From positions 256,265 to 320,264 of the forward strand of contig JADJDU010000003.1 of the NCBI GenBank assembly GCA_016702505.1: 64,000 nucleotides of DNA, given 5' to 3'. The notes below the pieces were generated by a model, which was not told the DNA's origin, ran no database searches, and saw only the letters and a list, made by a program, of their open reading frames with translations. The position numbers and the translations under genes are program-made. This document shows positions 1 to 64,000 of the stretch, piece by piece (the first letter of the stretch is position 1; every line of letters begins with the position of its first letter). The stretch is from Microthrixaceae bacterium. GTDB taxonomy: Bacteria; Actinomycetota; Acidimicrobiia; Acidimicrobiales; Iamiaceae.

Positions 1-851
1 ACCTCCGCTCCGCGGCGCAGGACGGCCACCTCCTTGGCCCCCAACTCCAAAAGGGCCCGCAGGGCGGCACCCGATCGCCGCTTGGCCCGGGCTTCGAACC
101 AGCGCCCGCTGAGGATCAACACGATCACCACCGAGGCGACCTCGAGGTAGATCTCGTGGGCCCCGCTCCCCCGACTGGGGATCAGGTCGAAGCCCATCCG
201 CATGCCCGGGTCGCCGGCGGGGGTGAACAACAGCGCGTACAGCGACCAGCCGAAGGCGGCCAGGGTGCCGACCGATATCAGCGTGTCCATGGTGGCGGCA
301 CCGTGACGGAGGTTGACCCAAGCGGCCTTGTGAAACGGCCAACCACCCCAGGCCACCACCGGGGCGGCCAGGGTCAGCGAGATCCACTGCCAGTGGTCGA
401 ACTGGAGGGGCGGCACCATGGCCAACAGGAACACCGGCAAGGTGAGTGCACCCGAGATCAGAACCCGCTGACGCAGGTCACGGTCTTCCAACTCGGCGTG
501 GTGGGATTGAGGGTCGGCGGCGACGTCACCGGCCGTCGGGCTGGCTGCACCTCCATGGCCTGGGTGGGTGTGAGCGGCTCCACCCACGGGGGGCGGGGGA
601 GGGATCACCTGGTAGCCGGTGGCCTCCACCTCCCGGGTCAGGTCGTCGATCGAGATGGCCAGGGGGGCGGTGACCCGGGCCAGTTCGGTGGCGTAGTTCA
701 CCGAGGCCTCGACACCGTCGAGCTTGTTGAGGCGGCGTTCCACCCGGGCCGCGCAGGACGCGCATGTCATCCCGCCGATCTGGAGGTCGGCCGACCAATA
801 GGTGGGGGTCTCATCGTGTTCGTGGTTGGTTGCAGACCCCGATGTGTTCAC
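1..851 (-). CDS. copA: copper/heavy-metal translocating P1B-type ATPase, N-terminal part (gene runs off the left window edge)
   Basis: Minus-strand frame (absent from the ORF track because it is edge-truncated) reads ...TYWSADLQIGGMTCASCAARVERRLNKLDGVEASVNYATELARVTAP..., an HMA domain with GMTCxxC, followed by a TM-rich P-type ATPase N-terminus. Candidate GTG start near 851. Confidence 0.75.
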   Translation of the reverse strand, partial: MNTSGSATNHEHDETPTYWSADLQIGGMTCASCAARVERRLNKLDGVEASVNYATELARVTAPLAISIDDLTREVEATGYQVIPPPPPVGGAAHTHPGHGGAASPTAGDVAADPQSHHAELEDRDLRQRVLISGALTLPVFLLAMVPPLQFDHWQWISLTLAAPVVAWGGWPFHKAAWVNLRHGAATMDTLISVGTLAAFGWSLYALLFTPAGDPGMRMGFDLIPSRGSGAHEIYLEVASVVIVLILSGRWFEARAKRRSGAALRALLELGAKEVAVLRRGAE

Positions 852-1032
852 GACCCCATCTCCCCGTGGCCTGCCTCGACGGGGTGCTCCACCCCGGCGG
901 GGTGCCGGCCAGTCGGCGACGGGTCGGTACCGACCGGTCCCACCGCCCGCCCCAGGCCGAAGCCGGCCCCGAAGATCATCACCAAAACCACGGCGAACGC
1001 GGCGAGGCGAAGCCCCGGCGACACGGCGGTCA

Positions 1033-1248
1033 CCCCTCCGTCGTAGCCAGGTCGAACCCGGCCTCGTCCACTGCCGCCCGTACCGCCTCCACGTCCAGGG
1101 GTGAGGCGCTGGTGACGGCCACCGACCCGGCCGCCAGGTCCACCTGAACGCCGGTCACTCCGGCGAGCTTGGAGACCTCCTTGGTCACCGAGTCGACGCA
1201 GTGCTGGCAGTTCATCCCGGTTACGGCGTAGCTGGCGGTGGTGGACAT
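1033..1248 (-). CDS. copZ: heavy-metal-associated (HMA) copper chaperone, CopZ-like
   Basis: ORF 1030..1275(-) contains MSTTASYAVTGMNCQHCVDSVTKEV..., a single HMA domain with MxCxxC. Immediately upstream of copA on the same strand. Confidence 0.8.
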
Positions 1249-1339
1249 GGCTGACTCCTCGGGTGGTCTGATCAACTACCCAAACCCTATACCCCTATGA
1301 GGTATATGCCAACCCTGGTTCTCGGAGAGTTCGACCCTC

Positions 1340-2314
1340 TCAGGGCAAAGCCAAGCGAACGATCTTGCGGACCACCGAGCCGAACTGACGGACCAGGCCG
1401 CCGGAGTTGTAGGTCAGTCCGTAGCGCTCGCAGATCTCCCGCACCTCCACCGACATCTCGGCGTAACGGTGGGCCGGCAGGTCGGGGAACAGGTGGTGCT
1501 CGATCTGGTAGCTGAGGTTGCCGCTCATCACGTCGAAGATCTGACTGCCCTCGATGTTGGCGGAACCGAGCATCTGACGCAGGTACCACTGGCCGCGGGT
1601 CTCGCCCTCGGCTTCCTCCTCGGTGAAGGTGGACACACCGTCGGGGAAGTGACCGCAGAAGATGATGGTGAACGCCCACACGTTGCGAACGAAGTTGGCG
1701 GTGAGGTTGGCGCCGAAGGTGAACGGCGCCGATGGGCCGGTGAGGAGTGGGAACAGGACGTAGTCCTTTAGCGACTGCCCCGAGAACTTGCGGCCCACCT
1801 CGAGAAGTTGGGAGATGAGGTCGGTCCGGTCCTTGTCGCCCTTCGTGATCTTCTCGACCTCGATCCCGTGCAGCATCACCCCGTACTGGAACAGGGTGGC
1901 CAGGGCCGCGGCGTACAGCGGGTTGGCCAGGTTGTGGAGCTTCCACGGCTGTTCGGGCGTCACCCGGATGATGGCGTAACCGACGTCGCGGTCCTTGCCC
2001 AAGGCGGTGGTGAAGGTGTGGTGCTCGTAGTTGTGGGTGTGGCGCCACTGCTCGGCCGGGCACGCCGTGTCCCATTCGAAGTGGTTGCCGACCAGTTCGG
2101 GGTCACCGAGGAAGTCGTACTGCCCGTGCATGACGTTGTGACCCACCTCCATGTTGTCGAGGATCTTCGACAACGAGAGGGCGACGGTTCCCGCCAGCCA
2201 CGCCGGCGGCAGGAAGCCAGCGAACAACAGCGCTCGGCCAGCCAATTCCAGGCGTCGCTGGGCACCGACAACACCGTCGATGTAGTCACGGTCACGCTGG
2301 CCGAGGTCGCCCAC
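1340..2314 (-). CDS. membrane acyl-CoA/fatty-acid desaturase (DesA3-like); N-terminus may extend upstream to ~2480
   Basis: 324-aa ORF with three His boxes (HNVMHGQY, HNYEHH, QIEHHLF) typical of integral-membrane desaturases. The upstream in-frame stretch ...LTPEQVEALGAELDDLRRRTVGDLGQ resembles the DesA3 N-terminus but has no canonical start codon before the GTG at 2314. Confidence 0.8.
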   Translation of the reverse strand: MGDLGQRDRDYIDGVVGAQRRLELAGRALLFAGFLPPAWLAGTVALSLSKILDNMEVGHNVMHGQYDFLGDPELVGNHFEWDTACPAEQWRHTHNYEHHTFTTALGKDRDVGYAIIRVTPEQPWKLHNLANPLYAAALATLFQYGVMLHGIEVEKITKGDKDRTDLISQLLEVGRKFSGQSLKDYVLFPLLTGPSAPFTFGANLTANFVRNVWAFTIIFCGHFPDGVSTFTEEEAEGETRGQWYLRQMLGSANIEGSQIFDVMSGNLSYQIEHHLFPDLPAHRYAEMSVEVREICERYGLTYNSGGLVRQFGSVVRKIVRLALP

Positions 2315-2585
2315 CGTGCGCCGACGAAGGTCGTCGAGCTCAGCGCCGAGAGCCTCGACCTGTTCGGGGGTCAGGTGCTCGGCCGAACGCAGCGGCCGGG
2401 GCGAGCGGGCCGCCTGGTTGCGGCTGGCTGGACTCTGCGGGTCCGGCTCGTGGGCTTGGGCGGATGCGACGGGTTCGGCGTTCGATTCCCGCGGGGCTTG
2501 GTTTCAAGGTCATCGGGTCACTCCTGGATCATGCGGGGCTCGGCGGCCCCGCTTCGTCACGTTGCTGGGGTCGTCTACCCCGGGG

Positions 2586-3071
2586 TCAGAGGTCGAGCAC
2601 GACCGGTCCTTCGGCCACCGACACGCACAGGCGCACCGGGGCCGGCCCTTCCACAAGGTCACCGGTCCGGCTGTCACAGACCGTGCCGCTCACCAAGACG
2701 GTGGTGCAGGTGGCACACACCCCACGTCGACACCGGTTGGGCGGCGTGAGTCCGGCGGCCTCGGCCACCTCGAGCAAGGTCCCGTCGTGGTCGGAGGTGA
2801 CCCCCGATCGGGCGAAGGTGGTCCCCTCGGTCGACACGGTGTCGACCGAAGACTCCGCAGCCGGTCGCGGGTTTCGGGGAGGGGCGACGGCAACACCCGA
2901 GTACACGGCGCGGGCCGAGCGAGGGGTGAGCCAGCGCAGGTATGCGTCGGCGCCGTGGGGGGCGAAGAGTCGATCCACCAGTGCTGTCAAGACATCTCTC
3001 CTTGGTTCAAGTCCTGGGCGATCCGACCCGGCGACCAGGCCGCCGCCTTCGACAAACCGAGACCGGCCCAC
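2586..3071 (-). CDS. 2Fe-2S ferredoxin-domain protein (probable desaturase electron donor); true start likely internal
   Basis: C-terminal ~85 aa carry CRRGVCATCTT plus later Cys residues, a plant-type 2Fe-2S motif. Lies directly upstream of the desaturase on the same strand. Confidence 0.55.
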   Translation of the reverse strand: MGRSRFVEGGGLVAGSDRPGLEPRRDVLTALVDRLFAPHGADAYLRWLTPRSARAVYSGVAVAPPRNPRPAAESSVDTVSTEGTTFARSGVTSDHDGTLLEVAEAAGLTPPNRCRRGVCATCTTVLVSGTVCDSRTGDLVEGPAPVRLCVSVAEGPVVLDL

Positions 3072-3167
3072 CTGACCAACGCATTACCGGCAGACGGCAG
3101 GCCGACTTCGTACGAGTTCAGTATACACTTGTTTACCGTATAGATCACCACTCCACTCGCCAACCCC

Positions 3168-3929
3168 ATGCCTTCCTTGGACCCTCATGCCCAAATCGTG
3201 AACATACGTACACCGAGGGAGGTCCGGTCTACGCTCGTCCCGATGCCGTCCACCGAACGACCAGCCTCGGGACCAGCCCACCGGGGTCGATCCTCCAGCG
3301 GCTCGAGCCACCCCCGGTCCCACGACAAGGCCCGGACCCGGCGCGCTCTGCTCGACGGCGCCCTCGAGCTGCTGGCCGACCGCAGCCTCGACAACGTCGG
3401 CATACGCGAAGTCACCCGGGCCGCGGGCGTGACCCCCGCCGCCTTCTACCGTCACTTCGACCGAATGGACGACCTCGGCGTGGTCCTGGTCGACGAGGCC
3501 TTCGCCACCCTGCGCCAGCTCATGCGCGACGCCCGTGACGACGTGGTCGCCGCCGACGACATTGCCCAGCGATCGGTTGGCGTGCTGGTCCGCCACATTC
3601 ACGATCACCGGCCCCACTATCGGTTCCTGGTCCGCGAGCAGTACAGCGCTCTACCCGAGGTCCGAACCCGGATCCGCACCGAGATCAGGTTGTTCTCCAC
3701 CGAACTGGCCACCGACCTGGCCCGCCTCCCCGTGGTGAACGGATGGCCGGTGCGCGATCTGGTGATGTTGGCCGACCTCATCGTGGACCTGATGGTCCGC
3801 ACCGCCCAGCGGATCCTCGAGGCGGTCGAGGAAGCCCCCGAACGAGAACCGGTCCTGGTCGAAGAGACCGTCCGCCAGCTCCGCTACCTCACCCTGGGCG
3901 CCACAGTCTGGCAACCCCGCCGCACCTGA
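3168..3929 (+). CDS. TetR/AcrR family transcriptional regulator (start possibly at ~3243 MPSTERP)
   Basis: N-terminal HTH RALLDGALELLADRSLDNVGIREVTRAAGVTPAAFYRHFDRMDDL is classic TetR_N. Divergent from the ferredoxin-desaturase pair. Confidence 0.8.
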   Translation: MPSLDPHAQIVNIRTPREVRSTLVPMPSTERPASGPAHRGRSSSGSSHPRSHDKARTRRALLDGALELLADRSLDNVGIREVTRAAGVTPAAFYRHFDRMDDLGVVLVDEAFATLRQLMRDARDDVVAADDIAQRSVGVLVRHIHDHRPHYRFLVREQYSALPEVRTRIRTEIRLFSTELATDLARLPVVNGWPVRDLVMLADLIVDLMVRTAQRILEAVEEAPEREPVLVEETVRQLRYLTLGATVWQPRRT

Positions 3930-4002
3930 AGAACCGGGCGAGCCCGACCCCGCCGTGGCTCCGGTCTACGCCTTTGCTGCCATGACCCACGCGGCCATCA
4001 GG

Positions 4003-4491
4003 TCAGAGCGGGTCCAGTTGGAAGACCCGAATGTTGCGACCGCTCACCTCGACGTAGTCGTCATAGGCCGGCCACACCGCCACCAGAACCGGCCACACCG
4101 TGGCCTTCTCATCGTCGTCGAGGAGCCGGGCAGTGACCTCGGTGGTCTTGCGTCGGACGACCACGGTCGCCTTGGGATTGGCGATCAAGTTGCCCGTCCA
4201 CGCCGGATGCTTCTCGCGGCCGAAGTTGGAGCCCACCACGTACCACCCGCCCTCGGGTCGGGGCACGCAAGCCAACGGTGACTCCCTCGGAAGGCCGGAC
4301 TTGGCGCCGGTGGTGGTCAACACCAAGCTGGGCACGATCGCCCCGCTGACCGACCACCGGCCACCCGAAACGCGGTGGACGAAGCGGTCCAGCGGCGGAA
4401 CCACCTTGGGGCCGACCTTGCGGAAGGCCGAGCTGGTGGCGACCTTCTGGACCGCTCGACTCATTGAACTGGACGGCGCGAAGGTGGGCAT
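4003..4491 (-). CDS. nitroreductase-family deazaflavin (F420)-dependent oxidoreductase (Ddn-like)
   Basis: 162 aa with VLTTTGAKSGLPRESPLA and GWYVVGSNFGREKHPAW, characteristic of the PPOX-like F420H2-dependent nitroreductase family. Confidence 0.7.
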   Translation of the reverse strand: MPTFAPSSSMSRAVQKVATSSAFRKVGPKVVPPLDRFVHRVSGGRWSVSGAIVPSLVLTTTGAKSGLPRESPLACVPRPEGGWYVVGSNFGREKHPAWTGNLIANPKATVVVRRKTTEVTARLLDDDEKATVWPVLVAVWPAYDDYVEVSGRNIRVFQLDPL

Positions 4492-4525
4492 CGCAGCAGA
4501 GTACCCAGATCGGTGACCGGGCCCG

Positions 4526-5959
4526 CTAGGCCCCGACGCGGTCGTTGTACTCCTGGATCACTATGTCGGCCTCGGCCTTGGCATCTCGGGCCGCCTTCTC
4601 GGGATCGACGTTCTGACGCAAGGTGCGGATCAGGCCGTCTCGCACCGCGTTGCGCAGGCCCTGGTACTCCCCCAACAGGGTGCCCACGTTGGCGTCGCTC
4701 ATCTCGCCGCCCAACAGTTGGTCATGGGCGACGCGGAACATCGGGAACTCCTTCCACTTGGCCTGGAGCACCGGCTGGTCCACCGCGGAGAGGCGCGTGG
4801 GCACGTATCCGCCGGCCGCGGCCATCTCGGCCTGACGCTCGGGTGAGTTCAGCCAGGTCATGAACTGCCAGGCCGCGGCCCGATGGGCGGGATCGGAGGC
4901 CTTGGGCATCCACAGGGCCCCGTCACCCACCGGCACCCCGCCGCCGGGGGTTAGGGCCGGAAGCGGTGCCACGTCGGGCTTGACGTGGGGGAAGGCCCCG
5001 GTGGCCAAGATCCCGGCGATGGGACCGATCGATGCCGAGGATTCGAGCGTCATGGCCGCACCCTCGGTCTCGTTGGCCAGGGCCAGGATGTGATCGATGT
5101 TGGCCGGGTCCTCACCGGCGGTATCCAGAGCCAACCCGTCGGCCACCATGTCGTGCCACCACTGCCAGATTGCCAACGCCTCGGGTGAGTCCAAGTTGGC
5201 GTGCACGGCCCGTGCCTGGCGGCCGTTGCCGTTGTCTACGTACTCCCCGCCGCTCTTGGCCAGCAGGAACTCGAAGATGAACGGTGCCGGCTTCAGGGCG
5301 ATCCCGAACTTCGCTGCACCGGACTCAACGATCTTCTCGGAAACCTCCCGGACCTCGTCCAGGGTCTCAGGCGGATCGTCGGGGTCGAGCCCGGCCTTCT
5401 CGAAGGCGACGCGGTTCATGAGCAGCACAGGGCTGGAGATGACCCACGGCATGGCCCGCTGAACGCCTCCCGAGGAGTAATAGGCCAGGCCTCGGGGCAG
5501 GTAGTCGGACAGATCGGTCTTGGTGGCGTCGATGCAAGCCTGGGCCGGCACCGTGGAACGGCTGTCGATCATCTGCTGGACGACGGTCTCTTCGGCCTGG
5601 ATCAGGTCGGGTAGATCCCCACTGGCCAGGCCGGCCTTGTACTTGGTGAACATGTCCTCGTAGTTGGGCTGCCGGCGCAGGACCACCTTCACCTTGTCCT
5701 GAGATGCGTTGAACTCCTTGGTGGAGGAGATCAACCAGTCCAACGAGGTTTCGGCCAGGGCGTGCCAGAACACGATCTCCACCGGGCCGTCTTCGGCCTC
5801 AAGCGCTTCGATCCCGCAGTCGGCAGGGTCGACGGTGGTGTCGAAGGTGCCGCCCACCCGGTCGTCGGCCGTGCAACCAGCCAGCAACGATCCGACCAGG
5901 GCCAGGGACACCAACCCCCGGGCTCCGATGCGACCAGCGGCCCCACTGATGGCTCTCAT
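4526..5959 (-). CDS. carbohydrate ABC transporter substrate-binding lipoprotein (family 1 SBP)
   Basis: Track ORF 4526..6601 has a spurious N-extension. The real start is MRAISGAAGRIGARGLVSLALVGSLLAGC (lipobox) at 5959, overlapping the upstream permease stop by ATGA. The remainder is a typical sugar SBP fold. Confidence 0.8.
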   Translation of the reverse strand: MRAISGAAGRIGARGLVSLALVGSLLAGCTADDRVGGTFDTTVDPADCGIEALEAEDGPVEIVFWHALAETSLDWLISSTKEFNASQDKVKVVLRRQPNYEDMFTKYKAGLASGDLPDLIQAEETVVQQMIDSRSTVPAQACIDATKTDLSDYLPRGLAYYSSGGVQRAMPWVISSPVLLMNRVAFEKAGLDPDDPPETLDEVREVSEKIVESGAAKFGIALKPAPFIFEFLLAKSGGEYVDNGNGRQARAVHANLDSPEALAIWQWWHDMVADGLALDTAGEDPANIDHILALANETEGAAMTLESSASIGPIAGILATGAFPHVKPDVAPLPALTPGGGVPVGDGALWMPKASDPAHRAAAWQFMTWLNSPERQAEMAAAGGYVPTRLSAVDQPVLQAKWKEFPMFRVAHDQLLGGEMSDANVGTLLGEYQGLRNAVRDGLIRTLRQNVDPEKAARDAKAEADIVIQEYNDRVGA

Positions 5960-6846
5960 CCCTTCACCGCCCCGGCCGTGAGGCCTCGCACCAGCTGCTT
6001 CTGGAAGAAGATCAGCAGGATGAACAGCGGCAGCGCGGCCAGGATGGTTCCGGCAAAGGTCACGTTGATCTGATCCACCTGGGTGTTCTGTAGGTACTTG
6101 AGCCCGATCTGAACGGTTCGTAGCCGTTCGTCCTTGGTGACGATCAGTGGCCACAGGTATTGGTTGAACGCACCGAAGAAGCTGAACAGCGCCAACGCCG
6201 CGATCCCGGGTCGGGCCAGCGGCACCGCCACCTTGGTCATGAACCGCCAGTGGCCGGCCCCGTCGAGTTCGGCGGCATCGCGCAACTGGGGAGGAAGGGC
6301 AAGGAACGACTGGCGTATCAGGAACGCCCCGAACCCGGTGGCCAAGAACGGCACGGTCAATGCCAGGTAGGTGTCGTACCAACCGAGGTGGACGATGGTG
6401 GTTTGGTTGGTGAAGAAGGTGACCTCGAAGGGAACCATCATGGTGGCCAGGAAGAACACGAACAGCGCTCGTCGCCCGGGAAAGTCCAAGAAGGCGAAGG
6501 CGTAGGCAGCAAGGACCGATGTGATCACCTGGCCGACCACGATCACCGCGGTGACCAGGAAGCTGTTCATCAGATAGCGCCCCAGGTGCCCCTTGGTCCA
6601 CGCCGTCGAGTAGGTGGACCAGTCGGGATCAGTGGGGAACAACGTCGGCGGCCGTTTGGCAATCTGCTCGGGTTGAAGCAGCGAGTTCACCACCGTGATG
6701 TAGATCGGGAACAAGATGATCGCGGCCAACACCGTGAGCAGCAGGTAGCGCCCGATCAGCACCGCGGTGCGGCGAGCCCGGCGGCGAGAGGCGGCCTGTT
6801 TGACCGAAGGGAAATCGACCACGGGAGTCGGCAGTTCATCGCTCAT
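5956..6846 (-). CDS. carbohydrate ABC transporter permease (MalG-like)
   Basis: 296 aa with six TM helices and an EAA-like loop DAAELDGAGHWRFMTKVAVPLARPG. Confidence 0.85.
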   Translation of the reverse strand: MSDELPTPVVDFPSVKQAASRRRARRTAVLIGRYLLLTVLAAIILFPIYITVVNSLLQPEQIAKRPPTLFPTDPDWSTYSTAWTKGHLGRYLMNSFLVTAVIVVGQVITSVLAAYAFAFLDFPGRRALFVFFLATMMVPFEVTFFTNQTTIVHLGWYDTYLALTVPFLATGFGAFLIRQSFLALPPQLRDAAELDGAGHWRFMTKVAVPLARPGIAALALFSFFGAFNQYLWPLIVTKDERLRTVQIGLKYLQNTQVDQINVTFAGTILAALPLFILLIFFQKQLVRGLTAGAVKG

Positions 6847-7759
6847 AGGACACCCGCCGTTCGATGAGGCGAATCTGCACCAGGGTCAGGATCAGGGTCA
6901 GTCCGAACAGGGCTACCGACAGAACCGCGGCCTTTCCTTCGTTGTTCTGGCGGAACACCGCGTCGTACATGGCGTACACCAGGACGTTGGTCTTCTTGAG
7001 GGGTCCGCCGTTGGTGAGGATGTCGATCTGCCCGAAGGCTTGAAGTGACATGATCCCGCCGACCACCGCGGCAAAGAACAGCGTGGGCGACAGCATCGGC
7101 AAGGTCACGTTGCGAAGCCGGGACCAGGCCCCGGCGCCATCGATCTCGGCAGCCTCCAACAGGTCGTCGGGCACCGCCTGGAGCCCGGCCGACATCAGGA
7201 TGAACGACAGGCCCAGGTTCTGCCACACCGTCACCACGGCGACTGCCACCAGCGCCCACTGCGGGTCGGCCAGCAGAGACGGCCGACCCTGGAGACCCAG
7301 CCAGTAGCTGAGCAGGCCGACCTGGGGGTTGAGCAAGGTGAAGAAGATGACCGAGGCCACCGCCACCGAGGTGGCCACGGTGGAGGAGAAGATCGTCCTA
7401 TAGATGCCAATGCCTCGTAGTTGCTGGTGGGCGACAACCGCCAGCAACAGCCCCAGGAACAGTCCTGTCGGCACGGTCATGACCAGGAACAGGGCGGTGG
7501 TCCGCAGGCTGGCCACGAACTCGGGCGAGGTGAGGATCTGCTGGTACTGCTCGTAGGCGGCGTACCGGCGGGGCAGCCCGGGGAAGGGAGGGGTCCGGTA
7601 CAGACCGAGCCAGATGTTGCGGGCGAACGGGTAGACCACGAAGGCCATGAACACCACGAGCGAAGGCGACAGCAACAGGTAGGCGAAGAGCGTCTCCCGT
7701 CGCTTCCGGGACTTGACCGTGCGAGGACGACGGCCAGCAGCAGCAACCGGCACGGTCAT
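6836..7759 (-). CDS. carbohydrate ABC transporter permease (MalF-like)
   Basis: EAAEIDGAGAWSRLRNVTLPMLSP EAA motif. Real start MTVPVAAAG at 7759 overlaps the ATPase stop (ATGA). Confidence 0.85.
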   Translation of the reverse strand: MTVPVAAAGRRPRTVKSRKRRETLFAYLLLSPSLVVFMAFVVYPFARNIWLGLYRTPPFPGLPRRYAAYEQYQQILTSPEFVASLRTTALFLVMTVPTGLFLGLLLAVVAHQQLRGIGIYRTIFSSTVATSVAVASVIFFTLLNPQVGLLSYWLGLQGRPSLLADPQWALVAVAVVTVWQNLGLSFILMSAGLQAVPDDLLEAAEIDGAGAWSRLRNVTLPMLSPTLFFAAVVGGIMSLQAFGQIDILTNGGPLKKTNVLVYAMYDAVFRQNNEGKAAVLSVALFGLTLILTLVQIRLIERRVSYER

Positions 7760-8871
7760 GGGTCGAGCCGATCGCCGCTGGCCCGATCGAAGATGTGCAC
7801 GGCATCGGGATCCCACACCACGTGCACGGTCTCGTCGTCGGCCGGCACCGGGTCGTCGTGATCGATCCTGACGGTGATGCCCTGCCCGTCCGGGGTGGTG
7901 CAGACGACGTGGCGCTCATGGCCGAGTGACTCGATCACGGTGACCTTGGCCGTTATCCCCCCCGAGGAGGCCAGGCTGAGGTGCTCAGGTCTCACCCCCA
8001 CCACCGCTTCGCCTCCGCTGGCCTGGGCCGCGGCGGCGGTCAGGTGACCGGGGAGCTCGAGTCGGTCGGACCCGATGGTCACCGAAGCGGCCTGCTCGGT
8101 GCCGGTCGAGATCTTGCCGTCCAACAGGTTCATGGGGGGATTGCCGATGAACCCAGCCACGAAGACGTTGGCCGGGCGGTCATAGACCTCGCCGGGGGGA
8201 CCGACCTGTTGGAGCACGCCGGCCACCATGACGGCGATCCGGTGACCCATGGTCATGGCCTCGACCTGATCATGGGTGACGTAGACGACGGTGGTTTCCA
8301 GTCGACGCTGGAGGTCGATCAGCTCGGCCCGGGTCTGGACCCGAAGCTTGGCGTCGAGGTTGGACAGCGGTTCGTCCATCAAGAAGACCGTGGGGCGCCG
8401 GACGATGGCTCGGGCCAAAGCGACCCGCTGTCGTTGGCCACCCGACAGTTGCGCCGGGCGACGATCAAGGAGGTTGTCCAAACCCAGGACACGGCTGGCC
8501 TCGGCCACCGCAGCATCCATCTCGGCCTTGGGAACCTTGCGGTTGCGCAGCGGGAACTCGATGTTCTTGCGCACCGACATGTGCGGGTACAGGGCATAGC
8601 TCTGGAACACCATGGCGACGTCGCGGTCGCGGGCCACCACGTCGGTGACGTCCTCGCCAGCGATCTCGATGGTGCCCTCATCGGGCAGATCGAGCCCGGC
8701 GATCATGCGCAACGCTGTCGACTTGCCACAGCCTGACGGACCGAGAAGCACCAGGAACTCGCGGTCGACGATCTCGAGATCGAGGTTGTTCACCGCCACC
8801 ACATCGCCGAAGCGACGGGTAACGCCGTTCAGTACCACGGCTCCACTTCGGCTGGATGACCCCACGGGCAC
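7756..8871 (-). CDS. sugar ABC transporter ATP-binding protein (MalK/UgpC family)
   Basis: Walker A GPSGCGKST, signature LSGGQRQR, Walker B FLMDEPLSNLD, plus a C-terminal MalK-type regulatory/TOBE domain. Confidence 0.9.
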   Translation of the reverse strand: MPVGSSSRSGAVVLNGVTRRFGDVVAVNNLDLEIVDREFLVLLGPSGCGKSTALRMIAGLDLPDEGTIEIAGEDVTDVVARDRDVAMVFQSYALYPHMSVRKNIEFPLRNRKVPKAEMDAAVAEASRVLGLDNLLDRRPAQLSGGQRQRVALARAIVRRPTVFLMDEPLSNLDAKLRVQTRAELIDLQRRLETTVVYVTHDQVEAMTMGHRIAVMVAGVLQQVGPPGEVYDRPANVFVAGFIGNPPMNLLDGKISTGTEQAASVTIGSDRLELPGHLTAAAAQASGGEAVVGVRPEHLSLASSGGITAKVTVIESLGHERHVVCTTPDGQGITVRIDHDDPVPADDETVHVVWDPDAVHIFDRASGDRLDP

Positions 8872-9005
8872 TCCCTGTTCAGATGTCCGGCCACCTCACC
8901 GGAAAATCAGCCACCACAGTAGGGACGTTGGACACCCCATGCGGGGTGACCACCATCACGCAGAGCCTCCCGGCCCTGGCGAATCACCGTGGCGACGGGC
9001 GCTCC

Positions 9006-10157
9006 TCAGGGGTTGGGGAGCATGCTGGTTCGGGTGGTGGGCTCGAATGGGTGCAAGCCGAGCACCTGGAGCACGACCTCGGCCGCTGGGCCACCTTCGG
9101 TCTCGGCCACGGCCAGGGCGGCCGGTACATCGAGGTCGTCGGCCAAGGCCGCCATCACGCGGTCTCGGCCTCCCTCGGTGGAGCCGGGTCGAGCTGCCCC
9201 CGCCCGCAGTGCGGCGACCCTCTCCTCGGCCCGCTCCAACTCGGAGGCGTCGAAGGTCCAGTCATCCCACCAACGACGGTCGCAGATCATGAGGCGAATG
9301 GCGCCAGCGGAGTGGCCGACCAGAAGGTCCCGCACCATCACCAGGTTGCCCACCGACTTGGCCATCTTCTGCCCGTCGTGGTGAACCGAACCAGCCCGCA
9401 GCCAGGCTCGAGCGAAGGGCGTGACCCCGGTGGCGGCCTCGGCATGTGCCGCCTCGAAAGCGTGGTGGGGAAAGGCCAGGTCGGCGCCACCACAGTGGAG
9501 GTCGAGGCCAGGACCGAGGGTGGCCAGGGCCATTGCCGAGCATTCGACGTGCCAGCCCGGTCGACCTCGACCCCAGGGGCTGTCCCAGACCGGCTCGGTG
9601 GCATCGCCTCCGGCACCTGCCCCTTGCCACAGCACGGTATCCAGCGGATTCTCCTTGGCCGGATCAGCCGGCTCCTCACCCCTCTCTCCGGCGAGCCCCA
9701 GGGCGTCCTCGTCGGTGAGACCGGCGCGCTGGGCCACTCCGGGGTGACGGGCGTATATGGTGCCCGACCGCTCGTAGGCGTGGCCGAGGTCGAGGAGGGC
9801 CTGAGTCAGTTCGATGACCTCGGCCACGTAGTTGTGGGCCTGGGGTTCGAACGTGGGGGTCGACACCCCGAGTCGGGCCATGTCGTCCTCGAACTGGTAG
9901 GTCTGTCGGGTGGCAAGGGTCCGCCATGGGGTCCCGGTCTCGCGGGCCCGGGTCAGGAGGCTGTCGTCCACGTCGGTGATGTTGCGGGTGACCTGGACAT
10001 CGTGCCCGAGCTGGCGAAGGAACCGAACCGCCACATCGCTCCACACGAAGGTGGCGGCATGACCCAGGTGGGTGGCGTCATAGGGCGTTATCCCACAGAT
10101 GTAGACGCGGGCCCGGCCCACGATCGCAAGGTCTTGACCACCGAGTCTGATCAGCAT
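9006..10157 (-). CDS. mshC: L-cysteine:1D-myo-inositol 2-amino-2-deoxy-alpha-D-glucopyranoside ligase (mycothiol ligase)
   Basis: CysRS-like catalytic core ([24 protein letters not shown]) without an anticodon-binding domain. Length and motifs match MshC rather than CysS. Confidence 0.8.
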
Positions 10158-10218
10158 GGATGGCAGCCTACGTAGACCTCACGAAACCAGGCACACGACG
10201 TGGTGCCGGGACCGCGGC

Positions 10219-11067
10219 TCAGCCGATGCGGGCCGACTGCCCGCCATCGACGGGCAGGATCACGCCGGTGACGAAACGACTCCGATCGCTGGCCAGGTAC
10301 AGGACCGCCTCGGCGACATCCCAGGCGGTGCCCATCTTCCCGCCGAGCGGCACCATCGAGTCACGAAGCCGGCGGAGGTCGTCGGGATCGACCCCGGCGG
10401 CTTCGCTGATCCCCTCGATGGCCATGGGGGTGTCCATCAAACCCGGCATGATGGCGTTGACCCGCACGCCTCGCTTGACGCTGGACATGGCCAGCTGGTG
10501 GGTGAGGGCGTTCACCCCGGCCTTGGAGGTCTTGTAGGCCAGGACCCCGACCGAACAGACCGCGGCCACCGAGGAGACGTTGACCACCGCTCCCGATCCC
10601 TGAGCGCGGAGCAACGGGACGATGTGCTTGCAGGTGAGCCACATCCCCTTGAGGTTGACGTCGTGGATGAGGTCCCAGCTCTCCTCGGTGAGCTTGGTGG
10701 CGCCGGTGTCGCCCGAGCCGATACCGACGTTGTTGATCAACACGTCGACGTGGCCGTACCGCTCGATTACCTCGGTGGCGATGACGCGGCAGTCCGCCTC
10801 GCTGGTGATATCGGCTCGCAGGGCCGATGCGGTACCTCCTTCGGCCTCGATCATCGCCACCGTCTCGGCCGCCGAATCCAGGTCACGGTCTACAGCCAGT
10901 ATCGAAGCACCATCTCGAGCCAGGAGGATGGACGTGGCCCGTCCGTTTCCGATGGTCGTGCCGGGGGTCTGGCCGGCTCCGACCACCACCGCCACGTGGC
11001 CGGTGAGCCGTCGTTCGCCAGGATCAGGCCCACCTAACACGGGCTCCGCTGCGGTCACGTCGGCCAT
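10219..11067 (-). CDS. SDR family NAD(P)-dependent oxidoreductase
   Basis: VVVGAGQTPGTTIGNG Rossmann motif and a YxxxK active site (LAYKTSK). Confidence 0.8.
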   Translation of the reverse strand: MADVTAAEPVLGGPDPGERRLTGHVAVVVGAGQTPGTTIGNGRATSILLARDGASILAVDRDLDSAAETVAMIEAEGGTASALRADITSEADCRVIATEVIERYGHVDVLINNVGIGSGDTGATKLTEESWDLIHDVNLKGMWLTCKHIVPLLRAQGSGAVVNVSSVAAVCSVGVLAYKTSKAGVNALTHQLAMSSVKRGVRVNAIMPGLMDTPMAIEGISEAAGVDPDDLRRLRDSMVPLGGKMGTAWDVAEAVLYLASDRSRFVTGVILPVDGGQSARIG

Positions 11068-11723
11068 CCGGGCACGCCTGGTTCGCGCTGGACGCCGAAG
11101 GTATTGAGCGCCATCGAGACCATCACGTACTGGCCGACGGTGAACACGAGATCGATCAACTGCTGAACGCTCAGCTCAGCCTCGAGCAATGCCCAGGTCT
11201 GATCGGTGATCCGGTGCTCGGCGACCAGTTCGTCGACGGCTCGTACCAACATCGAATCGCTTTCGGACCAGCCCGAAACGCCCTCGGTGGCGAGACTCCT
11301 CACCTCGTCATCGGTGAGTCCGGCTCGCAGTCCGATCACCGTGTGCTGACCGAACTCGTAGTCGCTTCGGCACCGCCAACCAGCGCGCAGGATCATCATC
11401 TCTCGCTCCCGCTCGGGGATGGAGTTCCCGGCGAGGACGTGGCCACCGAAGCGGAGCCAGCTCTTGAGGGCCTTGGGATGGTGGGCGAGCGTGGTGAAGA
11501 TGTTGAGCCCACCCAGCGAGTCGATCAGCGTGTTGGTCTCTGGGTCGCGTTGGTCTGCAGTGGTGGGCGCCAACCGGGGACCTGATTCGGTCGAGGTCGG
11601 CTCAGGTCCGGGTGATGCCATGTGGCTCCGATCGTGGTCCCTGACTCGGTCCCGGCGGGGCGCCGGCGAGGACCGCGATGGTCCCACAGGAAATCGGTGG
11701 ATGTGGCGGTTTGGGACTGGCAA
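11055..11723 (-). CDS. carboxymuconolactone decarboxylase (AhpD-like) family protein; start probably internal (~11624)
   Basis: C-terminal ~150 aa match the CMD/AhpD fold (two alpha-helical repeats; HTVIGLRAGLTDDEV...). Confidence 0.65.
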   Translation of the reverse strand: MPVPNRHIHRFPVGPSRSSPAPRRDRVRDHDRSHMASPGPEPTSTESGPRLAPTTADQRDPETNTLIDSLGGLNIFTTLAHHPKALKSWLRFGGHVLAGNSIPEREREMMILRAGWRCRSDYEFGQHTVIGLRAGLTDDEVRSLATEGVSGWSESDSMLVRAVDELVAEHRITDQTWALLEAELSVQQLIDLVFTVGQYVMVSMALNTFGVQREPGVPGWPT

Positions 11724-13030
11724 TTAGATCGCAATACGATGTATTTGTGGTTGCCCAGGACAAGACCCCGTCAGACCTCCGATGGAGAACCAACAGGTTG
11801 CGCCAACGTCTGGTCTCCCCCGAACTGAGCGCGGGTCTTTCGGTCCCGGTGATCGTGGTCGGCCTAGGCGGTGGCCTCATCGGCGCCGCCTACCTCACCG
11901 CCCTCCACCTCGTCACCGAACTGATCGGACCTGGTGATCGTCCGAGCTGGCATCAAGGGTTGATCCTGGTCGTGGTCGGCGCGGCCATCACCCTGCTGAC
12001 GAAGGTCCTGGGCCCCAGCGGCAACGTCGAACTGCTCGTCGACAACATCCACGTACTTGGAGGTGCCGAGGACACCCGGATGGTCCGCTCGGTGATACCC
12101 ACCTCGCTCTTGTGCGTCGGCGCAGGCGGAACCATGGGCCCCGAAGCCCCGCTCGTGCAGACCAACGGCACCCTCGGGTCCTGGGTCGCCGGAAGGTACG
12201 GACTGGATCCGGCCGACGTGCGGGTGCTCACCATCACCGGCATGGCCGCCGGGTTCAGCGTGTTGTTCGGAGCTCCGCTGGGTGCCGCGCTGTTCGCCCT
12301 GGAGATCCTCCACCGACGGGGTCTCCAGTACTACGAGGCCCTGGTGCCCGCCATCATCGGGGCCTTGGCCGGCCACGCCGTCTACTTCGCCGCATCCGGA
12401 CTCGGGCTCCGCCCGGTGTGGACCCTTCCCCCGGTGGGAAGCCTGAGCGGTGCCGACCTCGGGTGGGGAATCATCTGTGGTCTGCTCGGCGGCGTCGGCG
12501 CCCTGGCCTTCGGGCGCCTGGTGAACATGGCGAAACGCGTCACCTCGGGAATCTCTCCGATCTGGTTGCCGACGCTCGGCGGTGCCGCCCTCGGCGCCTT
12601 GGCCTGGTGGTCGCCCTTCGCGCTCACCAACGGCGAGTTCCAGGTGGAGGAGATCGTGGCCGGAGGCCTCACCGCCGGTGCTCTGGCCGTAGCAATGGTG
12701 GCCAAGCTGGCCGGAGTGCTCGTGACCCTCACCGCCCAGTGGAAGGGCGGTTTCATCATCCCTCTGTTCTTCATCGGAATCGCCGGAGGTCAACTGATCG
12801 GCGAGCTGGTGCCATCGGCAAACGTGACGGTGGTGATGGTGGGCCTGGCCGTCGGCCTCTGCGTCGGGGTCACCAAAACCCCCCTGGGCTCGACCCTGGT
12901 CGTCACCCAGATGGCGGGCCTGACCCTGGCCCCCACTGCGCTGATCGCCGCCACCCTCGCCCTGGTGTTGACCAACCGAGACGCGGTGATCGAATCTCAA
13001 CGACCCCGGGTAGACCTGTCCACGACATGA
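11678..13030 (+). CDS. ClC family voltage-gated chloride channel / H+-Cl- antiporter (start uncertain)
   Basis: Multi-TM protein with ClC selectivity motifs GTMGPEAP, GAPLGAALFALE and GGFIIPLFFIG. Confidence 0.75.
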   Translation: MVPQEIGGCGGLGLAIRSQYDVFVVAQDKTPSDLRWRTNRLRQRLVSPELSAGLSVPVIVVGLGGGLIGAAYLTALHLVTELIGPGDRPSWHQGLILVVVGAAITLLTKVLGPSGNVELLVDNIHVLGGAEDTRMVRSVIPTSLLCVGAGGTMGPEAPLVQTNGTLGSWVAGRYGLDPADVRVLTITGMAAGFSVLFGAPLGAALFALEILHRRGLQYYEALVPAIIGALAGHAVYFAASGLGLRPVWTLPPVGSLSGADLGWGIICGLLGGVGALAFGRLVNMAKRVTSGISPIWLPTLGGAALGALAWWSPFALTNGEFQVEEIVAGGLTAGALAVAMVAKLAGVLVTLTAQWKGGFIIPLFFIGIAGGQLIGELVPSANVTVVMVGLAVGLCVGVTKTPLGSTLVVTQMAGLTLAPTALIAATLALVLTNRDAVIESQRPRVDLSTT

Positions 13031-13452
13031 ACGCCCGGCCCGACGATGAACTGACCGACAAGGACTACCAGAGACTGGCACGCTTCCGCCACGGCCTGCG
13101 GGTGTTCCTTCGCTTCTCCGAGGAAGCGGCCCGTTTCGAGGGCATCACCCCGGCCCAACACCAGTTGATGCTGGCCGTGCGAGGCTGGCCCCACCCTCAA
13201 GACCCCACCCTCACCAACCTGGCCGAAGCCCTCCAGCTTCGTCTTCACTCCGCTGGGGAACTGGCCCGACGGGCTCAAGCCGCCGGATTGGTGGACCTTC
13301 ACGTCGACCCGAGCGATCACCGCAGACAGCACGTGTCCCTCACCGCGATGGGAGCAGAGAAGCTCCGCGCCTTGTCGGTGCTACACCGAGACGAGCTACG
13401 GCGCTTCGGAGCCGACCTGTCAGACCTGTTCACCGGGGACGAATCGTTCTGA
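13027..13452 (+). CDS. MarR family transcriptional regulator
   Basis: Real gene is only the C-terminal part of track ORF 12112..13452. ATG at 13027 overlaps the ClC stop (ATGA). Winged-helix ...ITPAQHQLMLAVRGWPH...LTNLAEALQLRLHSAGELARRAQAAGLV. Confidence 0.7.
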   Translation: MNARPDDELTDKDYQRLARFRHGLRVFLRFSEEAARFEGITPAQHQLMLAVRGWPHPQDPTLTNLAEALQLRLHSAGELARRAQAAGLVDLHVDPSDHRRQHVSLTAMGAEKLRALSVLHRDELRRFGADLSDLFTGDESF

Positions 13453-13564
13453 ACACCAGATGTGCGGGCCAGCCGTGGCTGGACCTAGTGGATCCCCATT
13501 AGGTTTACTGACCCCGCACGCCCCGGACAGACGCCGTCAACCACGGCCCGGGACCCGGACCCCG

Positions 13565-13640
13565 GGGCCACTAGCTCAATTGGCAGAGCATCGGACTTTT
13601 AATCCGCCGGTTCAGGGTTCGAGTCCCTGGTGGCCCACCA
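13565..13640 (+). tRNA. tRNA-Lys (anticodon UUU), with CCA encoded
   Basis: GGGCCACTAGCTCAATTGGCAGAGCATCGGACTTTTAATCCGCCGGTTCAGGGTTCGAGTCCCTGGTGGCCCACCA. Cloverleaf folds with a 7-bp acceptor stem, anticodon loop CTTTTAA and T-loop GGTTCGAGTCC. Close to canonical bacterial tRNA-Lys. Confidence 0.85.
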
Positions 13641-13645
13641 ACTCG

Positions 13646-13669
13646 AATCCCCTGCTCACGTAGGGGATT
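13646..13669 (+). terminator. perfect 8-bp stem-loop immediately 3' of tRNA-Lys (AATCCCCT-gctcacgt-AGGGGATT); tRNA terminator or att-associated inverted repeat
   Basis: Inverted repeat read directly from the sequence. No U-tract follows, so the function is uncertain. Confidence 0.3.
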
Positions 13670-13870
13670 TGGCCGTTCAGAGGCTCCTTCGCGGGAGGTG
13701 CATCAGGCCCACTTACGCGGTTCGCGACCGCGATGCACCCTCTGATGCACCTTCCGATGCACCGTTTGGCGGCGTACCCTGTTGTCCGGTGGTCGATGGC
13801 CTCCACCTCGTCATGGCCGTCCCAAACGTTGTTGCAGCGCCGCGGAGCGCTGGACGAAGGGACGAAGGCC

Positions 13871-15325
13871 ATGGCGAGATCGTTGGCGGAACGGTTCGAG
13901 GAGAAGGTCGATCGGACTGGTGAGCACCACCTGTGGCTCGGAGCCACGAACCCCGATCGGGGCACCGGGCGACTGAAGGTCGCTGGACGCAACATGACGG
14001 CGCACCGGGTTGCTTGGGAGATCGAGCACGGCGAGGCGCCGCCAGGCACCAAGGTGCTCCCGTGCCGGGTCGAGCCGAGGTGCGTCCGACCGGATCATCT
14101 GACTGTCGAGCACACCACCAGTGGTGCAGTGCAGCGGTCAGCTCGAGGTGGTGGCTCCAAGCGTGAGGTCGGCCCGGGCACCTGGGAGCTGGCAGCGTCT
14201 GCGGGCATCGGTTCGGATGGCAAGCCCAAGCGGGTGTTTCGCCGCGTGACCGGGACCAAGCAGGAAGCGGCCCGAGCCCTTGCCGCGCTCGTAGCCGAGG
14301 TCGGCGACGGCCGAGATGTTCCGGACCGCTCCCAGAAGGGCGTCACGGTGAAGCAGCTGCTCGACGGCTACCTCGATCACCTGCGCGATCACAAGGGTCG
14401 ACGTCACTCGACGCTGGTCCGCTACGGAGGTCTCGCCGAGCGTTGGATCGCCCCGCATCTGGGCAGCCGTGTCGCTGATCGAGTGCTTCCTGATGACGTC
14501 GAGCGGGCGCTCGGGGTCATGCGGGCTGCCGGGCAGAGCCAGAGCTCGATCCACCAGACGTTCACGTTGCTCAACGGCACGTTCAAGTGGGCTCGGCGCA
14601 ATCGGGTGATCAGCCGCAACCCGATGATCGAAGCCGAGGAGCCGAGGAGCACCGCGATTCGCCGCGAGGTCATCCCGCCCGACATCGAGTCGCTCCTGCG
14701 GCTGCTCGCCGCCGCGAAGGACGTCGATGCCGAGTTCGGGCTCCTCGCCCACCTCGGCGCGGTGACGGGTATGCGTCGTGGTGAGCTTGCCGGGCTCCGC
14801 TGGCGCGCTGTCGATCTCGAGGCCGAACGCATCGAGGTCGCGACGACGGTCAACGACGCTGGCGGCACCGTCGTGATCACCGACACCACCAAGACCGGCA
14901 AGCCCCGCCTGGTGGGCATCGACGCCCACACCGTCGGGATGCTCCGCTCGCACCGCCGCGGCATGGAGGAGCGCGCGGCGGCGTGCGGGACCGTGCTTGT
15001 CGAGGACGCGTTCGTCGCCAGCAGGTCACCCGACGGCTCCCTGCCGGTGCGCCCCGAACAGCTGTCCCGCAAGATGCTCCGGCTCCGCCGGCGGCTCGGC
15101 ATGGACGCCGCCAACTTCGACGCCACGATGCACGCCCTGCGGCACTGGGCCCAGACGACGCTCACCGAAGCCGGGTTCGATTCGCGTCAGATCGCGGATC
15201 GGGGCGGCCACACCGAGGCCCTGATGAAGTCGGTCTACATCCACCGCACCGACGAGTCCGAGCAGAGGATGACCTCCCATCTCGGGTCGCTGCTGGCAAC
15301 CCCGCCGAGCACTCCCGAGGGGTGA
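13871..15325 (+). CDS. int: tyrosine-type site-specific integrase with an N-terminal HNH_3/AP2-like DNA-binding domain
   Basis: C-terminal catalytic domain with ...HALRHWAQTTL... and ...SVYIHRTDESEQ (R-H-R-Y family). N-terminus HHLWLGATNPDRGTGRLKVAGRNMTAHRVAWEIEHGEAPPGTKVLPCRVEPRCVRPDHL fits an HNH_3/AP2-type arm-binding domain. RBS GAAGG before ATG 13871. Confidence 0.85.
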   Translation: MARSLAERFEEKVDRTGEHHLWLGATNPDRGTGRLKVAGRNMTAHRVAWEIEHGEAPPGTKVLPCRVEPRCVRPDHLTVEHTTSGAVQRSARGGGSKREVGPGTWELAASAGIGSDGKPKRVFRRVTGTKQEAARALAALVAEVGDGRDVPDRSQKGVTVKQLLDGYLDHLRDHKGRRHSTLVRYGGLAERWIAPHLGSRVADRVLPDDVERALGVMRAAGQSQSSIHQTFTLLNGTFKWARRNRVISRNPMIEAEEPRSTAIRREVIPPDIESLLRLLAAAKDVDAEFGLLAHLGAVTGMRRGELAGLRWRAVDLEAERIEVATTVNDAGGTVVITDTTKTGKPRLVGIDAHTVGMLRSHRRGMEERAAACGTVLVEDAFVASRSPDGSLPVRPEQLSRKMLRLRRRLGMDAANFDATMHALRHWAQTTLTEAGFDSRQIADRGGHTEALMKSVYIHRTDESEQRMTSHLGSLLATPPSTPEG

Positions 15326-15450
15326 ACAGGCGGGGCGTGTCGCAGATCGGGGACAAGGAATCGCGGTGAGTTCGCGATTTCTGCGCGGTTTTCGAGGCCT
15401 AGAGAGGCCTACGTAGGTAACGGGATCATCGCGCCCGTTCGGAGGTCACC

Positions 15451-15912
15451 ATGGCAGCCGAGCAGCTCACCCTCCTGGACCTCGCACCCGAGGTCACCGG
15501 ACCGAGGTCGGCGCGTCCGCGGGCGCGCCGAGCCGGACCCGCCAAGCCTGCGATCGCTGCGCGTTCGGACGCCAGGTCGGCCGAGCCGGTGGCGGGAGAG
15601 GTAGTGATCGAGCACCGCTACCCGCAGGCGCTCGAGTTCCTGCGCGAGCACGGGCCCGACGCGGTGGCGGTGCTGCACGTCCTTGTCGCCCAGGCCGACT
15701 CGGTCGACGGGCGGCTGGAGGTCGCGGCGAGCACCCGGGGTATGGCCGAGCGGCTCGGGTTCCTGTCCAAGGACAGCGCGCATCGGCGGCTGCGCCAGCT
15801 CAGCCGAGCCGGCGTCCTCGAAGCCCTGCCTTCGACGGGACCAATGGACCCACCTGCCTACGTGGTTCACCTCGACGGCACCGGCATCACCGTCACCCAT
15901 CCCTCCCGCTGA
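15451..15912 (+). CDS. winged-helix DNA-binding protein (putative relaxosome accessory/regulatory protein)
   Basis: GGAGG RBS 6 nt before the ATG. C-terminal ...AERLGFLSKDSAHRRLRQLSRAGVLEAL is wHTH-like. Confidence 0.55.
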   Translation: MAAEQLTLLDLAPEVTGPRSARPRARRAGPAKPAIAARSDARSAEPVAGEVVIEHRYPQALEFLREHGPDAVAVLHVLVAQADSVDGRLEVAASTRGMAERLGFLSKDSAHRRLRQLSRAGVLEALPSTGPMDPPAYVVHLDGTGITVTHPSR

Positions 15913-15970
15913 AGGAGCTACCCGTGACCGAACCGACTCGAGCGCAAGCGTCGCAGCGATCGACAGACGA

Positions 15971-18900
15971 GTGCACGAGCTCGTGCGGGGGTCGGTCGTG
16001 ACCGCCAGAGTGACCACGCTCAAGGGCCCCGATGCCGGCGCCTACTACGTCGACGGCCCCGGCCGGTACTACCTCGACGGCGACGAGCCGCCCGGCCGGT
16101 GGTTCGGCCGCGGCGCCACTGCGCTCGGCCTCGCGGGGGAGGTGGATGACGATGACTTCCTGTCCCTGATGGATGGCCGGGACCCGGCCAGCGGCGAGCT
16201 GCTGGGCACAAGGCATCACGAGCGAACAGTGCGCGGGTTCGACGTCACCTGCTCGGCCCCGAAGTCGGTGTCGGTCCTGTTCGCTATCGGAGACGACCGC
16301 GTCCGCAAGGAGGTCCTCGAGGCGCATGACGCTGCGGTCGCTGCGGCGTTCGGGTGGATCGAGGATCACGCCCACTGCCGGTATCGGGTCGATGGCGAGG
16401 TGTGGACCGTCGATGCCCGGGGCCTGGTCGCTGCCGCGTTCCGCCAGCACACCAGCCGGGCACATGATCCGCAGCTCCACACCCACCTGGTGATCCTGAA
16501 TCGGGTGATGGCCCCCGACGGCCGGTGGCTGGCGCTCGATGCGCGGACCCTGAAGCACGACCAGCGCACCATCTCCGCGCTCTACGCCGCGGGGCTGCGC
16601 TCGGAGCTGACCACCCGGCTCGGCGTCCGGTGGAACGAGGTCGTGAACGGTCAGGCCGAGATGGTTGAAGCCCCCGACGAGGTCCTCGACGCCTTCTCCC
16701 AGCGCACCCGCCAGATGGCCCGCCGCCTCGATGAGAAGACAGAGCGCTTCGTCGACAACCTGGGCCGACGACCCACGCCACGGGAGCGGTGGCGCATCGA
16801 ACGCGAAGCCGCCATCGACAGCCGACCCTCCAAGACCAGCGAGGACGCCCAGAGCCTCCACGAGCAATGGGCCGAGCAGCTCGACGCACTCGGCTACAAT
16901 TCATCCAGCTACCTGGAGCGGGTCGCCGGCCGCACCCGCGCGATCGAGGCCGACGCCACTACCGATCGGGACGCGGTCGTCGACGCGTTGTCCTCGCTAC
17001 GAGACACCCAGTCGGTGTGGCGCCCCGCCGAGATCACCCGCGAGATCGCCGCCGCACTGCCCACCCGCCTCGGCGGCACCGCCACCGAGACCGTCGACAG
17101 AGCGCAGCGGCTGGCGTCGCACGTCGAGGACGAGCTGACCGTCGACATCTCCCGACCCGTGCCCGGCAACATCCCGCTCCGCCAGGACGGGCGACCGGTC
17201 ACCGAAGGAGCCCTCGACCGCATCCTCACCACGAAGGCGATCCTCGACGAGGAGGGGCACATTCTCGACCTCACCCGCCGCTGGACGGCCGAAGGCGGCA
17301 GCGATGCGCAGGACCTGGACCCCGACGGCGAGCTGACCGCCGTGCAGAACCACGCAGCGGGCGCCGTCGCAGGAGAGCGACGCCTCGTGCTGGTCGTGGG
17401 ACCGGCTGGCACCGGCAAGACCACCGCCATGCGCCCCGCCGTTGCCCGACTTCACGCCGAGGGGCGACCGTGCTTCGGTGTCGCACCCTCGGCCGCGGCA
17501 GCGGAGGTGCTGGCGGTGGACACCGGGATGGATGCCGACACGCTCGACAAGCTCCTCATCGAGCACCGCCTCGAACGGCCGCCGCGCCATCGCTACGACC
17601 TCCCCGCCGGGACGACCGTCGTGGTCGATGAAGCCGCGATGGTGCCCACGCCACGCCTGGCCGAGCTGATCAACCTCGCTGAGCGACGTGGGTGGCGGCT
17701 CGCCCTGGTCGGTGACCCGATGCAGTTCGCCGCCGTCGGCCGCTCGGGCATGTTCGGCCACCTCGTCGACACCATCGGCGCCGTCGAGCTCGACCGGGTC
17801 CATCGCTTCGACGCGTCCTGGGAACGAGACGCCAGCCTCCGGCTCCGCCGAGGCGACACGGACGTCGTCGCCCTCTACAACAACCACGACCGGTTCCACG
17901 GCGGCACCGCCCGCCAGATGGCCACCGCCACCGTCATCGCATGGCGACGCGCCATCGAGGCCGGGGAGACCGCGGCGATGATGGCCCCGACCCGCGAAGC
18001 CGTCGCTGTCCTCAACGAGATCGCGCAACAGATCCGGATCGCCGCCGAAGAGGTCGAGCCGAAGAGCCCGTCGGTGAAGCTCGGCCCGACCCGGGCGCAT
18101 GTCGGCGACCTGGTCGCCACCCGACGCAACGACCGCACGCTGCTCACCGACCGAGGACGGATGGTCAAGAACCGCGACCACTGGACCATCCAAGCCGTCC
18201 ACGCTGACCGGTCGGTCACGGTCGCCGGGGCGACCGGACGCGTCACCCTGCCCGTCGACTACGTCGCTGGGGATGTCGAGCTGGCGTACGCCGAGACCAG
18301 CCACGCCACCCAAGGACGCACCGTCGACCGCTCCTTCCTCTACCTCGACGGCCCCGCCGACACCCGAGGCATCTACGTCCCACTCACCCGAGGCCGCACC
18401 GCCAACAAGGCCTTCGTCGTCCTGCGCGATGAGCGCACCGCCGCCGAGGTCATCGCAGAATGCGTCGCTCGAACTTGGATCGACCAACCCGCCACAGCAC
18501 TCCGCCGCGACCACGCCTCCGAGCCGTCGGATACGGGTAGGGGAAGAGGCCGCGGTGTGGCGGCCGCCCCCGCTGCCAGGCCTCGCCTGCCTCTACCAGC
18601 CGACGAGCTGCTGGACCTGGTACAACGCACCATCTGCCAACAGGCCGCCGCCGACAAGCACCAGGCCGTGCTCAAGGCCCACAAACAGAACCTCTCGAAC
18701 CTCGCCAGCTGGGCCCGTGAGGCCAACCGGGAGTACCGCAGCACCGTAAGGCGCCTGGCGGAAGCCAAGCGGATGCTCGCCGAGCACGACCGGCCGCTAC
18801 ACCGACGCCAACACCGGGCCGCGATCCGCCAAGCAAAGCAAGATGTAGCCGACCTACCCGGCAGACTCGACGCCCTGAACCAGGAACGCACCGACCTCGT

Positions 18901-19315
18901 GTCGAGACACGCCGCCGAGAAGAAGGCGCAACACCGAACGAACATCGCTGCGAAGGCCAGGCCCGAGAACTTCGCCGTCGACAGGACCGACGCCGCCATC
19001 GCCGACGACGCCCGCACCCGAGGCGAACGGATTGCAGCCGGCCCCGACCCGGTATACCTCGATCACCTCGGCCCCGTCCCCGACGCCCCGGAGGCGCGAG
19101 AACACTGGATCGACGCCGCCGGCAGAGTCGCCCAACACCACACCCTCTGGGGCCAGCCCACCGGGCCGACCTTCGTCGGCCACATGCCCACGTTCAACAA
19201 CGACGAGGACTATCGCCAAACCTTCTACGCCGCCAACCAAGCCATCCACGACCTCGACCGTACCGCCGGCATCCCCCATCGAGCCCAACAGTGCCCGGGC
19301 CTGGCGCTCTTATAA
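15971..19315 (+). CDS. MobF-family conjugative relaxase (TrwC/TraA-like) with C-terminal RecD-like helicase domain
   Basis: N-terminal relaxase motifs as in TrwC: YY..GxxYY, CSAPKSVSVLFA, HTSRAHDPQLHTHLVILN (3-His motif). Central Walker A VVGPAGTGKTT. Start is a GTG at 15971, 15998 or 16010, downstream of GAAGGAG. Confidence 0.85.
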   Translation: MHELVRGSVVTARVTTLKGPDAGAYYVDGPGRYYLDGDEPPGRWFGRGATALGLAGEVDDDDFLSLMDGRDPASGELLGTRHHERTVRGFDVTCSAPKSVSVLFAIGDDRVRKEVLEAHDAAVAAAFGWIEDHAHCRYRVDGEVWTVDARGLVAAAFRQHTSRAHDPQLHTHLVILNRVMAPDGRWLALDARTLKHDQRTISALYAAGLRSELTTRLGVRWNEVVNGQAEMVEAPDEVLDAFSQRTRQMARRLDEKTERFVDNLGRRPTPRERWRIEREAAIDSRPSKTSEDAQSLHEQWAEQLDALGYNSSSYLERVAGRTRAIEADATTDRDAVVDALSSLRDTQSVWRPAEITREIAAALPTRLGGTATETVDRAQRLASHVEDELTVDISRPVPGNIPLRQDGRPVTEGALDRILTTKAILDEEGHILDLTRRWTAEGGSDAQDLDPDGELTAVQNHAAGAVAGERRLVLVVGPAGTGKTTAMRPAVARLHAEGRPCFGVAPSAAAAEVLAVDTGMDADTLDKLLIEHRLERPPRHRYDLPAGTTVVVDEAAMVPTPRLAELINLAERRGWRLALVGDPMQFAAVGRSGMFGHLVDTIGAVELDRVHRFDASWERDASLRLRRGDTDVVALYNNHDRFHGGTARQMATATVIAWRRAIEAGETAAMMAPTREAVAVLNEIAQQIRIAAEEVEPKSPSVKLGPTRAHVGDLVATRRNDRTLLTDRGRMVKNRDHWTIQAVHADRSVTVAGATGRVTLPVDYVAGDVELAYAETSHATQGRTVDRSFLYLDGPADTRGIYVPLTRGRTANKAFVVLRDERTAAEVIAECVARTWIDQPATALRRDHASEPSDTGRGRGRGVAAAPAARPRLPLPADELLDLVQRTICQQAAADKHQAVLKAHKQNLSNLASWAREANREYRSTVRRLAEAKRMLAEHDRPLHRRQHRAAIRQAKQDVADLPGRLDALNQERTDLVSRHAAEKKAQHRTNIAAKARPENFAVDRTDAAIADDARTRGERIAAGPDPVYLDHLGPVPDAPEAREHWIDAAGRVAQHHTLWGQPTGPTFVGHMPTFNNDEDYRQTFYAANQAIHDLDRTAGIPHRAQQCPGLALL

Positions 19316-19681
19316 GCGGACCAGGTCGCTCAACCGGTCGACAGCCGGCTCCCGCATAGCCGGCGCTCTCCACCGCAAGAAGTGGGCCAGACTTTAGCAG
19401 CGCCCGAGACCATCATCGTTAGAAGCAGCCAAGCCACCCGCCCTGCGACGGAACACTTGCCCCCGAATGGGGCCAAAGGTCAAGCCTAGATCAGGCAACA
19501 CCGTCGATCTGATAATTGCCCCGCAAAAGATTTGACCGGCGCCGCAATCTGCGGCCGGCCGCCATGCTATGCGCCACACGCCGCCAACACGCCGGAATCG
19601 CTAGGAACCCGTCTCTGCCCTAGTTCCGCAACCTAAGAGCCGAGGACCGTGTCGCCGCCGACCTTCAGGAAGCGTGGAGCG

Positions 19682-20611
19682 TCATAAGAGATCGAAGTAG
19701 CCTCGGACCGAATGGTGGTCCGACATGCCCAGAATCGTAATTGTAGCGTTCCCCGCCGAGGCGGTATTGGGCCTCACAGCGTATATGTAATCAATCCCAG
19801 TGCCGCCGTCCGTTGTCGAGCGTTTCGGACTGGTTAGGTCAGCTTCTCGAAAGTCGGTCTGATACGAGCCTGGTAGACTAGCTCGGCCGCGATTTAGATC
19901 GCCCATTCCGAAGCGATACGTAGCAGTAGAAAAGATTGTGTAGTTATAGAAATCCGCCTCCTCTGTGGACCAGCCTCCGAAATGCGTGGAACATGAGTGG
20001 AAGGCGTTGAGGAACGCAGTCGTGTCTATGCAGACAATATTGGGCCAATGGTACGAGTCAGTACCCGCTGAATACGCTGCGCTTCCCTGACGAGCGGCGA
20101 GGGAGGAGGCGAACGTGAACCGACTCAAGACCTGGTTACCGTACTCCACGCGAGAAGAATTACCATCGAGTCGACAGTTTCCAGCTGCCGCGTTCCACGG
20201 GCGATGAAACTTCCACTCGTACCTTTGAGAGTAGCTTCCGTTCAAGTAATAAGCTAGAGAGAACGCCTGCGACAGGCAAAGCTCATTGAGAGAGATCGAT
20301 ATAAATTGCTCCGACACTGCGCGGGATCGAATGTACTCAATTTGGTCCAATCGCCGCGAATCGCTGCTATTCCCAATCAAGCCCTGCACGTTCCAGTGAA
20401 AGAACGCCGATTCAGTAGCCGCCCTTGACTGAGATGCGCCTGGCTGAGCCGCCTGCTCAACTGACGTTCCGGCACCATCCAGCCCCCGCTGCATTAAGGA
20501 CTCTGCATGCGCTGCTCGCGACGCTATTGGACCCAGCATTGTGACGACTGCAGCACAAGCAAGCGCCCCTCTCATAGCCGCTCTCACTCTAGAGGCCACC
20601 GAGGCCGGCAT
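19682..20611 (-). CDS. secreted endonuclease/exonuclease/phosphatase (EEP) family protein (nuclease or sphingomyelinase/phosphatase-like)
   Basis: Signal peptide (...AAVVTMLGPIASRAAHA). EEP motifs FHWNVQG (N-terminal WNV), catalytic-type Glu region ISLNELC and C-terminal GMSDHHSV (SDHxPV-like). Lower-GC gene. Confidence 0.65.
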   Translation of the reverse strand: MPASVASRVRAAMRGALACAAVVTMLGPIASRAAHAESLMQRGLDGAGTSVEQAAQPGASQSRAATESAFFHWNVQGLIGNSSDSRRLDQIEYIRSRAVSEQFISISLNELCLSQAFSLAYYLNGSYSQRYEWKFHRPWNAAAGNCRLDGNSSRVEYGNQVLSRFTFASSLAARQGSAAYSAGTDSYHWPNIVCIDTTAFLNAFHSCSTHFGGWSTEEADFYNYTIFSTATYRFGMGDLNRGRASLPGSYQTDFREADLTSPKRSTTDGGTGIDYIYAVRPNTASAGNATITILGMSDHHSVRGYFDLL

Positions 20612-21768
20612 CAGTTCCCACCAATCTCTATCAAATCGCGGTTGAGGCCGCCATCCAGGCCGAGCCGGAGGAGTACAGACTCAGAGACGGGAACCATTAC
20701 AGATACCTTCTGTGAAAGACCGGCGAGCTCTCTTGTAGTCCCACGGTCGGGATCAAACTCAAGCAAATTAGAACCATACGGAAGTGGCGTAGCAATGACT
20801 GAGTCGACGGTTGGCCAACTAAATGGTTGGAGGGCTCCGAATCCAGGGGCCAGCGATACTTCTGTCCAGACCCCTGACGAGATGTCAAGCACTGCGCCTC
20901 GAGTCGGAGACTCGGGTGGCCCCCATGGAATAATGACAACGTGGCTTTTCGTGCAATTTACCTTCAATCCCGTACCCGCGCCTGTCAAGATTTTGGGCGA
21001 GTTGCGGATGTCCGCCCATCTGCCATCTACGTCCAACACGGAAAGCTGAGTTGCGAGCTCCTCAGAACCTTTCGTATCAAACGGAAGCATCGCCGCTTCT
21101 CCAGAGGATGCGATCAAACGATCGCCCGACTGGCACAAAGAACCGCTTGTCTGCTCTATGGGAGTCCAACCATCAACAACTCTCTGAGCGTACTGTATTC
21201 CGGGACTTCCGTTTGAATTAGCATATCCCATTACAAGCCTACCGTAAGACGAGTTCAAACTAACATATCGGCCGACCATGGACATGTCTGCTAAGCCTGG
21301 CTCCGGTAGATCTAGGGCCCGTTCCTTGCCAGTAGTAAGATCGTATTCAAACAGACGGTACCCTCCGGGCTCACAGATAAACTGCCCTACGTCGTCGTAT
21401 TGGAACTCACCTACGCACGGAATACCAGCCAAGAAGAGCGATCGCCCGATTGCAGTCGCAACCGGCTCGGCTAAAGGTGTGCTCAGACTCAAGTTGTCCA
21501 CCACTTCCCCGTCTGAATTGAGTCGCACTCCAGAGCGCGTCGCAATGACGCCACCACCGGTGCGTTCGTGCCCAACAACAATTACCGCACCGCCATCGGC
21601 GAGAGGAACAGTGAGTGGATCCACTGTGCCTTCGGTGACCTTAATAAGATAGTCCCGTTCCGGGAGCTGATCACCGCCACTCGATTGACGGCTCGGCTCA
21701 ATCTGCTCCTGATCGCCACAAGATACGGTCCCCACAACCAGAACGCCCGCAGCGATAATCCGGTACAT
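20611..21768 (-). CDS. hypothetical secreted protein/lipoprotein (cargo gene, lower GC)
   Basis: N-terminal hydrophobic signal ending ...VVGTVSCGD (lipobox-like). No recognisable domain. Its stop overlaps the start of the EEP gene. Confidence 0.5.
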   Translation of the reverse strand: MYRIIAAGVLVVGTVSCGDQEQIEPSRQSSGGDQLPERDYLIKVTEGTVDPLTVPLADGGAVIVVGHERTGGGVIATRSGVRLNSDGEVVDNLSLSTPLAEPVATAIGRSLFLAGIPCVGEFQYDDVGQFICEPGGYRLFEYDLTTGKERALDLPEPGLADMSMVGRYVSLNSSYGRLVMGYANSNGSPGIQYAQRVVDGWTPIEQTSGSLCQSGDRLIASSGEAAMLPFDTKGSEELATQLSVLDVDGRWADIRNSPKILTGAGTGLKVNCTKSHVVIIPWGPPESPTRGAVLDISSGVWTEVSLAPGFGALQPFSWPTVDSVIATPLPYGSNLLEFDPDRGTTRELAGLSQKVSVMVPVSESVLLRLGLDGGLNRDLIEIGGN

Positions 21769-22372
21769 GGATCTGACGACCATTTCTTGAGTCCATTCAG
21801 TGCGAAGACGACCGGCACCGAGCACGATATCAGGCGCTGGCCTGCGCAGGCGGGTAGCTCCAGTCTCGACACATACCCGCTCTTCGGATCTGAGGGAGAA
21901 GTGATCGGCGGGTAGGGGTATCGGCTAGACCCCATCTGAAGGCCGACGTCGCTCAGAGCATCGGCATAGCCGAAGTACTGGCCAAGCGAGCCCTTGATCC
22001 TCTGGTCGACGTCGGCGTCGGTGCCGAGCCGCGCGGCATGACGTGCGCGTCGTTGGTGAGCCGCTGGTCTCGGTGGCGCAGCTCGACCGAGTAGCCCATG
22101 CAGCCCAGGGCCGGAGCGGACCACGTCATTCCGCGTCTTCTGGAGCAGCAGCCATACGGACCGGCTTCTCGGTCACAGGCACCCTGCTTCGGCCGCTCCT
22201 AACCCTTATATGGGGAGCGCCACCAGCCGCGCTCGTCTCGGGCAACCCTCCACCGCGTATCTCACCGCGTAGCTCGGTGGACCGGGGTGCGTCCAGAGGT
22301 ACAGAACAGACGGACTGCTTCAAGGGAACGGCAGGTCAGGGTACAGATCGGTACGCAATGGCACGCTGTTCG

Positions 22373-22424
22373 TCGGGCTTTTAATCCGCCGGTTCAGGGT
22401 TCGAGTCCCTGGTGGCCCACCAAC
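22373..22424 (+). repeat. attR: 52-nt direct repeat of the tRNA-Lys 3' half (TCGGGCTTTTAATCCGCCGGTTCAGGGTTCGAGTCCCTGGTGGCCCACCAAC)
   Basis: Identical to tRNA positions ~13594..13643 except for one base (G for A at the anticodon-stem position). Confidence 0.8.
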
Positions 22425-22807
22425 CGAGGTCGAAGCCAGGCCGCAAACTCGGCCTCACCCCAGATCCCGGATGCCACCGCGACCACCGCTTGCTCCGCGT
22501 CATCGATCGACGGCGAATCGACCCAGGTCCACTCGTTCAGCATGACGAAGTACCGCATGGCGACCCAGGCCACCCGCTTGTTTCCGTCTGGCAGGGGATG
22601 GTTCTTGGCCAGCCGGACCATCAGCACCGAGGCCTTGTCCACGAAATCCGGGTAGAGGTCTGATTGCCCGAACCCCGCCGCTGGAGCGTGCAGCGCCGAA
22701 TCTGCGAGATCCAGGTTCGCGACTCTCAGGACGGTGGTCCCGTCGAGCCCGGTGACCTCCTCGGCGATCGCGACGTAGTCGGTGAGGTCGAGGTATCTGA
22801 CGGTCAC
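22394..22807 (-). CDS. doc: type II toxin, Doc/Fic family (death-on-curing); annotated C-terminus runs into the att repeat
   Basis: Fic/Doc motif HPLPDGNKRVAWVAMRYF (HPFxDGNKR). ~126-aa core. Confidence 0.7.
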   Translation of the reverse strand: MTVRYLDLTDYVAIAEEVTGLDGTTVLRVANLDLADSALHAPAAGFGQSDLYPDFVDKASVLMVRLAKNHPLPDGNKRVAWVAMRYFVMLNEWTWVDSPSIDDAEQAVVAVASGIWGEAEFAAWLRPRLVGHQGLEP

Positions 22808-23013
22808 CTGGCCAGACGTTCGAGAAGTTGCCGGTCCTCCTCGACGATCTGACTGATCCGTGCCTTGAACTTTGGGTCCCGCCGCCTGCGCTCGACTGTC
22901 TCCCCGAGTGCTTCCTTCACCAGTTCGTTGACGCTCTTGCCCTCGACACGAGCCAGCGCCTCGGCGTCCGCGGCGAGGTCGTCAGGCAACCGAACGGTCA
23001 TGTTCCTAGTCAT
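22804..23013 (-). CDS. ribbon-helix-helix (CopG/Phd-like) antitoxin
   Basis: 69 aa: MTRNMTVRLPDDLAADAEALARVEGKSVNELVKEAL... is RHH. Overlaps the doc start by 4 nt. Confidence 0.7.
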   Translation of the reverse strand: MTRNMTVRLPDDLAADAEALARVEGKSVNELVKEALGETVERRRRDPKFKARISQIVEEDRQLLERLAR

Positions 23014-23302
23014 GGTGTCATGCTACTACGCCACCAACCTAGAACGAGGGGGCTTCATGGGCAGGACCAACGTTGAGGTGGCTCGAACAAGAGGTCGGGG
23101 CCCCGTGAACCCGGCCGCTACTTGCCGGTTCAATCGTTCTACCCACCTCGAGTAGTCCGCTGTCGGATTGCCCGAACGCCACCGCGTATCTCACCGCGCA
23201 ACTCCTTGGCACGAGGTGGGTCCAGGAGGGACGGAACGGGAGGAGCGGTCCAAGAGAACGGCACGTCATAGGACGAATCAGCACGGGACGACACGCTGTT
23301 CG

Positions 23303-23354
23303 TCGGGCTTTTAATCCGCTGGTTCAGGGTTCGAGTCCCTGGTGGCCCACCAAC
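23303..23354 (+). repeat. second direct copy of the tRNA-Lys 3' half (one mismatch, CCGCT vs CCGCC); remnant att site of an older tandem element
   Basis: TCGGGCTTTTAATCCGCTGGTTCAGGGTTCGAGTCCCTGGTGGCCCACCAAC. The ~130 nt to its left are also partly similar to the ~130 nt left of attR. Confidence 0.75.
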
Positions 23355-23373
23355 GAAGAGCTGGCGGAACGGG

Positions 23374-23619
23374 TCAGTGCTCCTCGTGATTCGACACCCA
23401 GGTGACCCCCGCCACCATCGTGCCGAACCCGACGCCACCCCAGAACCCGACGAAAAGTCCGAGACCTACAGCCGAACCCACCTCGGCACCGGCCGCGACC
23501 ATGCCAGCCGTGGTGGCTATGAACGACAGGACGATGCCGATGGCCGCGCCCAACGCGACAGCCCGTCCCATCCCCGGGGTCTCCTGCCACTGGTCACCTG
23601 CAACACCATGATCGGTCAT
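23374..23619 (-). CDS. small hypothetical membrane protein (2 TM)
   Basis: 81-aa ORF, hydrophobic Gly/Ala-rich. Weak support only. Confidence 0.35.
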   Translation of the reverse strand: MTDHGVAGDQWQETPGMGRAVALGAAIGIVLSFIATTAGMVAAGAEVGSAVGLGLFVGFWGGVGFGTMVAGVTWVSNHEEH

Positions 23620-23732
23620 ACTTCTGGTATCTACCAGATATAAAGGCGCTGGTCACCCTCGCACTCGGGACCCCTCCACCTCAGACCCTCGCCCATTACC
23701 CGCAGACCCACACCTGACCTTCAGGAATCGCC

Positions 23733-24410
23733 ATGCCAGAACCGTCGTTGCAGGACCAGGCCCGAGCGCTCGGCGATCCAACACGGCACTCCATTTTCCG
23801 ATACGTCGCCGACTCGCCCGTTCCTGTGGGTGTAGCCGAGTTGACCGATCACCTGGGCCTCAACCACAACGCCATCCGCCAGCACTTGGCCCGGCTGGTC
23901 GAGGCGGGGCTGCTACTGGAGAGGACGGCGCCGCCTACCGGACGGGGACGCCCACGGTTGCTCTACCGGGAGAACCCGAATGCAGACAGCAGGTGGGGCG
24001 TCACCGGCCCTTACGAGCGGCTGGCCATCCTTCTCGCCGAGGTGGTGCGGAGCGGCGACAGCCCTGAGGAAGTAGGTCGACGAGCCGGGCTCCGAACTGG
24101 AAGCTCCAACAGGTCTAGCCACCCAGACCCCATGACCGCATTCAGCGAGGAGATGGCCCGCCAGGGCTTCTCTCCAACCGTCGAGCGCAATGGGTCCGAA
24201 GCCACGGTGACCCTCATGAACTGCCCGTTCGAGTCCGTGGTTCCGGCCGACGCCGACACGGTGTGTGGCCTACACCTCGGGCTAGCCCGTGGCGTGGCCG
24301 AAGCGGTGGGAGGGCTCGAGGTGACCTCACTGGAAGCCCACGAACCGAAACGAGCCGAGTGCCGCCTCAGGTGCCATGTCGGAGACGCAACTGCGACGTC
24401 GGGGACGTAG
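23733..24410 (+). CDS. ArsR/SmtB-family HTH transcriptional regulator with C-terminal extension
   Basis: LGDPTRHSIFRYVADSPVPVGVAELTDHLGLNHNAIRQHLARLVEAGLL is an ArsR-type wHTH. Confidence 0.7.
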   Translation: MPEPSLQDQARALGDPTRHSIFRYVADSPVPVGVAELTDHLGLNHNAIRQHLARLVEAGLLLERTAPPTGRGRPRLLYRENPNADSRWGVTGPYERLAILLAEVVRSGDSPEEVGRRAGLRTGSSNRSSHPDPMTAFSEEMARQGFSPTVERNGSEATVTLMNCPFESVVPADADTVCGLHLGLARGVAEAVGGLEVTSLEAHEPKRAECRLRCHVGDATATSGT

Positions 24411-24419
24411 CGGATTCGT

Positions 24420-24914
24420 TCAGTCGGCCCACACCAAGCCCGACCAGCAAGCCGGGTCGCCGGCCTCTGCATCCGGCTGCCACTCGAAGGGCCGACCGGT
24501 CAGGTGTTGGCTGTGCACTCGGGCCACGTTGCGGGCCAGGGCCATGGCCTGGTCCGCCATGGGACCGGTCCAGCCACCGCCGACGGTGTCGTGGAAGAGC
24601 GTGAGCCATCGATCGAAGTGCGCGGGTGTGAACGGCACCTGCTCGTGGGTCTCGACGTGGGCGCGCATCGGGTTACCCGTGAACCCGGGAATCCCTAGGA
24701 GCACGCGATTCCAAAAGGCAGCGAGCTTGGGCAGATGTTCGTTCCAGTCGACCTGGGCGACATCGATGAAGATCGGGCCGAGAAGCGGGTCCTGAGCCAC
24801 GTCCTGGTAGAAGCGGCGAACCATCTCGGCCACCTCCTCGGGAGTGTCGAGATCCCGGGTGGGCGTGGTTGTGGGTCGACATTGACTCATGGCGGGATCA
24901 TATCTAGTAACCAC
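24420..24914 (-). CDS. truncated (2/2) hemoglobin, group II-like
   Basis: RFYQDVAQDPLLGPIF...KLAAFWNRVLLG...HFDRWLTLFHDTV matches trHbO-type globins. Confidence 0.65.
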   Translation of the reverse strand: MVTRYDPAMSQCRPTTTPTRDLDTPEEVAEMVRRFYQDVAQDPLLGPIFIDVAQVDWNEHLPKLAAFWNRVLLGIPGFTGNPMRAHVETHEQVPFTPAHFDRWLTLFHDTVGGGWTGPMADQAMALARNVARVHSQHLTGRPFEWQPDAEAGDPACWSGLVWAD

Positions 24915-24923
24915 TAGAACAAT

Positions 24924-26103
24924 TCACCCGGGACCGTCTACAACCGCTTCCAGGACGCCGCGGTAACGCTCGCCTGCCACCGCCATCGAGAACCGGGCCG
25001 CGCGTAGACGTGCAGCCCGGCCCATGCCGTCAAGGCGCTCACGATCGGCCAGCAAACCCGACACCGCGTCGGCCATGGCGGTCACCTCGTGTGATGCGAG
25101 GACCAGCCCGGTCTCACCGTTGGCCACCACCGCGGCCACCCCGCCTACCGGGAAGGAGACCACCGGGCATCCAGCCATCTGAGCCTCGATCGCCACCCCC
25201 GGCATTCCCTCCCCGTCGCTGGTGAGGATCAACAGATCGATCCCACCTAGGACCTGCTCCACCTCTGACACATGACCCAAGAGGTGAACCCGTTCCGCCA
25301 GACCGGCCTTGCCGACCTGGAGCTTGACGGCACCCGACCGTGGCCCTTCCCCGCCATAACCAGGTGAACCTCCACGCCCCGCTCGGCCAGTGCGGCCACC
25401 ACCTCCACGGCCACGTCGGGACGTTTCTGGTCTCGAAGTGACCCACGAAGCCGACGAGCACGGCATCGGACGGCAAACCCAGGCGCGACCGCAGACGACC
25501 GGCCTCGAGTTCTCGGTCGATGGTGTCGAAGCGAACCGAGCTACGAGAGTTGGGAATCAGTTCGACCGGTCCTTCGAAGGCCAACGCCCTCACCTCAGCC
25601 GTCAACTCAGGTGTCAGCGAGATGATCGCATCGGTACGCCCGAACACCAATCGCCACCACCAGCGCCAACACCGGCCCCGCTCTGCCACCGGCATCCCCA
25701 TTATGAGCTGGTTGACCACCGGACGCCTCCGACCGCCCAACACCGCCACCTGCAACGCTGAGCCGCCGTGGGCCAGGATCACGTCGGCATCGGTAACACC
25801 GACAGCACGACGCAACCGGGCCGCCGCCAGGGCAATCGCCAGCGGGGACTGACGAACCGCTCCGGTCAGTACCGGCAGGTCGGCAACGGTTCCTCCCTCG
25901 TGACCCGGACCGACTGCCCAAAAGGAGCTGGAGTGGCCGAACCGCTCCAGCTCTCGAGCCAACTCCAACGCCACCAACTCGGCACCACGATGGTGACTGC
26001 GGCCGACGAGGTGGAGGATCCGCACGGCCGGGAGTCTGTCACGCGCACCCGGACCATCGGAGCGGGTCATACTCGCGTGCCGTGTCCACTCCCGACTGCG
26101 CAC
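24924..26103 (-). pseudogene. GT4 (group 1) glycosyltransferase disrupted by two frameshifts (~25425 and ~25345)
   Basis: N-domain in frame A (25114..26103 ORF: ...LVGFVGHFETR). The next ~28 aa are readable only in a third frame (KRPDVAVEVVAALAERGVEVHLVMAG). The C-domain is in frame B (..25466 ORF: EGPRSGAVKLQVGKAGLAERVHLLGHV...EGMPGVAIEAQMAGCPVV). Confidence 0.6.
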
Positions 26104-27232
26104 CTGTCAATGGCCAGGAGCGGCCCGTGCGCGTCCTCGACCTGGTCAAGGGGCTCGACCGAGGCGGAGCCGAGACGCTCCTACTGACCGGCGCCCGCCA
26201 CCGGTACCCCGCCATCACCTCCGAGATCGCCTACCTGAGCTCCCGCCACGACCAACTCGTCGATGAGCTGACCGCCGAGGGGGTGAAGGTCACATGCCTG
26301 GCACCAGGTTCTATGGTCGACCCCCGCTGGCTTTGGCGTTTGCGTCGCGCCTAGCCGAAGTGGACGTGACCCATTCCCATTCACCGGTCCCGGCCACCGC
26401 GGCCAGGATCGTCTCGCGGACGATTCCCCGCCACCGTCGACCATCGCTGGTGACCACCGAGCACAACGTCTGGGACAGCCACCACCCCCTGACCAGACTG
26501 GCCGAGCGGATCACCTTCAAACTCGACGACGCCCACCTAGCAGTGTCCACCGCTGTGCTCGAGTCGCTCCCAGAGACCTACCGACCGGGTGTCGAGGTGG
26601 TGAGAGCGGGTGTCGACCTCGACGACGTCCGCTCTCACGCCGACCGGACCGGGATGCGCACAGAACTGGGAGTCTCCGATGACGAGGTCCTGATCGGCAC
26701 CGTGGCGAACCTGCGAGCGCAGAAGGGCTATCCCGACCTCCTGAGAGCGGCAAGACACGTGATCGATGCCGTGCCCAACGCCCGGTTCGTGGCCGCGGGA
26801 CGAGGGCCCCAACAGGGCGAGCTGGAGGCCCTGCACCTCGACCTGGGCCTAGGTGACCGATTCAGGTTCCTCGGTCACCGGGCCGATGCCGTGCGGGTGA
26901 TGTCCGGGCTGGACCTGTTCTGCCTCGCATCGCATCACGAAGGCCTGCCCGTCGCCCTAATGGAAGCACTGGCTCTGGGTCTGCCGGTGGTGTTGACATG
27001 AGTTGGAGGCATTCTTGAGCTGATCACCGACGGTGATCAAGGCCTCTTGGTCGACATCGGGTCGGTGGACGCCCTGGCCAACGCCCTCATCTCCGAGGCC
27101 CGCAACACCGAAGAACGCGCCACCCACGCCCGGGCGGCGCTGGCCACCGGCGATCAGCTCTCGATCAAGACCTCGGTGAAGCGGACCGAGGATCTGTACC
27201 GAACGATGGTCGAGGCCCGATGAGCGCCACCG
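26082..27232 (+). pseudogene. GT4 glycosyltransferase with one frameshift (~26340) and an in-frame TGA (26998-27000)
   Basis: ORF 26082..26354 is the N-term (RVLDLVKGLDRGGAETLLL...DPRWLWRLRRA). ORF 26294..27001 continues (LAEVDVTHSHSP...EGLPVALMEALALGLPVVLT*). After the TGA the same frame reads VGGILELITDGDQGLLVDIGSVDALANAL..., the canonical GT4 C-terminus. Confidence 0.6.
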
Positions 27233-29219
27233 AACCGGGTACCGGCGGTCACGAGGCCGGTCAGGCCCGCGAAGGCGACATTCCCAACCTTCAACGCCAA
27301 CTCGAAGCAGAACGGGCCGGAGCCACCTATTGGCGAGAACGGGCCCAGCACCACGAGAGCGCCCTGGCTGAGATCAAGTCCCGAACCGGGGTCCGAGCGG
27401 TCCTGGCTCTCGAACGTCGCACCGCGGGGATTCGCCGACGAGCCAAGGCCGTCGCCGCCGAGGTCCAAGCCGCCGGTTCGAGGTCAGCGCTGACGATTTC
27501 GGCCTTGCCCACGAGGGCGGTGATCCCCTCCCGACGCCGGGCGTTGGACGAAGCGGTGGCCCAAGCCAATCGCATGCCCCCCCTCGACCTTCGGCCAGTC
27601 CTGGTGGTGTGCATCGGGGTTGCATCGCCTCCGGCGTGGGCGGCATCAGTGGCCAGTCGTTCGACCGCCTCCGGCTCGATCACCGTCACCGTGTCCGAGA
27701 TCGAGGACCTGCCCGAGGTTGTGTCTCAGGCCGACGACGAGATCGAACTGATCTGCCTGGTCGATGCCCAGGTCGAGCCGCTCACGTCCACCTGGCTGGA
27801 CCATCTGTATGGGTCCCTCACCGAGAACGACGCGGCCGCGGCAACCGGCGTCATGGTTCACCCCCAACGGGCCCTCGCTCATTCGACGCCTCACGACTAC
27901 CTGATCCGCTCAGCCGGGTTCGAAGTGCTCACCGACACCTCGGGCGCCCCATCGGTGGTCCCGCTCCTGGCCGGCAGCATCGTCTCCCGTGCTGTCGACC
28001 GCACCGTCGATCTGGCCGGCGGGGCAATGTTGTTGGTGGATCGCCAGGCCGCGGTCGCCGCCGGTGGCTTCGACCGCTGGGGTTCCGCCGATGCCTGTGC
28101 CGTCGACCTGTGTTCGAGGCTCAACCGGAGGGCCCGGGCCGTGACCGTGGCGTCGGCTGCGCTCGGTATCGACCACCGCGACGTAACCGATCGACGCGGA
28201 TTGCGCCGCCCCTTCGACGAGACCGCTCCGGTTTGGTGCGATCTGCTCGAGCGATGTGGTCCGGCGCTGCGCCGAAGCGCAGCCACCGACCGCAATGCCC
28301 CGACATCGTTCACGTTCGCGGTGGCTGCACCCTCACCCAAGGTGGCCGACCGATGGGGTGATTGGCACCTGGCCGAGGCCATGTCCCGCGCCCTGCGATC
28401 GGCGGGATACGGAGCCGCCGTCCACACCAATCAGAGCGGAACGATCCCGGGGCCCTGTGTGCCGACGTTCAGGTGGTCGTCCGTGGCCTGGCTGGCTCGA
28501 CCCCCACCCCGGGACGCCACCAGGTGCTGTGGGTTATCAGCCACCCTGAGGACCTGCAGATCACCGAGTGCGACCGAGCCGACCTGGTACTGGTCGCTTC
28601 GAAGCTCTACGCCGATCACCTGGCGACCCTCACCTCGACTCCTGTCGGCGTGCTCCTCCAGGCCACCGACACGGCGCGCTTCCGCCCGGTACCCACCAAC
28701 CCGGATCGTCACCACGACGTGGTGGTGGTCGCGAAGTCCAGGGATGTCCTTCGGCCCATGGTGTCCCACGCCCTGGCGGCCGGCCTTCGGCCCGCCATCT
28801 ACGGCAGCGGTTGGGACCACCTAATACGACCGTCACTGATCGTCTGCGACCACATCGACAACGAATCCCTCCCCGAGCTCTACTCATCGGCCGGAGTTGT
28901 CCTCAACGACCACTGGGACACCATGCGCCACTGGGGCTTCCTGTCCAACCGCCTGTTCGACGTCCTCGCCTGCGGTACACCTGTCATATCCGACCCGATT
29001 CCCGGCCTCGGGGAACACCTCGGCGACCTGGTACCAACCTGTTCGACACCCGGTGAGCTGGCAGACCTGGTCCGCGGTGCGTTGTCGCTGAACCGAGACG
29101 CCTTTGCCGAACGGGCCCGGACAACCATCACCGCGGCCCACACCTTCACCCAGCGGGCCCGCGAGCTGACCAACGCATTGGCCGCGGCTGGAGTTCCCAT
29201 CCACCATCCAGTGTGCTGA
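27220..29219 (+). pseudogene. CgeB-family / group-1-like glycosyltransferase with N-terminal coiled coil; one frameshift at ~28440 within CCGGGGCCC (or a sequencing indel)
   Basis: ORF 27220.. is coherent to ...AVHTNQSG and then degenerates. ORF 28362..29219 continues from ALCADVQVVVRGLAG...HQVLWVISHPEDL...DLVLVASKLYADHLA (DUF3880/CgeB-like) through a GT1-type C-terminus. Confidence 0.5.
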
Positions 29220-29282
29220 TCGGCGATCGATAACGCGCGCTAGCATTTCCGGTCGCTGTTACCAAAGGAGTCGGTTCGCACA

Positions 29283-29738
29283 ATGGGTTACGTGATGGTG
29301 CCGGTGCCCGAGGAACACGTCGAGGAAGCGATGGAGGCCGTCCTTCGCATCACGCGCAGCGCTCGACTCACGCCTTGGGATCAGGAATCCATGGATGAGT
29401 TCTGGGCCGGGCTCGACGAGGGGGCCAAGGCCTTGGCTTCGTTGGTTGCCAGGGCAACGCTGGCCAACCGGCAGATCTCCCAGGCATCAGCAGCAGACCG
29501 CATGGAGGTCACCCAACGGGAGATCCTCGGGATCGTGCGAGACGTGAACCACCGAGCCCACGACATCGAAAGGCCCGCGGTCCTGATGGTCCAGGAGGCC
29601 ACCGAGACCCTGGCCAACGGGCGGACCCGGCCGGTTTCCATCGTTTCCACCAACGTGGCGCTGGCCCCCCTGATCCAACAGGCCGAACAGAACGACCTGG
29701 CCGGAGGCACCTCCACAGGGAGCGGGCTTCCGGGGTGA
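29283..29738 (+). CDS. hypothetical small protein, paralog of 49946..50374 (shared N-terminus MG.V.VPVPEEH.EE)
   Basis: 151 aa. Stop overlaps the wzm-wzt start (ATGA). No recognisable domain. Confidence 0.5.
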   Translation: MGYVMVPVPEEHVEEAMEAVLRITRSARLTPWDQESMDEFWAGLDEGAKALASLVARATLANRQISQASAADRMEVTQREILGIVRDVNHRAHDIERPAVLMVQEATETLANGRTRPVSIVSTNVALAPLIQQAEQNDLAGGTSTGSGLPG

Positions 29739-31378
29739 CAGACTTCGCCAGCGCGGCCGGCGAGCGCCCGTACAGCGACGTCGAGTACGTCTTCGAGCCG
29801 CACGACCACTCGCTTCCCGACCCTCGCGGCTACATCCGCGATGTCTGGGATCGTCGTGCCTTCATGGTGGCGAACGCCAAGGCGGAGATGAAGAGCCCCT
29901 ACGCCGGGACCGTTCTGGGCGAAGCCTGGCACATCCTCGATCCGCTCTTCCAAGCCCTGATCTACATGTTCCTGTTCACCGCTATCAGAGGAAACGGGAG
30001 CACCGACTACTTCCTCATGGTCGTGTCGGGGGTGTTCCTGTTCAACTTCACCATGGTCGGTCTGGGTCGTGGAGGGCGGGCCATCCAACGGTCGAAAGGG
30101 CTGGTGCTCAATTCGACCTTCCCGCTGGCAACCCTCCCGTTCTCGATGCTGTACGGCGGGTTCTTGGAGTTGTTGCCCACGTTGGGCGTGTACGCCGTGT
30201 TCCACCTCGTCTTCGGGGAGCGTTCGGGGTTGGCTTGTTCACCCTTCCTCCTGTTCATCCTTCAGGTCGCGATAATCGTGGGGCTGATGCTCCTCTTCGC
30301 CACCCTCACCGTCTACGTGAGGGACATGTCCAACCTGTTGGACTACATCCTCCGTATCCTGATGTTCGTCACCCCGGTCATCTATCCGGCGTCCCAGTTG
30401 GAGAAGCTCCCCACGGTTCTGGCCGCGATTTTGCACCTGAACCCGTTCTTCACCCTCTTCACCTCCTACCAGACCGCACTGAGCGGTGGGGTTCCGCGGC
30501 CCACGGACATCGCCCAGTCGATGGTGTGGGCCGTGGTGCTACCCATCTTGGGATTTCGGTTCTTCGTGTCCGGGAACGGGCTTCGCCATGAGGCTCCAGT
30601 GACTACAGGACCCGATCTGCCCGCGATCGAGGTGCAGAACCTGTCGACGTCCTACCACGTCCACCTCGACGCTGGTTCGACGTGGGGCGGCATCTACGAC
30701 CTGCTTCGACGCAGCCCGGACACCGACAGGATCGTCCCGGCCTTACGAGATGTCTCCTTCGAGGTGCCCCGAGGCAACGTTCTGGGTGTCATCGGACGAA
30801 ACGGTGCCGGAAAATCGACCCTGCTGCGCTGCATCGCTGGGGTACTACCCCCCGAACAGGGGCGAGTGGTGGTCCGGGGCCGAATCTCCTCACTTCTCAG
30901 CATCGGCGTGGGCATGAACGGCAGCCTCACCGGACGGGAGAACATCAGGCTCGGTGGTCTGGCCATCGGCCTGAGCCCCGACCAACTCGATGACATGACC
31001 GACGACATCGCCCACTTCGCCCAGTTGGGCGAGTACGTGGACTTCCCGGTCAACGCCTACTCGTCGGGGATGAAGGCCCGCCTCGGATTCGCGGTCGTCG
31101 CCCACTTGGACCCCGAAGTCCTCCTCATCGACGAGGCCCTGGCTGGCGGCGACTCCAAGTTCCAGGAGAAGGTGGCCAAGAAGATGGCCGAGATCTGCAG
31201 CAGCGGCCGGACCATCGTCTTGGTGAGCCACGGTCTCAATGCTCTGCGGTCGATGGCCACCACCGCCATTTGGCTGCACCAAGGACAGATCGTCGAGGAC
31301 GGGGACCCCGATGACGTCGTTTCCTCATACATGCGCTTTGCTCGAATCCAGGCCCTCGGCGGCGAACTCGACTTCTGA
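29735..31378 (+). CDS. fused ABC-2 permease / ATPase polysaccharide exporter (Wzm-Wzt / TagG-TagH-like)
   Basis: N-terminal six-TM ABC-2 domain. C-terminal NBD with Walker A GRNGAGKST, signature YSSGMKARLGFA and Walker B LLIDEAL. No C-terminal carbohydrate-binding extension. Confidence 0.85.
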   Translation: MTDFASAAGERPYSDVEYVFEPHDHSLPDPRGYIRDVWDRRAFMVANAKAEMKSPYAGTVLGEAWHILDPLFQALIYMFLFTAIRGNGSTDYFLMVVSGVFLFNFTMVGLGRGGRAIQRSKGLVLNSTFPLATLPFSMLYGGFLELLPTLGVYAVFHLVFGERSGLACSPFLLFILQVAIIVGLMLLFATLTVYVRDMSNLLDYILRILMFVTPVIYPASQLEKLPTVLAAILHLNPFFTLFTSYQTALSGGVPRPTDIAQSMVWAVVLPILGFRFFVSGNGLRHEAPVTTGPDLPAIEVQNLSTSYHVHLDAGSTWGGIYDLLRRSPDTDRIVPALRDVSFEVPRGNVLGVIGRNGAGKSTLLRCIAGVLPPEQGRVVVRGRISSLLSIGVGMNGSLTGRENIRLGGLAIGLSPDQLDDMTDDIAHFAQLGEYVDFPVNAYSSGMKARLGFAVVAHLDPEVLLIDEALAGGDSKFQEKVAKKMAEICSSGRTIVLVSHGLNALRSMATTAIWLHQGQIVEDGDPDDVVSSYMRFARIQALGGELDF

Positions 31379-31399
31379 TACGGAACAAAGGACACCTAC

Positions 31400-32602
31400 G
31401 TGACGATCCCTTTCACTCCATTCGAAGACGACGACCTCCCACCCAGATCACGTCCTGTCAAAGAGCCCGAGCCGATCGACGACACCGTGCCGCCAACGTC
31501 AGCGCAGACGGGCCGAACCCCCGATGCCGGCGCCTCCAGCGACGATGTGACCGAAGACGACGACGAACCCCGCCTGGGGACGTCGCCCACCATCTCCAAG
31601 GCCGACGTCTCGGCCAAGGCGTCTAGGCGCAAGGCTCGGACCGGGGGTTCAGGTGGCTCAGGAGCGCGGCGCCGCAGCCGCCCCATCCTGGGGATCTCAC
31701 TCGTGGTTCTGGCGGCGGTGGTGTTCGCTGGCCTTCCGCTCCTCAAGTCGGCGTTCGCCCGCACACCCAAGGACCGCATCGGCATCAGCTACGGCGGTGG
31801 CCCGATCGAAGGCGTTCACTTCCAAAAGATCGTCGAACCCGGCCACGGCCTCTTCTTCAACGGCTTCTTCGATTCTCTCTACCTCTACCCCGCCGACCAG
31901 CTCAACTACATCCTGGCTCCCAAGCCGACCAAGGACGGCAAGGACACGACCCCCGACGCGGTCGTTGCACCCACCTCAGACCGTGTGAACGTGAGCTATC
32001 AGGTTGCCGTCTACTACCGGCTGAACACCGACAAGCTCCGAGACTTCCACGAGGAGTTCGGCCTCCGCTATCAGGCCTACACCAACAAGGGCTGGGATCG
32101 CCTGGTGGCCGACACCCTGCGCCAGCAGATCGAGGCTGCCCTCCAGGAGGAGACCAGGCGGCACACCGTCGCCGACCTGTTCGGGGACGCTGACCTTCTC
32201 GTCAAGGTCCAGAACGAGATCCAGGGAACCATCAGCACCCGCCTGGAAGCGGCGATGGGCGGACGGTTCTTCTGCGGCCCCACGTTCACAGCGGGCGGTG
32301 AGTGCGGCAACCCGACCTTCGTGATCAAGCGGATCGACATCCCCGAGTCGGTAGCCGCCGCCTTCGAGTCGAACCGGACTTCTGAGGTGATGATCACCAC
32401 CCGCCAGAACGAGGTCCGTCAACGCGAGGAGGAGGCTCGGGCCATCGCCGCCATCAACGAAGCCCTCCAGCAGAACTCCCGCGCCTACGTGATGCTCAAG
32501 GCCATCGAGTCCGGGAAGATCAACTTCTGGGTCATCCCCGAGGGAGCAGACGTCGACCTCACCGCTCCCGACACCTCCACGCCGCCCACGGCCGGCCAGT
32601 AA
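31400..32602 (+). CDS. SPFH/band-7 (stomatin/prohibitin-like) membrane protein with acidic disordered N-terminus
   Basis: One TM (ILGISLVVLAAVVFAGLPLL) followed by an SPFH-like core and a C-terminal coiled coil. Confidence 0.65.
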   Translation: MTIPFTPFEDDDLPPRSRPVKEPEPIDDTVPPTSAQTGRTPDAGASSDDVTEDDDEPRLGTSPTISKADVSAKASRRKARTGGSGGSGARRRSRPILGISLVVLAAVVFAGLPLLKSAFARTPKDRIGISYGGGPIEGVHFQKIVEPGHGLFFNGFFDSLYLYPADQLNYILAPKPTKDGKDTTPDAVVAPTSDRVNVSYQVAVYYRLNTDKLRDFHEEFGLRYQAYTNKGWDRLVADTLRQQIEAALQEETRRHTVADLFGDADLLVKVQNEIQGTISTRLEAAMGGRFFCGPTFTAGGECGNPTFVIKRIDIPESVAAAFESNRTSEVMITTRQNEVRQREEEARAIAAINEALQQNSRAYVMLKAIESGKINFWVIPEGADVDLTAPDTSTPPTAGQ

Positions 32603-32622
32603 GCATCGGCACTCCCCTAACC

Positions 32623-35458
32623 ATGCAGCTGGTCATATTGGGAATGCACCGGTCCGGCACCTCGGGTGTCACCCGGCTGCTGAACATGGCCGGCGCCTAC
32701 TTTGGCCCCCCAGGGATCGCCACCGATGCCAACGAGGAGAACCCCAAGGGTTTCTGGGAACGCCGAGACGTGCGCGCCCTGTGCGACGGGCTCCTCCAGG
32801 GAGCCGGATTCGACTGGTTCCGACTCGGCGGCTTCTGAGCCGTCCGCCATCCCCGATGATCTACGTCAGGTCCAGGCAGAAGCCTTTGCTCATGTCCTAG
32901 ATGACCTGAACGCCCATCAGCCTTGGGTGGTGAAGGAACCGAGGCTCTGCCTGCTCATGCCGGTTCTGGAACACCTCCTCGACAGCGCGGTGTTCGTTCA
33001 CGTGTCGCGTGACCCCATCGAGGTGGCCCGATCCGTACACCACAGGAACAACCTCCCGATGGCGGGAGCCGTCGCCCTCTGGGAGACCTACACCCTCAGC
33101 GCCCTTTCGGCATCCGCAGGCCGCCCGCGGGCCCACGTCCGCCACGAGGAGGTCATGGCTGACCCGGTCGGCACCTTGAACCGCCTGATCGCTGACCTGG
33201 AAGCGTTGGGTGTGACCGGACTCGTCGCACCGGACCCCGAGGCGATAACCGACTTCATCGTTCCCAGCCTTCACCGCCAGCGCAGCGATCGCTCCAATCG
33301 GGAACACCACCTGAACGCCGACCAGCTCCACCTGGCCGACCTGTTGGACCGCAACCCACTGCCTGAGGTCCTGCCGCCACTGTCAGCAGGTGGGGCCGAC
33401 GCGCTTGCCGACCTCGTCCGCTTCGATGACGAGATCGTGGCCCGCAAGCAGGCCGAGCTCGACCAGCGGAGGGCACAGGCCGAGACCAGGCGGCTGACAG
33501 CCGAGACCCAAAGGCTTGAGCGCGCTATCGAGCGCATGGAAGCCACCCTGGACCATGAGCGAACCAGAAGGGCCGAACTCGGAGCGTCAGCCCTCGAATC
33601 GCTGGACCGAGCCGAGCGCGACATCAGGGCCATGACTGCTGGCCGGACCGCGACGGCCGCCGCCTACCTCACTGCCGCCCGCCGCACCGTGACACCTGGC
33701 GTCAGTCGGACCGACCCAACTCCGTTCTCCCGGGCCCTAGCCGGCGTCGAGAAGGGACGACGTCGCATTCGCGGGATGACCGCCGACTTACCCAGCACCT
33801 CGGTACGTACCACGACCCCTGGGATTGCTGAGGACCAAGCCGACCCCCCATCCAAACCTGAGACTCCGATCCAGCGGACCCGGCCTAGAACACCGAGCAG
33901 CGATCGACCGAAGGTGGCCGTACTGGCCTGGGACGTAGGGCACAACCCGCTGGGTCGAGCCAACGTATTGGCCGAGGTCTTGAGCGGTGATTACGAGGTA
34001 GAGCTCTGGGGCGCTCAGTTCGAGCGATATGGAAGCCGGATCTGGGCCCCGCTGCGAGACATCCCGACTCCTGTGAACGTCTTCCCCGGACGTCCCTTCC
34101 CCGACCACCTCGAGACGATGGAACAGGTCGCCGCCACCATCGATGCCGACGCCCTCTGGGTGTCCAAGCCTCGGCTGCCATCGTTCCTGCTCGGGGCATT
34201 GACCAAACAGCTCCGAAATCGACCACTGGTGCTGGACATCGATGACCACGAGCTGGCGTTCTTCGACGTCGACGAAGGGTTGGACATCAGATCGCTCTCA
34301 CCCCGACGCGGCGACAAGTCGCTGATTCTCCCCTTCGAGCGGGACTGGACCCGTGCCTGTGAGCCCTTGGTCGGTGGGGCAGATCTCCTCACCGTGTCCA
34401 ACGTCGCCCTCCAACAACGGTTCGGGGGCACGATCGTCCCCCACGCCCGGGACGAGGACATCTTCGACCCCGGAGTCGTAGACCGTGGAGCGGCTCGCCA
34501 TCGGCTGGGCATCGGGCCCAACGAGCGGGTTCTGCTCTTCGGGGGAACACCAAGGCTTCACAAGGGGATAATGGAGATCCTCACCGCGCTCGAGAAGCTC
34601 GGCGACCGTCGCTACCGGCTGATGGTGTTCGGAACCCGCGAGTTCGACGAGATGCGACCCCAGATCGGTGATTTGGCTCGATGGCTCCTACCCCTTCCTT
34701 ATCAGCCGTTCTCGGCGTTGCCCGAGGTGGTGGCAGCGGCCGACCTGGCCTGCATCCTCCAGAACCCCGAACATCCGGTCTCGGCGTACCAACTGCCGGC
34801 CAAGCTCACCGATGCGTTGGCCATGGGGGTGCCGGTCCTACTGCGGGAGACCCCACCGCTCCGTCCGATCATCGAGGCCGGGGCCGTCGCTGCTCTCCAG
34901 CCCGAAGACGACCTCGCAGATGCCATCGGTGCGGTATTCGAAGATGCCGAGACCACCTCTGAGCGGGTGGATGCCGGCCGCCGGCTGTTCCTGGACACGA
35001 TGAGCTATGGGGCGGTCCGCCACCAGATCCGCCCGGTGTTCGACTCGCTCATCAGCGATCCCCCCGCCCTATCTGCTGACCTCCGTGCCCTGATAGAGGT
35101 GCCAACGGAGTTGTTCGCCGGTCAGACCTCCTCGAGCCGCGAACCCCAGGCGTTCGCGCCAACCGTCGCGGCCTCGAGTCTCGGACCTGGCTGTACGGCG
35201 GCTCCCGGACCAGACGTCTCGGCCTGCCGGCCCGCAGCGACTACGTCGACCACGTCACCCGCGCACTGGCGAAGAAGGGCATCGGCGAGCGGCCATGGGT
35301 GCTTTGGGCATACCCGACAAATCCCGACCTCCCCCTTCTCATCGATCGTCTTCGTCCCGACGTGGTGTTGGCCGACGTGGTGGACGACAACCGGACCTGG
35401 TACTCACCGGGTACCGCCGAGCACGATCGGATCGACCAGAACTACCGCGACGTGCTGA
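32623..35458 (+). CDS. multidomain sulfotransferase / coiled-coil / GT4 glycosyltransferase fusion (frameshift at ~32835; region after ~35100 probably mis-framed)
   Basis: ORF 32623..32838 is the 5'-PSB motif MHRSGTSGVTRLLNMAG. The 32702.. frame continues with sulfotransferase KEPRLCLLMPVLEHL...HVSRDPIEVARSVHHRN. Coiled coil ~33400-33650, a Pro/Thr linker, then a GT4 domain at 33900-35050 (VAVLAWDVGHNP...GVPVLLRETP). Confidence 0.6.
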
Positions 35459-36129
35459 GCCGCTCCGACCTGGTCATCGCCAACTGCGAGCCGGCAGCCG
35501 CGGCCATGAAGGAGTTCGCCCCCGAGGTGCACGTGGTGCCCAATGGTCTCGAGCTCGATCCCCCGACGGTCACCGCCAAGATCGATGTGCGCGCTTTCGG
35601 CAGCCCGATCATCGGCTACGTGGGGAACCTCTCGTCCCGCATAGACATCGATCTGCTCGACGCCCTAGCCCGGGCACGACCTCGCTGGCAGTTCGTGTTC
35701 GTGGGCTCGACCCACCTGGACCCAGCCATCCTCCGCCTCGATGAGCACGCCAACGTTCATTTCCTCGGAGTTGTCCACCATCACCAGGCCAGAGCGATCA
35801 TGGCCGACTTCGATGTGGCTCTCATTCCCCACATCGACAACGAGATGACCCAGTCGATGAATCCACTCAAGGCTTTCGTGTACGCCTCCGTTGGTGTCCC
35901 GGTCGTGTCTACGCCCATCGCCAACCTGGGCGAACTAGGTGGGCTCATCTCGATCGCCAGCGGGGTCGACGGCTTCGTGACCGCCATCGAAGCCGAGCTG
36001 ACCAAGCCGCGCACCTCCGTCGACCGTGCCAGGCTCGAACCCCATTCCTGGGGGTCGCGACTGAAGTCGGTCCTGGATCTGATCGACGGCATCGGCCGTG
36101 GTGATTCGCCTTTGGGACCTAACAACTAG
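35299..36129 (+). CDS. glycosyltransferase group 1 C-terminal-domain protein; N-terminus may continue upstream to ~35080 in the same frame or belong to the preceding fusion protein
   Basis: GYVGNLSSRIDIDLLDALARARPRWQFVFVG...PLKAFVYASVGVPVVST is a GT-B C-domain. Upstream same-frame peptide ...RRLGLPARSDYVDHVTRALAKKGIGERPWVLW has no start codon. Confidence 0.5.
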   Translation: MLWAYPTNPDLPLLIDRLRPDVVLADVVDDNRTWYSPGTAEHDRIDQNYRDVLSRSDLVIANCEPAAAAMKEFAPEVHVVPNGLELDPPTVTAKIDVRAFGSPIIGYVGNLSSRIDIDLLDALARARPRWQFVFVGSTHLDPAILRLDEHANVHFLGVVHHHQARAIMADFDVALIPHIDNEMTQSMNPLKAFVYASVGVPVVSTPIANLGELGGLISIASGVDGFVTAIEAELTKPRTSVDRARLEPHSWGSRLKSVLDLIDGIGRGDSPLGPNN

Positions 36130-36187
36130 ATGCGCGTTCGCTGATAGCTTCCGCGCGTCGTCATCTGTCAAGGGGTAGATCCGCAAC

Positions 36188-39100
36188 ATGTATCCGTTCT
36201 GGGATATCGCTGTCGCGCCAGCGCTCAAGGCCGCCAAATCACGAAGGATCGTGGAGATCGGTGCCCTCCGTGGGGAGACCACGGCGTTCATGCTCGCCGA
36301 CCTCGGAGCCGACACCGAGCTTCACGTGATCGACCCTGTTCCGGTCTTCGATCCGTCTGAGCACGAGGAGCAGTTCCCTGGTCGCTACATCTTCCACCGC
36401 GACCTGAGCCTCAACGTCCTGCCCGATCTCCCAGCGGTCGACGCCGCCCTGATCGACGGTGACCACAACTGGTACACGGTGTTCAACGAGCTGCGGCTGT
36501 TGAGCGAGACCGCCCGCGCCGCCGAGGCCCCACTGCCGCTCCTGGTCCTCCACGACGTCGGGTGGCCCTACGGCAGGCGGGACCTGTACTACGTCCCCGA
36601 GCAGATCCCCGAGGAGTTCCGCCAGCCCTACGCCGCTCAGGGAATGCTCAGGGGCCAATCCGAGCTGGCCGAGCGAGGCGGGCTGAACCCCACCAACTGC
36701 AACGCCACCCACGAAGGTGGGCCCCGCAACGGCGTCATGACCGCGGTCGACGACTTCATCGATGGCTACGACCGGCCGCTCCGACTCGTGTTCCTCCCCA
36801 CCTACTTCGGGCTGGCGATCGTGGTCGAGGAAACGGTGCTAGAGGCGCACCCGGCGCTCAGAGACCATCTCGACTGGCTCGAAGGCAGGGATGGTCAGGC
36901 CGCCTTGGTCGAGATGACCGAGGCCTCCCGGCTCGACACGCTCGTCATGCAGCACAGCGTCTACTTCACCGACAAGGAGCGGAGCGCGGCGGCCGCCGAC
37001 CGCTACCTCGGGCTGCTGGAGGGCGCCCTCCTCAACGAGCACTACATCGAACAGGAGATCCGCATCAGCTACCTGCTGGAGTGCAGCGAGCGCGGCATCA
37101 CCCCTCGACCCGAGGCACTTCGAGACCCAGCCCGCCAGCTCACCGAGGAGCTCCAGCGCCTTCGTCGGGCCAGACACGCCGGCGATACCGTCGACGATGC
37201 CGGGCCTGTGGGTGCCGCGTTCCCCTACACCACCGTCGGGCGCCAGCACCTCCGCCACCTTGTCCAGCTTCTCGACACCATCCATGCCGAAGCGGTGACC
37301 GGAGACCTTGTCGACATAGGCCCAGGACGCGGCGGTACCTCCATCCTTTTCCGGGGATACCTCGAGGCCTACGCCATCGACGTGCCCCGGGTATGGGTGG
37401 TCGACCGGTTCCGAGCTCGTCCAGCGCCATCCGATGATCCTCGGGCGACGTCTGTCGGTCGAAGTGGCGACAAGCCTGTAGAGGCCCAGAGTGCCTGGGA
37501 AGTCGTGGGAGGACCGGGACTGCCGGAACTGCTCGGGGACCTCAACAGCGTTCGCGAAGGTTTCCATTCCTTCGACCTACTCGATGACCAAGTTCGGTTC
37601 GTGGCCGGAGACGACCTCACCGCCCTGGAAGCCGCTCCCATCGAACGGATTGCGTTGCTCCACCTGGGTGAACGGTCGGCTTTGGACGTTGCCGCTGCCC
37701 TTGATCTGCTCTACGACCGTCTGACACTGGGTGCATTCATTGTGGTCGACGACTTTGACGACCCCGACCGCCGGGCTGCGGTGGAAGCGGTCCGGGCCCG
37801 ACATGGGTCCGACGAGGAGATCGTCACCATCGACCACGGCACCGTCATGTGGCGCAAGACCGAGAGGTCCCAGGCCGAGCTCGATGCGGCCGACGGAGCC
37901 TTGCCATCCTCAGACGATCGACCCACCGGCCCCGTGTTGGCCCCAGCACGAGGCTGGTTCCCGACCGACCTAACCGTGGTCGTGGTCTTCTACAACATGA
38001 AGCGCGAGGCAGCCCGGACGTTGCATTCGCTGTCCCGGGCCTACCAGCAAGGTATCGACGACATCACCTACGACGTCGTCGTCGTCGACAACGGCTCGGC
38101 CCCCGACCAGAAGCTCGATCCGGCCTGGGTCCGAAGCTTCGGCCCGGAGTTCCGGTTCATAGACATGGGCAGCGATGCCAAACCGTCGCCCATCCCGGCA
38201 CTTAACCGCGGGATCGCCGAAGGCCACGGCATCAACTACGCCCTCATGATCGACGGTGCCCACGTCCTCACCCCTGGCGTCCTTCGCCACGGCCTGGCCG
38301 GCCTGACCACCTATGCCCCCGCCGTCGTCGCCACCCAGCAGTGGTATGTGGGCCCCGGACAACAGGCCGATCTGGTGGCAGAGGGCTACAACCAGAGTTA
38401 CGAAGACGTCCTCTTCGACAAGATCAACTGGCCCTCAGATGGCTACCGCCTGTTCGACATCGGCCACTTCATCGGCGAGCGAGACTGGTTCGACGGCATG
38501 TGGGAGTCGAACTGCCTGTTTGCTCCCCGCAGCCTCCTCGAACAGGTCGGAGGGTTCGACGAACGGTTCTCTATGCCCGGTGGCGGATACGCCAACCTCG
38601 ACCTCTACGAGCGACTCGGCGCCAGCCCTGACGTCACGGTGGTGACCATGCTCGGTGAGGGGTCGTTCCACCAGGTCCACGGAGGTACGACCACCAATCT
38701 GTCCGGTGACGAGAAGCGCCACAACACCCTGGCCGAGTACTCCCAGCACTACCAGGATGTTCACGGTCGCCCGTTCCGCGGCAACGCCAAACCGGTGCAC
38801 TACGTCGGGTCCATGCCCCGTGAGGCAGCCCGCACAAAGGCCCGCCGTCGGGTTTCGCCCAACATGTTCAGCCTTCATGCGCCCGACCAGGTCGGCGGAG
38901 TACCCGAGAAGGCATCACCGATGCCGCAGGACCTGTGGTCGGAGTTCACCGACGCCTACTGGCACACCCTCAAGTGGCGCCAGACCCATTGGATGGGTCA
39001 GCGATTGTCCAAGCTTCCTGGAGACATGGTGATCATCCAGGAGATCCTCACCAAGGTCCGGCCCGACTGGATCGTCCACACCGGCACCGCCAACGGTGGA

Positions 39101-39583
39101 CTGGACTGGTTCCTGGCCACGATCTGCGACCTGCTCGACCACGGTCAGGTCATCTCCATAGACCGCAAGCTGCACGAAGACCTTCCCCGCCACGATCGCA
39201 TCACCTACATCGAGGGCGAAGCCCACCTTTCCAAGGTGAACAAGCAGGTCACCGACCTGACCGGTCCCGATAGCCATGCCGTGGTCATATTGGGCACCAA
39301 GGCCAGCTCAGCACGGACTTCGGCCGAGTTCCACATCTACGAGGACCTGGTCCCCGAGGGGTCGTACCTGATCGTCGAGGACACGATCGTCGGTGGCCAC
39401 CCGGTGTGGGGCAACTTTGGGGTCGGGCCCTACGAAGCTGTCAAGGGCATCACCGAAACCAGGGGAGACTTCGTATCCGACACATCCCTGGAGAAGTACG
39501 GCCTGACGTTCAACACCACCGGCTACCTCCGGCGGATCAGCAAGGTCCAACACACGGCGCGCCGAAAAGGGCGCAAACGCTGA
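36188..39583 (+). CDS. giant four-domain enzyme: CmcI-like MTase / TylF-like O-MTase / GT2 glycosyltransferase / CmcI-like (rhamnosyl-O-MTase-type) MTase
   Basis: 1131 aa. aa 1-200: IVEIGALRGETT...LIDGDHNWYTV. aa ~340-560: LVDIGPGRGGTSILFRGYLEAY...VWVVDRF. aa ~600-850: TVVVVFYNMKREAARTLHSL...YDVVVVDNGS (GT2). aa ~930-1131: VIIQEILTKVRPDWIVHTGTANGGLDWFLA...VEDT (CmcI family). Confidence 0.85.
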   Translation: MYPFWDIAVAPALKAAKSRRIVEIGALRGETTAFMLADLGADTELHVIDPVPVFDPSEHEEQFPGRYIFHRDLSLNVLPDLPAVDAALIDGDHNWYTVFNELRLLSETARAAEAPLPLLVLHDVGWPYGRRDLYYVPEQIPEEFRQPYAAQGMLRGQSELAERGGLNPTNCNATHEGGPRNGVMTAVDDFIDGYDRPLRLVFLPTYFGLAIVVEETVLEAHPALRDHLDWLEGRDGQAALVEMTEASRLDTLVMQHSVYFTDKERSAAAADRYLGLLEGALLNEHYIEQEIRISYLLECSERGITPRPEALRDPARQLTEELQRLRRARHAGDTVDDAGPVGAAFPYTTVGRQHLRHLVQLLDTIHAEAVTGDLVDIGPGRGGTSILFRGYLEAYAIDVPRVWVVDRFRARPAPSDDPRATSVGRSGDKPVEAQSAWEVVGGPGLPELLGDLNSVREGFHSFDLLDDQVRFVAGDDLTALEAAPIERIALLHLGERSALDVAAALDLLYDRLTLGAFIVVDDFDDPDRRAAVEAVRARHGSDEEIVTIDHGTVMWRKTERSQAELDAADGALPSSDDRPTGPVLAPARGWFPTDLTVVVVFYNMKREAARTLHSLSRAYQQGIDDITYDVVVVDNGSAPDQKLDPAWVRSFGPEFRFIDMGSDAKPSPIPALNRGIAEGHGINYALMIDGAHVLTPGVLRHGLAGLTTYAPAVVATQQWYVGPGQQADLVAEGYNQSYEDVLFDKINWPSDGYRLFDIGHFIGERDWFDGMWESNCLFAPRSLLEQVGGFDERFSMPGGGYANLDLYERLGASPDVTVVTMLGEGSFHQVHGGTTTNLSGDEKRHNTLAEYSQHYQDVHGRPFRGNAKPVHYVGSMPREAARTKARRRVSPNMFSLHAPDQVGGVPEKASPMPQDLWSEFTDAYWHTLKWRQTHWMGQRLSKLPGDMVIIQEILTKVRPDWIVHTGTANGGLDWFLATICDLLDHGQVISIDRKLHEDLPRHDRITYIEGEAHLSKVNKQVTDLTGPDSHAVVILGTKASSARTSAEFHIYEDLVPEGSYLIVEDTIVGGHPVWGNFGVGPYEAVKGITETRGDFVSDTSLEKYGLTFNTTGYLRRISKVQHTARRKGRKR

Positions 39584-39610
39584 CTACCCCGAGCTAACCC
39601 CCACCTTTGC

Positions 39611-40675
39611 TCAGAAGAGGATCGGTAGCTGCTCGGCCGGGTAGTGCGATGGCGAGAAGAACCAGTGCTCCAGCGCGTAGCGGTTGGTGTCCATCCCCGG
39701 AGAGATGCCGGTGCGGTGGAGCAGGAGATCGTCGAAGAGAAGAGCGTCACCAGCGTTGAAGACCGGCCGGATCACCGGTGCATCGATTGCCAACTCGTCG
39801 GCCAAACCGTCGCCCACCGCCCAGTCGAACAACGCCCCGTGAGAACCGGTCTCGACCAACTCGTCGAGGCGGCGGGGAATCCACTCCAGGCCAGGGGCCG
39901 TGGAGTCTCCCCCGCAGTCGGTGAGCGTCACCCAGACGTTGCAGCTACGGATCCCACGGCTCATGAACGCCCCGTCTTGGTGCCAGCCCGTTCCCGTTGT
40001 GTAGGGGACATGACGCAGAGTGCCCTTCTTGAGGGACAGGGCCGGGCGTTCCCCGAAGTACTCGGTGAGAACGGCCTGGAGGTTGGCACCCTCGAAGAAA
40101 TCGAGCAGGGTCTTGAGCGCCCGCGGTGAATCGCCGGTGTACATGGAGCCCTGGGGTACCAAGAAGTGACGGCCACCCATCACGTCGTACTGGCCGTAGG
40201 CCTCACTGGGCTCGAAGAACGAGCACCACACCTCGGAGCCGTCTGAGCTGGTGCCCTCCACCCGTGCCTTGAACGCCGCCAAGGACTTGTCGATCACGCC
40301 CTTGAACTGCTCGACCTGTTCGGCGTCGAGCAACCCGCGCACGAGGAGACAGCCGTGGTGGCGCACCGCAGATGCCAGCTTGTCGGTGGTCAGTTCCGAG
40401 GCATCGATCTCGGGTGGTTCTACGCATCCTTCGAAAAGGTCCGGAACCGAGGGGGGCCATGACTCCCGACCACCGCTGCGGGCCACCTGGCTGAAAGCTC
40501 GATGACGAAGCTCGACCATTCGAACCTCGAGGGCATCGTCGGGCCTGACCTTCAACGCGTTCGCATAGTGCTGCACCGCAGACTGAAGGTCTCCTTCCTT
40601 CTCTGCGGCTCGACCGGCCTCAAGGGCCGCATCGGCGTCTGCGTGGTCCGTGGCAAGGGTTCCCGGAGGCGTCAT
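39611..40675 (-). CDS. PhyH-superfamily Fe(II)/2-oxoglutarate-dependent oxygenase with N-terminal TPR-like segment
   Basis: GTGWHQDGAF (HxD), a second His in LLLHRTGISPGMDTNRYALE with the conserved Arg. Paralog of 41308..42303. Confidence 0.65.
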   Translation of the reverse strand: MTPPGTLATDHADADAALEAGRAAEKEGDLQSAVQHYANALKVRPDDALEVRMVELRHRAFSQVARSGGRESWPPSVPDLFEGCVEPPEIDASELTTDKLASAVRHHGCLLVRGLLDAEQVEQFKGVIDKSLAAFKARVEGTSSDGSEVWCSFFEPSEAYGQYDVMGGRHFLVPQGSMYTGDSPRALKTLLDFFEGANLQAVLTEYFGERPALSLKKGTLRHVPYTTGTGWHQDGAFMSRGIRSCNVWVTLTDCGGDSTAPGLEWIPRRLDELVETGSHGALFDWAVGDGLADELAIDAPVIRPVFNAGDALLFDDLLLHRTGISPGMDTNRYALEHWFFSPSHYPAEQLPILF

Positions 40676-40684
40676 GGCCGGAAG

Positions 40685-41311
40685 CTACTTCGACAACGGC
40701 CGGGCGGGAACCCCCACAACGGTCGTTTTTGGAGCGACATCTGTCACTACGACGGCGTTGGCGCCGATCTGGGCGTCCTCACCGATCTTGACCGGTCCGA
40801 TCACCTTGGCACCCGTGCCGATGTGAGCCCGGGCCCCGACGACAGCACCGTTCACATTGCCCTCCTTGAGGCCGATCGTGACCCACGGACGCACCTCCAC
40901 GTGCGGCCCGATCTCTACGATCCCGTCGATCACCACCGCCCCATGGGGAAGGTAGAGCCCAGGAGCGACTACCACCGGATCACCGATGCACACCTGGCCG
41001 ATCATCATGGCCAACCGATGGAGTATCGACGGCAGAATCGGGACCTCGTGAACCTGGAGCGTCGCCTTCAGCCGATAGCAGAGCAAAGCGGCGAAAGCGT
41101 CGCTGCGCCAACAAAGCCTGATCACCTGGAGGACTAGGTCAGTCCGGGACCGAAACTCGTAACGCTCACCCCTGAACAGGCAGAAGATGCGCGCGTCCTC
41201 GCGCACCGCCCGTCTGAACGATGGGAAACGACGCCGGAACTTGCGCATCAGATCCCGACGTTGCGCCTTGGTTGGCCCCGGGGTCGTTGCCTTCACCCTC
41301 CGCCCACTCAT
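40685..41311 (-). CDS. hexapeptide-repeat O-acyltransferase (CysE/WcaB/NodL family)
   Basis: SATase_N-like helical region followed by left-handed beta-helix hexapeptide repeats (IGDPVVVAPGLYLPHGAVVIDG...IGANAVVVTDVAPKTTVVGVPARP). Confidence 0.75.
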   Translation of the reverse strand: MSGRRVKATTPGPTKAQRRDLMRKFRRRFPSFRRAVREDARIFCLFRGERYEFRSRTDLVLQVIRLCWRSDAFAALLCYRLKATLQVHEVPILPSILHRLAMMIGQVCIGDPVVVAPGLYLPHGAVVIDGIVEIGPHVEVRPWVTIGLKEGNVNGAVVGARAHIGTGAKVIGPVKIGEDAQIGANAVVVTDVAPKTTVVGVPARPLSK

Positions 41312-42303
41312 ACGAGGATCGGGACGTAGCGCTCAGGGAAGCACGAAGGCGCGAAGAACCATGACTCCAGGGCGTACCGATCGGCAGTGAACTCCCGCTC
41401 CGACGAAGACCGGTGAACGAAGAAGTCATCGAAGAAGATCGCATCGCCAGGCGCAAACGACGGGGTCTCGGGCGGAGCGTCCACGGCCACCTCGTCGACG
41501 AGACCTTGGCCTATCGAGTTGGGGAAGATCGATCCCTTGGTGCCGGTCTCCAGTATCTCGTTCACCCTCTTGGGCACGATGTCCAAGCCCGGAGCGGGAT
41601 GGTCTCCACCGCAGTGCGACAACGACAGCCACAGGTCGATGGCCCTGATCCCCGCACCGATGAAGGCCCCATCTTGGTGCCAGGTGGGGGCCGATTCCCG
41701 CAGGCGCCGCAGAACGCACTTGTTGTAGGAGAGAGCCGGACGCTCCCCCAGATAGCCGGTCACGGTGTCGATAACGCCTTTGGCCCGAAAGATCTCCAGG
41801 ACCTCCAACATCATCTCTGGCGCATCGGCAACCAACATCCCTCCGACCTCGCGCACCCAGGCTCGTTCGGTGGGGACGCTGGCGGCATCTACCTGGAAGG
41901 GACGGTAGGACCCGTTGCCCTCTGGACCTCCAGCGCTGGGATCGTCGTCTCGGTCTCCCAGCACATCGAGTGCCCGGGCCTTCACCGCCGAGACCTCCTC
42001 GGGGGACAACAAGCCGCGGACTATCACGCCACCGTGGTGGAGGATGCTCCCTCCCACCACGTCAACCGAGATCTGATCAGGAATGATCTCGGGAATCCCG
42101 GTTACCTCAGGGAAGGGATCGGATAGGTCCGGCGGCCAAGATGCCCGCAGCGACGGACCTCGTTCCCGGCCGAAGGCATCATGACGAAGCCTCACGATCT
42201 GGCGGGCAAGGTCAGAGTCGGGGTTGTGGCGGTACTCCTCGGTGAGGATGTCGACCGCCGCCATGACCCGACCCCCACCGTCGGAAACCAACGAACCTGT
42301 CAT
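41308..42303 (-). CDS. PhyH-superfamily Fe(II)/2OG oxygenase, paralog of 39611..40675
   Basis: TWHQDGAF; FFVHRSSSEREFTADRYALESWFF. Confidence 0.65.
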   Translation of the reverse strand: MTGSLVSDGGGRVMAAVDILTEEYRHNPDSDLARQIVRLRHDAFGRERGPSLRASWPPDLSDPFPEVTGIPEIIPDQISVDVVGGSILHHGGVIVRGLLSPEEVSAVKARALDVLGDRDDDPSAGGPEGNGSYRPFQVDAASVPTERAWVREVGGMLVADAPEMMLEVLEIFRAKGVIDTVTGYLGERPALSYNKCVLRRLRESAPTWHQDGAFIGAGIRAIDLWLSLSHCGGDHPAPGLDIVPKRVNEILETGTKGSIFPNSIGQGLVDEVAVDAPPETPSFAPGDAIFFDDFFVHRSSSEREFTADRYALESWFFAPSCFPERYVPILV

Positions 42304-42938
42304 GCGGATGTCCTCCGTGTCGATGCACCCTGGGGCGCCTGATCTTCCGGCGCTATCACCGGGGTCGCCTGGGGTTCCTTCTTGCTGTTTGCGCCCACCG
42401 GACGGGCCGGTACGCCAGCCACCCGACTGTGCGCCGCCACGTCGCCGGTGACCACCGCGTTGGCGCCTATTCGGGTGTGGGCTCCAACCGATGCCGGTCC
42501 GTTGATGACCGCGCCAGTACCAACCCTCACATCGGTCCCGATGGTCACCTCTCCTCCAGAGGAGTCAATGGTGGACCACGGGAACATCACAACGCCGTCA
42601 GCCAGGCGAACCGGTCCGCGTAGGTCCACCTGACCATGGGCCAGGTACAGCCCTGGCCCCACCACCGCTTCGGGCCCGATGTGAACCTGGGCCACGACGG
42701 CGGCGGCCACCTTCATGAGGCGAGGAACCAACGGAACGCCATGCTGGCGGGCAGAGGCCCCAATTCGGTAACAGACCTGGGCCAGGTAGGCATCGCTTTC
42801 GAGAGCGAGCCTCACCATCTGCCCGGCGGTCACCCAACGGTTGCCCATGCGGTGGTACTCGCCCCTGAACCGGGCCGCGGCTCTGGCATCCGCGACCAAG
42901 GCCGAAACGAGCGGCGGCGATTCAGAGTTGGTGGGCAC
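42300..42938 (-). CDS. hexapeptide-repeat O-acyltransferase (CysE/WcaB family), paralog of 40685..41311
   Basis: Hexapeptide repeats ...IGANAVVTGDVAAHSRVAGVPARP. A 4-nt overlap couples it to the downstream oxygenase. Confidence 0.75.
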   Translation of the reverse strand: MPTNSESPPLVSALVADARAAARFRGEYHRMGNRWVTAGQMVRLALESDAYLAQVCYRIGASARQHGVPLVPRLMKVAAAVVAQVHIGPEAVVGPGLYLAHGQVDLRGPVRLADGVVMFPWSTIDSSGGEVTIGTDVRVGTGAVINGPASVGAHTRIGANAVVTGDVAAHSRVAGVPARPVGANSKKEPQATPVIAPEDQAPQGASTRRTSA

Positions 42939-43079
42939 GATGGTGTGATCTACCGGCGGGCTGACGGACGGGGACCATCCCGGGACCAGGGAGGTGGGGG
43001 GATGGTAGCGGGAGCACGACGGTTGATCCGCGTGACATCGGGCCCTTCTGGTCGGGTCCTTTTGACCTACCGCCCGAGC

Positions 43080-43922
43080 TCAACCCAACGGCTTTCGCCA
43101 GTACGCCCCGGTCCAATCCACCGGGTGGATCTCGGCCTCTATCGAATGCTTCTTCCGATAGTCGTGAACCGCCTCCTGGCAGGCAGGAATGCAGCCGTAG
43201 TCGTCGATGATGACGAACCCGCCGGGTGAGACCCGCGGCTCGAGGTTGACCAAGGCGTCCATGGTCGACTCGTAGAGATCTCCGTCGAGCCTAAGGACAG
43301 CGACATCACCTATGGGAGCGGTGGGCAGGGACTCGGAGAACCACCCCTCCACGAACCTGACCTGGTCGTCGAGCAGGCCATAGCGGGCGAAGTTCGCCTT
43401 CACCTGTTCGACCGATACCGCCAACCCCAGGTCCAGAATCGCCTTGGCATCGGGGTTGGAGACCTGCATGGATGCATCAGCCGGGTAACGGTCCGGGTCT
43501 GGTTCGGGCAGGCCTTGGAACGAATCGCACACCCATACGGTTCTGTCGGTGACACCGAGGGTGGCGAGTACCGCCTTCATGAGAATGACCGTGCCCCCAC
43601 GCCACACCCCGGTTTCGACGAGGTCACCTCGAACCCCCTCGGCGACAACTCGCCTCACCAGAGCCTCGACGTTGTCCAACCGGGCCCGGCTCACCATCGT
43701 CTCAGCGCTTCCCGGTATCCAGTCCTGGCCGATCGTCGATCGATCATCAGCGCTCATCCGTCGCACCAGCCGCCACCCGTTGGCGTGAAGAACATCCCAG
43801 ACATCGTTGGGGGGGCCAAGGACCTCACTTGGCTGCCAGTGCAAGACATCGAGGACCTCATCGTCGGGGAAGAGGTCTCGGGTCAGGCAACCCTTCAGTA
43901 GGTCCAGGTATCGCTGGGCCAT
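43080..43922 (-). CDS. TylF/MycF-family class I SAM-dependent sugar O-methyltransferase
   Basis: MAQRYLDLLKGCLTRDL...TMVSRARLDNVEALVRRVV...GDLVETGVWRGGT...VWVCDSFQGLPEPD...VLRLDGDLYEST...GFVIIDDYGCIPACQEAV closely matches TylF/MycF. Confidence 0.8.
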   Translation of the reverse strand: MAQRYLDLLKGCLTRDLFPDDEVLDVLHWQPSEVLGPPNDVWDVLHANGWRLVRRMSADDRSTIGQDWIPGSAETMVSRARLDNVEALVRRVVAEGVRGDLVETGVWRGGTVILMKAVLATLGVTDRTVWVCDSFQGLPEPDPDRYPADASMQVSNPDAKAILDLGLAVSVEQVKANFARYGLLDDQVRFVEGWFSESLPTAPIGDVAVLRLDGDLYESTMDALVNLEPRVSPGGFVIIDDYGCIPACQEAVHDYRKKHSIEAEIHPVDWTGAYWRKPLG

Positions 43923-44027
43923 CGCGTTGTCGCCGGTTGGAGGATCAATGGTGGGGCTGGGCACGGCGGGCAGGATAGATCGCTCAGAGCACACCGATCG
44001 GTTCGTTGTGGCCCGGCACACCTGGGC

Positions 44028-45172
44028 TCACGGGGTGTCGCCGTCGCCACCTTCGCCACCCTGGTTCGCCATGAGGTGAGCGATCAGCTTCTGACGCACC
44101 TCCTCATTGGTCTCAGCCAACTGGGCGAACAGGATCTTCTCGTGCTCCTCGATCGAGACGGTGGTGAGGGTCCAGCCCTCCCGGCCGTGAGCAGCCCCGG
44201 GACCACCCCGATACGGCACCGCCGGAGCATCATCGACCACGAAATCCCACTCGGCATAAAAGTCCTTACGAGTCCAAGCCAACGTCGAAGGCGTCTCACC
44301 CGGACGCTGAGTCCGCAACGGCCCCACGAACACCTGACCCAACCCAACCCCAGAACCAGCACCCATCAAACCAGGCGGCGGACGATCGAAATACGTCCGC
44401 CAATACCGCTCCGAGAAGAACAACGCGCAGTAATCCAACCGGTGGTACTCATCGATGAACATGTACCCGTCATCGACCAGATACGGCCACAAACCAATCA
44501 CACACTCATGGAAACTGGACTGATAATCCACATCCACATACGCACACACGATCGGCTCAGAGTGCGAACCCATCGTGTCCGAGAACCACCCCTTACGGAA
44601 CTCACACACCTCCACCGCCCCAAACCGCGTGACGTTGGAACGCACCTCCTCCAACTCACCCTTGAACGCCCCCTCACCCATCTCACTGGCCCAATGATCG
44701 CCCTCCACCGCCGGCGGCAACCCTTCGAAGCTGTCATAGACGATCAAGCTCCGACCCGCCGCCTGAGCGATCAACGACAAGTTCGCAGTAGTACCACCCT
44801 TCCAACACCCCGCCTCCACCATCACACCTCAACCGAGCGCGGCACCGACAACACCTTCGCCGCAATGGCCAGATGCCCCCGATAGCTCAACCCGGTCTGG
44901 ATCTTGGTCGTGTTCCGACGCATGCGTCGCGCCAACCCGAACCGCTTACGCCACGTCAACCCGTGCGAAGGATCGATCGGAGCCCCATAGAACAAGAACA
45001 ACGTCAAATGAAACCACGACGCCGCCTCATAGGCGTCCGCAACCCGCCTCACCAACCGCGTACGCCGACCTTTCGAAAAACGCTGCGAAACCGCGGCCCG
45101 AACACGCCGACGAAGTCCAAACCCCTTAGATGACACGAGGCGCGACCGTAGTGCCCCCCTGCCACCGCGCAC
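44028..45172 (-). CDS. TylF-family O-methyltransferase, apparently split by a frameshift at ~44822 (C-terminal part 44028..44825; possible N-terminal part 44822..45172)
   Basis: C-part: VEAGCWKGGTTANLSL...IVYDSFEGLPP...DVDYQSSFHECV. The upstream ORF ends ...LAIAAKVLSVPRSVEV* with its stop overlapping the C-part start codon (ATGA). The N-part match to TylF is weak. Confidence 0.5.
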
Positions 45173-45191
45173 GGCGGCTGACCGCCAACCG

Positions 45192-47144
45192 TCAAGGAGC
45201 CGTCAGCGACACGTGGAACATCGGATCTCGACCAGGGTGATGGCCGATCGAGGGTCCTGGGTGGTCAGGAATCCTCGACTGCCCGGCCAGGCAGAAGCCC
45301 AGCCCGATCGGACCAGCGGTCGGACGAACCGGTGCCGATCCCAACTGCACCGACGGCCAGTCACTCGCCGGATCACCCCCCATGAAGGTCGGATCCGACC
45401 CCGAGGCGACCAGCACCGCCACCCACCACCGGACGCCGGCGTCGAGCACCACCGCATCCACAAGCGCCGCCCCGAACACCCCCGACCCTTCCAGCTCGAT
45501 CCCCGCTGGTCCGGTAGAGGTGACCACCGCACCTGGCCGCCCATCCGCGGCGGTGGACACCACTGCGGCCGTCACCGAAACACCGGCCTGCGCCGACACC
45601 ACTTCCAACCAGATGTCGGTGGCCCGGGCCGGTGCCGCCAGCACCGGCAACGGCATCCACATCACCACACCTCGCTCCAGCACCGTCCCGACCCCTGACG
45701 CCCGCAGCGACGAAACGGCGCATGGGACGGGGGCCAGGAATCCTCCCTGGCTCCCCATCGAGTTGGCGAGAACCGTGGTTGCGCCTCCCGGAAAGCTAGC
45801 GATCAACTCGGCCCGCCCCCCGGTGTCCCGAGCGGTGAGCACCGGGTCAGGCAATCCGGAATCCACCCGTTCGGCAGGGGTCAACCGCAACCGCGCCAGA
45901 TCTACCTGCCCGGATCCACTGTTGACGGCCAAGCTCCCGACCCCCGCCCGGGAGAGGAAGGTGTCCATCGGCATGGAGCCGCCGGGTCCAAGCCCAAGGG
46001 TGGGGCCTGGGAGCCCAATGAGATCCAGGACAGGACGAGACGCTGACAGGCCCCAAGCCAGCTCCGGATCATCCTGGTGTACCCGGCCGGCCAGCACCGC
46101 TCCACCCAGTTTTGTGGAGACCGAAATGGTCCCAGCGCCTGGGCTCCACTCCTGTTCGCGGTGCAGCGAACTGACCACCTGCGATAGCAGTGATGCAGCC
46201 ACGATTCCGGGGGCGATAGCCGCGGCAGCATGACCCGCAGCGATCGCCGACGTGATCGATGCCGGATGGACACCGTCGAGCGTCGGGAGCCGGCCAAGAG
46301 CACCGGCTCCATCGATCAGCAGGCACCCCAGGCGTTGGGCCACCCGACGTCCCGCCTCGGCGTGGTCCGGTGTGAACTGCGAGCTGATCGGGGCCAACCA
46401 AAGGGCAACGTCCGTCTCTGGGCGCCGCGCCTGGATGCCGGTGACCAGCCGGGAGACATCGCCCTCATAGTCATCATCGTTGGTGCCGGTGCCGACCACC
46501 ACCAGGTCCGGTCGGATCGTGTCCAGAGCATCGAGAACCCAGCCGGGGTTCTCGAGGAAATCGAGGCTGGTGCTTCCACTGCGGACGGCGGGCCAGACCC
46601 TCACTCCCTGGTGCGCGTTGTGCTGGTGGACGTAGACGCCCTCCAACACCGAGGTACCCCCCTGAGATTCGATCACCAACTCCACCGGAGACGATCCGTC
46701 GGACCTGGTGAACAACGAGAGTCGCGAATGAGCCACGACCCCCTCCGTGTCGATGACGCCCATGACGCCGTCACCCCAAGTGACCCTCAACTGACCGGCA
46801 TCGGGTCGACGCGTCCAAACGACGGAGAGGGCTTGACCGCCAACCTCGACCCGCGCCCTCTGACCCACCTCCAGCAAAACCGACCGACCGCCGAGGCCAC
46901 ATTCCGGGTCCGGAGGTGCCCCTGCCGCGCTGGACAACGGGTTCACGTAGGCGTTGTCGCTGGCCCTGCGGTACTGGACGGTCTCGACCCGATTCGAGAG
47001 CAGCTCACCGAGTTGCCACGGAATCGGGTTACCCGTCGCGTTCAGCTCGCTGATCGAGTCTCCGAGCCAGATGATGTTCGCTATCGCCGAGCCCGCTTGG
47101 GCGTCACGGAGCTTCGCCGCCCAACGGGACTCCTCGATCAACAC
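45192..47144 (-). CDS. SGNH/GDSL hydrolase-family protein with ~350-aa Gly/Ala/Val-rich C-terminal extension
   Basis: Block I IIWLGDSISE, block III VVVGTGTNDDD, block V DGVHP. C-terminal half is repetitive, small-residue-rich and of unknown fold. Confidence 0.65.
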   Translation of the reverse strand: MLIEESRWAAKLRDAQAGSAIANIIWLGDSISELNATGNPIPWQLGELLSNRVETVQYRRASDNAYVNPLSSAAGAPPDPECGLGGRSVLLEVGQRARVEVGGQALSVVWTRRPDAGQLRVTWGDGVMGVIDTEGVVAHSRLSLFTRSDGSSPVELVIESQGGTSVLEGVYVHQHNAHQGVRVWPAVRSGSTSLDFLENPGWVLDALDTIRPDLVVVGTGTNDDDYEGDVSRLVTGIQARRPETDVALWLAPISSQFTPDHAEAGRRVAQRLGCLLIDGAGALGRLPTLDGVHPASITSAIAAGHAAAAIAPGIVAASLLSQVVSSLHREQEWSPGAGTISVSTKLGGAVLAGRVHQDDPELAWGLSASRPVLDLIGLPGPTLGLGPGGSMPMDTFLSRAGVGSLAVNSGSGQVDLARLRLTPAERVDSGLPDPVLTARDTGGRAELIASFPGGATTVLANSMGSQGGFLAPVPCAVSSLRASGVGTVLERGVVMWMPLPVLAAPARATDIWLEVVSAQAGVSVTAAVVSTAADGRPGAVVTSTGPAGIELEGSGVFGAALVDAVVLDAGVRWWVAVLVASGSDPTFMGGDPASDWPSVQLGSAPVRPTAGPIGLGFCLAGQSRIPDHPGPSIGHHPGRDPMFHVSLTAP

Positions 47145-47156
47145 GGTTCGGAGTTG

Positions 47157-49829
47157 TCAGTTGGCCATCCCGTGCGCGGCCAGCGTCCGCTCAACGGGTG
47201 AGTGCAGCTCCCAGTGGAGGTACTCGTCAATGTCGGTATCGAAACCCAGTCCGATATCGCAGAGCCGGTGAGGATCCTCAACCGTGAAGGAGGCAGGACC
47301 ATAGGACTCCAGCGGAGGGACGTGGTCGGCCCAGTCTGTCCTGTGCCCGGAATCTTTGGCCTTCAACACGTCGCGGTACCAGGCTCCGACATCGTGACCC
47401 ACCTCGATCGTGTAGGGGAACTTCCGACCCTGGGCGGGGAGGACGGCATGTTGGGCCGCCAAGACAGCATCGAGCCCTGAACCAGGCGGCACGCCGAGTC
47501 GCTCGACCGCGAAGCGCCCCATCTCGTCGATGAAGAGGCGCCAGCTCACGGGAGGCACCATGGTCACCGGCACCACCCGGGTAGCGGTGGTGATCGTGGG
47601 GTAGGCCTCCGGCTCGTTCTGGGTCAGCTCTCGCAACGCCTCGATCAGGTCTGCTTCTCGCAGGCCAACGGTATGGCGCAGATACCTGGCCGTGAGGCGC
47701 AACACCGCGAAGTTCTCCATCAGGCGGAACACCGCTCGGAGCTGGAGCATCACGTCGTAATCCTCCCGGGTGAAGCTGGAGGACGAGACCACCAGCGCAC
47801 GTCCGAGTCCTGCTGACCCCCGAGACGGGATCGCGGGCGACGGCGATCGGTCGATTCGCTCGGTCCGGATCTGGTTCTCAGTCCTGTAGGACGGTTCGTT
47901 CATCGGGCTGTTGATCAGCATCTCGGTCTGGAAGACCTTTGCGTTGATCTCACGATCTATGCACTGCTGGAAGTCCTCTCGCACCGAGGCGGTCGTAGCT
48001 CCGGGTAGACCGATCATGAGATCAACCATCAGCGGAAGCTGGGCCTGGCGGAACTCACGGGCGAGATCGTCGTACTTCTCGACCTTGATGTTCTTCCGCC
48101 GAATGGTGGCCAGCGTGTCGTCGTCCATCGACTGCAACGAGAGAAGCCCTTCGGTGACAACGCCAGCTCCGGCCATCACCTGAACGATCTTCTGAAGGTA
48201 CTTGACCGTGTTCTTGGCGTAGTTGGTGACGAAGCTTCCGGGATAGCCCTTGGTCGTATACAGCTCCGCGACCTTCTCCGCGATCTGGACGTCCTGGTCG
48301 AAGATGCCGAAGTTGGCGTCGCAGAGGAAGATCTTCTCGACCTTGTTGTCTGCGCACCACTCGAGCTCCGCGAAGATCCGCTCCAGGTCGAACTTCCTGA
48401 TCCTCGAGGCAGTGCTCGATCCCCAGTCGCAGTAGGTGCAGCTGTAGGGACACCCACGGTTTGTCTCGATCATGGCCGTATTGATCACACCGCCACCGAA
48501 CGGCTCGTACAGGCCTGTCAGATACGGCGATGGCACCACGTTGATGTCGGTCAGCCGGTCGCGGTCCGCCGTCCGCACGACGCCATTGGGGCCTCGGTAA
48601 CTCAGGCCCGGCACCGAATCGAGGACCGAGAGGTCTCGCTCCTCGTCATCTCTAATGGGTGCCAACGCGGCCAACAGCTCGGCAAAGGTCACCTCGCCTT
48701 CGCCATGGACCACCACATCGATGAACGGGTTGGCAGCGAAGTAGGCCTCGACATCGCCCGGGTACTTGGGGGAGTCGGGTCCGCCATGGATCGTGATCGC
48801 CCTCGAGCTGCGATCCTTGATGATCTTGGAGCTCTCCAGGTTGACGCCGTGGGACCACACGTAGTTGCTGAACATGAAGACCGAGCCGTCGTCTATCAGC
48901 GACTCAAGCACGTCCGGGTACATGAAGGTGGCCGGGAGGAAGTCGTAGCTCTCCAAGAGCTGACCCTCGTTCCATGCCGATGCATATGACACCAACATCC
49001 CGAGTGACAACGGCATGATCAGCTGGTCATAGATCGGGATGACCGCAGTTCGGCGAACACCGGTCTCCGCCTGCTGGGCGTAGCGCTGCTCGATTCGATC
49101 TTCGAAATCAGATCGCAGGTGGGCCTGGGTTTCGATCGCCTTGGCGAACAGGTGACTAGCAATGAACTCCTGGCGAGAGGAGGTCTGCATCGACTCGGAT
49201 CGTCCGACGATGCGCGATGCCAGGAGGATCCCGGCCGTTTCCATGAAACGGTCCTCAGTCAGCGCCGCCCGGCCCGCCTGCTCGACGTGGGCCGCAAAGG
49301 CCGCCTCGACCGATTGCGAGGTGCTCAAGTTCACGGCAGCGAGCACCTGAGCTGCGCTCAACACCGCCCGGACACCTCCGTCGTGGTCGAGCGCGTAGTA
49401 GCTGCCATCAGCCACCGTCAAGAGGATCGGGCTCCCGATGTCGAGATTGTCAGACATCGCTACTGCTTCGGCTGCCCCCTGTCCCTCCGACGAACCGCGG
49501 GACGGCACCACCGCTCTGTTGGAGCCCTCGACCAACTTGCGCTCCCGCAAGTAGAAGAGCGTGACGTGAAGGTCGAATGCGGGCACGCTCCAGTCAGCCG
49601 ATATCTCCTCGATCAGGGGAGAAACGTCTCGAACCTCGGGCCCCGACAACTCAGCCATCAAGGCTAGATCGGCACCGGCGATCACAATCTCGGGAAGCAT
49701 GTCGATCTTGGGAATGCACACTCCTTCGCGACGGAGCATGACGGTGGCGAAACGGCTGAGCCGCGCGCCGTCTGCGGATGATGCTTCAGAGTGTTGGCTC
49801 TCACGCGTAGTTGAGATGTCGGTCATCAA
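47157..49829 (-). CDS. B12-binding radical SAM enzyme (class B rSAM) with ~250-aa N-terminal and ~250-aa C-terminal extensions
   Basis: Cobalamin-binding region (ITIHGGPDSPKYPGDV...VVVHGEGEVTF) followed by IETNRGCPYSCTYCDWG (CxxxCxxC). Confidence 0.85.
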   Translation of the reverse strand: MMTDISTTRESQHSEASSADGARLSRFATVMLRREGVCIPKIDMLPEIVIAGADLALMAELSGPEVRDVSPLIEEISADWSVPAFDLHVTLFYLRERKLVEGSNRAVVPSRGSSEGQGAAEAVAMSDNLDIGSPILLTVADGSYYALDHDGGVRAVLSAAQVLAAVNLSTSQSVEAAFAAHVEQAGRAALTEDRFMETAGILLASRIVGRSESMQTSSRQEFIASHLFAKAIETQAHLRSDFEDRIEQRYAQQAETGVRRTAVIPIYDQLIMPLSLGMLVSYASAWNEGQLLESYDFLPATFMYPDVLESLIDDGSVFMFSNYVWSHGVNLESSKIIKDRSSRAITIHGGPDSPKYPGDVEAYFAANPFIDVVVHGEGEVTFAELLAALAPIRDDEERDLSVLDSVPGLSYRGPNGVVRTADRDRLTDINVVPSPYLTGLYEPFGGGVINTAMIETNRGCPYSCTYCDWGSSTASRIRKFDLERIFAELEWCADNKVEKIFLCDANFGIFDQDVQIAEKVAELYTTKGYPGSFVTNYAKNTVKYLQKIVQVMAGAGVVTEGLLSLQSMDDDTLATIRRKNIKVEKYDDLAREFRQAQLPLMVDLMIGLPGATTASVREDFQQCIDREINAKVFQTEMLINSPMNEPSYRTENQIRTERIDRSPSPAIPSRGSAGLGRALVVSSSSFTREDYDVMLQLRAVFRLMENFAVLRLTARYLRHTVGLREADLIEALRELTQNEPEAYPTITTATRVVPVTMVPPVSWRLFIDEMGRFAVERLGVPPGSGLDAVLAAQHAVLPAQGRKFPYTIEVGHDVGAWYRDVLKAKDSGHRTDWADHVPPLESYGPASFTVEDPHRLCDIGLGFDTDIDEYLHWELHSPVERTLAAHGMAN

Positions 49830-49945
49830 GTTCCCCTACCAGGCACACCTGGAACCTGCGCCCGTTGGCGCTGTGGACAGGATCCCACCCTATCGCCGGG
49901 TCGGGCCCGATGCCGATGGGCCGGGGCCCAAAGGTCGCAGGTGGG

Positions 49946-50374
49946 TCAGTCCCCTTCAGCCACGTCAGGGACGTGGGCGAGTATTCGCCGGGCCAGCGAG
50001 GGGATGATGTAGATCAGGTTCTCGACTTGATGCCCGTCGCCGCCGTCGGAGTTCACCTTTGCTTCCATCACGAGGCAAGGAGCGAGATCTCGGATCTGAA
50101 AGGCACCGTTGATGTTCAGCGCCAGCCCGTAGACCTCACCCACGCTCGAGGCCGTGACCGCCGCTATGGAATCGCAGGAGAGCAACTCGCGGCGCGCCGA
50201 TGCCCGACAGATGACGTCGAAGACCGTCCGCTCGTCATCGGTCAAGCTCAGGCGAGTCTCCACCACCGAATCGATCTCGTGGTCGGACATCCTCGTGGAG
50301 ATGAGGTGTCGGATCATCTGCCGACTGAACTCCTCCGCGTGTTCCTCGGGGACCGGAATCAGAACGTCACCCAC
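49946..50374 (-). CDS. hypothetical small protein, paralog of 29283..29738
   Basis: MGDVLIPVPEEHAEEF... versus MGYVMVPVPEEHVEEA.... Sits ~120 nt upstream of the rSAM gene on the same strand. Confidence 0.5.
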   Translation of the reverse strand: MGDVLIPVPEEHAEEFSRQMIRHLISTRMSDHEIDSVVETRLSLTDDERTVFDVICRASARRELLSCDSIAAVTASSVGEVYGLALNINGAFQIRDLAPCLVMEAKVNSDGGDGHQVENLIYIIPSLARRILAHVPDVAEGD

Positions 50375-50478
50375 CGGTCAGGATCCCTTGGGGGCGGCCG
50401 AAGTCATGCTCCCATCCTATTAGGCACCTGAGCGATAGGTCCGGTAGTCGTCGCTACCAGGTTGATCAGACCGGGGGA

Positions 50479-51402
50479 TCAGGGGCGGCGTTCGATCGCC
50501 AGTCGGGCGCAGTGGTCGAGCATCTCCAACGCCGGGTCCGGCATTCGTCCGAGGTGAATCGGGTCAGCCGTCAGCTCCCGGAATGGGGCGCCACGAAGCG
50601 TCTGGTACTGGGCGTCCATGTCGGCCCAGGTGAACCTTCGGGACGTAGCCGCACCGCCATGGATCTGGTGGAACGTGCCCTCGGCCAGGAGCTGGACCAG
50701 TGTCGTGTCATCCCGCTGGCAGGCCCGCAGGTAGAGGTCGTGGTTCACCAGCCCGCCTCCGGGTAGGTCGAAGGCTTCGTCATAACCCCCGAGGTCAGTC
50801 CACAGATCGCGACCCATGAAGAGCGAACTGCTTTCGCTCTTGGCGCCGAACCAACCCCGATGCGACGAGCCCGCCAGGGTGGAGCAACCGAACAGCCGAT
50901 AACCGTCCTTCGTCCACTCCACCTGCTCCAACAACGCGTCCTCGACGGCCTGGTCATAGCCAGCTTCGGCCGCCTTCATGTGGGTGGTGGGTCCAAGGTG
51001 GTATGCGGGAGCGGTCACCACCGCACGGTCTGCCACTCGGTCACCGCGAATGGCCATTGCCAGCAACCCAGGAGATGCCAATCGAGCACCATCCATCACC
51101 ACCCCGACCAGCGACCCGCGGGCCGCCTCGATACCGATGTTGGCGGCACGTGCCGGCGATGCCGGGGCCGGGTCGAGCCTGATCAACCTGGCATCGAGCA
51201 CCGAGTCTGCGACGATCCGATCCAGCGGCTCGGGGGAGCCGTTGTCGACGACGACCACCTCGTAGTCGTCAGGATCGACCTCTCGTTGGTATCGGGGAGA
51301 CAGGCTGTAGAGGGTCCGTGGCAGTTCGCGACCCATTCCGTAGGCCACCACCACGACGGTCAGGGCCGGGCGTCGTTCCTCGCCCCCGGCGCGAAGCGTC
51401 AC
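50479..51402 (-). CDS. GT2 glycosyltransferase, stand-alone paralog of the GT2 domain of the giant enzymes
   Basis: TVVVVAYGMGRELPRTLYSLS...YEVVVVDNGS and W.KDGYRLFG...GGYDEAFDLPGGGLVNHDLY parallel aa ~600-850 of 36188..39583. Confidence 0.8.
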   Translation of the reverse strand: MTLRAGGEERRPALTVVVVAYGMGRELPRTLYSLSPRYQREVDPDDYEVVVVDNGSPEPLDRIVADSVLDARLIRLDPAPASPARAANIGIEAARGSLVGVVMDGARLASPGLLAMAIRGDRVADRAVVTAPAYHLGPTTHMKAAEAGYDQAVEDALLEQVEWTKDGYRLFGCSTLAGSSHRGWFGAKSESSSLFMGRDLWTDLGGYDEAFDLPGGGLVNHDLYLRACQRDDTTLVQLLAEGTFHQIHGGAATSRRFTWADMDAQYQTLRGAPFRELTADPIHLGRMPDPALEMLDHCARLAIERRP

Positions 51403-51415
51403 CGATTCCGGACCT

Positions 51416-54400
51416 TCATCGCACCCGGCGGAGGTACCCGCCGGGGTTGAAGGAAAGGTGGTACTTCTCCATCTTGGGATCGGGGGCGAAGTTCCCGTTG
51501 CGAGCCAGGATCTGCTTCACGGCCTCAGCCGGGCCAGGACCGAACCCAGCCCACACGGGGTGACCGTTTACCACCGTGTCAGCGATCACAACGTAAGAAC
51601 CGACTGGCACGAGCGGCGCGTACCGCTCGAACTCCTCAGATGTCGTGTGACGGTCCACCAGGGACCCGAGCACGACCAAAGCCGTCCCCCCGGCCACCCG
51701 TCGATGCACCTCCTCGGCCACATCTCGGTGATGCGGGCGACCGGTCAGGTGCTCGAGACGGGGGTGTGTCGGTCGACCATCGCCATCGGATGGGTCGACC
51801 GACAAGACCTGCCCGTGTCCGATCAGTTCGCAGATCGAGGCCAACAGGATCGAACGACCGCCGTCCTTGGACCCGGTCTCGATGATCCAATCGGGTCGCA
51901 CCGTCGAGATGATCTCCTGATAGGCGACGAGGTCGGTGGGAGGCGTCCGGGTCGACTGACCCAACCAAGTCGTGTCCTCCCAAGGCATCGCGGCGTAAAC
52001 CGACTCGATGAACGCCTTGCCCAACTCCTCGGGCATGGGCCGGGGAGCCATCGGAGGACCGTCCACCCCACCGGCTGCGGCAGCAGCGTTGAACATCTCG
52101 GCCGACATCCGTCGAGGCCTGGTACGTCGGGCGGGCTGAGAGCGGATCGCCCCTACGTAGTGAACCGGCTTGCCCGGTCCGTGGAAGGCCCTACCCCTGA
52201 GATCCGCGTACTGCTGGCTGTAGTCGAAGACCTTGGTCCGACGCTCGGCGGCATCGACTCGGTTGGTGGTGTCGCCCCCGTGCAACTGGTGGAACGATCC
52301 CTCACCCAAGATGGTGGCCACAGTGATGTCGGGACCGCCCGCCAAGCGCTCGTACAAGTCGAGGTTGGCGAAACCAGCACCCGGAAGGTCGAAGCTCTCG
52401 TCGAACCCTCCGACCTGCTCCAGCGTCTCTCGCGCCACGAACAGGCAGTTGCTCTCCCACAGCCCGTCCAGCCAGTCTCGGTCACCGATGAAGTGACTGA
52501 TCTCGAACAGGCGGTAGCCGTTGGTGGGCCAGGCGATCTGCTCGAACAGCCGATCCTCGTATTCACGGTCGTAGCCGGCAGCCATGGCATCGCCCTGCTG
52601 ACCGGGACCGACGTACCACTGTTGGGTGGCCACGATCGCCGGTGCATAGGTGGCGAGTCCAGCCAGTCCCCAGCGGAGGACTCCCGGAGTCACCACGTGG
52701 GCTCCATCGATCATCAGCGCGAAGTTGCGACCTCGTCCCGCACGGATTCCCGCGTTGAGAGCGTTGACCGGAGACGGATGGATCGAGTCGAGCGACAGCA
52801 GGCGGAACTCGGGGCCGAACTCGGACACCAGGTCGGCACTCAGGGCCTGGCCGGGCCCGGATCCGTTGTCGATCACCAACACCTCATAGGTGATGGCGTC
52901 CACGCCGTCTTGGTACGACCTCGACAACGAGTGGAGCGTCCGACGAGCCTCACGAGCCATGTTGTGGAAGACCACTACGACGGTCAGATCTACCTGGTCA
53001 CCCGGCGCGGGAGGAGCCAACGGCGCGCGAGGTAGATCGGCCTGGGGGGCGATGTCCAGAGCGCTCTCGAATGGCTCACCCCCGACCTTGCGCCACACCA
53101 TCAAGCCGTGATCCCGGTGATCACACGGGCCGGTAAGACCTCGGCGCGTCCGGAACTCCTCCACCGAACGGCGGGTCTCGGACTCCTCGCTGGCATCGAC
53201 GACCACGAACCCACCCACCGGGATCCGGCGGTAGAGCGCATCGAGCACCAACCCGGCATCCGCCCCGGTGTCGTGCCCCAGCCTCAACATGGCGACCTGT
53301 TCGATGTCGGCATCGGCCAACGACGCCTCGAGCTCACCCGACAGGAACTTCACCCGAGCGTCGAGCAACCCGAAGCGGGTGAATCCATCTCGGATCAGGT
53401 TCAGATCGGCGCGGAAGTCGGCCACGCCCCGCTCGGTCCATCGGGCTGACTTGAGCCCTTCGGGAGCGGCTCGGAAGCGGTCCACCACCCACACCTTCTG
53501 GTCCTTCAGGTCGTAGGCGTCGAGCCAGGCCCGAAAGAAGATGCCAGCACCTCCGCGTCCTACCCCGACGTCGACCAGATCGCCGGGTACGGCCTCTGCC
53601 TTGACGGTCTCGAGGCGACCGTGAAGATCATCGAGGCGGGCTCGTCCCATGTCGGTGTAGGGCACGAAGGAACGTCCGCGACCATCGTCGGGGCCGGCAG
53701 GCCCGAGCCGCTCGCGGGCCAGGCGAGGCCAGACCTCGGGGTCTTGGCGCACCGGGTCCCGCAGTATCCGGGCGTCGGGGGCCCGCCCGGCTTCGATCCG
53801 GGCAGCGAGGTGCGCCAGTCGGGCTTCGTCTTCCAGGTAGTGCTCGTTCAGCAGCGCCGCCTTGACCGTGCCGAGGTAGCGGGCCACCAGCCGTAGCTCT
53901 CGGGCAAGGGCCGGGAAGTGAGCGTTGTGCTGGAACACCATGGCCTGGAGACGGAGACGTTCCCCCAACTCCAAGAGCAGATTGCGTCCTTCCACACCCT
54001 CGAGGCGGTCGAGCACCGAAGCCAGATCCGGCTGTCGGGCCAGCCGCTCCTCGGCCACCACGATGGCCAGCCCGAAGTAGACGGGCAACACCACCAGCCG
54101 CACTGGCTCGTCGTAGCCAGCTATCCAATCCTCCAACCCGGTCATGACACCGTTGCGGGGTCCGCCCTCGTGCGTGGCGTTGAAGTGATTCGGGTTGAGT
54201 CCCGATGCACCCTTTGCCAGCTCGTTGCGATCGAGGTGGACTCCCTTTTGGGCATACGGCTGACGGAACTCGGCTGGCACCGTGTCCGGCGAGTAGTAGA
54301 GGTCGCGACGGCCGTAGGGCCAGCCGACATCATGGAGGATCATGATGGGTAGCTCGGCCCCCAAAGACCGGTTCCGCTCCGCCAGGAGCCGACACTCGTT

Positions 54401-54696
54401 GTACACCGTGTACCAGTTGTGATCGCCGTCGATCAGCGCTGCATCCATGGCCGGCAGTTCACCGAGGACATCGACGCTCAGGGCTCGGTGGAACACGTAC
54501 TGACCGGCGAACTCCCGTTCATGCTCGGCGGGATCAAACGCCGGCTTCGGGTCGATCACGTGTAGCTCGGTCTCAGGCCCGAGCGTCTCGATGATCTGGC
54601 GGGTGTTCTCTCCCCGGAGGGCACCGATCTCGACCAGGCGTTTGACTCCGCCCGCCTCTAGCACGGGAGCGATGACGTCGTTCCAGAAGGGGAACA
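51416..54696 (-). CDS. giant four-domain MTase / MTase / GT2 / MTase enzyme, paralog of 36188..39583
   Basis: Track ORF 51416..55099 carries a spurious 134-aa N-extension. The real start MFPFWNDVIAPVLEAGGVKRLVEIGALRGENT... is about 70% identical to the paralog over the first 200 aa, with the same domain order through the CmcI-like C-terminus (VAYQEIISTVRPDWIIETGSKDGG). Confidence 0.85.
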
Positions 54697-54845
54697 TCGG
54701 CGGGGCGCGATTCCTTGACCGGGTTTGGGACGGGCGGACCCTAGCGCGGCGGGGAACGGGCGGGGCCGACGGCCAAAGAGCCGCACGGGTCACAGCTCCG
54801 GCCATTACCGGAGCCTTTCTGGTCGGGCGTGGTATCGATTTGGGG

Positions 54846-56578
54846 TGAGCACCGTCACCTACTCCGACTCCGCCGCAGACGGGACCGGGAGCTACACGGC
54901 CGAGTCGGCGATGGCCACCTCCCCGTCGGCACGGACCGCTCGCTGGGCGGCGTGGACATTCGGTGTCTACGTGGCAGCCGCTTTCCCTCTCATCCTGTTC
55001 GGACTCGGTCGGTACTGGTGGTTCTTCCGTGACGACTGGTACTTCGTCGCCGAGCGTGACATCTCCGTCGACGGACTGATGCAGGATCACAACGGTCACT
55101 GGTCATCCGTGCCGGTCGCAGCCTTCCGGCTCGCCTACGTCGTCTTCGGAATCCGGTCGTACATGCCGTATCAGGCGATGGTGGTGGTGGCGCACCTGGC
55201 TGTAGCGGTCTGCATCCGGATGATCATGCGTCGGTACGATGTGAACCCGTGGCTGGCAACGGTGGCGGCAGGTGCGCTCGTGCTCTTCGGTTCGGGCCGC
55301 GAGGACATCATCTGGGCCTTCCAGATCGGCTTCACCGGTTCACTGGCCTTCACCCTTGCCCAATGGGTCATCGCCGACCGGCCGGGCCCGGTGCGCCGGA
55401 GCGACTACCTGGCTCCCGTGTTGGGCACGTTGGGGCTTGCGTCTAGCAGTCCGGCGCTGATGGTCATGGCTGGTCTGTCGGTCACCCTTTTGGTCCGACG
55501 AGGTTGGAAGCCCATGGTGATCAACGTGGGCCCGCCCGCCCTCGCCTACCTGGTGTGGTCGGCCTTGATCCACCCCGACAGGAGTAGCCCGTGGGGACGC
55601 CCCGGACTCGGCGAATACCAGGACTGGGTGACCACCGGCGTGCGGGGCGTGTTCGTCGAGCTCACCGGATTTTGGTGGGCCGGAGCGATCCTCGGTCTTG
55701 CCGTCGCCGTCGGGATCGCCATGGCGGTCCTGAGGCCCGGGACCGACAGCACCAGCTCCAGCGACCGCGGCGATGAGATACACGGCTCCTCCAGCCGCGT
55801 CGTCAGAACGGTGGCGTCGGCCCGCTTGCGGCTGACACCGATCATCGGACCGCTGGCCTTGTTCGGATCGACCATCCTCTTCATCCTGGTGGCCGCCCAG
55901 CGTGCCTGGCTGTTCGGGCCCGGTGCGGCCGTGGCCAGCCGCTATCTGTACGCGTACGTGGCCCTGTCCCTGCCGCTGATAGCGGCGTCGATCCAGTCGA
56001 TCTCACGGTGGTGGCGACCAGCCGCCGTTGCGATTCCTGCGCTGCTGATCCTGGGGGTACCTCACAACATCGCGCAGTTCGAGGACACCGTTTTCAGCCC
56101 CGATCACCACGACCACCAGGGCAGGCTGATCCTCAACGTCCTGCGCCATCCGGCCGCGGCCAACGCACCAGATCGACTTCGTCCCGATCCCGACGTGTTC
56201 AACTCCCAGAGCCTGACCGTGGGCTTCCTCCGCAGAGCCGCAACCGAGGGCAAACTCCCGGAGGTGTCGGGACCCATCCCCGCCGACATCGATGCCGAGT
56301 TGACGGTTCGGTTGGGGCTCATGCAAGAACTCGGTGACTGGCGGGTGGTCCCTTGCCAGGCGACAACAGTGGCCCACCTCGAGCCGACGGTCGGCATGGT
56401 CTTCTTCCTGACCGAGCCAGTGCTGGTGACTCCCCGCTCGAGTTCGGGCCAGCGCTTTCCGGTGGAAGTCACCCCCGACGACGGGGCCATCGTGACCGTG
56501 GTCGCGCCAGGCCTCGATCTCGACCTCACCAGCCAGGCGAGACCTGGTTCCCCCGCTTCGATCTGTGTCGTCAACTAA
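54846..56578 (+). CDS. polytopic membrane protein (>=11 TM), putative GT-C-type glycosyltransferase or glycan-processing membrane enzyme
   Basis: Hydrophobic helices throughout the N-terminal 400 aa (FRDDWYFV loop motif after TM1), then a soluble ~180-aa C-terminal domain. Start is GTG ~54846 or ATG 54908. Confidence 0.55.
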
Positions 56579-56601
56579 CAGGGCCGAACCATCCGGTTCG
56601 G

Positions 56602-57873
56602 TTAGAGCGCCGAGACCAACTCGAGCACCCGACGGACCTGGAGGTCCCAACTGAAGGAAACCTCCACCTCGGCTCGTCCAGACGAACCCAGCCGTGATCG
56701 CAGATCTGGGTCGTCTCGAAGACGGACCATCGCCGACCGGAGCTCACCCAGATCTACCGGGGAAACCAGGAGGGCCTGTTCCTCGTGGGTCAGGCGACTG
56801 GCGACCGTCGGGACATCTGGAGCTATCACTGCCAGACCTGACGCCAAGTACTCAGCCAGCTTGAGCGGCGAATAGTGGAACTCCCCGTGTTCGGGAGCCA
56901 CGACCACGGCCGTGTCCATCGCCCCGAAGTAGCGGGGAAGATCGAAATGGGGAACGGTGCCGGTGAACACCGCCCGCACCCCGAGCGACCTGGCCCGCTC
57001 TTCGACCATCGGACGATCAGGTCCATCACCAACCATCAACAGACAGACCCCATCGAGACCTGCTGCGGCATCCACGAGCCGGGTCAAGGAGTGGAACGGC
57101 CGGAAGCTCCCCACCCAGCCCACGACGAACTCCGCACCAATTCCGAGCCGAGCCCGCACTGCTGCCGCTTCTTCCGCGGAGGCCGGCTCCTCGATCTCCA
57201 CACCCGACGGGGTGATGAGGATCCGGTCCCGGTCGACGCCGATGCGGACCGCTTCCTCGGCGACCTCCTCCGAGCCACAGGCCAACACCGAGGCTCGGCG
57301 AAGGGTGGGAGCCTCGCCTAGACGCTCCACCAACCCCCCCCAACCCGGACGCGCCACACCCCACCGCTTGGCCTCCCACACGGCGACGGCCGGAGCAAAG
57401 ACCACCGAGGGAACCCCCAATGCGTCAGCCAGGTCGACCCCTGCGGTGTGGAACAACTCGTGTCGCTGCCACACGAAGTCGACCTGATGTCCAGACCAGG
57501 GCCCGTCGGGGGTGACGGTGAAGCCCGATCCCCGGGCCACCTGCCGAAGATCCTTCGCCGCGGTCTTGACCATCGTCGGAACCCGCGATGCAACCGAAGG
57601 GGACGCAGATGGACTCAGGTGGGCGCCCGAGGCTCGCCGTCGCGCTTCATCGGCATCGAGCACCCCCTCAGGGGTGACCATCCACGACGGGCCCACCACC
57701 CTTTCGCAGGCCGCCAGCCACCCAGCCGAGCTCAACAGCGCGGCCACAGGACCCTGCTGACCGGCAGTAGTCGTCGGGAGAACCAGGACCGCACCCACGG
57801 GGCGGACCCTAATGGGACCTCCCGCAGCGCACGGCTGCCAACGTCCCCGTCCGAACAATCGGAACGACCACAC
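56602..57873 (-). CDS. GT4 (group 1) glycosyltransferase
   Basis: C-domain GWVGSFRPFHSLTRLVDAA...LLMVGDGPDRP...EFHYSPLKLAEYLASGLAVIAPD (EX7E-type). Confidence 0.8.
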   Translation of the reverse strand: MWSFRLFGRGRWQPCAAGGPIRVRPVGAVLVLPTTTAGQQGPVAALLSSAGWLAACERVVGPSWMVTPEGVLDADEARRRASGAHLSPSASPSVASRVPTMVKTAAKDLRQVARGSGFTVTPDGPWSGHQVDFVWQRHELFHTAGVDLADALGVPSVVFAPAVAVWEAKRWGVARPGWGGLVERLGEAPTLRRASVLACGSEEVAEEAVRIGVDRDRILITPSGVEIEEPASAEEAAAVRARLGIGAEFVVGWVGSFRPFHSLTRLVDAAAGLDGVCLLMVGDGPDRPMVEERARSLGVRAVFTGTVPHFDLPRYFGAMDTAVVVAPEHGEFHYSPLKLAEYLASGLAVIAPDVPTVASRLTHEEQALLVSPVDLGELRSAMVRLRDDPDLRSRLGSSGRAEVEVSFSWDLQVRRVLELVSAL

Positions 57874-57985
57874 CCCGTGGCGGCCTATCCCCTGGTGGGG
57901 TAGCGTTTGCGCCTCGGAGCCGGTAGCCGGCCGACCGCGTCCGCCAGAAGAAGCCCACCATGATCCGACGTAGCCAGGAAGGCCC

Positions 57986-60034
57986 GTGAACCAGGAACGT
58001 TCGCTTCCGCCGGCCGATCCGATCTCACCGGTACCGGAGCTGCCGAGCCTCGTCTACCGAGTGGCTCGGGGGGCAGACAACCTGAGCCTACGGTTCATGG
58101 ACCTGGGCATCGTGGCCGCGGCTTGGGCCTTGGCCATCAGTGCCGCCTTCGACACCTCGGCCAAGGACATGACCCTGGCGCTGGCTTGGATCATGCCCCT
58201 GGCCGTCATCGTCCAACTGGTCGGCCACCGCCTTGCTGGTCTCTACGGGCCGGTGTGGCGCTATGCCTCGGTCGACGAAGCGGCTCGGGTGGTGGCTGGC
58301 GTCTTGGGCGGGTCGATCCTGGCCACGATCACCACCGTCATCGCGGCCACCACCACCCACACCCCGTTCCCATTCGTCACCGCTCCGCCTCTCGCCGCTT
58401 TTCTGAGCTTGCTCGGTTGTGGTGGCGTCCGCTTCCAGTCCCGCCTCTTCGCCCTGGAACGTCAACAGGCCCGTGACGCCTCCGGCCTCCGGTCTGTCAT
58501 CGTCGGTGCTGGCACCGCTGGCGCGGCCCTGGCCTACGAGCTCACCCACACCGACGCCGGACGACCCACCAACGTGGTCGGCTTCATCGATGACGACCCC
58601 GAGCTCGTCGGCCGGTCGGTGCGAGGCTTCACCGTGCTGGGCACCACCGACGACCTGGAATCGATCTGTGTCAGCCACCGGATCGAAAGGGTTCTGATCG
58701 CCGAGGACGAGGACAATCGGCACCGGGTCAAGACGGTGGTGGACCAGGCCTTGCGTACCCACGCCCAGGTCAAGGTGCTGCCGTTGTCCACCGGGCGGGT
58801 GGACGGCCCCCTCGTGCGCAACCTGCGCGACCTGGATGTGACCGACCTGCTCGGGCGCGAGCACGCCCCCGTCGACTCCGACGACATCGACCACTATCTA
58901 CGCGACGCCACCGTGCTGATCACCGGGGCCGGGGGGTCGATCGGCAGCGAGATCGCGCGCCAGGTGGCTCGGCACCGTCCCGCTCGGCTCCTGCTCCTCG
59001 ATCGTGACGAGAGCCTCCTCCACGACGTGACCACCGGGCCTCTCGCTGACTCGGGGGTAGACATCGCTCCGGTACTGGCCGACATCTGCGATCAGGTGAG
59101 GGTCCAGGATCTGTTCGAGAACGAACGACCCGACGTGGTGTTCCACGCCGCCGCTCAAAAGCACGTGCCCATCTTGGAGAAATACCCGGTGGAAGCGGTG
59201 CGGACCAACGTGTTCGGCACCTGGAACCTGATCAGCACCGCAGCCGAGTACGGCACCGGTCGTTTCGTGCACATCTCCACCGACAAGGCCGCCGATCCCT
59301 GTTCGGTCATGGGAGCCACCAAGCGCGCCGCTGAGCAGATGGTGTTCGAGGTCGGTCGTCGCCACCAACTCCCGTTCGTGGCCGTTCGCTTCGGCAACGT
59401 ATTGGGCAGCCGGGGCAGCGTGGTGCCCACGTTCCTGCGCCAGATCGTGGATGGCGGACCGGTCACGGTCACCAGCCCCGAGATGACCCGCTACTTCATG
59501 ACCATCCCTGAGGCCGTGAGCCTGGTGCTCCAGTCCGGGGCGATGGCCGATCCGGGCCGCGTCTACCTGTTGGACATGGGCGAGCCCGTGTCCATCCTGG
59601 CTCTGGCCCGACAGCTGATTCGCCTCGCTGGCCTCCGGCCAGGAGAGGACGTGAGGATCTCCATCGTCGGCACCAGGCCCGGAGAGCGACTCCACGAACG
59701 TCTCCACGACGACGCCGAGAGCATCGAACCGTCAGATCACCCCTCGATATCTTCGTTGAACCCGAAGATCCCATGGCAGTGGGATGAACTGGTCGAGGCC
59801 CTCGCCTCCCTGCGCAAGTCCGTCGATGCCCGTGACGACGCCATGGTCAGACACCAGCTCGAGTCGATGCTCCGAAAGGGCGGCGTCGATTGCGTACTCG
59901 ACCATGGTGAGACCACCATTCCCGTCGACCAGCACCCGGGCTCGCCCCGGGCGACGGCGATCGTCAGAGACCTGTCCGAGAAGCGGGCCGAACGCCAGGC
60001 TCCACCGGCATCCGATACCGGCACCGTCCGCTGA
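57986..60034 (+). CDS. membrane-anchored NDP-sugar 4,6-dehydratase/epimerase (CapD/WbpM/PglF-like polysaccharide biosynthesis protein)
   Basis: Four N-terminal TM helices, then tandem Rossmann domains (VIVGAGTAGAALAYEL; VLITGAGGSIGSEIARQV) and a catalytic YxxxK region, as in the CapD family. Confidence 0.85.
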   Translation: MNQERSLPPADPISPVPELPSLVYRVARGADNLSLRFMDLGIVAAAWALAISAAFDTSAKDMTLALAWIMPLAVIVQLVGHRLAGLYGPVWRYASVDEAARVVAGVLGGSILATITTVIAATTTHTPFPFVTAPPLAAFLSLLGCGGVRFQSRLFALERQQARDASGLRSVIVGAGTAGAALAYELTHTDAGRPTNVVGFIDDDPELVGRSVRGFTVLGTTDDLESICVSHRIERVLIAEDEDNRHRVKTVVDQALRTHAQVKVLPLSTGRVDGPLVRNLRDLDVTDLLGREHAPVDSDDIDHYLRDATVLITGAGGSIGSEIARQVARHRPARLLLLDRDESLLHDVTTGPLADSGVDIAPVLADICDQVRVQDLFENERPDVVFHAAAQKHVPILEKYPVEAVRTNVFGTWNLISTAAEYGTGRFVHISTDKAADPCSVMGATKRAAEQMVFEVGRRHQLPFVAVRFGNVLGSRGSVVPTFLRQIVDGGPVTVTSPEMTRYFMTIPEAVSLVLQSGAMADPGRVYLLDMGEPVSILALARQLIRLAGLRPGEDVRISIVGTRPGERLHERLHDDAESIEPSDHPSISSLNPKIPWQWDELVEALASLRKSVDARDDAMVRHQLESMLRKGGVDCVLDHGETTIPVDQHPGSPRATAIVRDLSEKRAERQAPPASDTGTVR

Positions 60035-60083
60035 CCACCGACCAACGCGTCACGCCCCTCCCCCCACAAAGGCGAAACAACAG

Positions 60084-61172
60084 ATGAAGGGTCTCATCCT
60101 CGCTGGCGGCTCGGGCACCCGGCTCCGCCCCATCACCCACACCGGCGCCAAGCAACTGGTGCCGGTGGCCAACACTCCGATCCTGTTCTACGGGCTTCAG
60201 CACATGGCCGATGCCGGCATCGAAGAGGTCGGCATCATCGTGGGCGACACCGGTGACGAGATCCGGGCCGCGGTGGGAAACGGATCGCGCTGGGGTCTCG
60301 AGGTCACCTACCTGCCTCAAGACGCTCCGCTCGGGCTGGCCCACGCCGTGCTGATCGCCCGGGATTTCTTGGGTGACGACGAGTTCGTGATGTACCTCGG
60401 AGACAACCTCCTCCGTGACGGGATCACCAGCTTCGTAGACGAGTTCACCGCCCACCGGGCCGAAACCGGCCCCGACTCCTGTTCGGCCCAGATCCTTTTG
60501 GCCCACGTTCCCGATCCGCAGCGTTTCGGTGTGGCCGAGCTCGGCCCCGATGGCGAGGTCGTGGCCCTGGTCGAGAAGCCCGAGGTTCCACCGTCGGACC
60601 TTGCCCTGGTCGGCGTGTACCTCTTCGATCCCTCCATCCACGAAGCGGTCAGAGCGATCGAGCCTTCGGACCGCGGCGAGTTGGAGATCACCGACGCCAT
60701 CCAGTGGCTGATCGACAACGGCCACCGCGTCCGCCATGAGGTGCTCGACGGGTGGTGGCTCGACACCGGCAAGCTCACCCCACTCCTGGAAGCCAACCGC
60801 TTGATCCTCGAGGTTCTGGAGCCTTCCAACCACGGCAAGGTCGACGAGCACTCTCAGCTCGACGGCCGGGTTCAGGTGGCCGAAGGGGCCGAGATCATCC
60901 GGTCGACCATTCGTGGTCCGGTGGCCATCGGAGCCAATACCCGGGTTGTCGACAGCTACATCGGCCCGTTCTCATCGGTAGACGCTGACTGCGAGATCAT
61001 CCAGTCCGAGTTGGAGCACTCGATCGTCCTGGCCAACAGCCGCGTCGAAAACGTCCCGAGGGTGATCGACTCGCTGATCGGTCGCCACGCCGTGGTCCAA
61101 CGCACCCATCAGCGACCGCGAGCAAACCGCTTCTTGGTGGGCGACCACTGCCAGATCGACATCGATTCCTGA
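60084..61172 (+). CDS. rmlA: glucose-1-phosphate thymidylyltransferase (long actinobacterial form)
   Basis: MKGLILAGGSGTRLRPITHTGAKQLVPV is the sugar nucleotidyltransferase signature. The C-terminal half is a left-handed beta-helix. Confidence 0.9.
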   Translation: MKGLILAGGSGTRLRPITHTGAKQLVPVANTPILFYGLQHMADAGIEEVGIIVGDTGDEIRAAVGNGSRWGLEVTYLPQDAPLGLAHAVLIARDFLGDDEFVMYLGDNLLRDGITSFVDEFTAHRAETGPDSCSAQILLAHVPDPQRFGVAELGPDGEVVALVEKPEVPPSDLALVGVYLFDPSIHEAVRAIEPSDRGELEITDAIQWLIDNGHRVRHEVLDGWWLDTGKLTPLLEANRLILEVLEPSNHGKVDEHSQLDGRVQVAEGAEIIRSTIRGPVAIGANTRVVDSYIGPFSSVDADCEIIQSELEHSIVLANSRVENVPRVIDSLIGRHAVVQRTHQRPRANRFLVGDHCQIDIDS

Positions 61173-61185
61173 AAGAGCGACCTTC

Positions 61186-61764
61186 ATGGCCACCATCACC
61201 CCATCCGACGTCATCGACGGGGTCACCGTCGTACAACCTGACATCCACGGTGACGAACGCGGGATCTTCATAGAGACGTACCGCCGGAACTGGTTCCCCG
61301 GCGGTCGGGAGATGATCCAAGGCAACCGCGGCGACCGCCGGGCCGGAGCCATCGTCGGCCTCCACTACCACCTGCACCAGGCCGACTACTGGTACGTGCC
61401 CTTCGGGCAGGCCCGGGTCGTGCTCCACGACCTCCGCACCGGTTCCCCCACCGACGGAGCCACGCTCACCATCGACATAGGGTCGACGCCCGGCACTGCC
61501 GGGGTAGACCACGACCACCGGGGCATCTACATCCCGCCCGGAGTGGCCCACGGGTTCTCCGCGCTCACCGACATGACCATCACCTACCTGGTCGACGGCT
61601 ACTACAACCCGGCCGACGAGTTGGGGGTGGCCTGGGATGACCCCGCCATCGGAGCCGACTGGGGAGTGACCGACCCGGTCGTGTCGGCCCGAGACCAGGC
61701 CAACCCCCGCCGCTCCGACCTGGAGCCCGCCCTGCAACCTCACCACCGGCTGCGCATGGCGTAA
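61186..61764 (+). CDS. rmlC: dTDP-4-dehydrorhamnose 3,5-epimerase
   Basis: Cupin fold with ...HGDERGIFIETYR...GLHYH...YVPPGVAHGF. Confidence 0.85.
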   Translation: MATITPSDVIDGVTVVQPDIHGDERGIFIETYRRNWFPGGREMIQGNRGDRRAGAIVGLHYHLHQADYWYVPFGQARVVLHDLRTGSPTDGATLTIDIGSTPGTAGVDHDHRGIYIPPGVAHGFSALTDMTITYLVDGYYNPADELGVAWDDPAIGADWGVTDPVVSARDQANPRRSDLEPALQPHHRLRMA

Positions 61765-61805
61765 CCCGCCCCCGGTTCCCCAGCGTCCACTAAGTTCCGC
61801 ACCCC

Positions 61806-62807
61806 ATGAGCATCCTCGTCACCGGCGGCGCCGGCTTCATCGGCTCCAACTTCGTCCGCTACTGGACCGACCACCACCCCGAGGACCACGTTGTCGCCCT
61901 CGATGCCCTCACCTACGCCGGGGTTCGGGAGAACGTCGACGGGATCGACGGGGTCACCTTCGCCCTCGCCGACATCGGTGACACCGACACCGTGGCCGGG
62001 TTGCTCGAGACCCACTCCGTGGATCGCATCGTTAACTTCGCTGCCGAGTCCCACAACAGCCTGGCCGTGGTTGATCCAGCTCGCTTCTTCCGTACCAACG
62101 TCTTGGGTACCCAGGGGTTGTGCGAAGCGGCCCGTCGAGTCGGTGTCACCCGGTTCCACCACGTCTCCACCTGTGAGGTGTACGGCGACCTCGACTTGGA
62201 CACCGACGAGATGTTCACCGAGGAATCCCCCTACCGGCCCCGCACGCCGTACAACGCATCCAAGGCCGGGGGAGACCACGTCGTCAGGTCCTACTACGAG
62301 ACCTGGGACCTGCCCATCACCATCACGAACTGCGCCAACAACTACGGGGCCTACCAGTTCCCCGAGAAGGTCATCCCCTTCTTCACCACCCTGGCCATCC
62401 AGGACCAGTCGCTCCCCATGTACGCGTCTACCCAGAACCGGCGCGAGTGGATCCATGCCTTGGACCACTGCCGGGCCATCGACCTGATCCTGGAGCGAGG
62501 CCGGATCGGCGAGACGTACCACGTCGGCACCGGAGTCGAGAAGAGCGTGGAAGAGATCGCCGACCTGATCCTGGCGCACCTCGACAAGCCTCAAAGCCTG
62601 AAGACCATCGTTCCGGACCGTCCCGGCCACGACCGCCGCTACGTCCTGGACTGGACCAAGATCCGCACCGAGCTGGGTTGGGAGCCCACCATCGGCTGGG
62701 ACTCTGGCATCGCCGAGACCATCGACTGGTACGTCGCCAACCAAGCCTGGTGGGAGCCACTGCGCGACCGTGCACCGGTAGCCGAGGGAACAGCATGGTC
62801 CAAGTGA
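61806..62807 (+). CDS. rmlB: dTDP-glucose 4,6-dehydratase
   Basis: MSILVTGGAGFIGSNFV..., catalytic YNASKAG and NNYGAYQFPEKVIP. Confidence 0.9.
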   Translation: MSILVTGGAGFIGSNFVRYWTDHHPEDHVVALDALTYAGVRENVDGIDGVTFALADIGDTDTVAGLLETHSVDRIVNFAAESHNSLAVVDPARFFRTNVLGTQGLCEAARRVGVTRFHHVSTCEVYGDLDLDTDEMFTEESPYRPRTPYNASKAGGDHVVRSYYETWDLPITITNCANNYGAYQFPEKVIPFFTTLAIQDQSLPMYASTQNRREWIHALDHCRAIDLILERGRIGETYHVGTGVEKSVEEIADLILAHLDKPQSLKTIVPDRPGHDRRYVLDWTKIRTELGWEPTIGWDSGIAETIDWYVANQAWWEPLRDRAPVAEGTAWSK

Positions 62808-62817
62808 CGTCGTCGCC

Positions 62818-63690
62818 GTGAGCATCCGACGAAAGGTCCTGATCACCGGCGCGGGCGGCCAGGTCGGCCAGGAGGCCACCGACCTGTTCGGGGCGGCCGA
62901 CTGGGAGGTCGTCGCCTGTGACCGGGCCCGTCTCGACGTCACCAACCGAGACGAGGTACTCGATGCCGTGGCGACGGCCAAGCCCGAGGCGGTCTTGAAC
63001 CTGGCCGCATGGAACGCCGTCGACCTGGCCGAATCCGAACCCGACGGCGCTTACGCGGCCAACACCATGGCGGTGCGCCACCTGGCAGAAGCCTGCCGTC
63101 GCCACAACGCCCGCCTCGCCCACGTATCCACTGACTACGTGTTCGACGGGACCAAGGACACCCCCTACGTCGAGTGGGATGACACCAACCCCCTATCGGT
63201 GTACGGGCGTTCCAAACGCGGCGGTGAGGTGGAGGCCGGGTCCGAGGCGCTGGTGGTCCGGACGTCGTGGGTGTGCGGGGCCCGTGGCTCCAACGCGGTC
63301 ACCACCGTGCTCCGACTGGCCGCCGAGACGGACCAGACGCTGGCCTTCGTCACCGACCAGCGTGGCTGCCCCACTCTGGCCAAGGACCTGGCCGCCACCC
63401 TGCTCACGCTCGTCTCGGATCGGCACAACGGCATCTACCACGTGACCAACTCAGGGGCCGTGAGCTGGTACGAGTTCGTTCAACACATCCTGGAGGCCGC
63501 CGGCCACCCCGTGTCGAGGGTCCGTCCGATCACCACCGCCAAGTTGGATCCCGCTCGACCCGCTACCCGACCGGCCAACTCGGTGCTCGATCATGCCGCC
63601 CTGCGCCTAAGTGGCATAGCTCCGATGCGACACTTCTCCGAGCCGCTGGCCGAGATGATCGCTGAGCTTGCGACCGGGGCACGGTGGCGT
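62818..63690 (+). CDS. rmlD: dTDP-4-dehydrorhamnose reductase; 3' end uncertain because the frame stays open to the window edge
   Basis: GTG start at 62818 gives VSIRRKVLITGAGGQVGQE...VSTDYVFDG...YGRSK... The frame is not in the ORF track because it has no stop before position 64000. Confidence 0.75.
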
Positions 63691-63816
63691 TGCCCTGAGG
63701 CCAGCGGACCAACACTGCCAACGCGCCAGCCGGTGACGACCAGCTCCCCGCACACTCGACCGCCCCGGGTTCCCTACTCGTCTCGGGGCAGGACCAGGAC
63801 GCCCCTGCTGACGGTC

Positions 63817-64000
63817 ATGGCCGTGCTGACATCTTCGGTACTGGCCGCCTGCGGGCTGTTCGGTCGCGCCGACCCGACTGTCGGCCACAAACGCACTGCT
63901 CCCTCGCGGCCATCGGTGGTGGTACTCGACCACGGGAGTTCTCCCCGGACCCGGCTCCGTTACCGCCCGACCGCCGGCACCACCGGTGAGCTGGAGCTGC
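63817..64000 (+). CDS. possible lipoprotein N-terminus (MAVLTSSVLAACG...), in frame with rmlD and running off the window
   Basis: Signal peptide plus lipobox LAAC read from the same open frame. Partial and speculative. Confidence 0.3.
   Translation, partial: MAVLTSSVLAACGLFGRADPTVGHKRTAPSRPSVVVLDHGSSPRTRLRYRPTAGTTGELEL

Follow-up and report, generated by a model that had tools for sequence, protein, structure and literature searches.

A TokK/CysS-type cobalamin-dependent radical SAM enzyme with tandem RRE-like modules in an Acidimicrobiia glycan operon, a candidate C-methylase of glycan substituents

Judged by its sequence and predicted fold, the 890-aa protein encoded in a glycan locus of the window (the whole 64,000-nucleotide stretch of Microthrixaceae DNA analysed here) belongs to the clade of cobalamin-dependent radical SAM enzymes formed by TokK, ThnK, CysS and KedN5, and is of the class B methylase type, as had been proposed in the initial annotation of this DNA. 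Our preferred reading, which we hold with moderate confidence, is that the enzyme most likely C-methylates a substituent of a glycan or of its precursor and that the 142-aa gene upstream of it is not its conserved partner. It is a member of a large uncharacterised family of ~870-aa proteins that is present in Acidimicrobiia and marine Gammaproteobacteria and reaches six tandem copies per locus. The features of the locus are collected in Table 1.

Table 1. Genes of the locus and domains of the radical SAM enzyme (window positions; residues refer to the 890-aa protein)
Feature	Position	Strand	Basis and remarks
Giant protein Methyltransf_24-TylF-GT2-CmcI	51416..55099	-	Pfam; upstream of radical SAM gene
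GT2	50479..51402	-	Pfam; upstream of radical SAM gene
142-aa diverged paralog of the 151-aa small-protein family	49946..50374	-	keeps N-terminal motif M-G-D-V-L-I-P-V-P-E-E-H; other family signatures missing
Cobalamin-dependent radical SAM enzyme gene	47157..49829	-	ORF 890 aa; KedN5/TokK/CysS matches, N-terminal extension
N-terminal module 1, residues ~21-96	49542..49769	-	beta3-alpha3, RRE-like winged helix
N-terminal module 2, residues ~129-204	49218..49445	-	beta3-alpha3, RRE-like; motif G-F-E-x-L-D-H-D-G
Long linking helix, residues ~211-256	49062..49199	-	DSSP on AF2 models; joins RRE-like pair to cobalamin domain
Cobalamin-binding Rossmann domain, residues ~259-445, lower-axial Trp W325	48495..49055	-	alignment to TokK W76, CysS W75
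Radical SAM core, residues ~446-655	47865..48494	-	Pfam PF04055 E 6e-16, residues 455-620
Cluster motif codons C460/C464/C467	48429..48452	-	CxxxCxxC = C460-x3-C464-x2-C467
C-terminal domain, residues ~656-890, TokK/CysS type	47160..47864	-	Foldseek whole-TokK alignment, TM 0.72
SGNH/GDSL-like protein, 650 aa	45192..47144	-	Pfam; downstream
Two TylF-type O-methyltransferases	43080..44825	-	Pfam; downstream
Two hexapeptide acyltransferases	42300..42938, 40685..41311	-	Pfam; downstream
Two PhyH-type dioxygenases	41308..42303, 39611..40675	-	Pfam; HxD...H motif read; downstream
Canonical 151-aa small-protein family member	29283..29738	+	translationally coupled to exporter gene
Fused Wzm-Wzt ABC exporter (ABC2_membrane + ABC_tran)	29735..31378	+	Pfam

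The open reading frames are real, and that of the enzyme has a product of 889 aa if translation begins at the ATG at 49826, the likely true start, as in P0001. The radical SAM core described in the initial annotation was borne out by the Pfam match, and both its three cluster cysteines and the surrounding motif ETNRGCPYxCTxCDWG are invariant in an alignment of 32 homologues. The cobalamin domain had been called canonical, which holds for its kind and not for its Pfam profile: PF02310 gave 13.7 bits, below the cut-off of 32.1 (E 0.058), and despite this the sequence is clearly that of a Rossmann cobalamin domain of the TokK/CysS type, with a W325 that is invariant in the 32 homologues and that aligns with TokK W76 and CysS W75 in the PDB sequence alignment. 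In those 2 enzymes this tryptophan lies beneath the cobalt as the lower-axial residue (PMC12846815; bioRxiv 10.1101/2021.07.10.451909), and it is not widely conserved beyond them according to the TokK paper (bioRxiv 10.1101/2021.07.10.451909).

Searches with the whole enzyme agreed on this kinship. KedN5 (NF033712) was the best NCBIfam family (E 5.5e-74; next family 1e-16), with a score of 249.5 bits that is far under the cut-off of 700 and a match limited to residues 316-740. The PDB sequence search, in which the alignment reaches residue 740, returned TokK (E 1.7e-65) and CysS (2.7e-55) well ahead of the next structure (4.5e-10), and the PDB profile search returned TokK at E 5e-101. When the AF2 model (pLDDT 87.5, pTM 0.87) was compared with the PDB using Foldseek, TokK aligned over its entire length (E 4.5e-36; CysS 2e-31), with alignments of 658-712 columns against chains of 658-664 residues and a TM-score of 0.72 (normalised to TokK) that includes the C-terminal domain. 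The C-terminal ~250 aa, taken earlier for an extra region of unknown function, therefore correspond in the model to the C-terminal domain of TokK and CysS, the part by which the substrate channel is closed; conserved residues within it are W763, Q793, R802, D813, W817, W833, D852 and R881.

The N-terminal ~258 aa are, in the predicted structure, the sole addition relative to TokK and consist of 2 modules and a helix, so that the enzyme departs by 258 residues from the three-domain architecture of ~620-680 aa of the TokK/CysS clade. DSSP on the AF2 model assigned strands 21-24, 29-32 and 37-39 (48-50) and helices 52-61, 69-80 and 84-96 to module 1, and strands 135-140, 143-147 and 153-157 and helices 159-170, 174-188 and 192-204 to module 2, in both cases with pLDDT >90, and hhalign detected the internal repeat with a probability of 94%. 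Module 2 is the better conserved, its HMM being detected in 69 of the 123 family ORFs scanned, and we know of no description for RREs of a hairpin such as its conserved L-D-H-D-G. The modelled fold points to a tandem RRE-like (PqqD-fold) pair akin to those of ThcOx, TigE and NisB. PqqD (PF05402) found no match in 43 module sequences at E <=10 in a Pfam search, a PDB profile search with the N-terminal module retrieved no RRE protein, and every Foldseek match of the N-terminal model in the PDB had E >=0.09, with RRE structures at 0.1 or worse. The initial annotation was right that this region is additional, and its description as being of unknown function gives way to a predicted RRE-like pair. 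Both terminal extensions had been described as being of unknown function; they resemble accessory domains of characterised non-glycan enzymes (TokK/CysS for the C-terminal one, RiPP enzymes for the N-terminal one), the kind of resemblance named beforehand as refuting the initial interpretation.

The polysaccharide setting noted earlier was confirmed by the Pfam content of the neighbours and by their arrangement, an unbroken minus-strand gene string from 55099 to 39611 with gaps of at most 141 nt (4-141 nt among the downstream genes). No terminator-like site was found on the minus strand in 47000..51600, and the radical SAM gene is apparently co-transcribed with glycan biosynthesis and export genes. 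From the gene content, the product of the locus is probably an ABC-exported, O-methylated, rhamnose-containing glycan.

The family amounts to more than 540 proteins in a word-limited protein search and to at least 598 matching stretches in species-representative genomes, and since it has cultivated carriers (Halioglobus japonicus, Arenimonas caeni and Marinicella litoralis) its function is open to experiment. The closest homologues, with 56-59% identity, lie in the same type of locus; the upstream gene layout of the window is also found in L001, PhyH and hexapeptide homologues flank the radical SAM arrays of L014, L018 and L033, and a GT2 homologue stands directly upstream of a radical SAM gene in L033. 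Of 32 Actinomycetota loci, 15 have at least 1 homologue of the window glycan genes within 10 kb, as have 14 of the remaining 44; in about half of the Actinomycetota set none lies within reach, although many such contigs are short. When the neighbourhoods of the 76 genome loci were clustered, no one partner proved to be conserved, and the largest cluster that was real, a Wzt-like ATPase, covered 15 loci. The glycan link does not extend to the family as a whole, because gammaproteobacterial members occur away from glycan genes: in Halioglobus and Marinicella the gene stands alone among housekeeping genes, and in Alteromonadales and Kangiellaceae it adjoins a TonB receptor, a SAM methyltransferase and an S9 prolyl oligopeptidase.

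By homology, a first SAM would methylate cob(I)alamin and the [4Fe-4S] cluster (C460/C464/C467) would cleave a second one to yield a 5'-deoxyadenosyl radical, which would abstract hydrogen from an unactivated sp3 carbon, the resulting substrate radical then taking the methyl of methylcobalamin. The reaction may be repeated on one substrate, because sequential methylation is common to all biochemically characterised relatives, TokK, ThnK and CysS (PMC12846815; bioRxiv 10.1101/2021.07.10.451909): TokK performs 3 sequential sp3 C-methylations (bioRxiv 10.1101/2021.07.10.451909), and CysS iteratively converts an O-methyl group into ethoxy, isopropoxy, sec-butoxy or tert-butoxy (PMC12846815). The C-methylation of a sugar suggested in the initial annotation is a reasonable hypothesis, and the presence in one operon of O-methyltransferases, PhyH dioxygenases, acyltransferases and glycosyltransferases makes C-methylation of a glycan substituent the most likely activity. 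Candidate targets would be an O-methyl group (as in the chemistry of CysS), the methyl of an N- or O-acyl group or a deoxy-sugar carbon; the neighbouring O-methyltransferases and the CysS-like core make methoxy groups plausible substrates. A partner or carrier may dock on the RRE-like modules.

The small upstream gene had been proposed to encode a substrate carrier or adaptor. It does have, as was noted earlier, a paralog just upstream of the Wzm-Wzt exporter (29% identity, E 2e-10), and the 2 copies have a conserved N-terminal motif in common. The exporter-side copy, whose stop overlaps the start of the exporter gene, carries the motif M-x-Y-V-M-V-P-V-P-E-E-H and all the signatures of the family (P-W-D, D-E-x-x-R-x-L-L, R-E-V-x-G and L-P-N-G-R) and matches the family HMM at E 3e-55, versus 2.4e-32 for the copy beside the enzyme, which, overall similarity apart, retains none of these features but the N-terminal motif, is 142 instead of ~151 aa long and, unlike the canonical copy, is not directly upstream of the exporter. 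Pfam and NCBIfam returned nothing for either protein, the family being unnamed and without a model in both, and a word-based search for homologues of the 142-aa protein alone found only itself; the family was recovered only by exhaustive profile search. Among 80 metagenomic small-protein loci, retrieved with a narrower family alignment, an exporter homologue was present in 54, directly downstream in 29 of the 42 loci with enough sequence, versus a radical SAM homologue in none. From the enzyme side, only 1 of 76 genome loci contained a family member, and it was absent from the 2 closest, L002 and L003. In L033 a family member lies between 2 radical SAM genes, and this arrangement, the same-strand adjacency in the window (116-nt gap) and the motif common to both paralogs are what speaks for a carrier or adaptor role; the protein shows no carrier features, and the PDB matches of its central region are helix-turn-helix-like (FixJ, sigma-28, MarR) and too weak to be used as evidence (E 0.08-0.4). 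We therefore consider a carrier role for the radical SAM enzyme very unlikely, and the co-occurrence counts show no conserved partnership. The family is tightly linked to the exporter, of which it is a possible adaptor or accessory, and by these sequence comparisons the 142-aa gene is best described as a diverged duplicate of the exporter-associated protein. Its being a free-standing copy of the enzyme's N-terminal module was also considered and rejected (hhalign probability 4%, small-protein family against enzyme N-terminus).

Peptides are the usual ligands of RRE-like domains. This speaks for a substrate or partner that is a peptide or protein, and the enzyme could accordingly be a peptide or protein C-methylase in which the RRE-like pair binds a recognition sequence of a ribosomal peptide or protein, as RiPP maturases do, and the core methylates side-chain carbons, the substrate being encoded elsewhere or being the adjacent small protein. 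Class B peptide and protein methylases exist (the NCBIfam RiPP C-methyltransferase families, for instance, match the window enzyme weakly), distant family members have the peptidase, methyltransferase and TonB-receptor neighbours described above, and both the window and L033 have radical SAM genes next to a gene for the small protein, which is most conserved in its N-terminal motif. However, a scan of the genome loci for conserved small ORFs (30-170 aa) within 1.5 kb of a radical SAM gene yielded none that was genuine, only artefacts read out of frame or antisense from paralogous copies of that gene; the small-protein family is missing from 75 of 76 genome loci just as the radical SAM gene is from the 80 small-protein loci; the modules lack a PqqD/RRE sequence match and a convincing Foldseek score; the nearest catalytic relatives (TokK, CysS and KedN5) act on small molecules and not on peptides; and the window enzyme and its closest homologues show strong operon linkage to glycan genes. 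On balance we judge a peptide or protein substrate less likely than glycan C-methylation, of which it is a serious competitor. Not all class B enzymes are methylases, and a rearrangement, ring contraction, dehydration or cyclisation of a sugar, as with OxsB, BchE or AprD4, would fit the weak matches to BchE (E 9e-17), AprD4 (E 7e-15; PDB 6fd2, E 4.5e-10) and OxsB, AprD4 being a diol dehydratase acting on an aminoglycoside sugar. TokK, CysS and KedN5 match better than these by 40-60 orders of magnitude, and with the TokK/CysS-specific lower-axial tryptophan and the TokK-type C-terminal domain both conserved we give such chemistry little probability.

C-methylation of a glycan substituent, the reading we prefer, can be extended into a more speculative and rather improbable scheme, in which a RiPP-style recognition device has been recruited to glycan tailoring. 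Through its tandem RRE-like domains the methylase would attach to a protein partner, for example to the conserved N-terminal beta-strand motif (V-x-V/I-P-V-P-E-E) that the exporter-associated small protein carries, the core would iteratively extend O-methyl or acyl groups of sugars to ethyl- or isopropyl-type branches before export, and the arrays of up to 6 tandem paralogs in related genomes would diversify the decoration. The outcome would be alkoxy-decorated polysaccharides, of which we know no description.

To our knowledge, all methylases of the TokK/CysS type described so far belong to antibiotic pathways, in which they assemble small alkyl branches on substrates linked to pantetheine. 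If the glycan reading is true, a widespread sister family, with its fused RRE-like domains, its place in Acidimicrobiia glycan export operons and its up to 6 tandem copies, would extend this chemistry to cell-surface polymers, and the RRE fold would gain a function beyond RiPP biosynthesis; should the substrate be a peptide, a RiPP-like or protein-modification system would lie hidden within apparent polysaccharide loci. In either case, the annotation of the small gene is corrected, since it belongs with the Wzm-Wzt exporter.

Among known systems, class B methylases of the GenK, GenD1 and Fom3 types use cobalamin radical SAM chemistry to C-methylate unactivated carbons, in the case of GenK on an aminoglycoside sugar; they are absent from the significant matches in the NCBIfam, PDB profile and PDB sequence searches, and TokK, CysS and KedN5 are far closer to the window enzyme. 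The N-terminal modules recall the tandem or fused PqqD folds of the RiPP recognition elements of ThcOx (5LQ4), TigE (8VPO), NisB, MibB, TbtB, PbtF and TfuB1, from which they differ in having no sequence similarity to PqqD/RRE models, in that no precursor peptide was found, and in being joined to a TokK-like enzyme of class B whose gene lies in a glycan operon.

CysS (cystobactamid alkoxy groups; PDB 9N1B-D) and KedN5 share the three-domain core and the tryptophan (W75 in CysS) and lack RRE-like domains, and CysS acts on aromatic thioesters. TokK and ThnK (carbapenem C6 alkylation; PDB 7KDX, 7KDY) have the same cobalamin Rossmann domain with its W76, radical SAM core and C-terminal domain, and TokK shares the motifs CDW(215)G and NFAKN/NYAKN with the window enzyme at ~26% identity over ~480-700 positions. 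Because the substrate-contacting R280 of TokK, which together with Y652 holds the pantetheinylated carbapenam, and the gate residue W271 of CysS both map to V534 in the PDB alignment, the substrate of the window enzyme is expected to differ from theirs. Unlike the window enzyme, TokK (681 aa) has no N-terminal extension, and its gene lies in an antibiotic cluster, whereas that of the window enzyme lies in a glycan operon.

Both the 890-aa ORF and the 142-aa ORF upstream of it were found where the initial annotation had placed them, on the minus strand with 116 nt between them; their third-position GC of 0.79-0.80 marks both as coding. The large ORF opens with TTG-ATG, and P0001, an identical protein in the database, has 889 aa, so translation more likely starts at the ATG at 49826. 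The paralog proposed upstream of the exporter is also real (29% identity, E 2e-10), its stop overlapping the start of the exporter gene. In an independent assembly of the same organism (Logan contig L001), gene calling splits the small gene before the radical SAM gene into two ORFs (79 and 65 aa), a frameshift difference from the single intact ORF in the window.

Coordinates of the features discussed, in the window or, where a handle is given, in a related locus
Feature	Coordinates	Remarks
tRNA-Lys gene	13565..13640	integration site
Region of the mobile element	13565..23354	
Tyrosine integrase	13733..15325	
TrwC-type relaxase-helicase	15683..19315	1210 aa
Repeats of the tRNA 3' part	22373..22424; 23303..23354	52 nt; 98% and 96%
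Glycan locus	26-63 kb	RmlA, RmlC and RmlB-type genes, Polysacc_synt_2 gene; two giant Methyltransf_24-TylF-GT2-CmcI proteins; additional TylF O-methyltransferases, GT1 and GT2 enzymes, sulfotransferase-GT fusion; two hexapeptide acyltransferases, two PhyH-type dioxygenases; one SGNH-like protein
Split glycosyltransferase gene	27220..29219	frames 27223..28428 and 28260..29183
Canonical small-protein gene	29283..29738 (+)	151 aa
Fused Wzm-Wzt ABC gene	29735..31378	
SPFH/Band-7 protein	31400..32602	
Inferred operon	55099..39611	
TylF-like ORF	44028..44825	
Overlapping ORF	44822..45172	116 aa
Radical SAM gene	47157..49829 (-)	
Diverged small-protein gene	49946..50374 (-)	
Giant ORF and divergent ORF	51416..56578	1227 aa and 617 aa
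Divergent ORF	54725..56578	617 aa
Split small gene, L001	2090..2519	
Radical SAM array, L040	3666..20445	six consecutive copies
Radical SAM array, L014	2310..15526	four to five copies
Radical SAM array, L018	9926..20361	four copies
Receptor-peptidase set, L073; L049	2972..11788; 5576..13915	Alteromonadales, Kangiellaceae
Radical SAM/SPASM protein, L003	8551..9618	355 aa

Clade-level homology, conserved cofactor residues and fold make it highly probable that the enzyme is a TokK-like cobalamin radical SAM methylase. Pfam matched only its radical SAM core, at residues 455-620 (E 6e-16), where the expected CxxxCxxC cysteines (C460, C464 and C467) are invariant. The cobalamin domain, initially described as canonical, fell below the threshold of the Pfam B12-binding model (E 0.058), but W325, invariant among 32 homologues, upholds it by aligning with TokK W76 and CysS W75, the residue under the cobalt (PMC12846815; bioRxiv 10.1101/2021.07.10.451909). 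According to the TokK authors, this Trp is not widely conserved beyond TokK and CysS, so W325 marks clade membership. Among NCBIfam families, the KedN5 family of methylcobalamin-dependent radical SAM C-methyltransferases matched residues 316-740 (E 5.5e-74) with a score of 249 bits, well under its cut-off of 700, and BchE followed at E 9e-17. Comparison by sequence with solved structures retrieved TokK (E 1.7e-65, or 5e-101 with the family profile), CysS (2.7e-55) and then AprD4 (4.5e-10). The AlphaFold2 model, built on 32 homologues, was confident (pLDDT 87.5, pTM 0.87), and Foldseek aligned it with TokK over 658-712 columns on 658-664 residues (E 4.5e-36, TM 0.72 on TokK) and with CysS (E 2e-31). 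Since the former alignment spans the whole of TokK, the C-terminal ~250 aa, to which no function had been assigned, are not an unknown extension but the TokK-type C-terminal domain, described as distinctive in the TokK paper. TokK W215 (in CDWG) is kept as W469, whereas V534 replaces both TokK R280, which contacts the substrate, and CysS W271, which gates the channel, so that the substrate is expected to differ from those of TokK and CysS.

At the other end, the large extra region held up as such: TokK, CysS and KedN5 all lack anything corresponding to residues 1-258, which fold prediction resolved into two modules (residues ~21-96 and ~129-204) resembling the RiPP recognition element (RRE), joined to the cobalamin domain by a 45-residue helix in the AlphaFold2 model. 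The modules form a homologous pair (hhalign probability 94%, E 1e-7, 74 columns), and module 2, with the hairpin G-F-E-x-L-D-H-D-G, is the better conserved. Both modules run beta3-alpha3, the order by which PMC12710340 defines an RRE structurally. Structural matches also included MccB, TglI, LynD and McbB; Foldseek with the N-terminal model put the same proteins on top but at E 0.1 or worse, as in the 210-column alignment with ThcOx, a protein that has a tandem pair. By their fold the modelled modules can be called RRE-like; that they bind peptides is hypothetical.

The gene content around the enzyme agreed with the polysaccharide-locus setting originally proposed. The genes between the operon limits lie on a single strand with gaps of at most 141 nt, and the surroundings of the radical SAM gene showed no terminator-like site in that orientation, from which we infer one operon. 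Within this stretch, the TylF-like ORF matches only TylF profile positions 95-240, and is preceded by an overlapping ORF; it may represent an O-methyltransferase paralog that has been truncated or has suffered a frameshift. In the 1227-aa giant ORF, a low-complexity stretch of ~130 residues at the beginning overlaps the divergent 617-aa ORF and is probably not translated, a start near M-F-P-F-W-N-D being likelier; the 617-aa ORF lacks a Pfam match, and 6 of the 76 radical SAM loci contain a homologue of it. Directly upstream of the canonical small-protein gene, a frameshift splits the glycosyltransferase gene: residues 3-402 of a 662-aa homologue (L004) align in one frame and 345-656 in another, so that the gene is a pseudogene or the assembly is in error. 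A mobile element integrated at the tRNA-Lys gene ends about 3 kb short of the glycan locus; in it the integrase is followed by the relaxase-helicase, and GC falls to 0.56 at 20-22 kb; the two tRNA 3' repeats suggest an element of ~8.8 kb plus a tandem remnant of ~0.9 kb.

Full-length homologues of the enzyme (~860-900 aa) numbered at least 540 at E <=1e-10 in a word-based protein search, mostly from Acidimicrobiales MAGs, and species-representative genomes held at least 598 stretches matching the family. Its carriers are Acidimicrobiia (Microthrixaceae, Aquihabitans) and also many marine and soil Gammaproteobacteria (Halieaceae, Lysobacterales, Alteromonadales, Kangiellaceae), with Halioglobus japonicus, Arenimonas caeni and Marinicella litoralis among the cultivated ones. 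Module HMMs found no N-terminal modules in more distant members; there the Cys motif is reached after ~430-480 residues of the ORF, compared with ~205 in TokK, and an N-terminal region of similar length therefore appears general in the family. Two or more copies occurred in 26 of 78 loci, the largest arrays consisting of paralogs arranged head to tail almost without spacers.

The closest homologues (56-59% identity; L002 and L003) are surrounded by TylF-GT2-CmcI giants and by TylF, PhyH, hexapeptide and GT2 genes, and the arrays of L014, L018 and L033 have PhyH and hexapeptide genes as immediate neighbours. Across 76 genome loci, one or more of the window's glycan genes had a homologue within 10 kb in 15 of 32 Actinomycetota loci and 14 of 44 others, most commonly the ABC exporter and PhyH. 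The glycan link is not universal, however: in Halioglobus and Marinicella the gene sits amid housekeeping genes such as aroB, a SPOR-domain protein and TonB, and in Alteromonadales and Kangiellaceae its conserved neighbours are a TonB-dependent receptor, a UbiE-like SAM methyltransferase and an S9 prolyl oligopeptidase. In L003, the closest NCBI homologue locus, the class B gene is followed directly by the convergent gene of a radical SAM/SPASM protein; SPASM enzymes often modify peptides.

The initial annotation had suggested that the small proteins may be substrate carriers or adaptors; the adjacency of one of them to the radical SAM gene in this window proved not to be a conserved association. 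As a lone query in a word-based search the 142-aa protein matched only itself, while a profile of both paralogs gathered 222 cluster representatives (E <=1e-3), and a larger collection held more than 320 proteins, nearly all of exactly 151 aa and from Acidimicrobiia. These share a strikingly conserved N-terminus (M-P-Y-V-M-V-P-V-P-E-E-H-V) and the signatures P-W-D, D-E-x-S-R-S-L-L, R-E-V-x-G-I and L-P-N-G-R-T; the copy before the exporter is canonical, and the one beside the radical SAM gene has diverged after duplication and keeps mainly the N-terminal motif. The family matched no Pfam or NCBIfam model, and a profile search of solved structures gave only weak helix-turn-helix-like similarities. 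In 80 metagenomic loci (431 kb) with a small-family member, no radical SAM homologue was found, whereas a Wzm-Wzt homologue occurred in 54, and the exporter gene followed directly on the same strand in 29 of the 42 with enough downstream sequence; giant methyltransferase-GT proteins accompanied 14 of 20 loci of at least 8 kb. Conversely, the small protein was not found in L002 or L003 and appeared in one of 76 radical SAM loci (L033, where it sits on the opposite strand with a radical SAM gene on either side), and no conserved small ORF was found within 1.5 kb of radical SAM genes in the genome loci scanned. These counts show that the small family goes with the Wzm-Wzt exporter. Homologues of the SPFH protein that comes after the exporter gene occur in 19 of 80 small-protein loci, and an order of glycosyltransferase, small protein, ABC exporter and SPFH protein appears conserved.

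If the enzyme is a TokK-like methylase, we lean slightly towards a substrate from the glycan pathway of its own operon. A peptide or protein substrate recognised through the RRE-like modules is a less likely but serious alternative; the receptor-peptidase set of Alteromonadales and Kangiellaceae points that way, as it looks peptide- rather than glycan-related, and the glycan genes beside the closest homologues fit a sugar substrate. The remaining probability falls to a different chemistry or to different substrates. For a glycan substrate, the relatives offer a specific guess: sequential methylation is common to TokK, ThnK and CysS, and the last of these extends O-methyl groups, as has also been proposed for KedN5. 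Together with an operon rich in O-methyltransferases, this makes it attractive that the enzyme might extend sugar methoxy groups; alternatively, it could extend acyl methyls put on by the hexapeptide transferases. The catalytic type, a cobalamin radical SAM methylase, is already known. In the literature searched, no description was found of its fusion to two tandem RRE-like modules, of a family of this size and distribution, of the amplification into tandem arrays or of a location in operons for glycan export.
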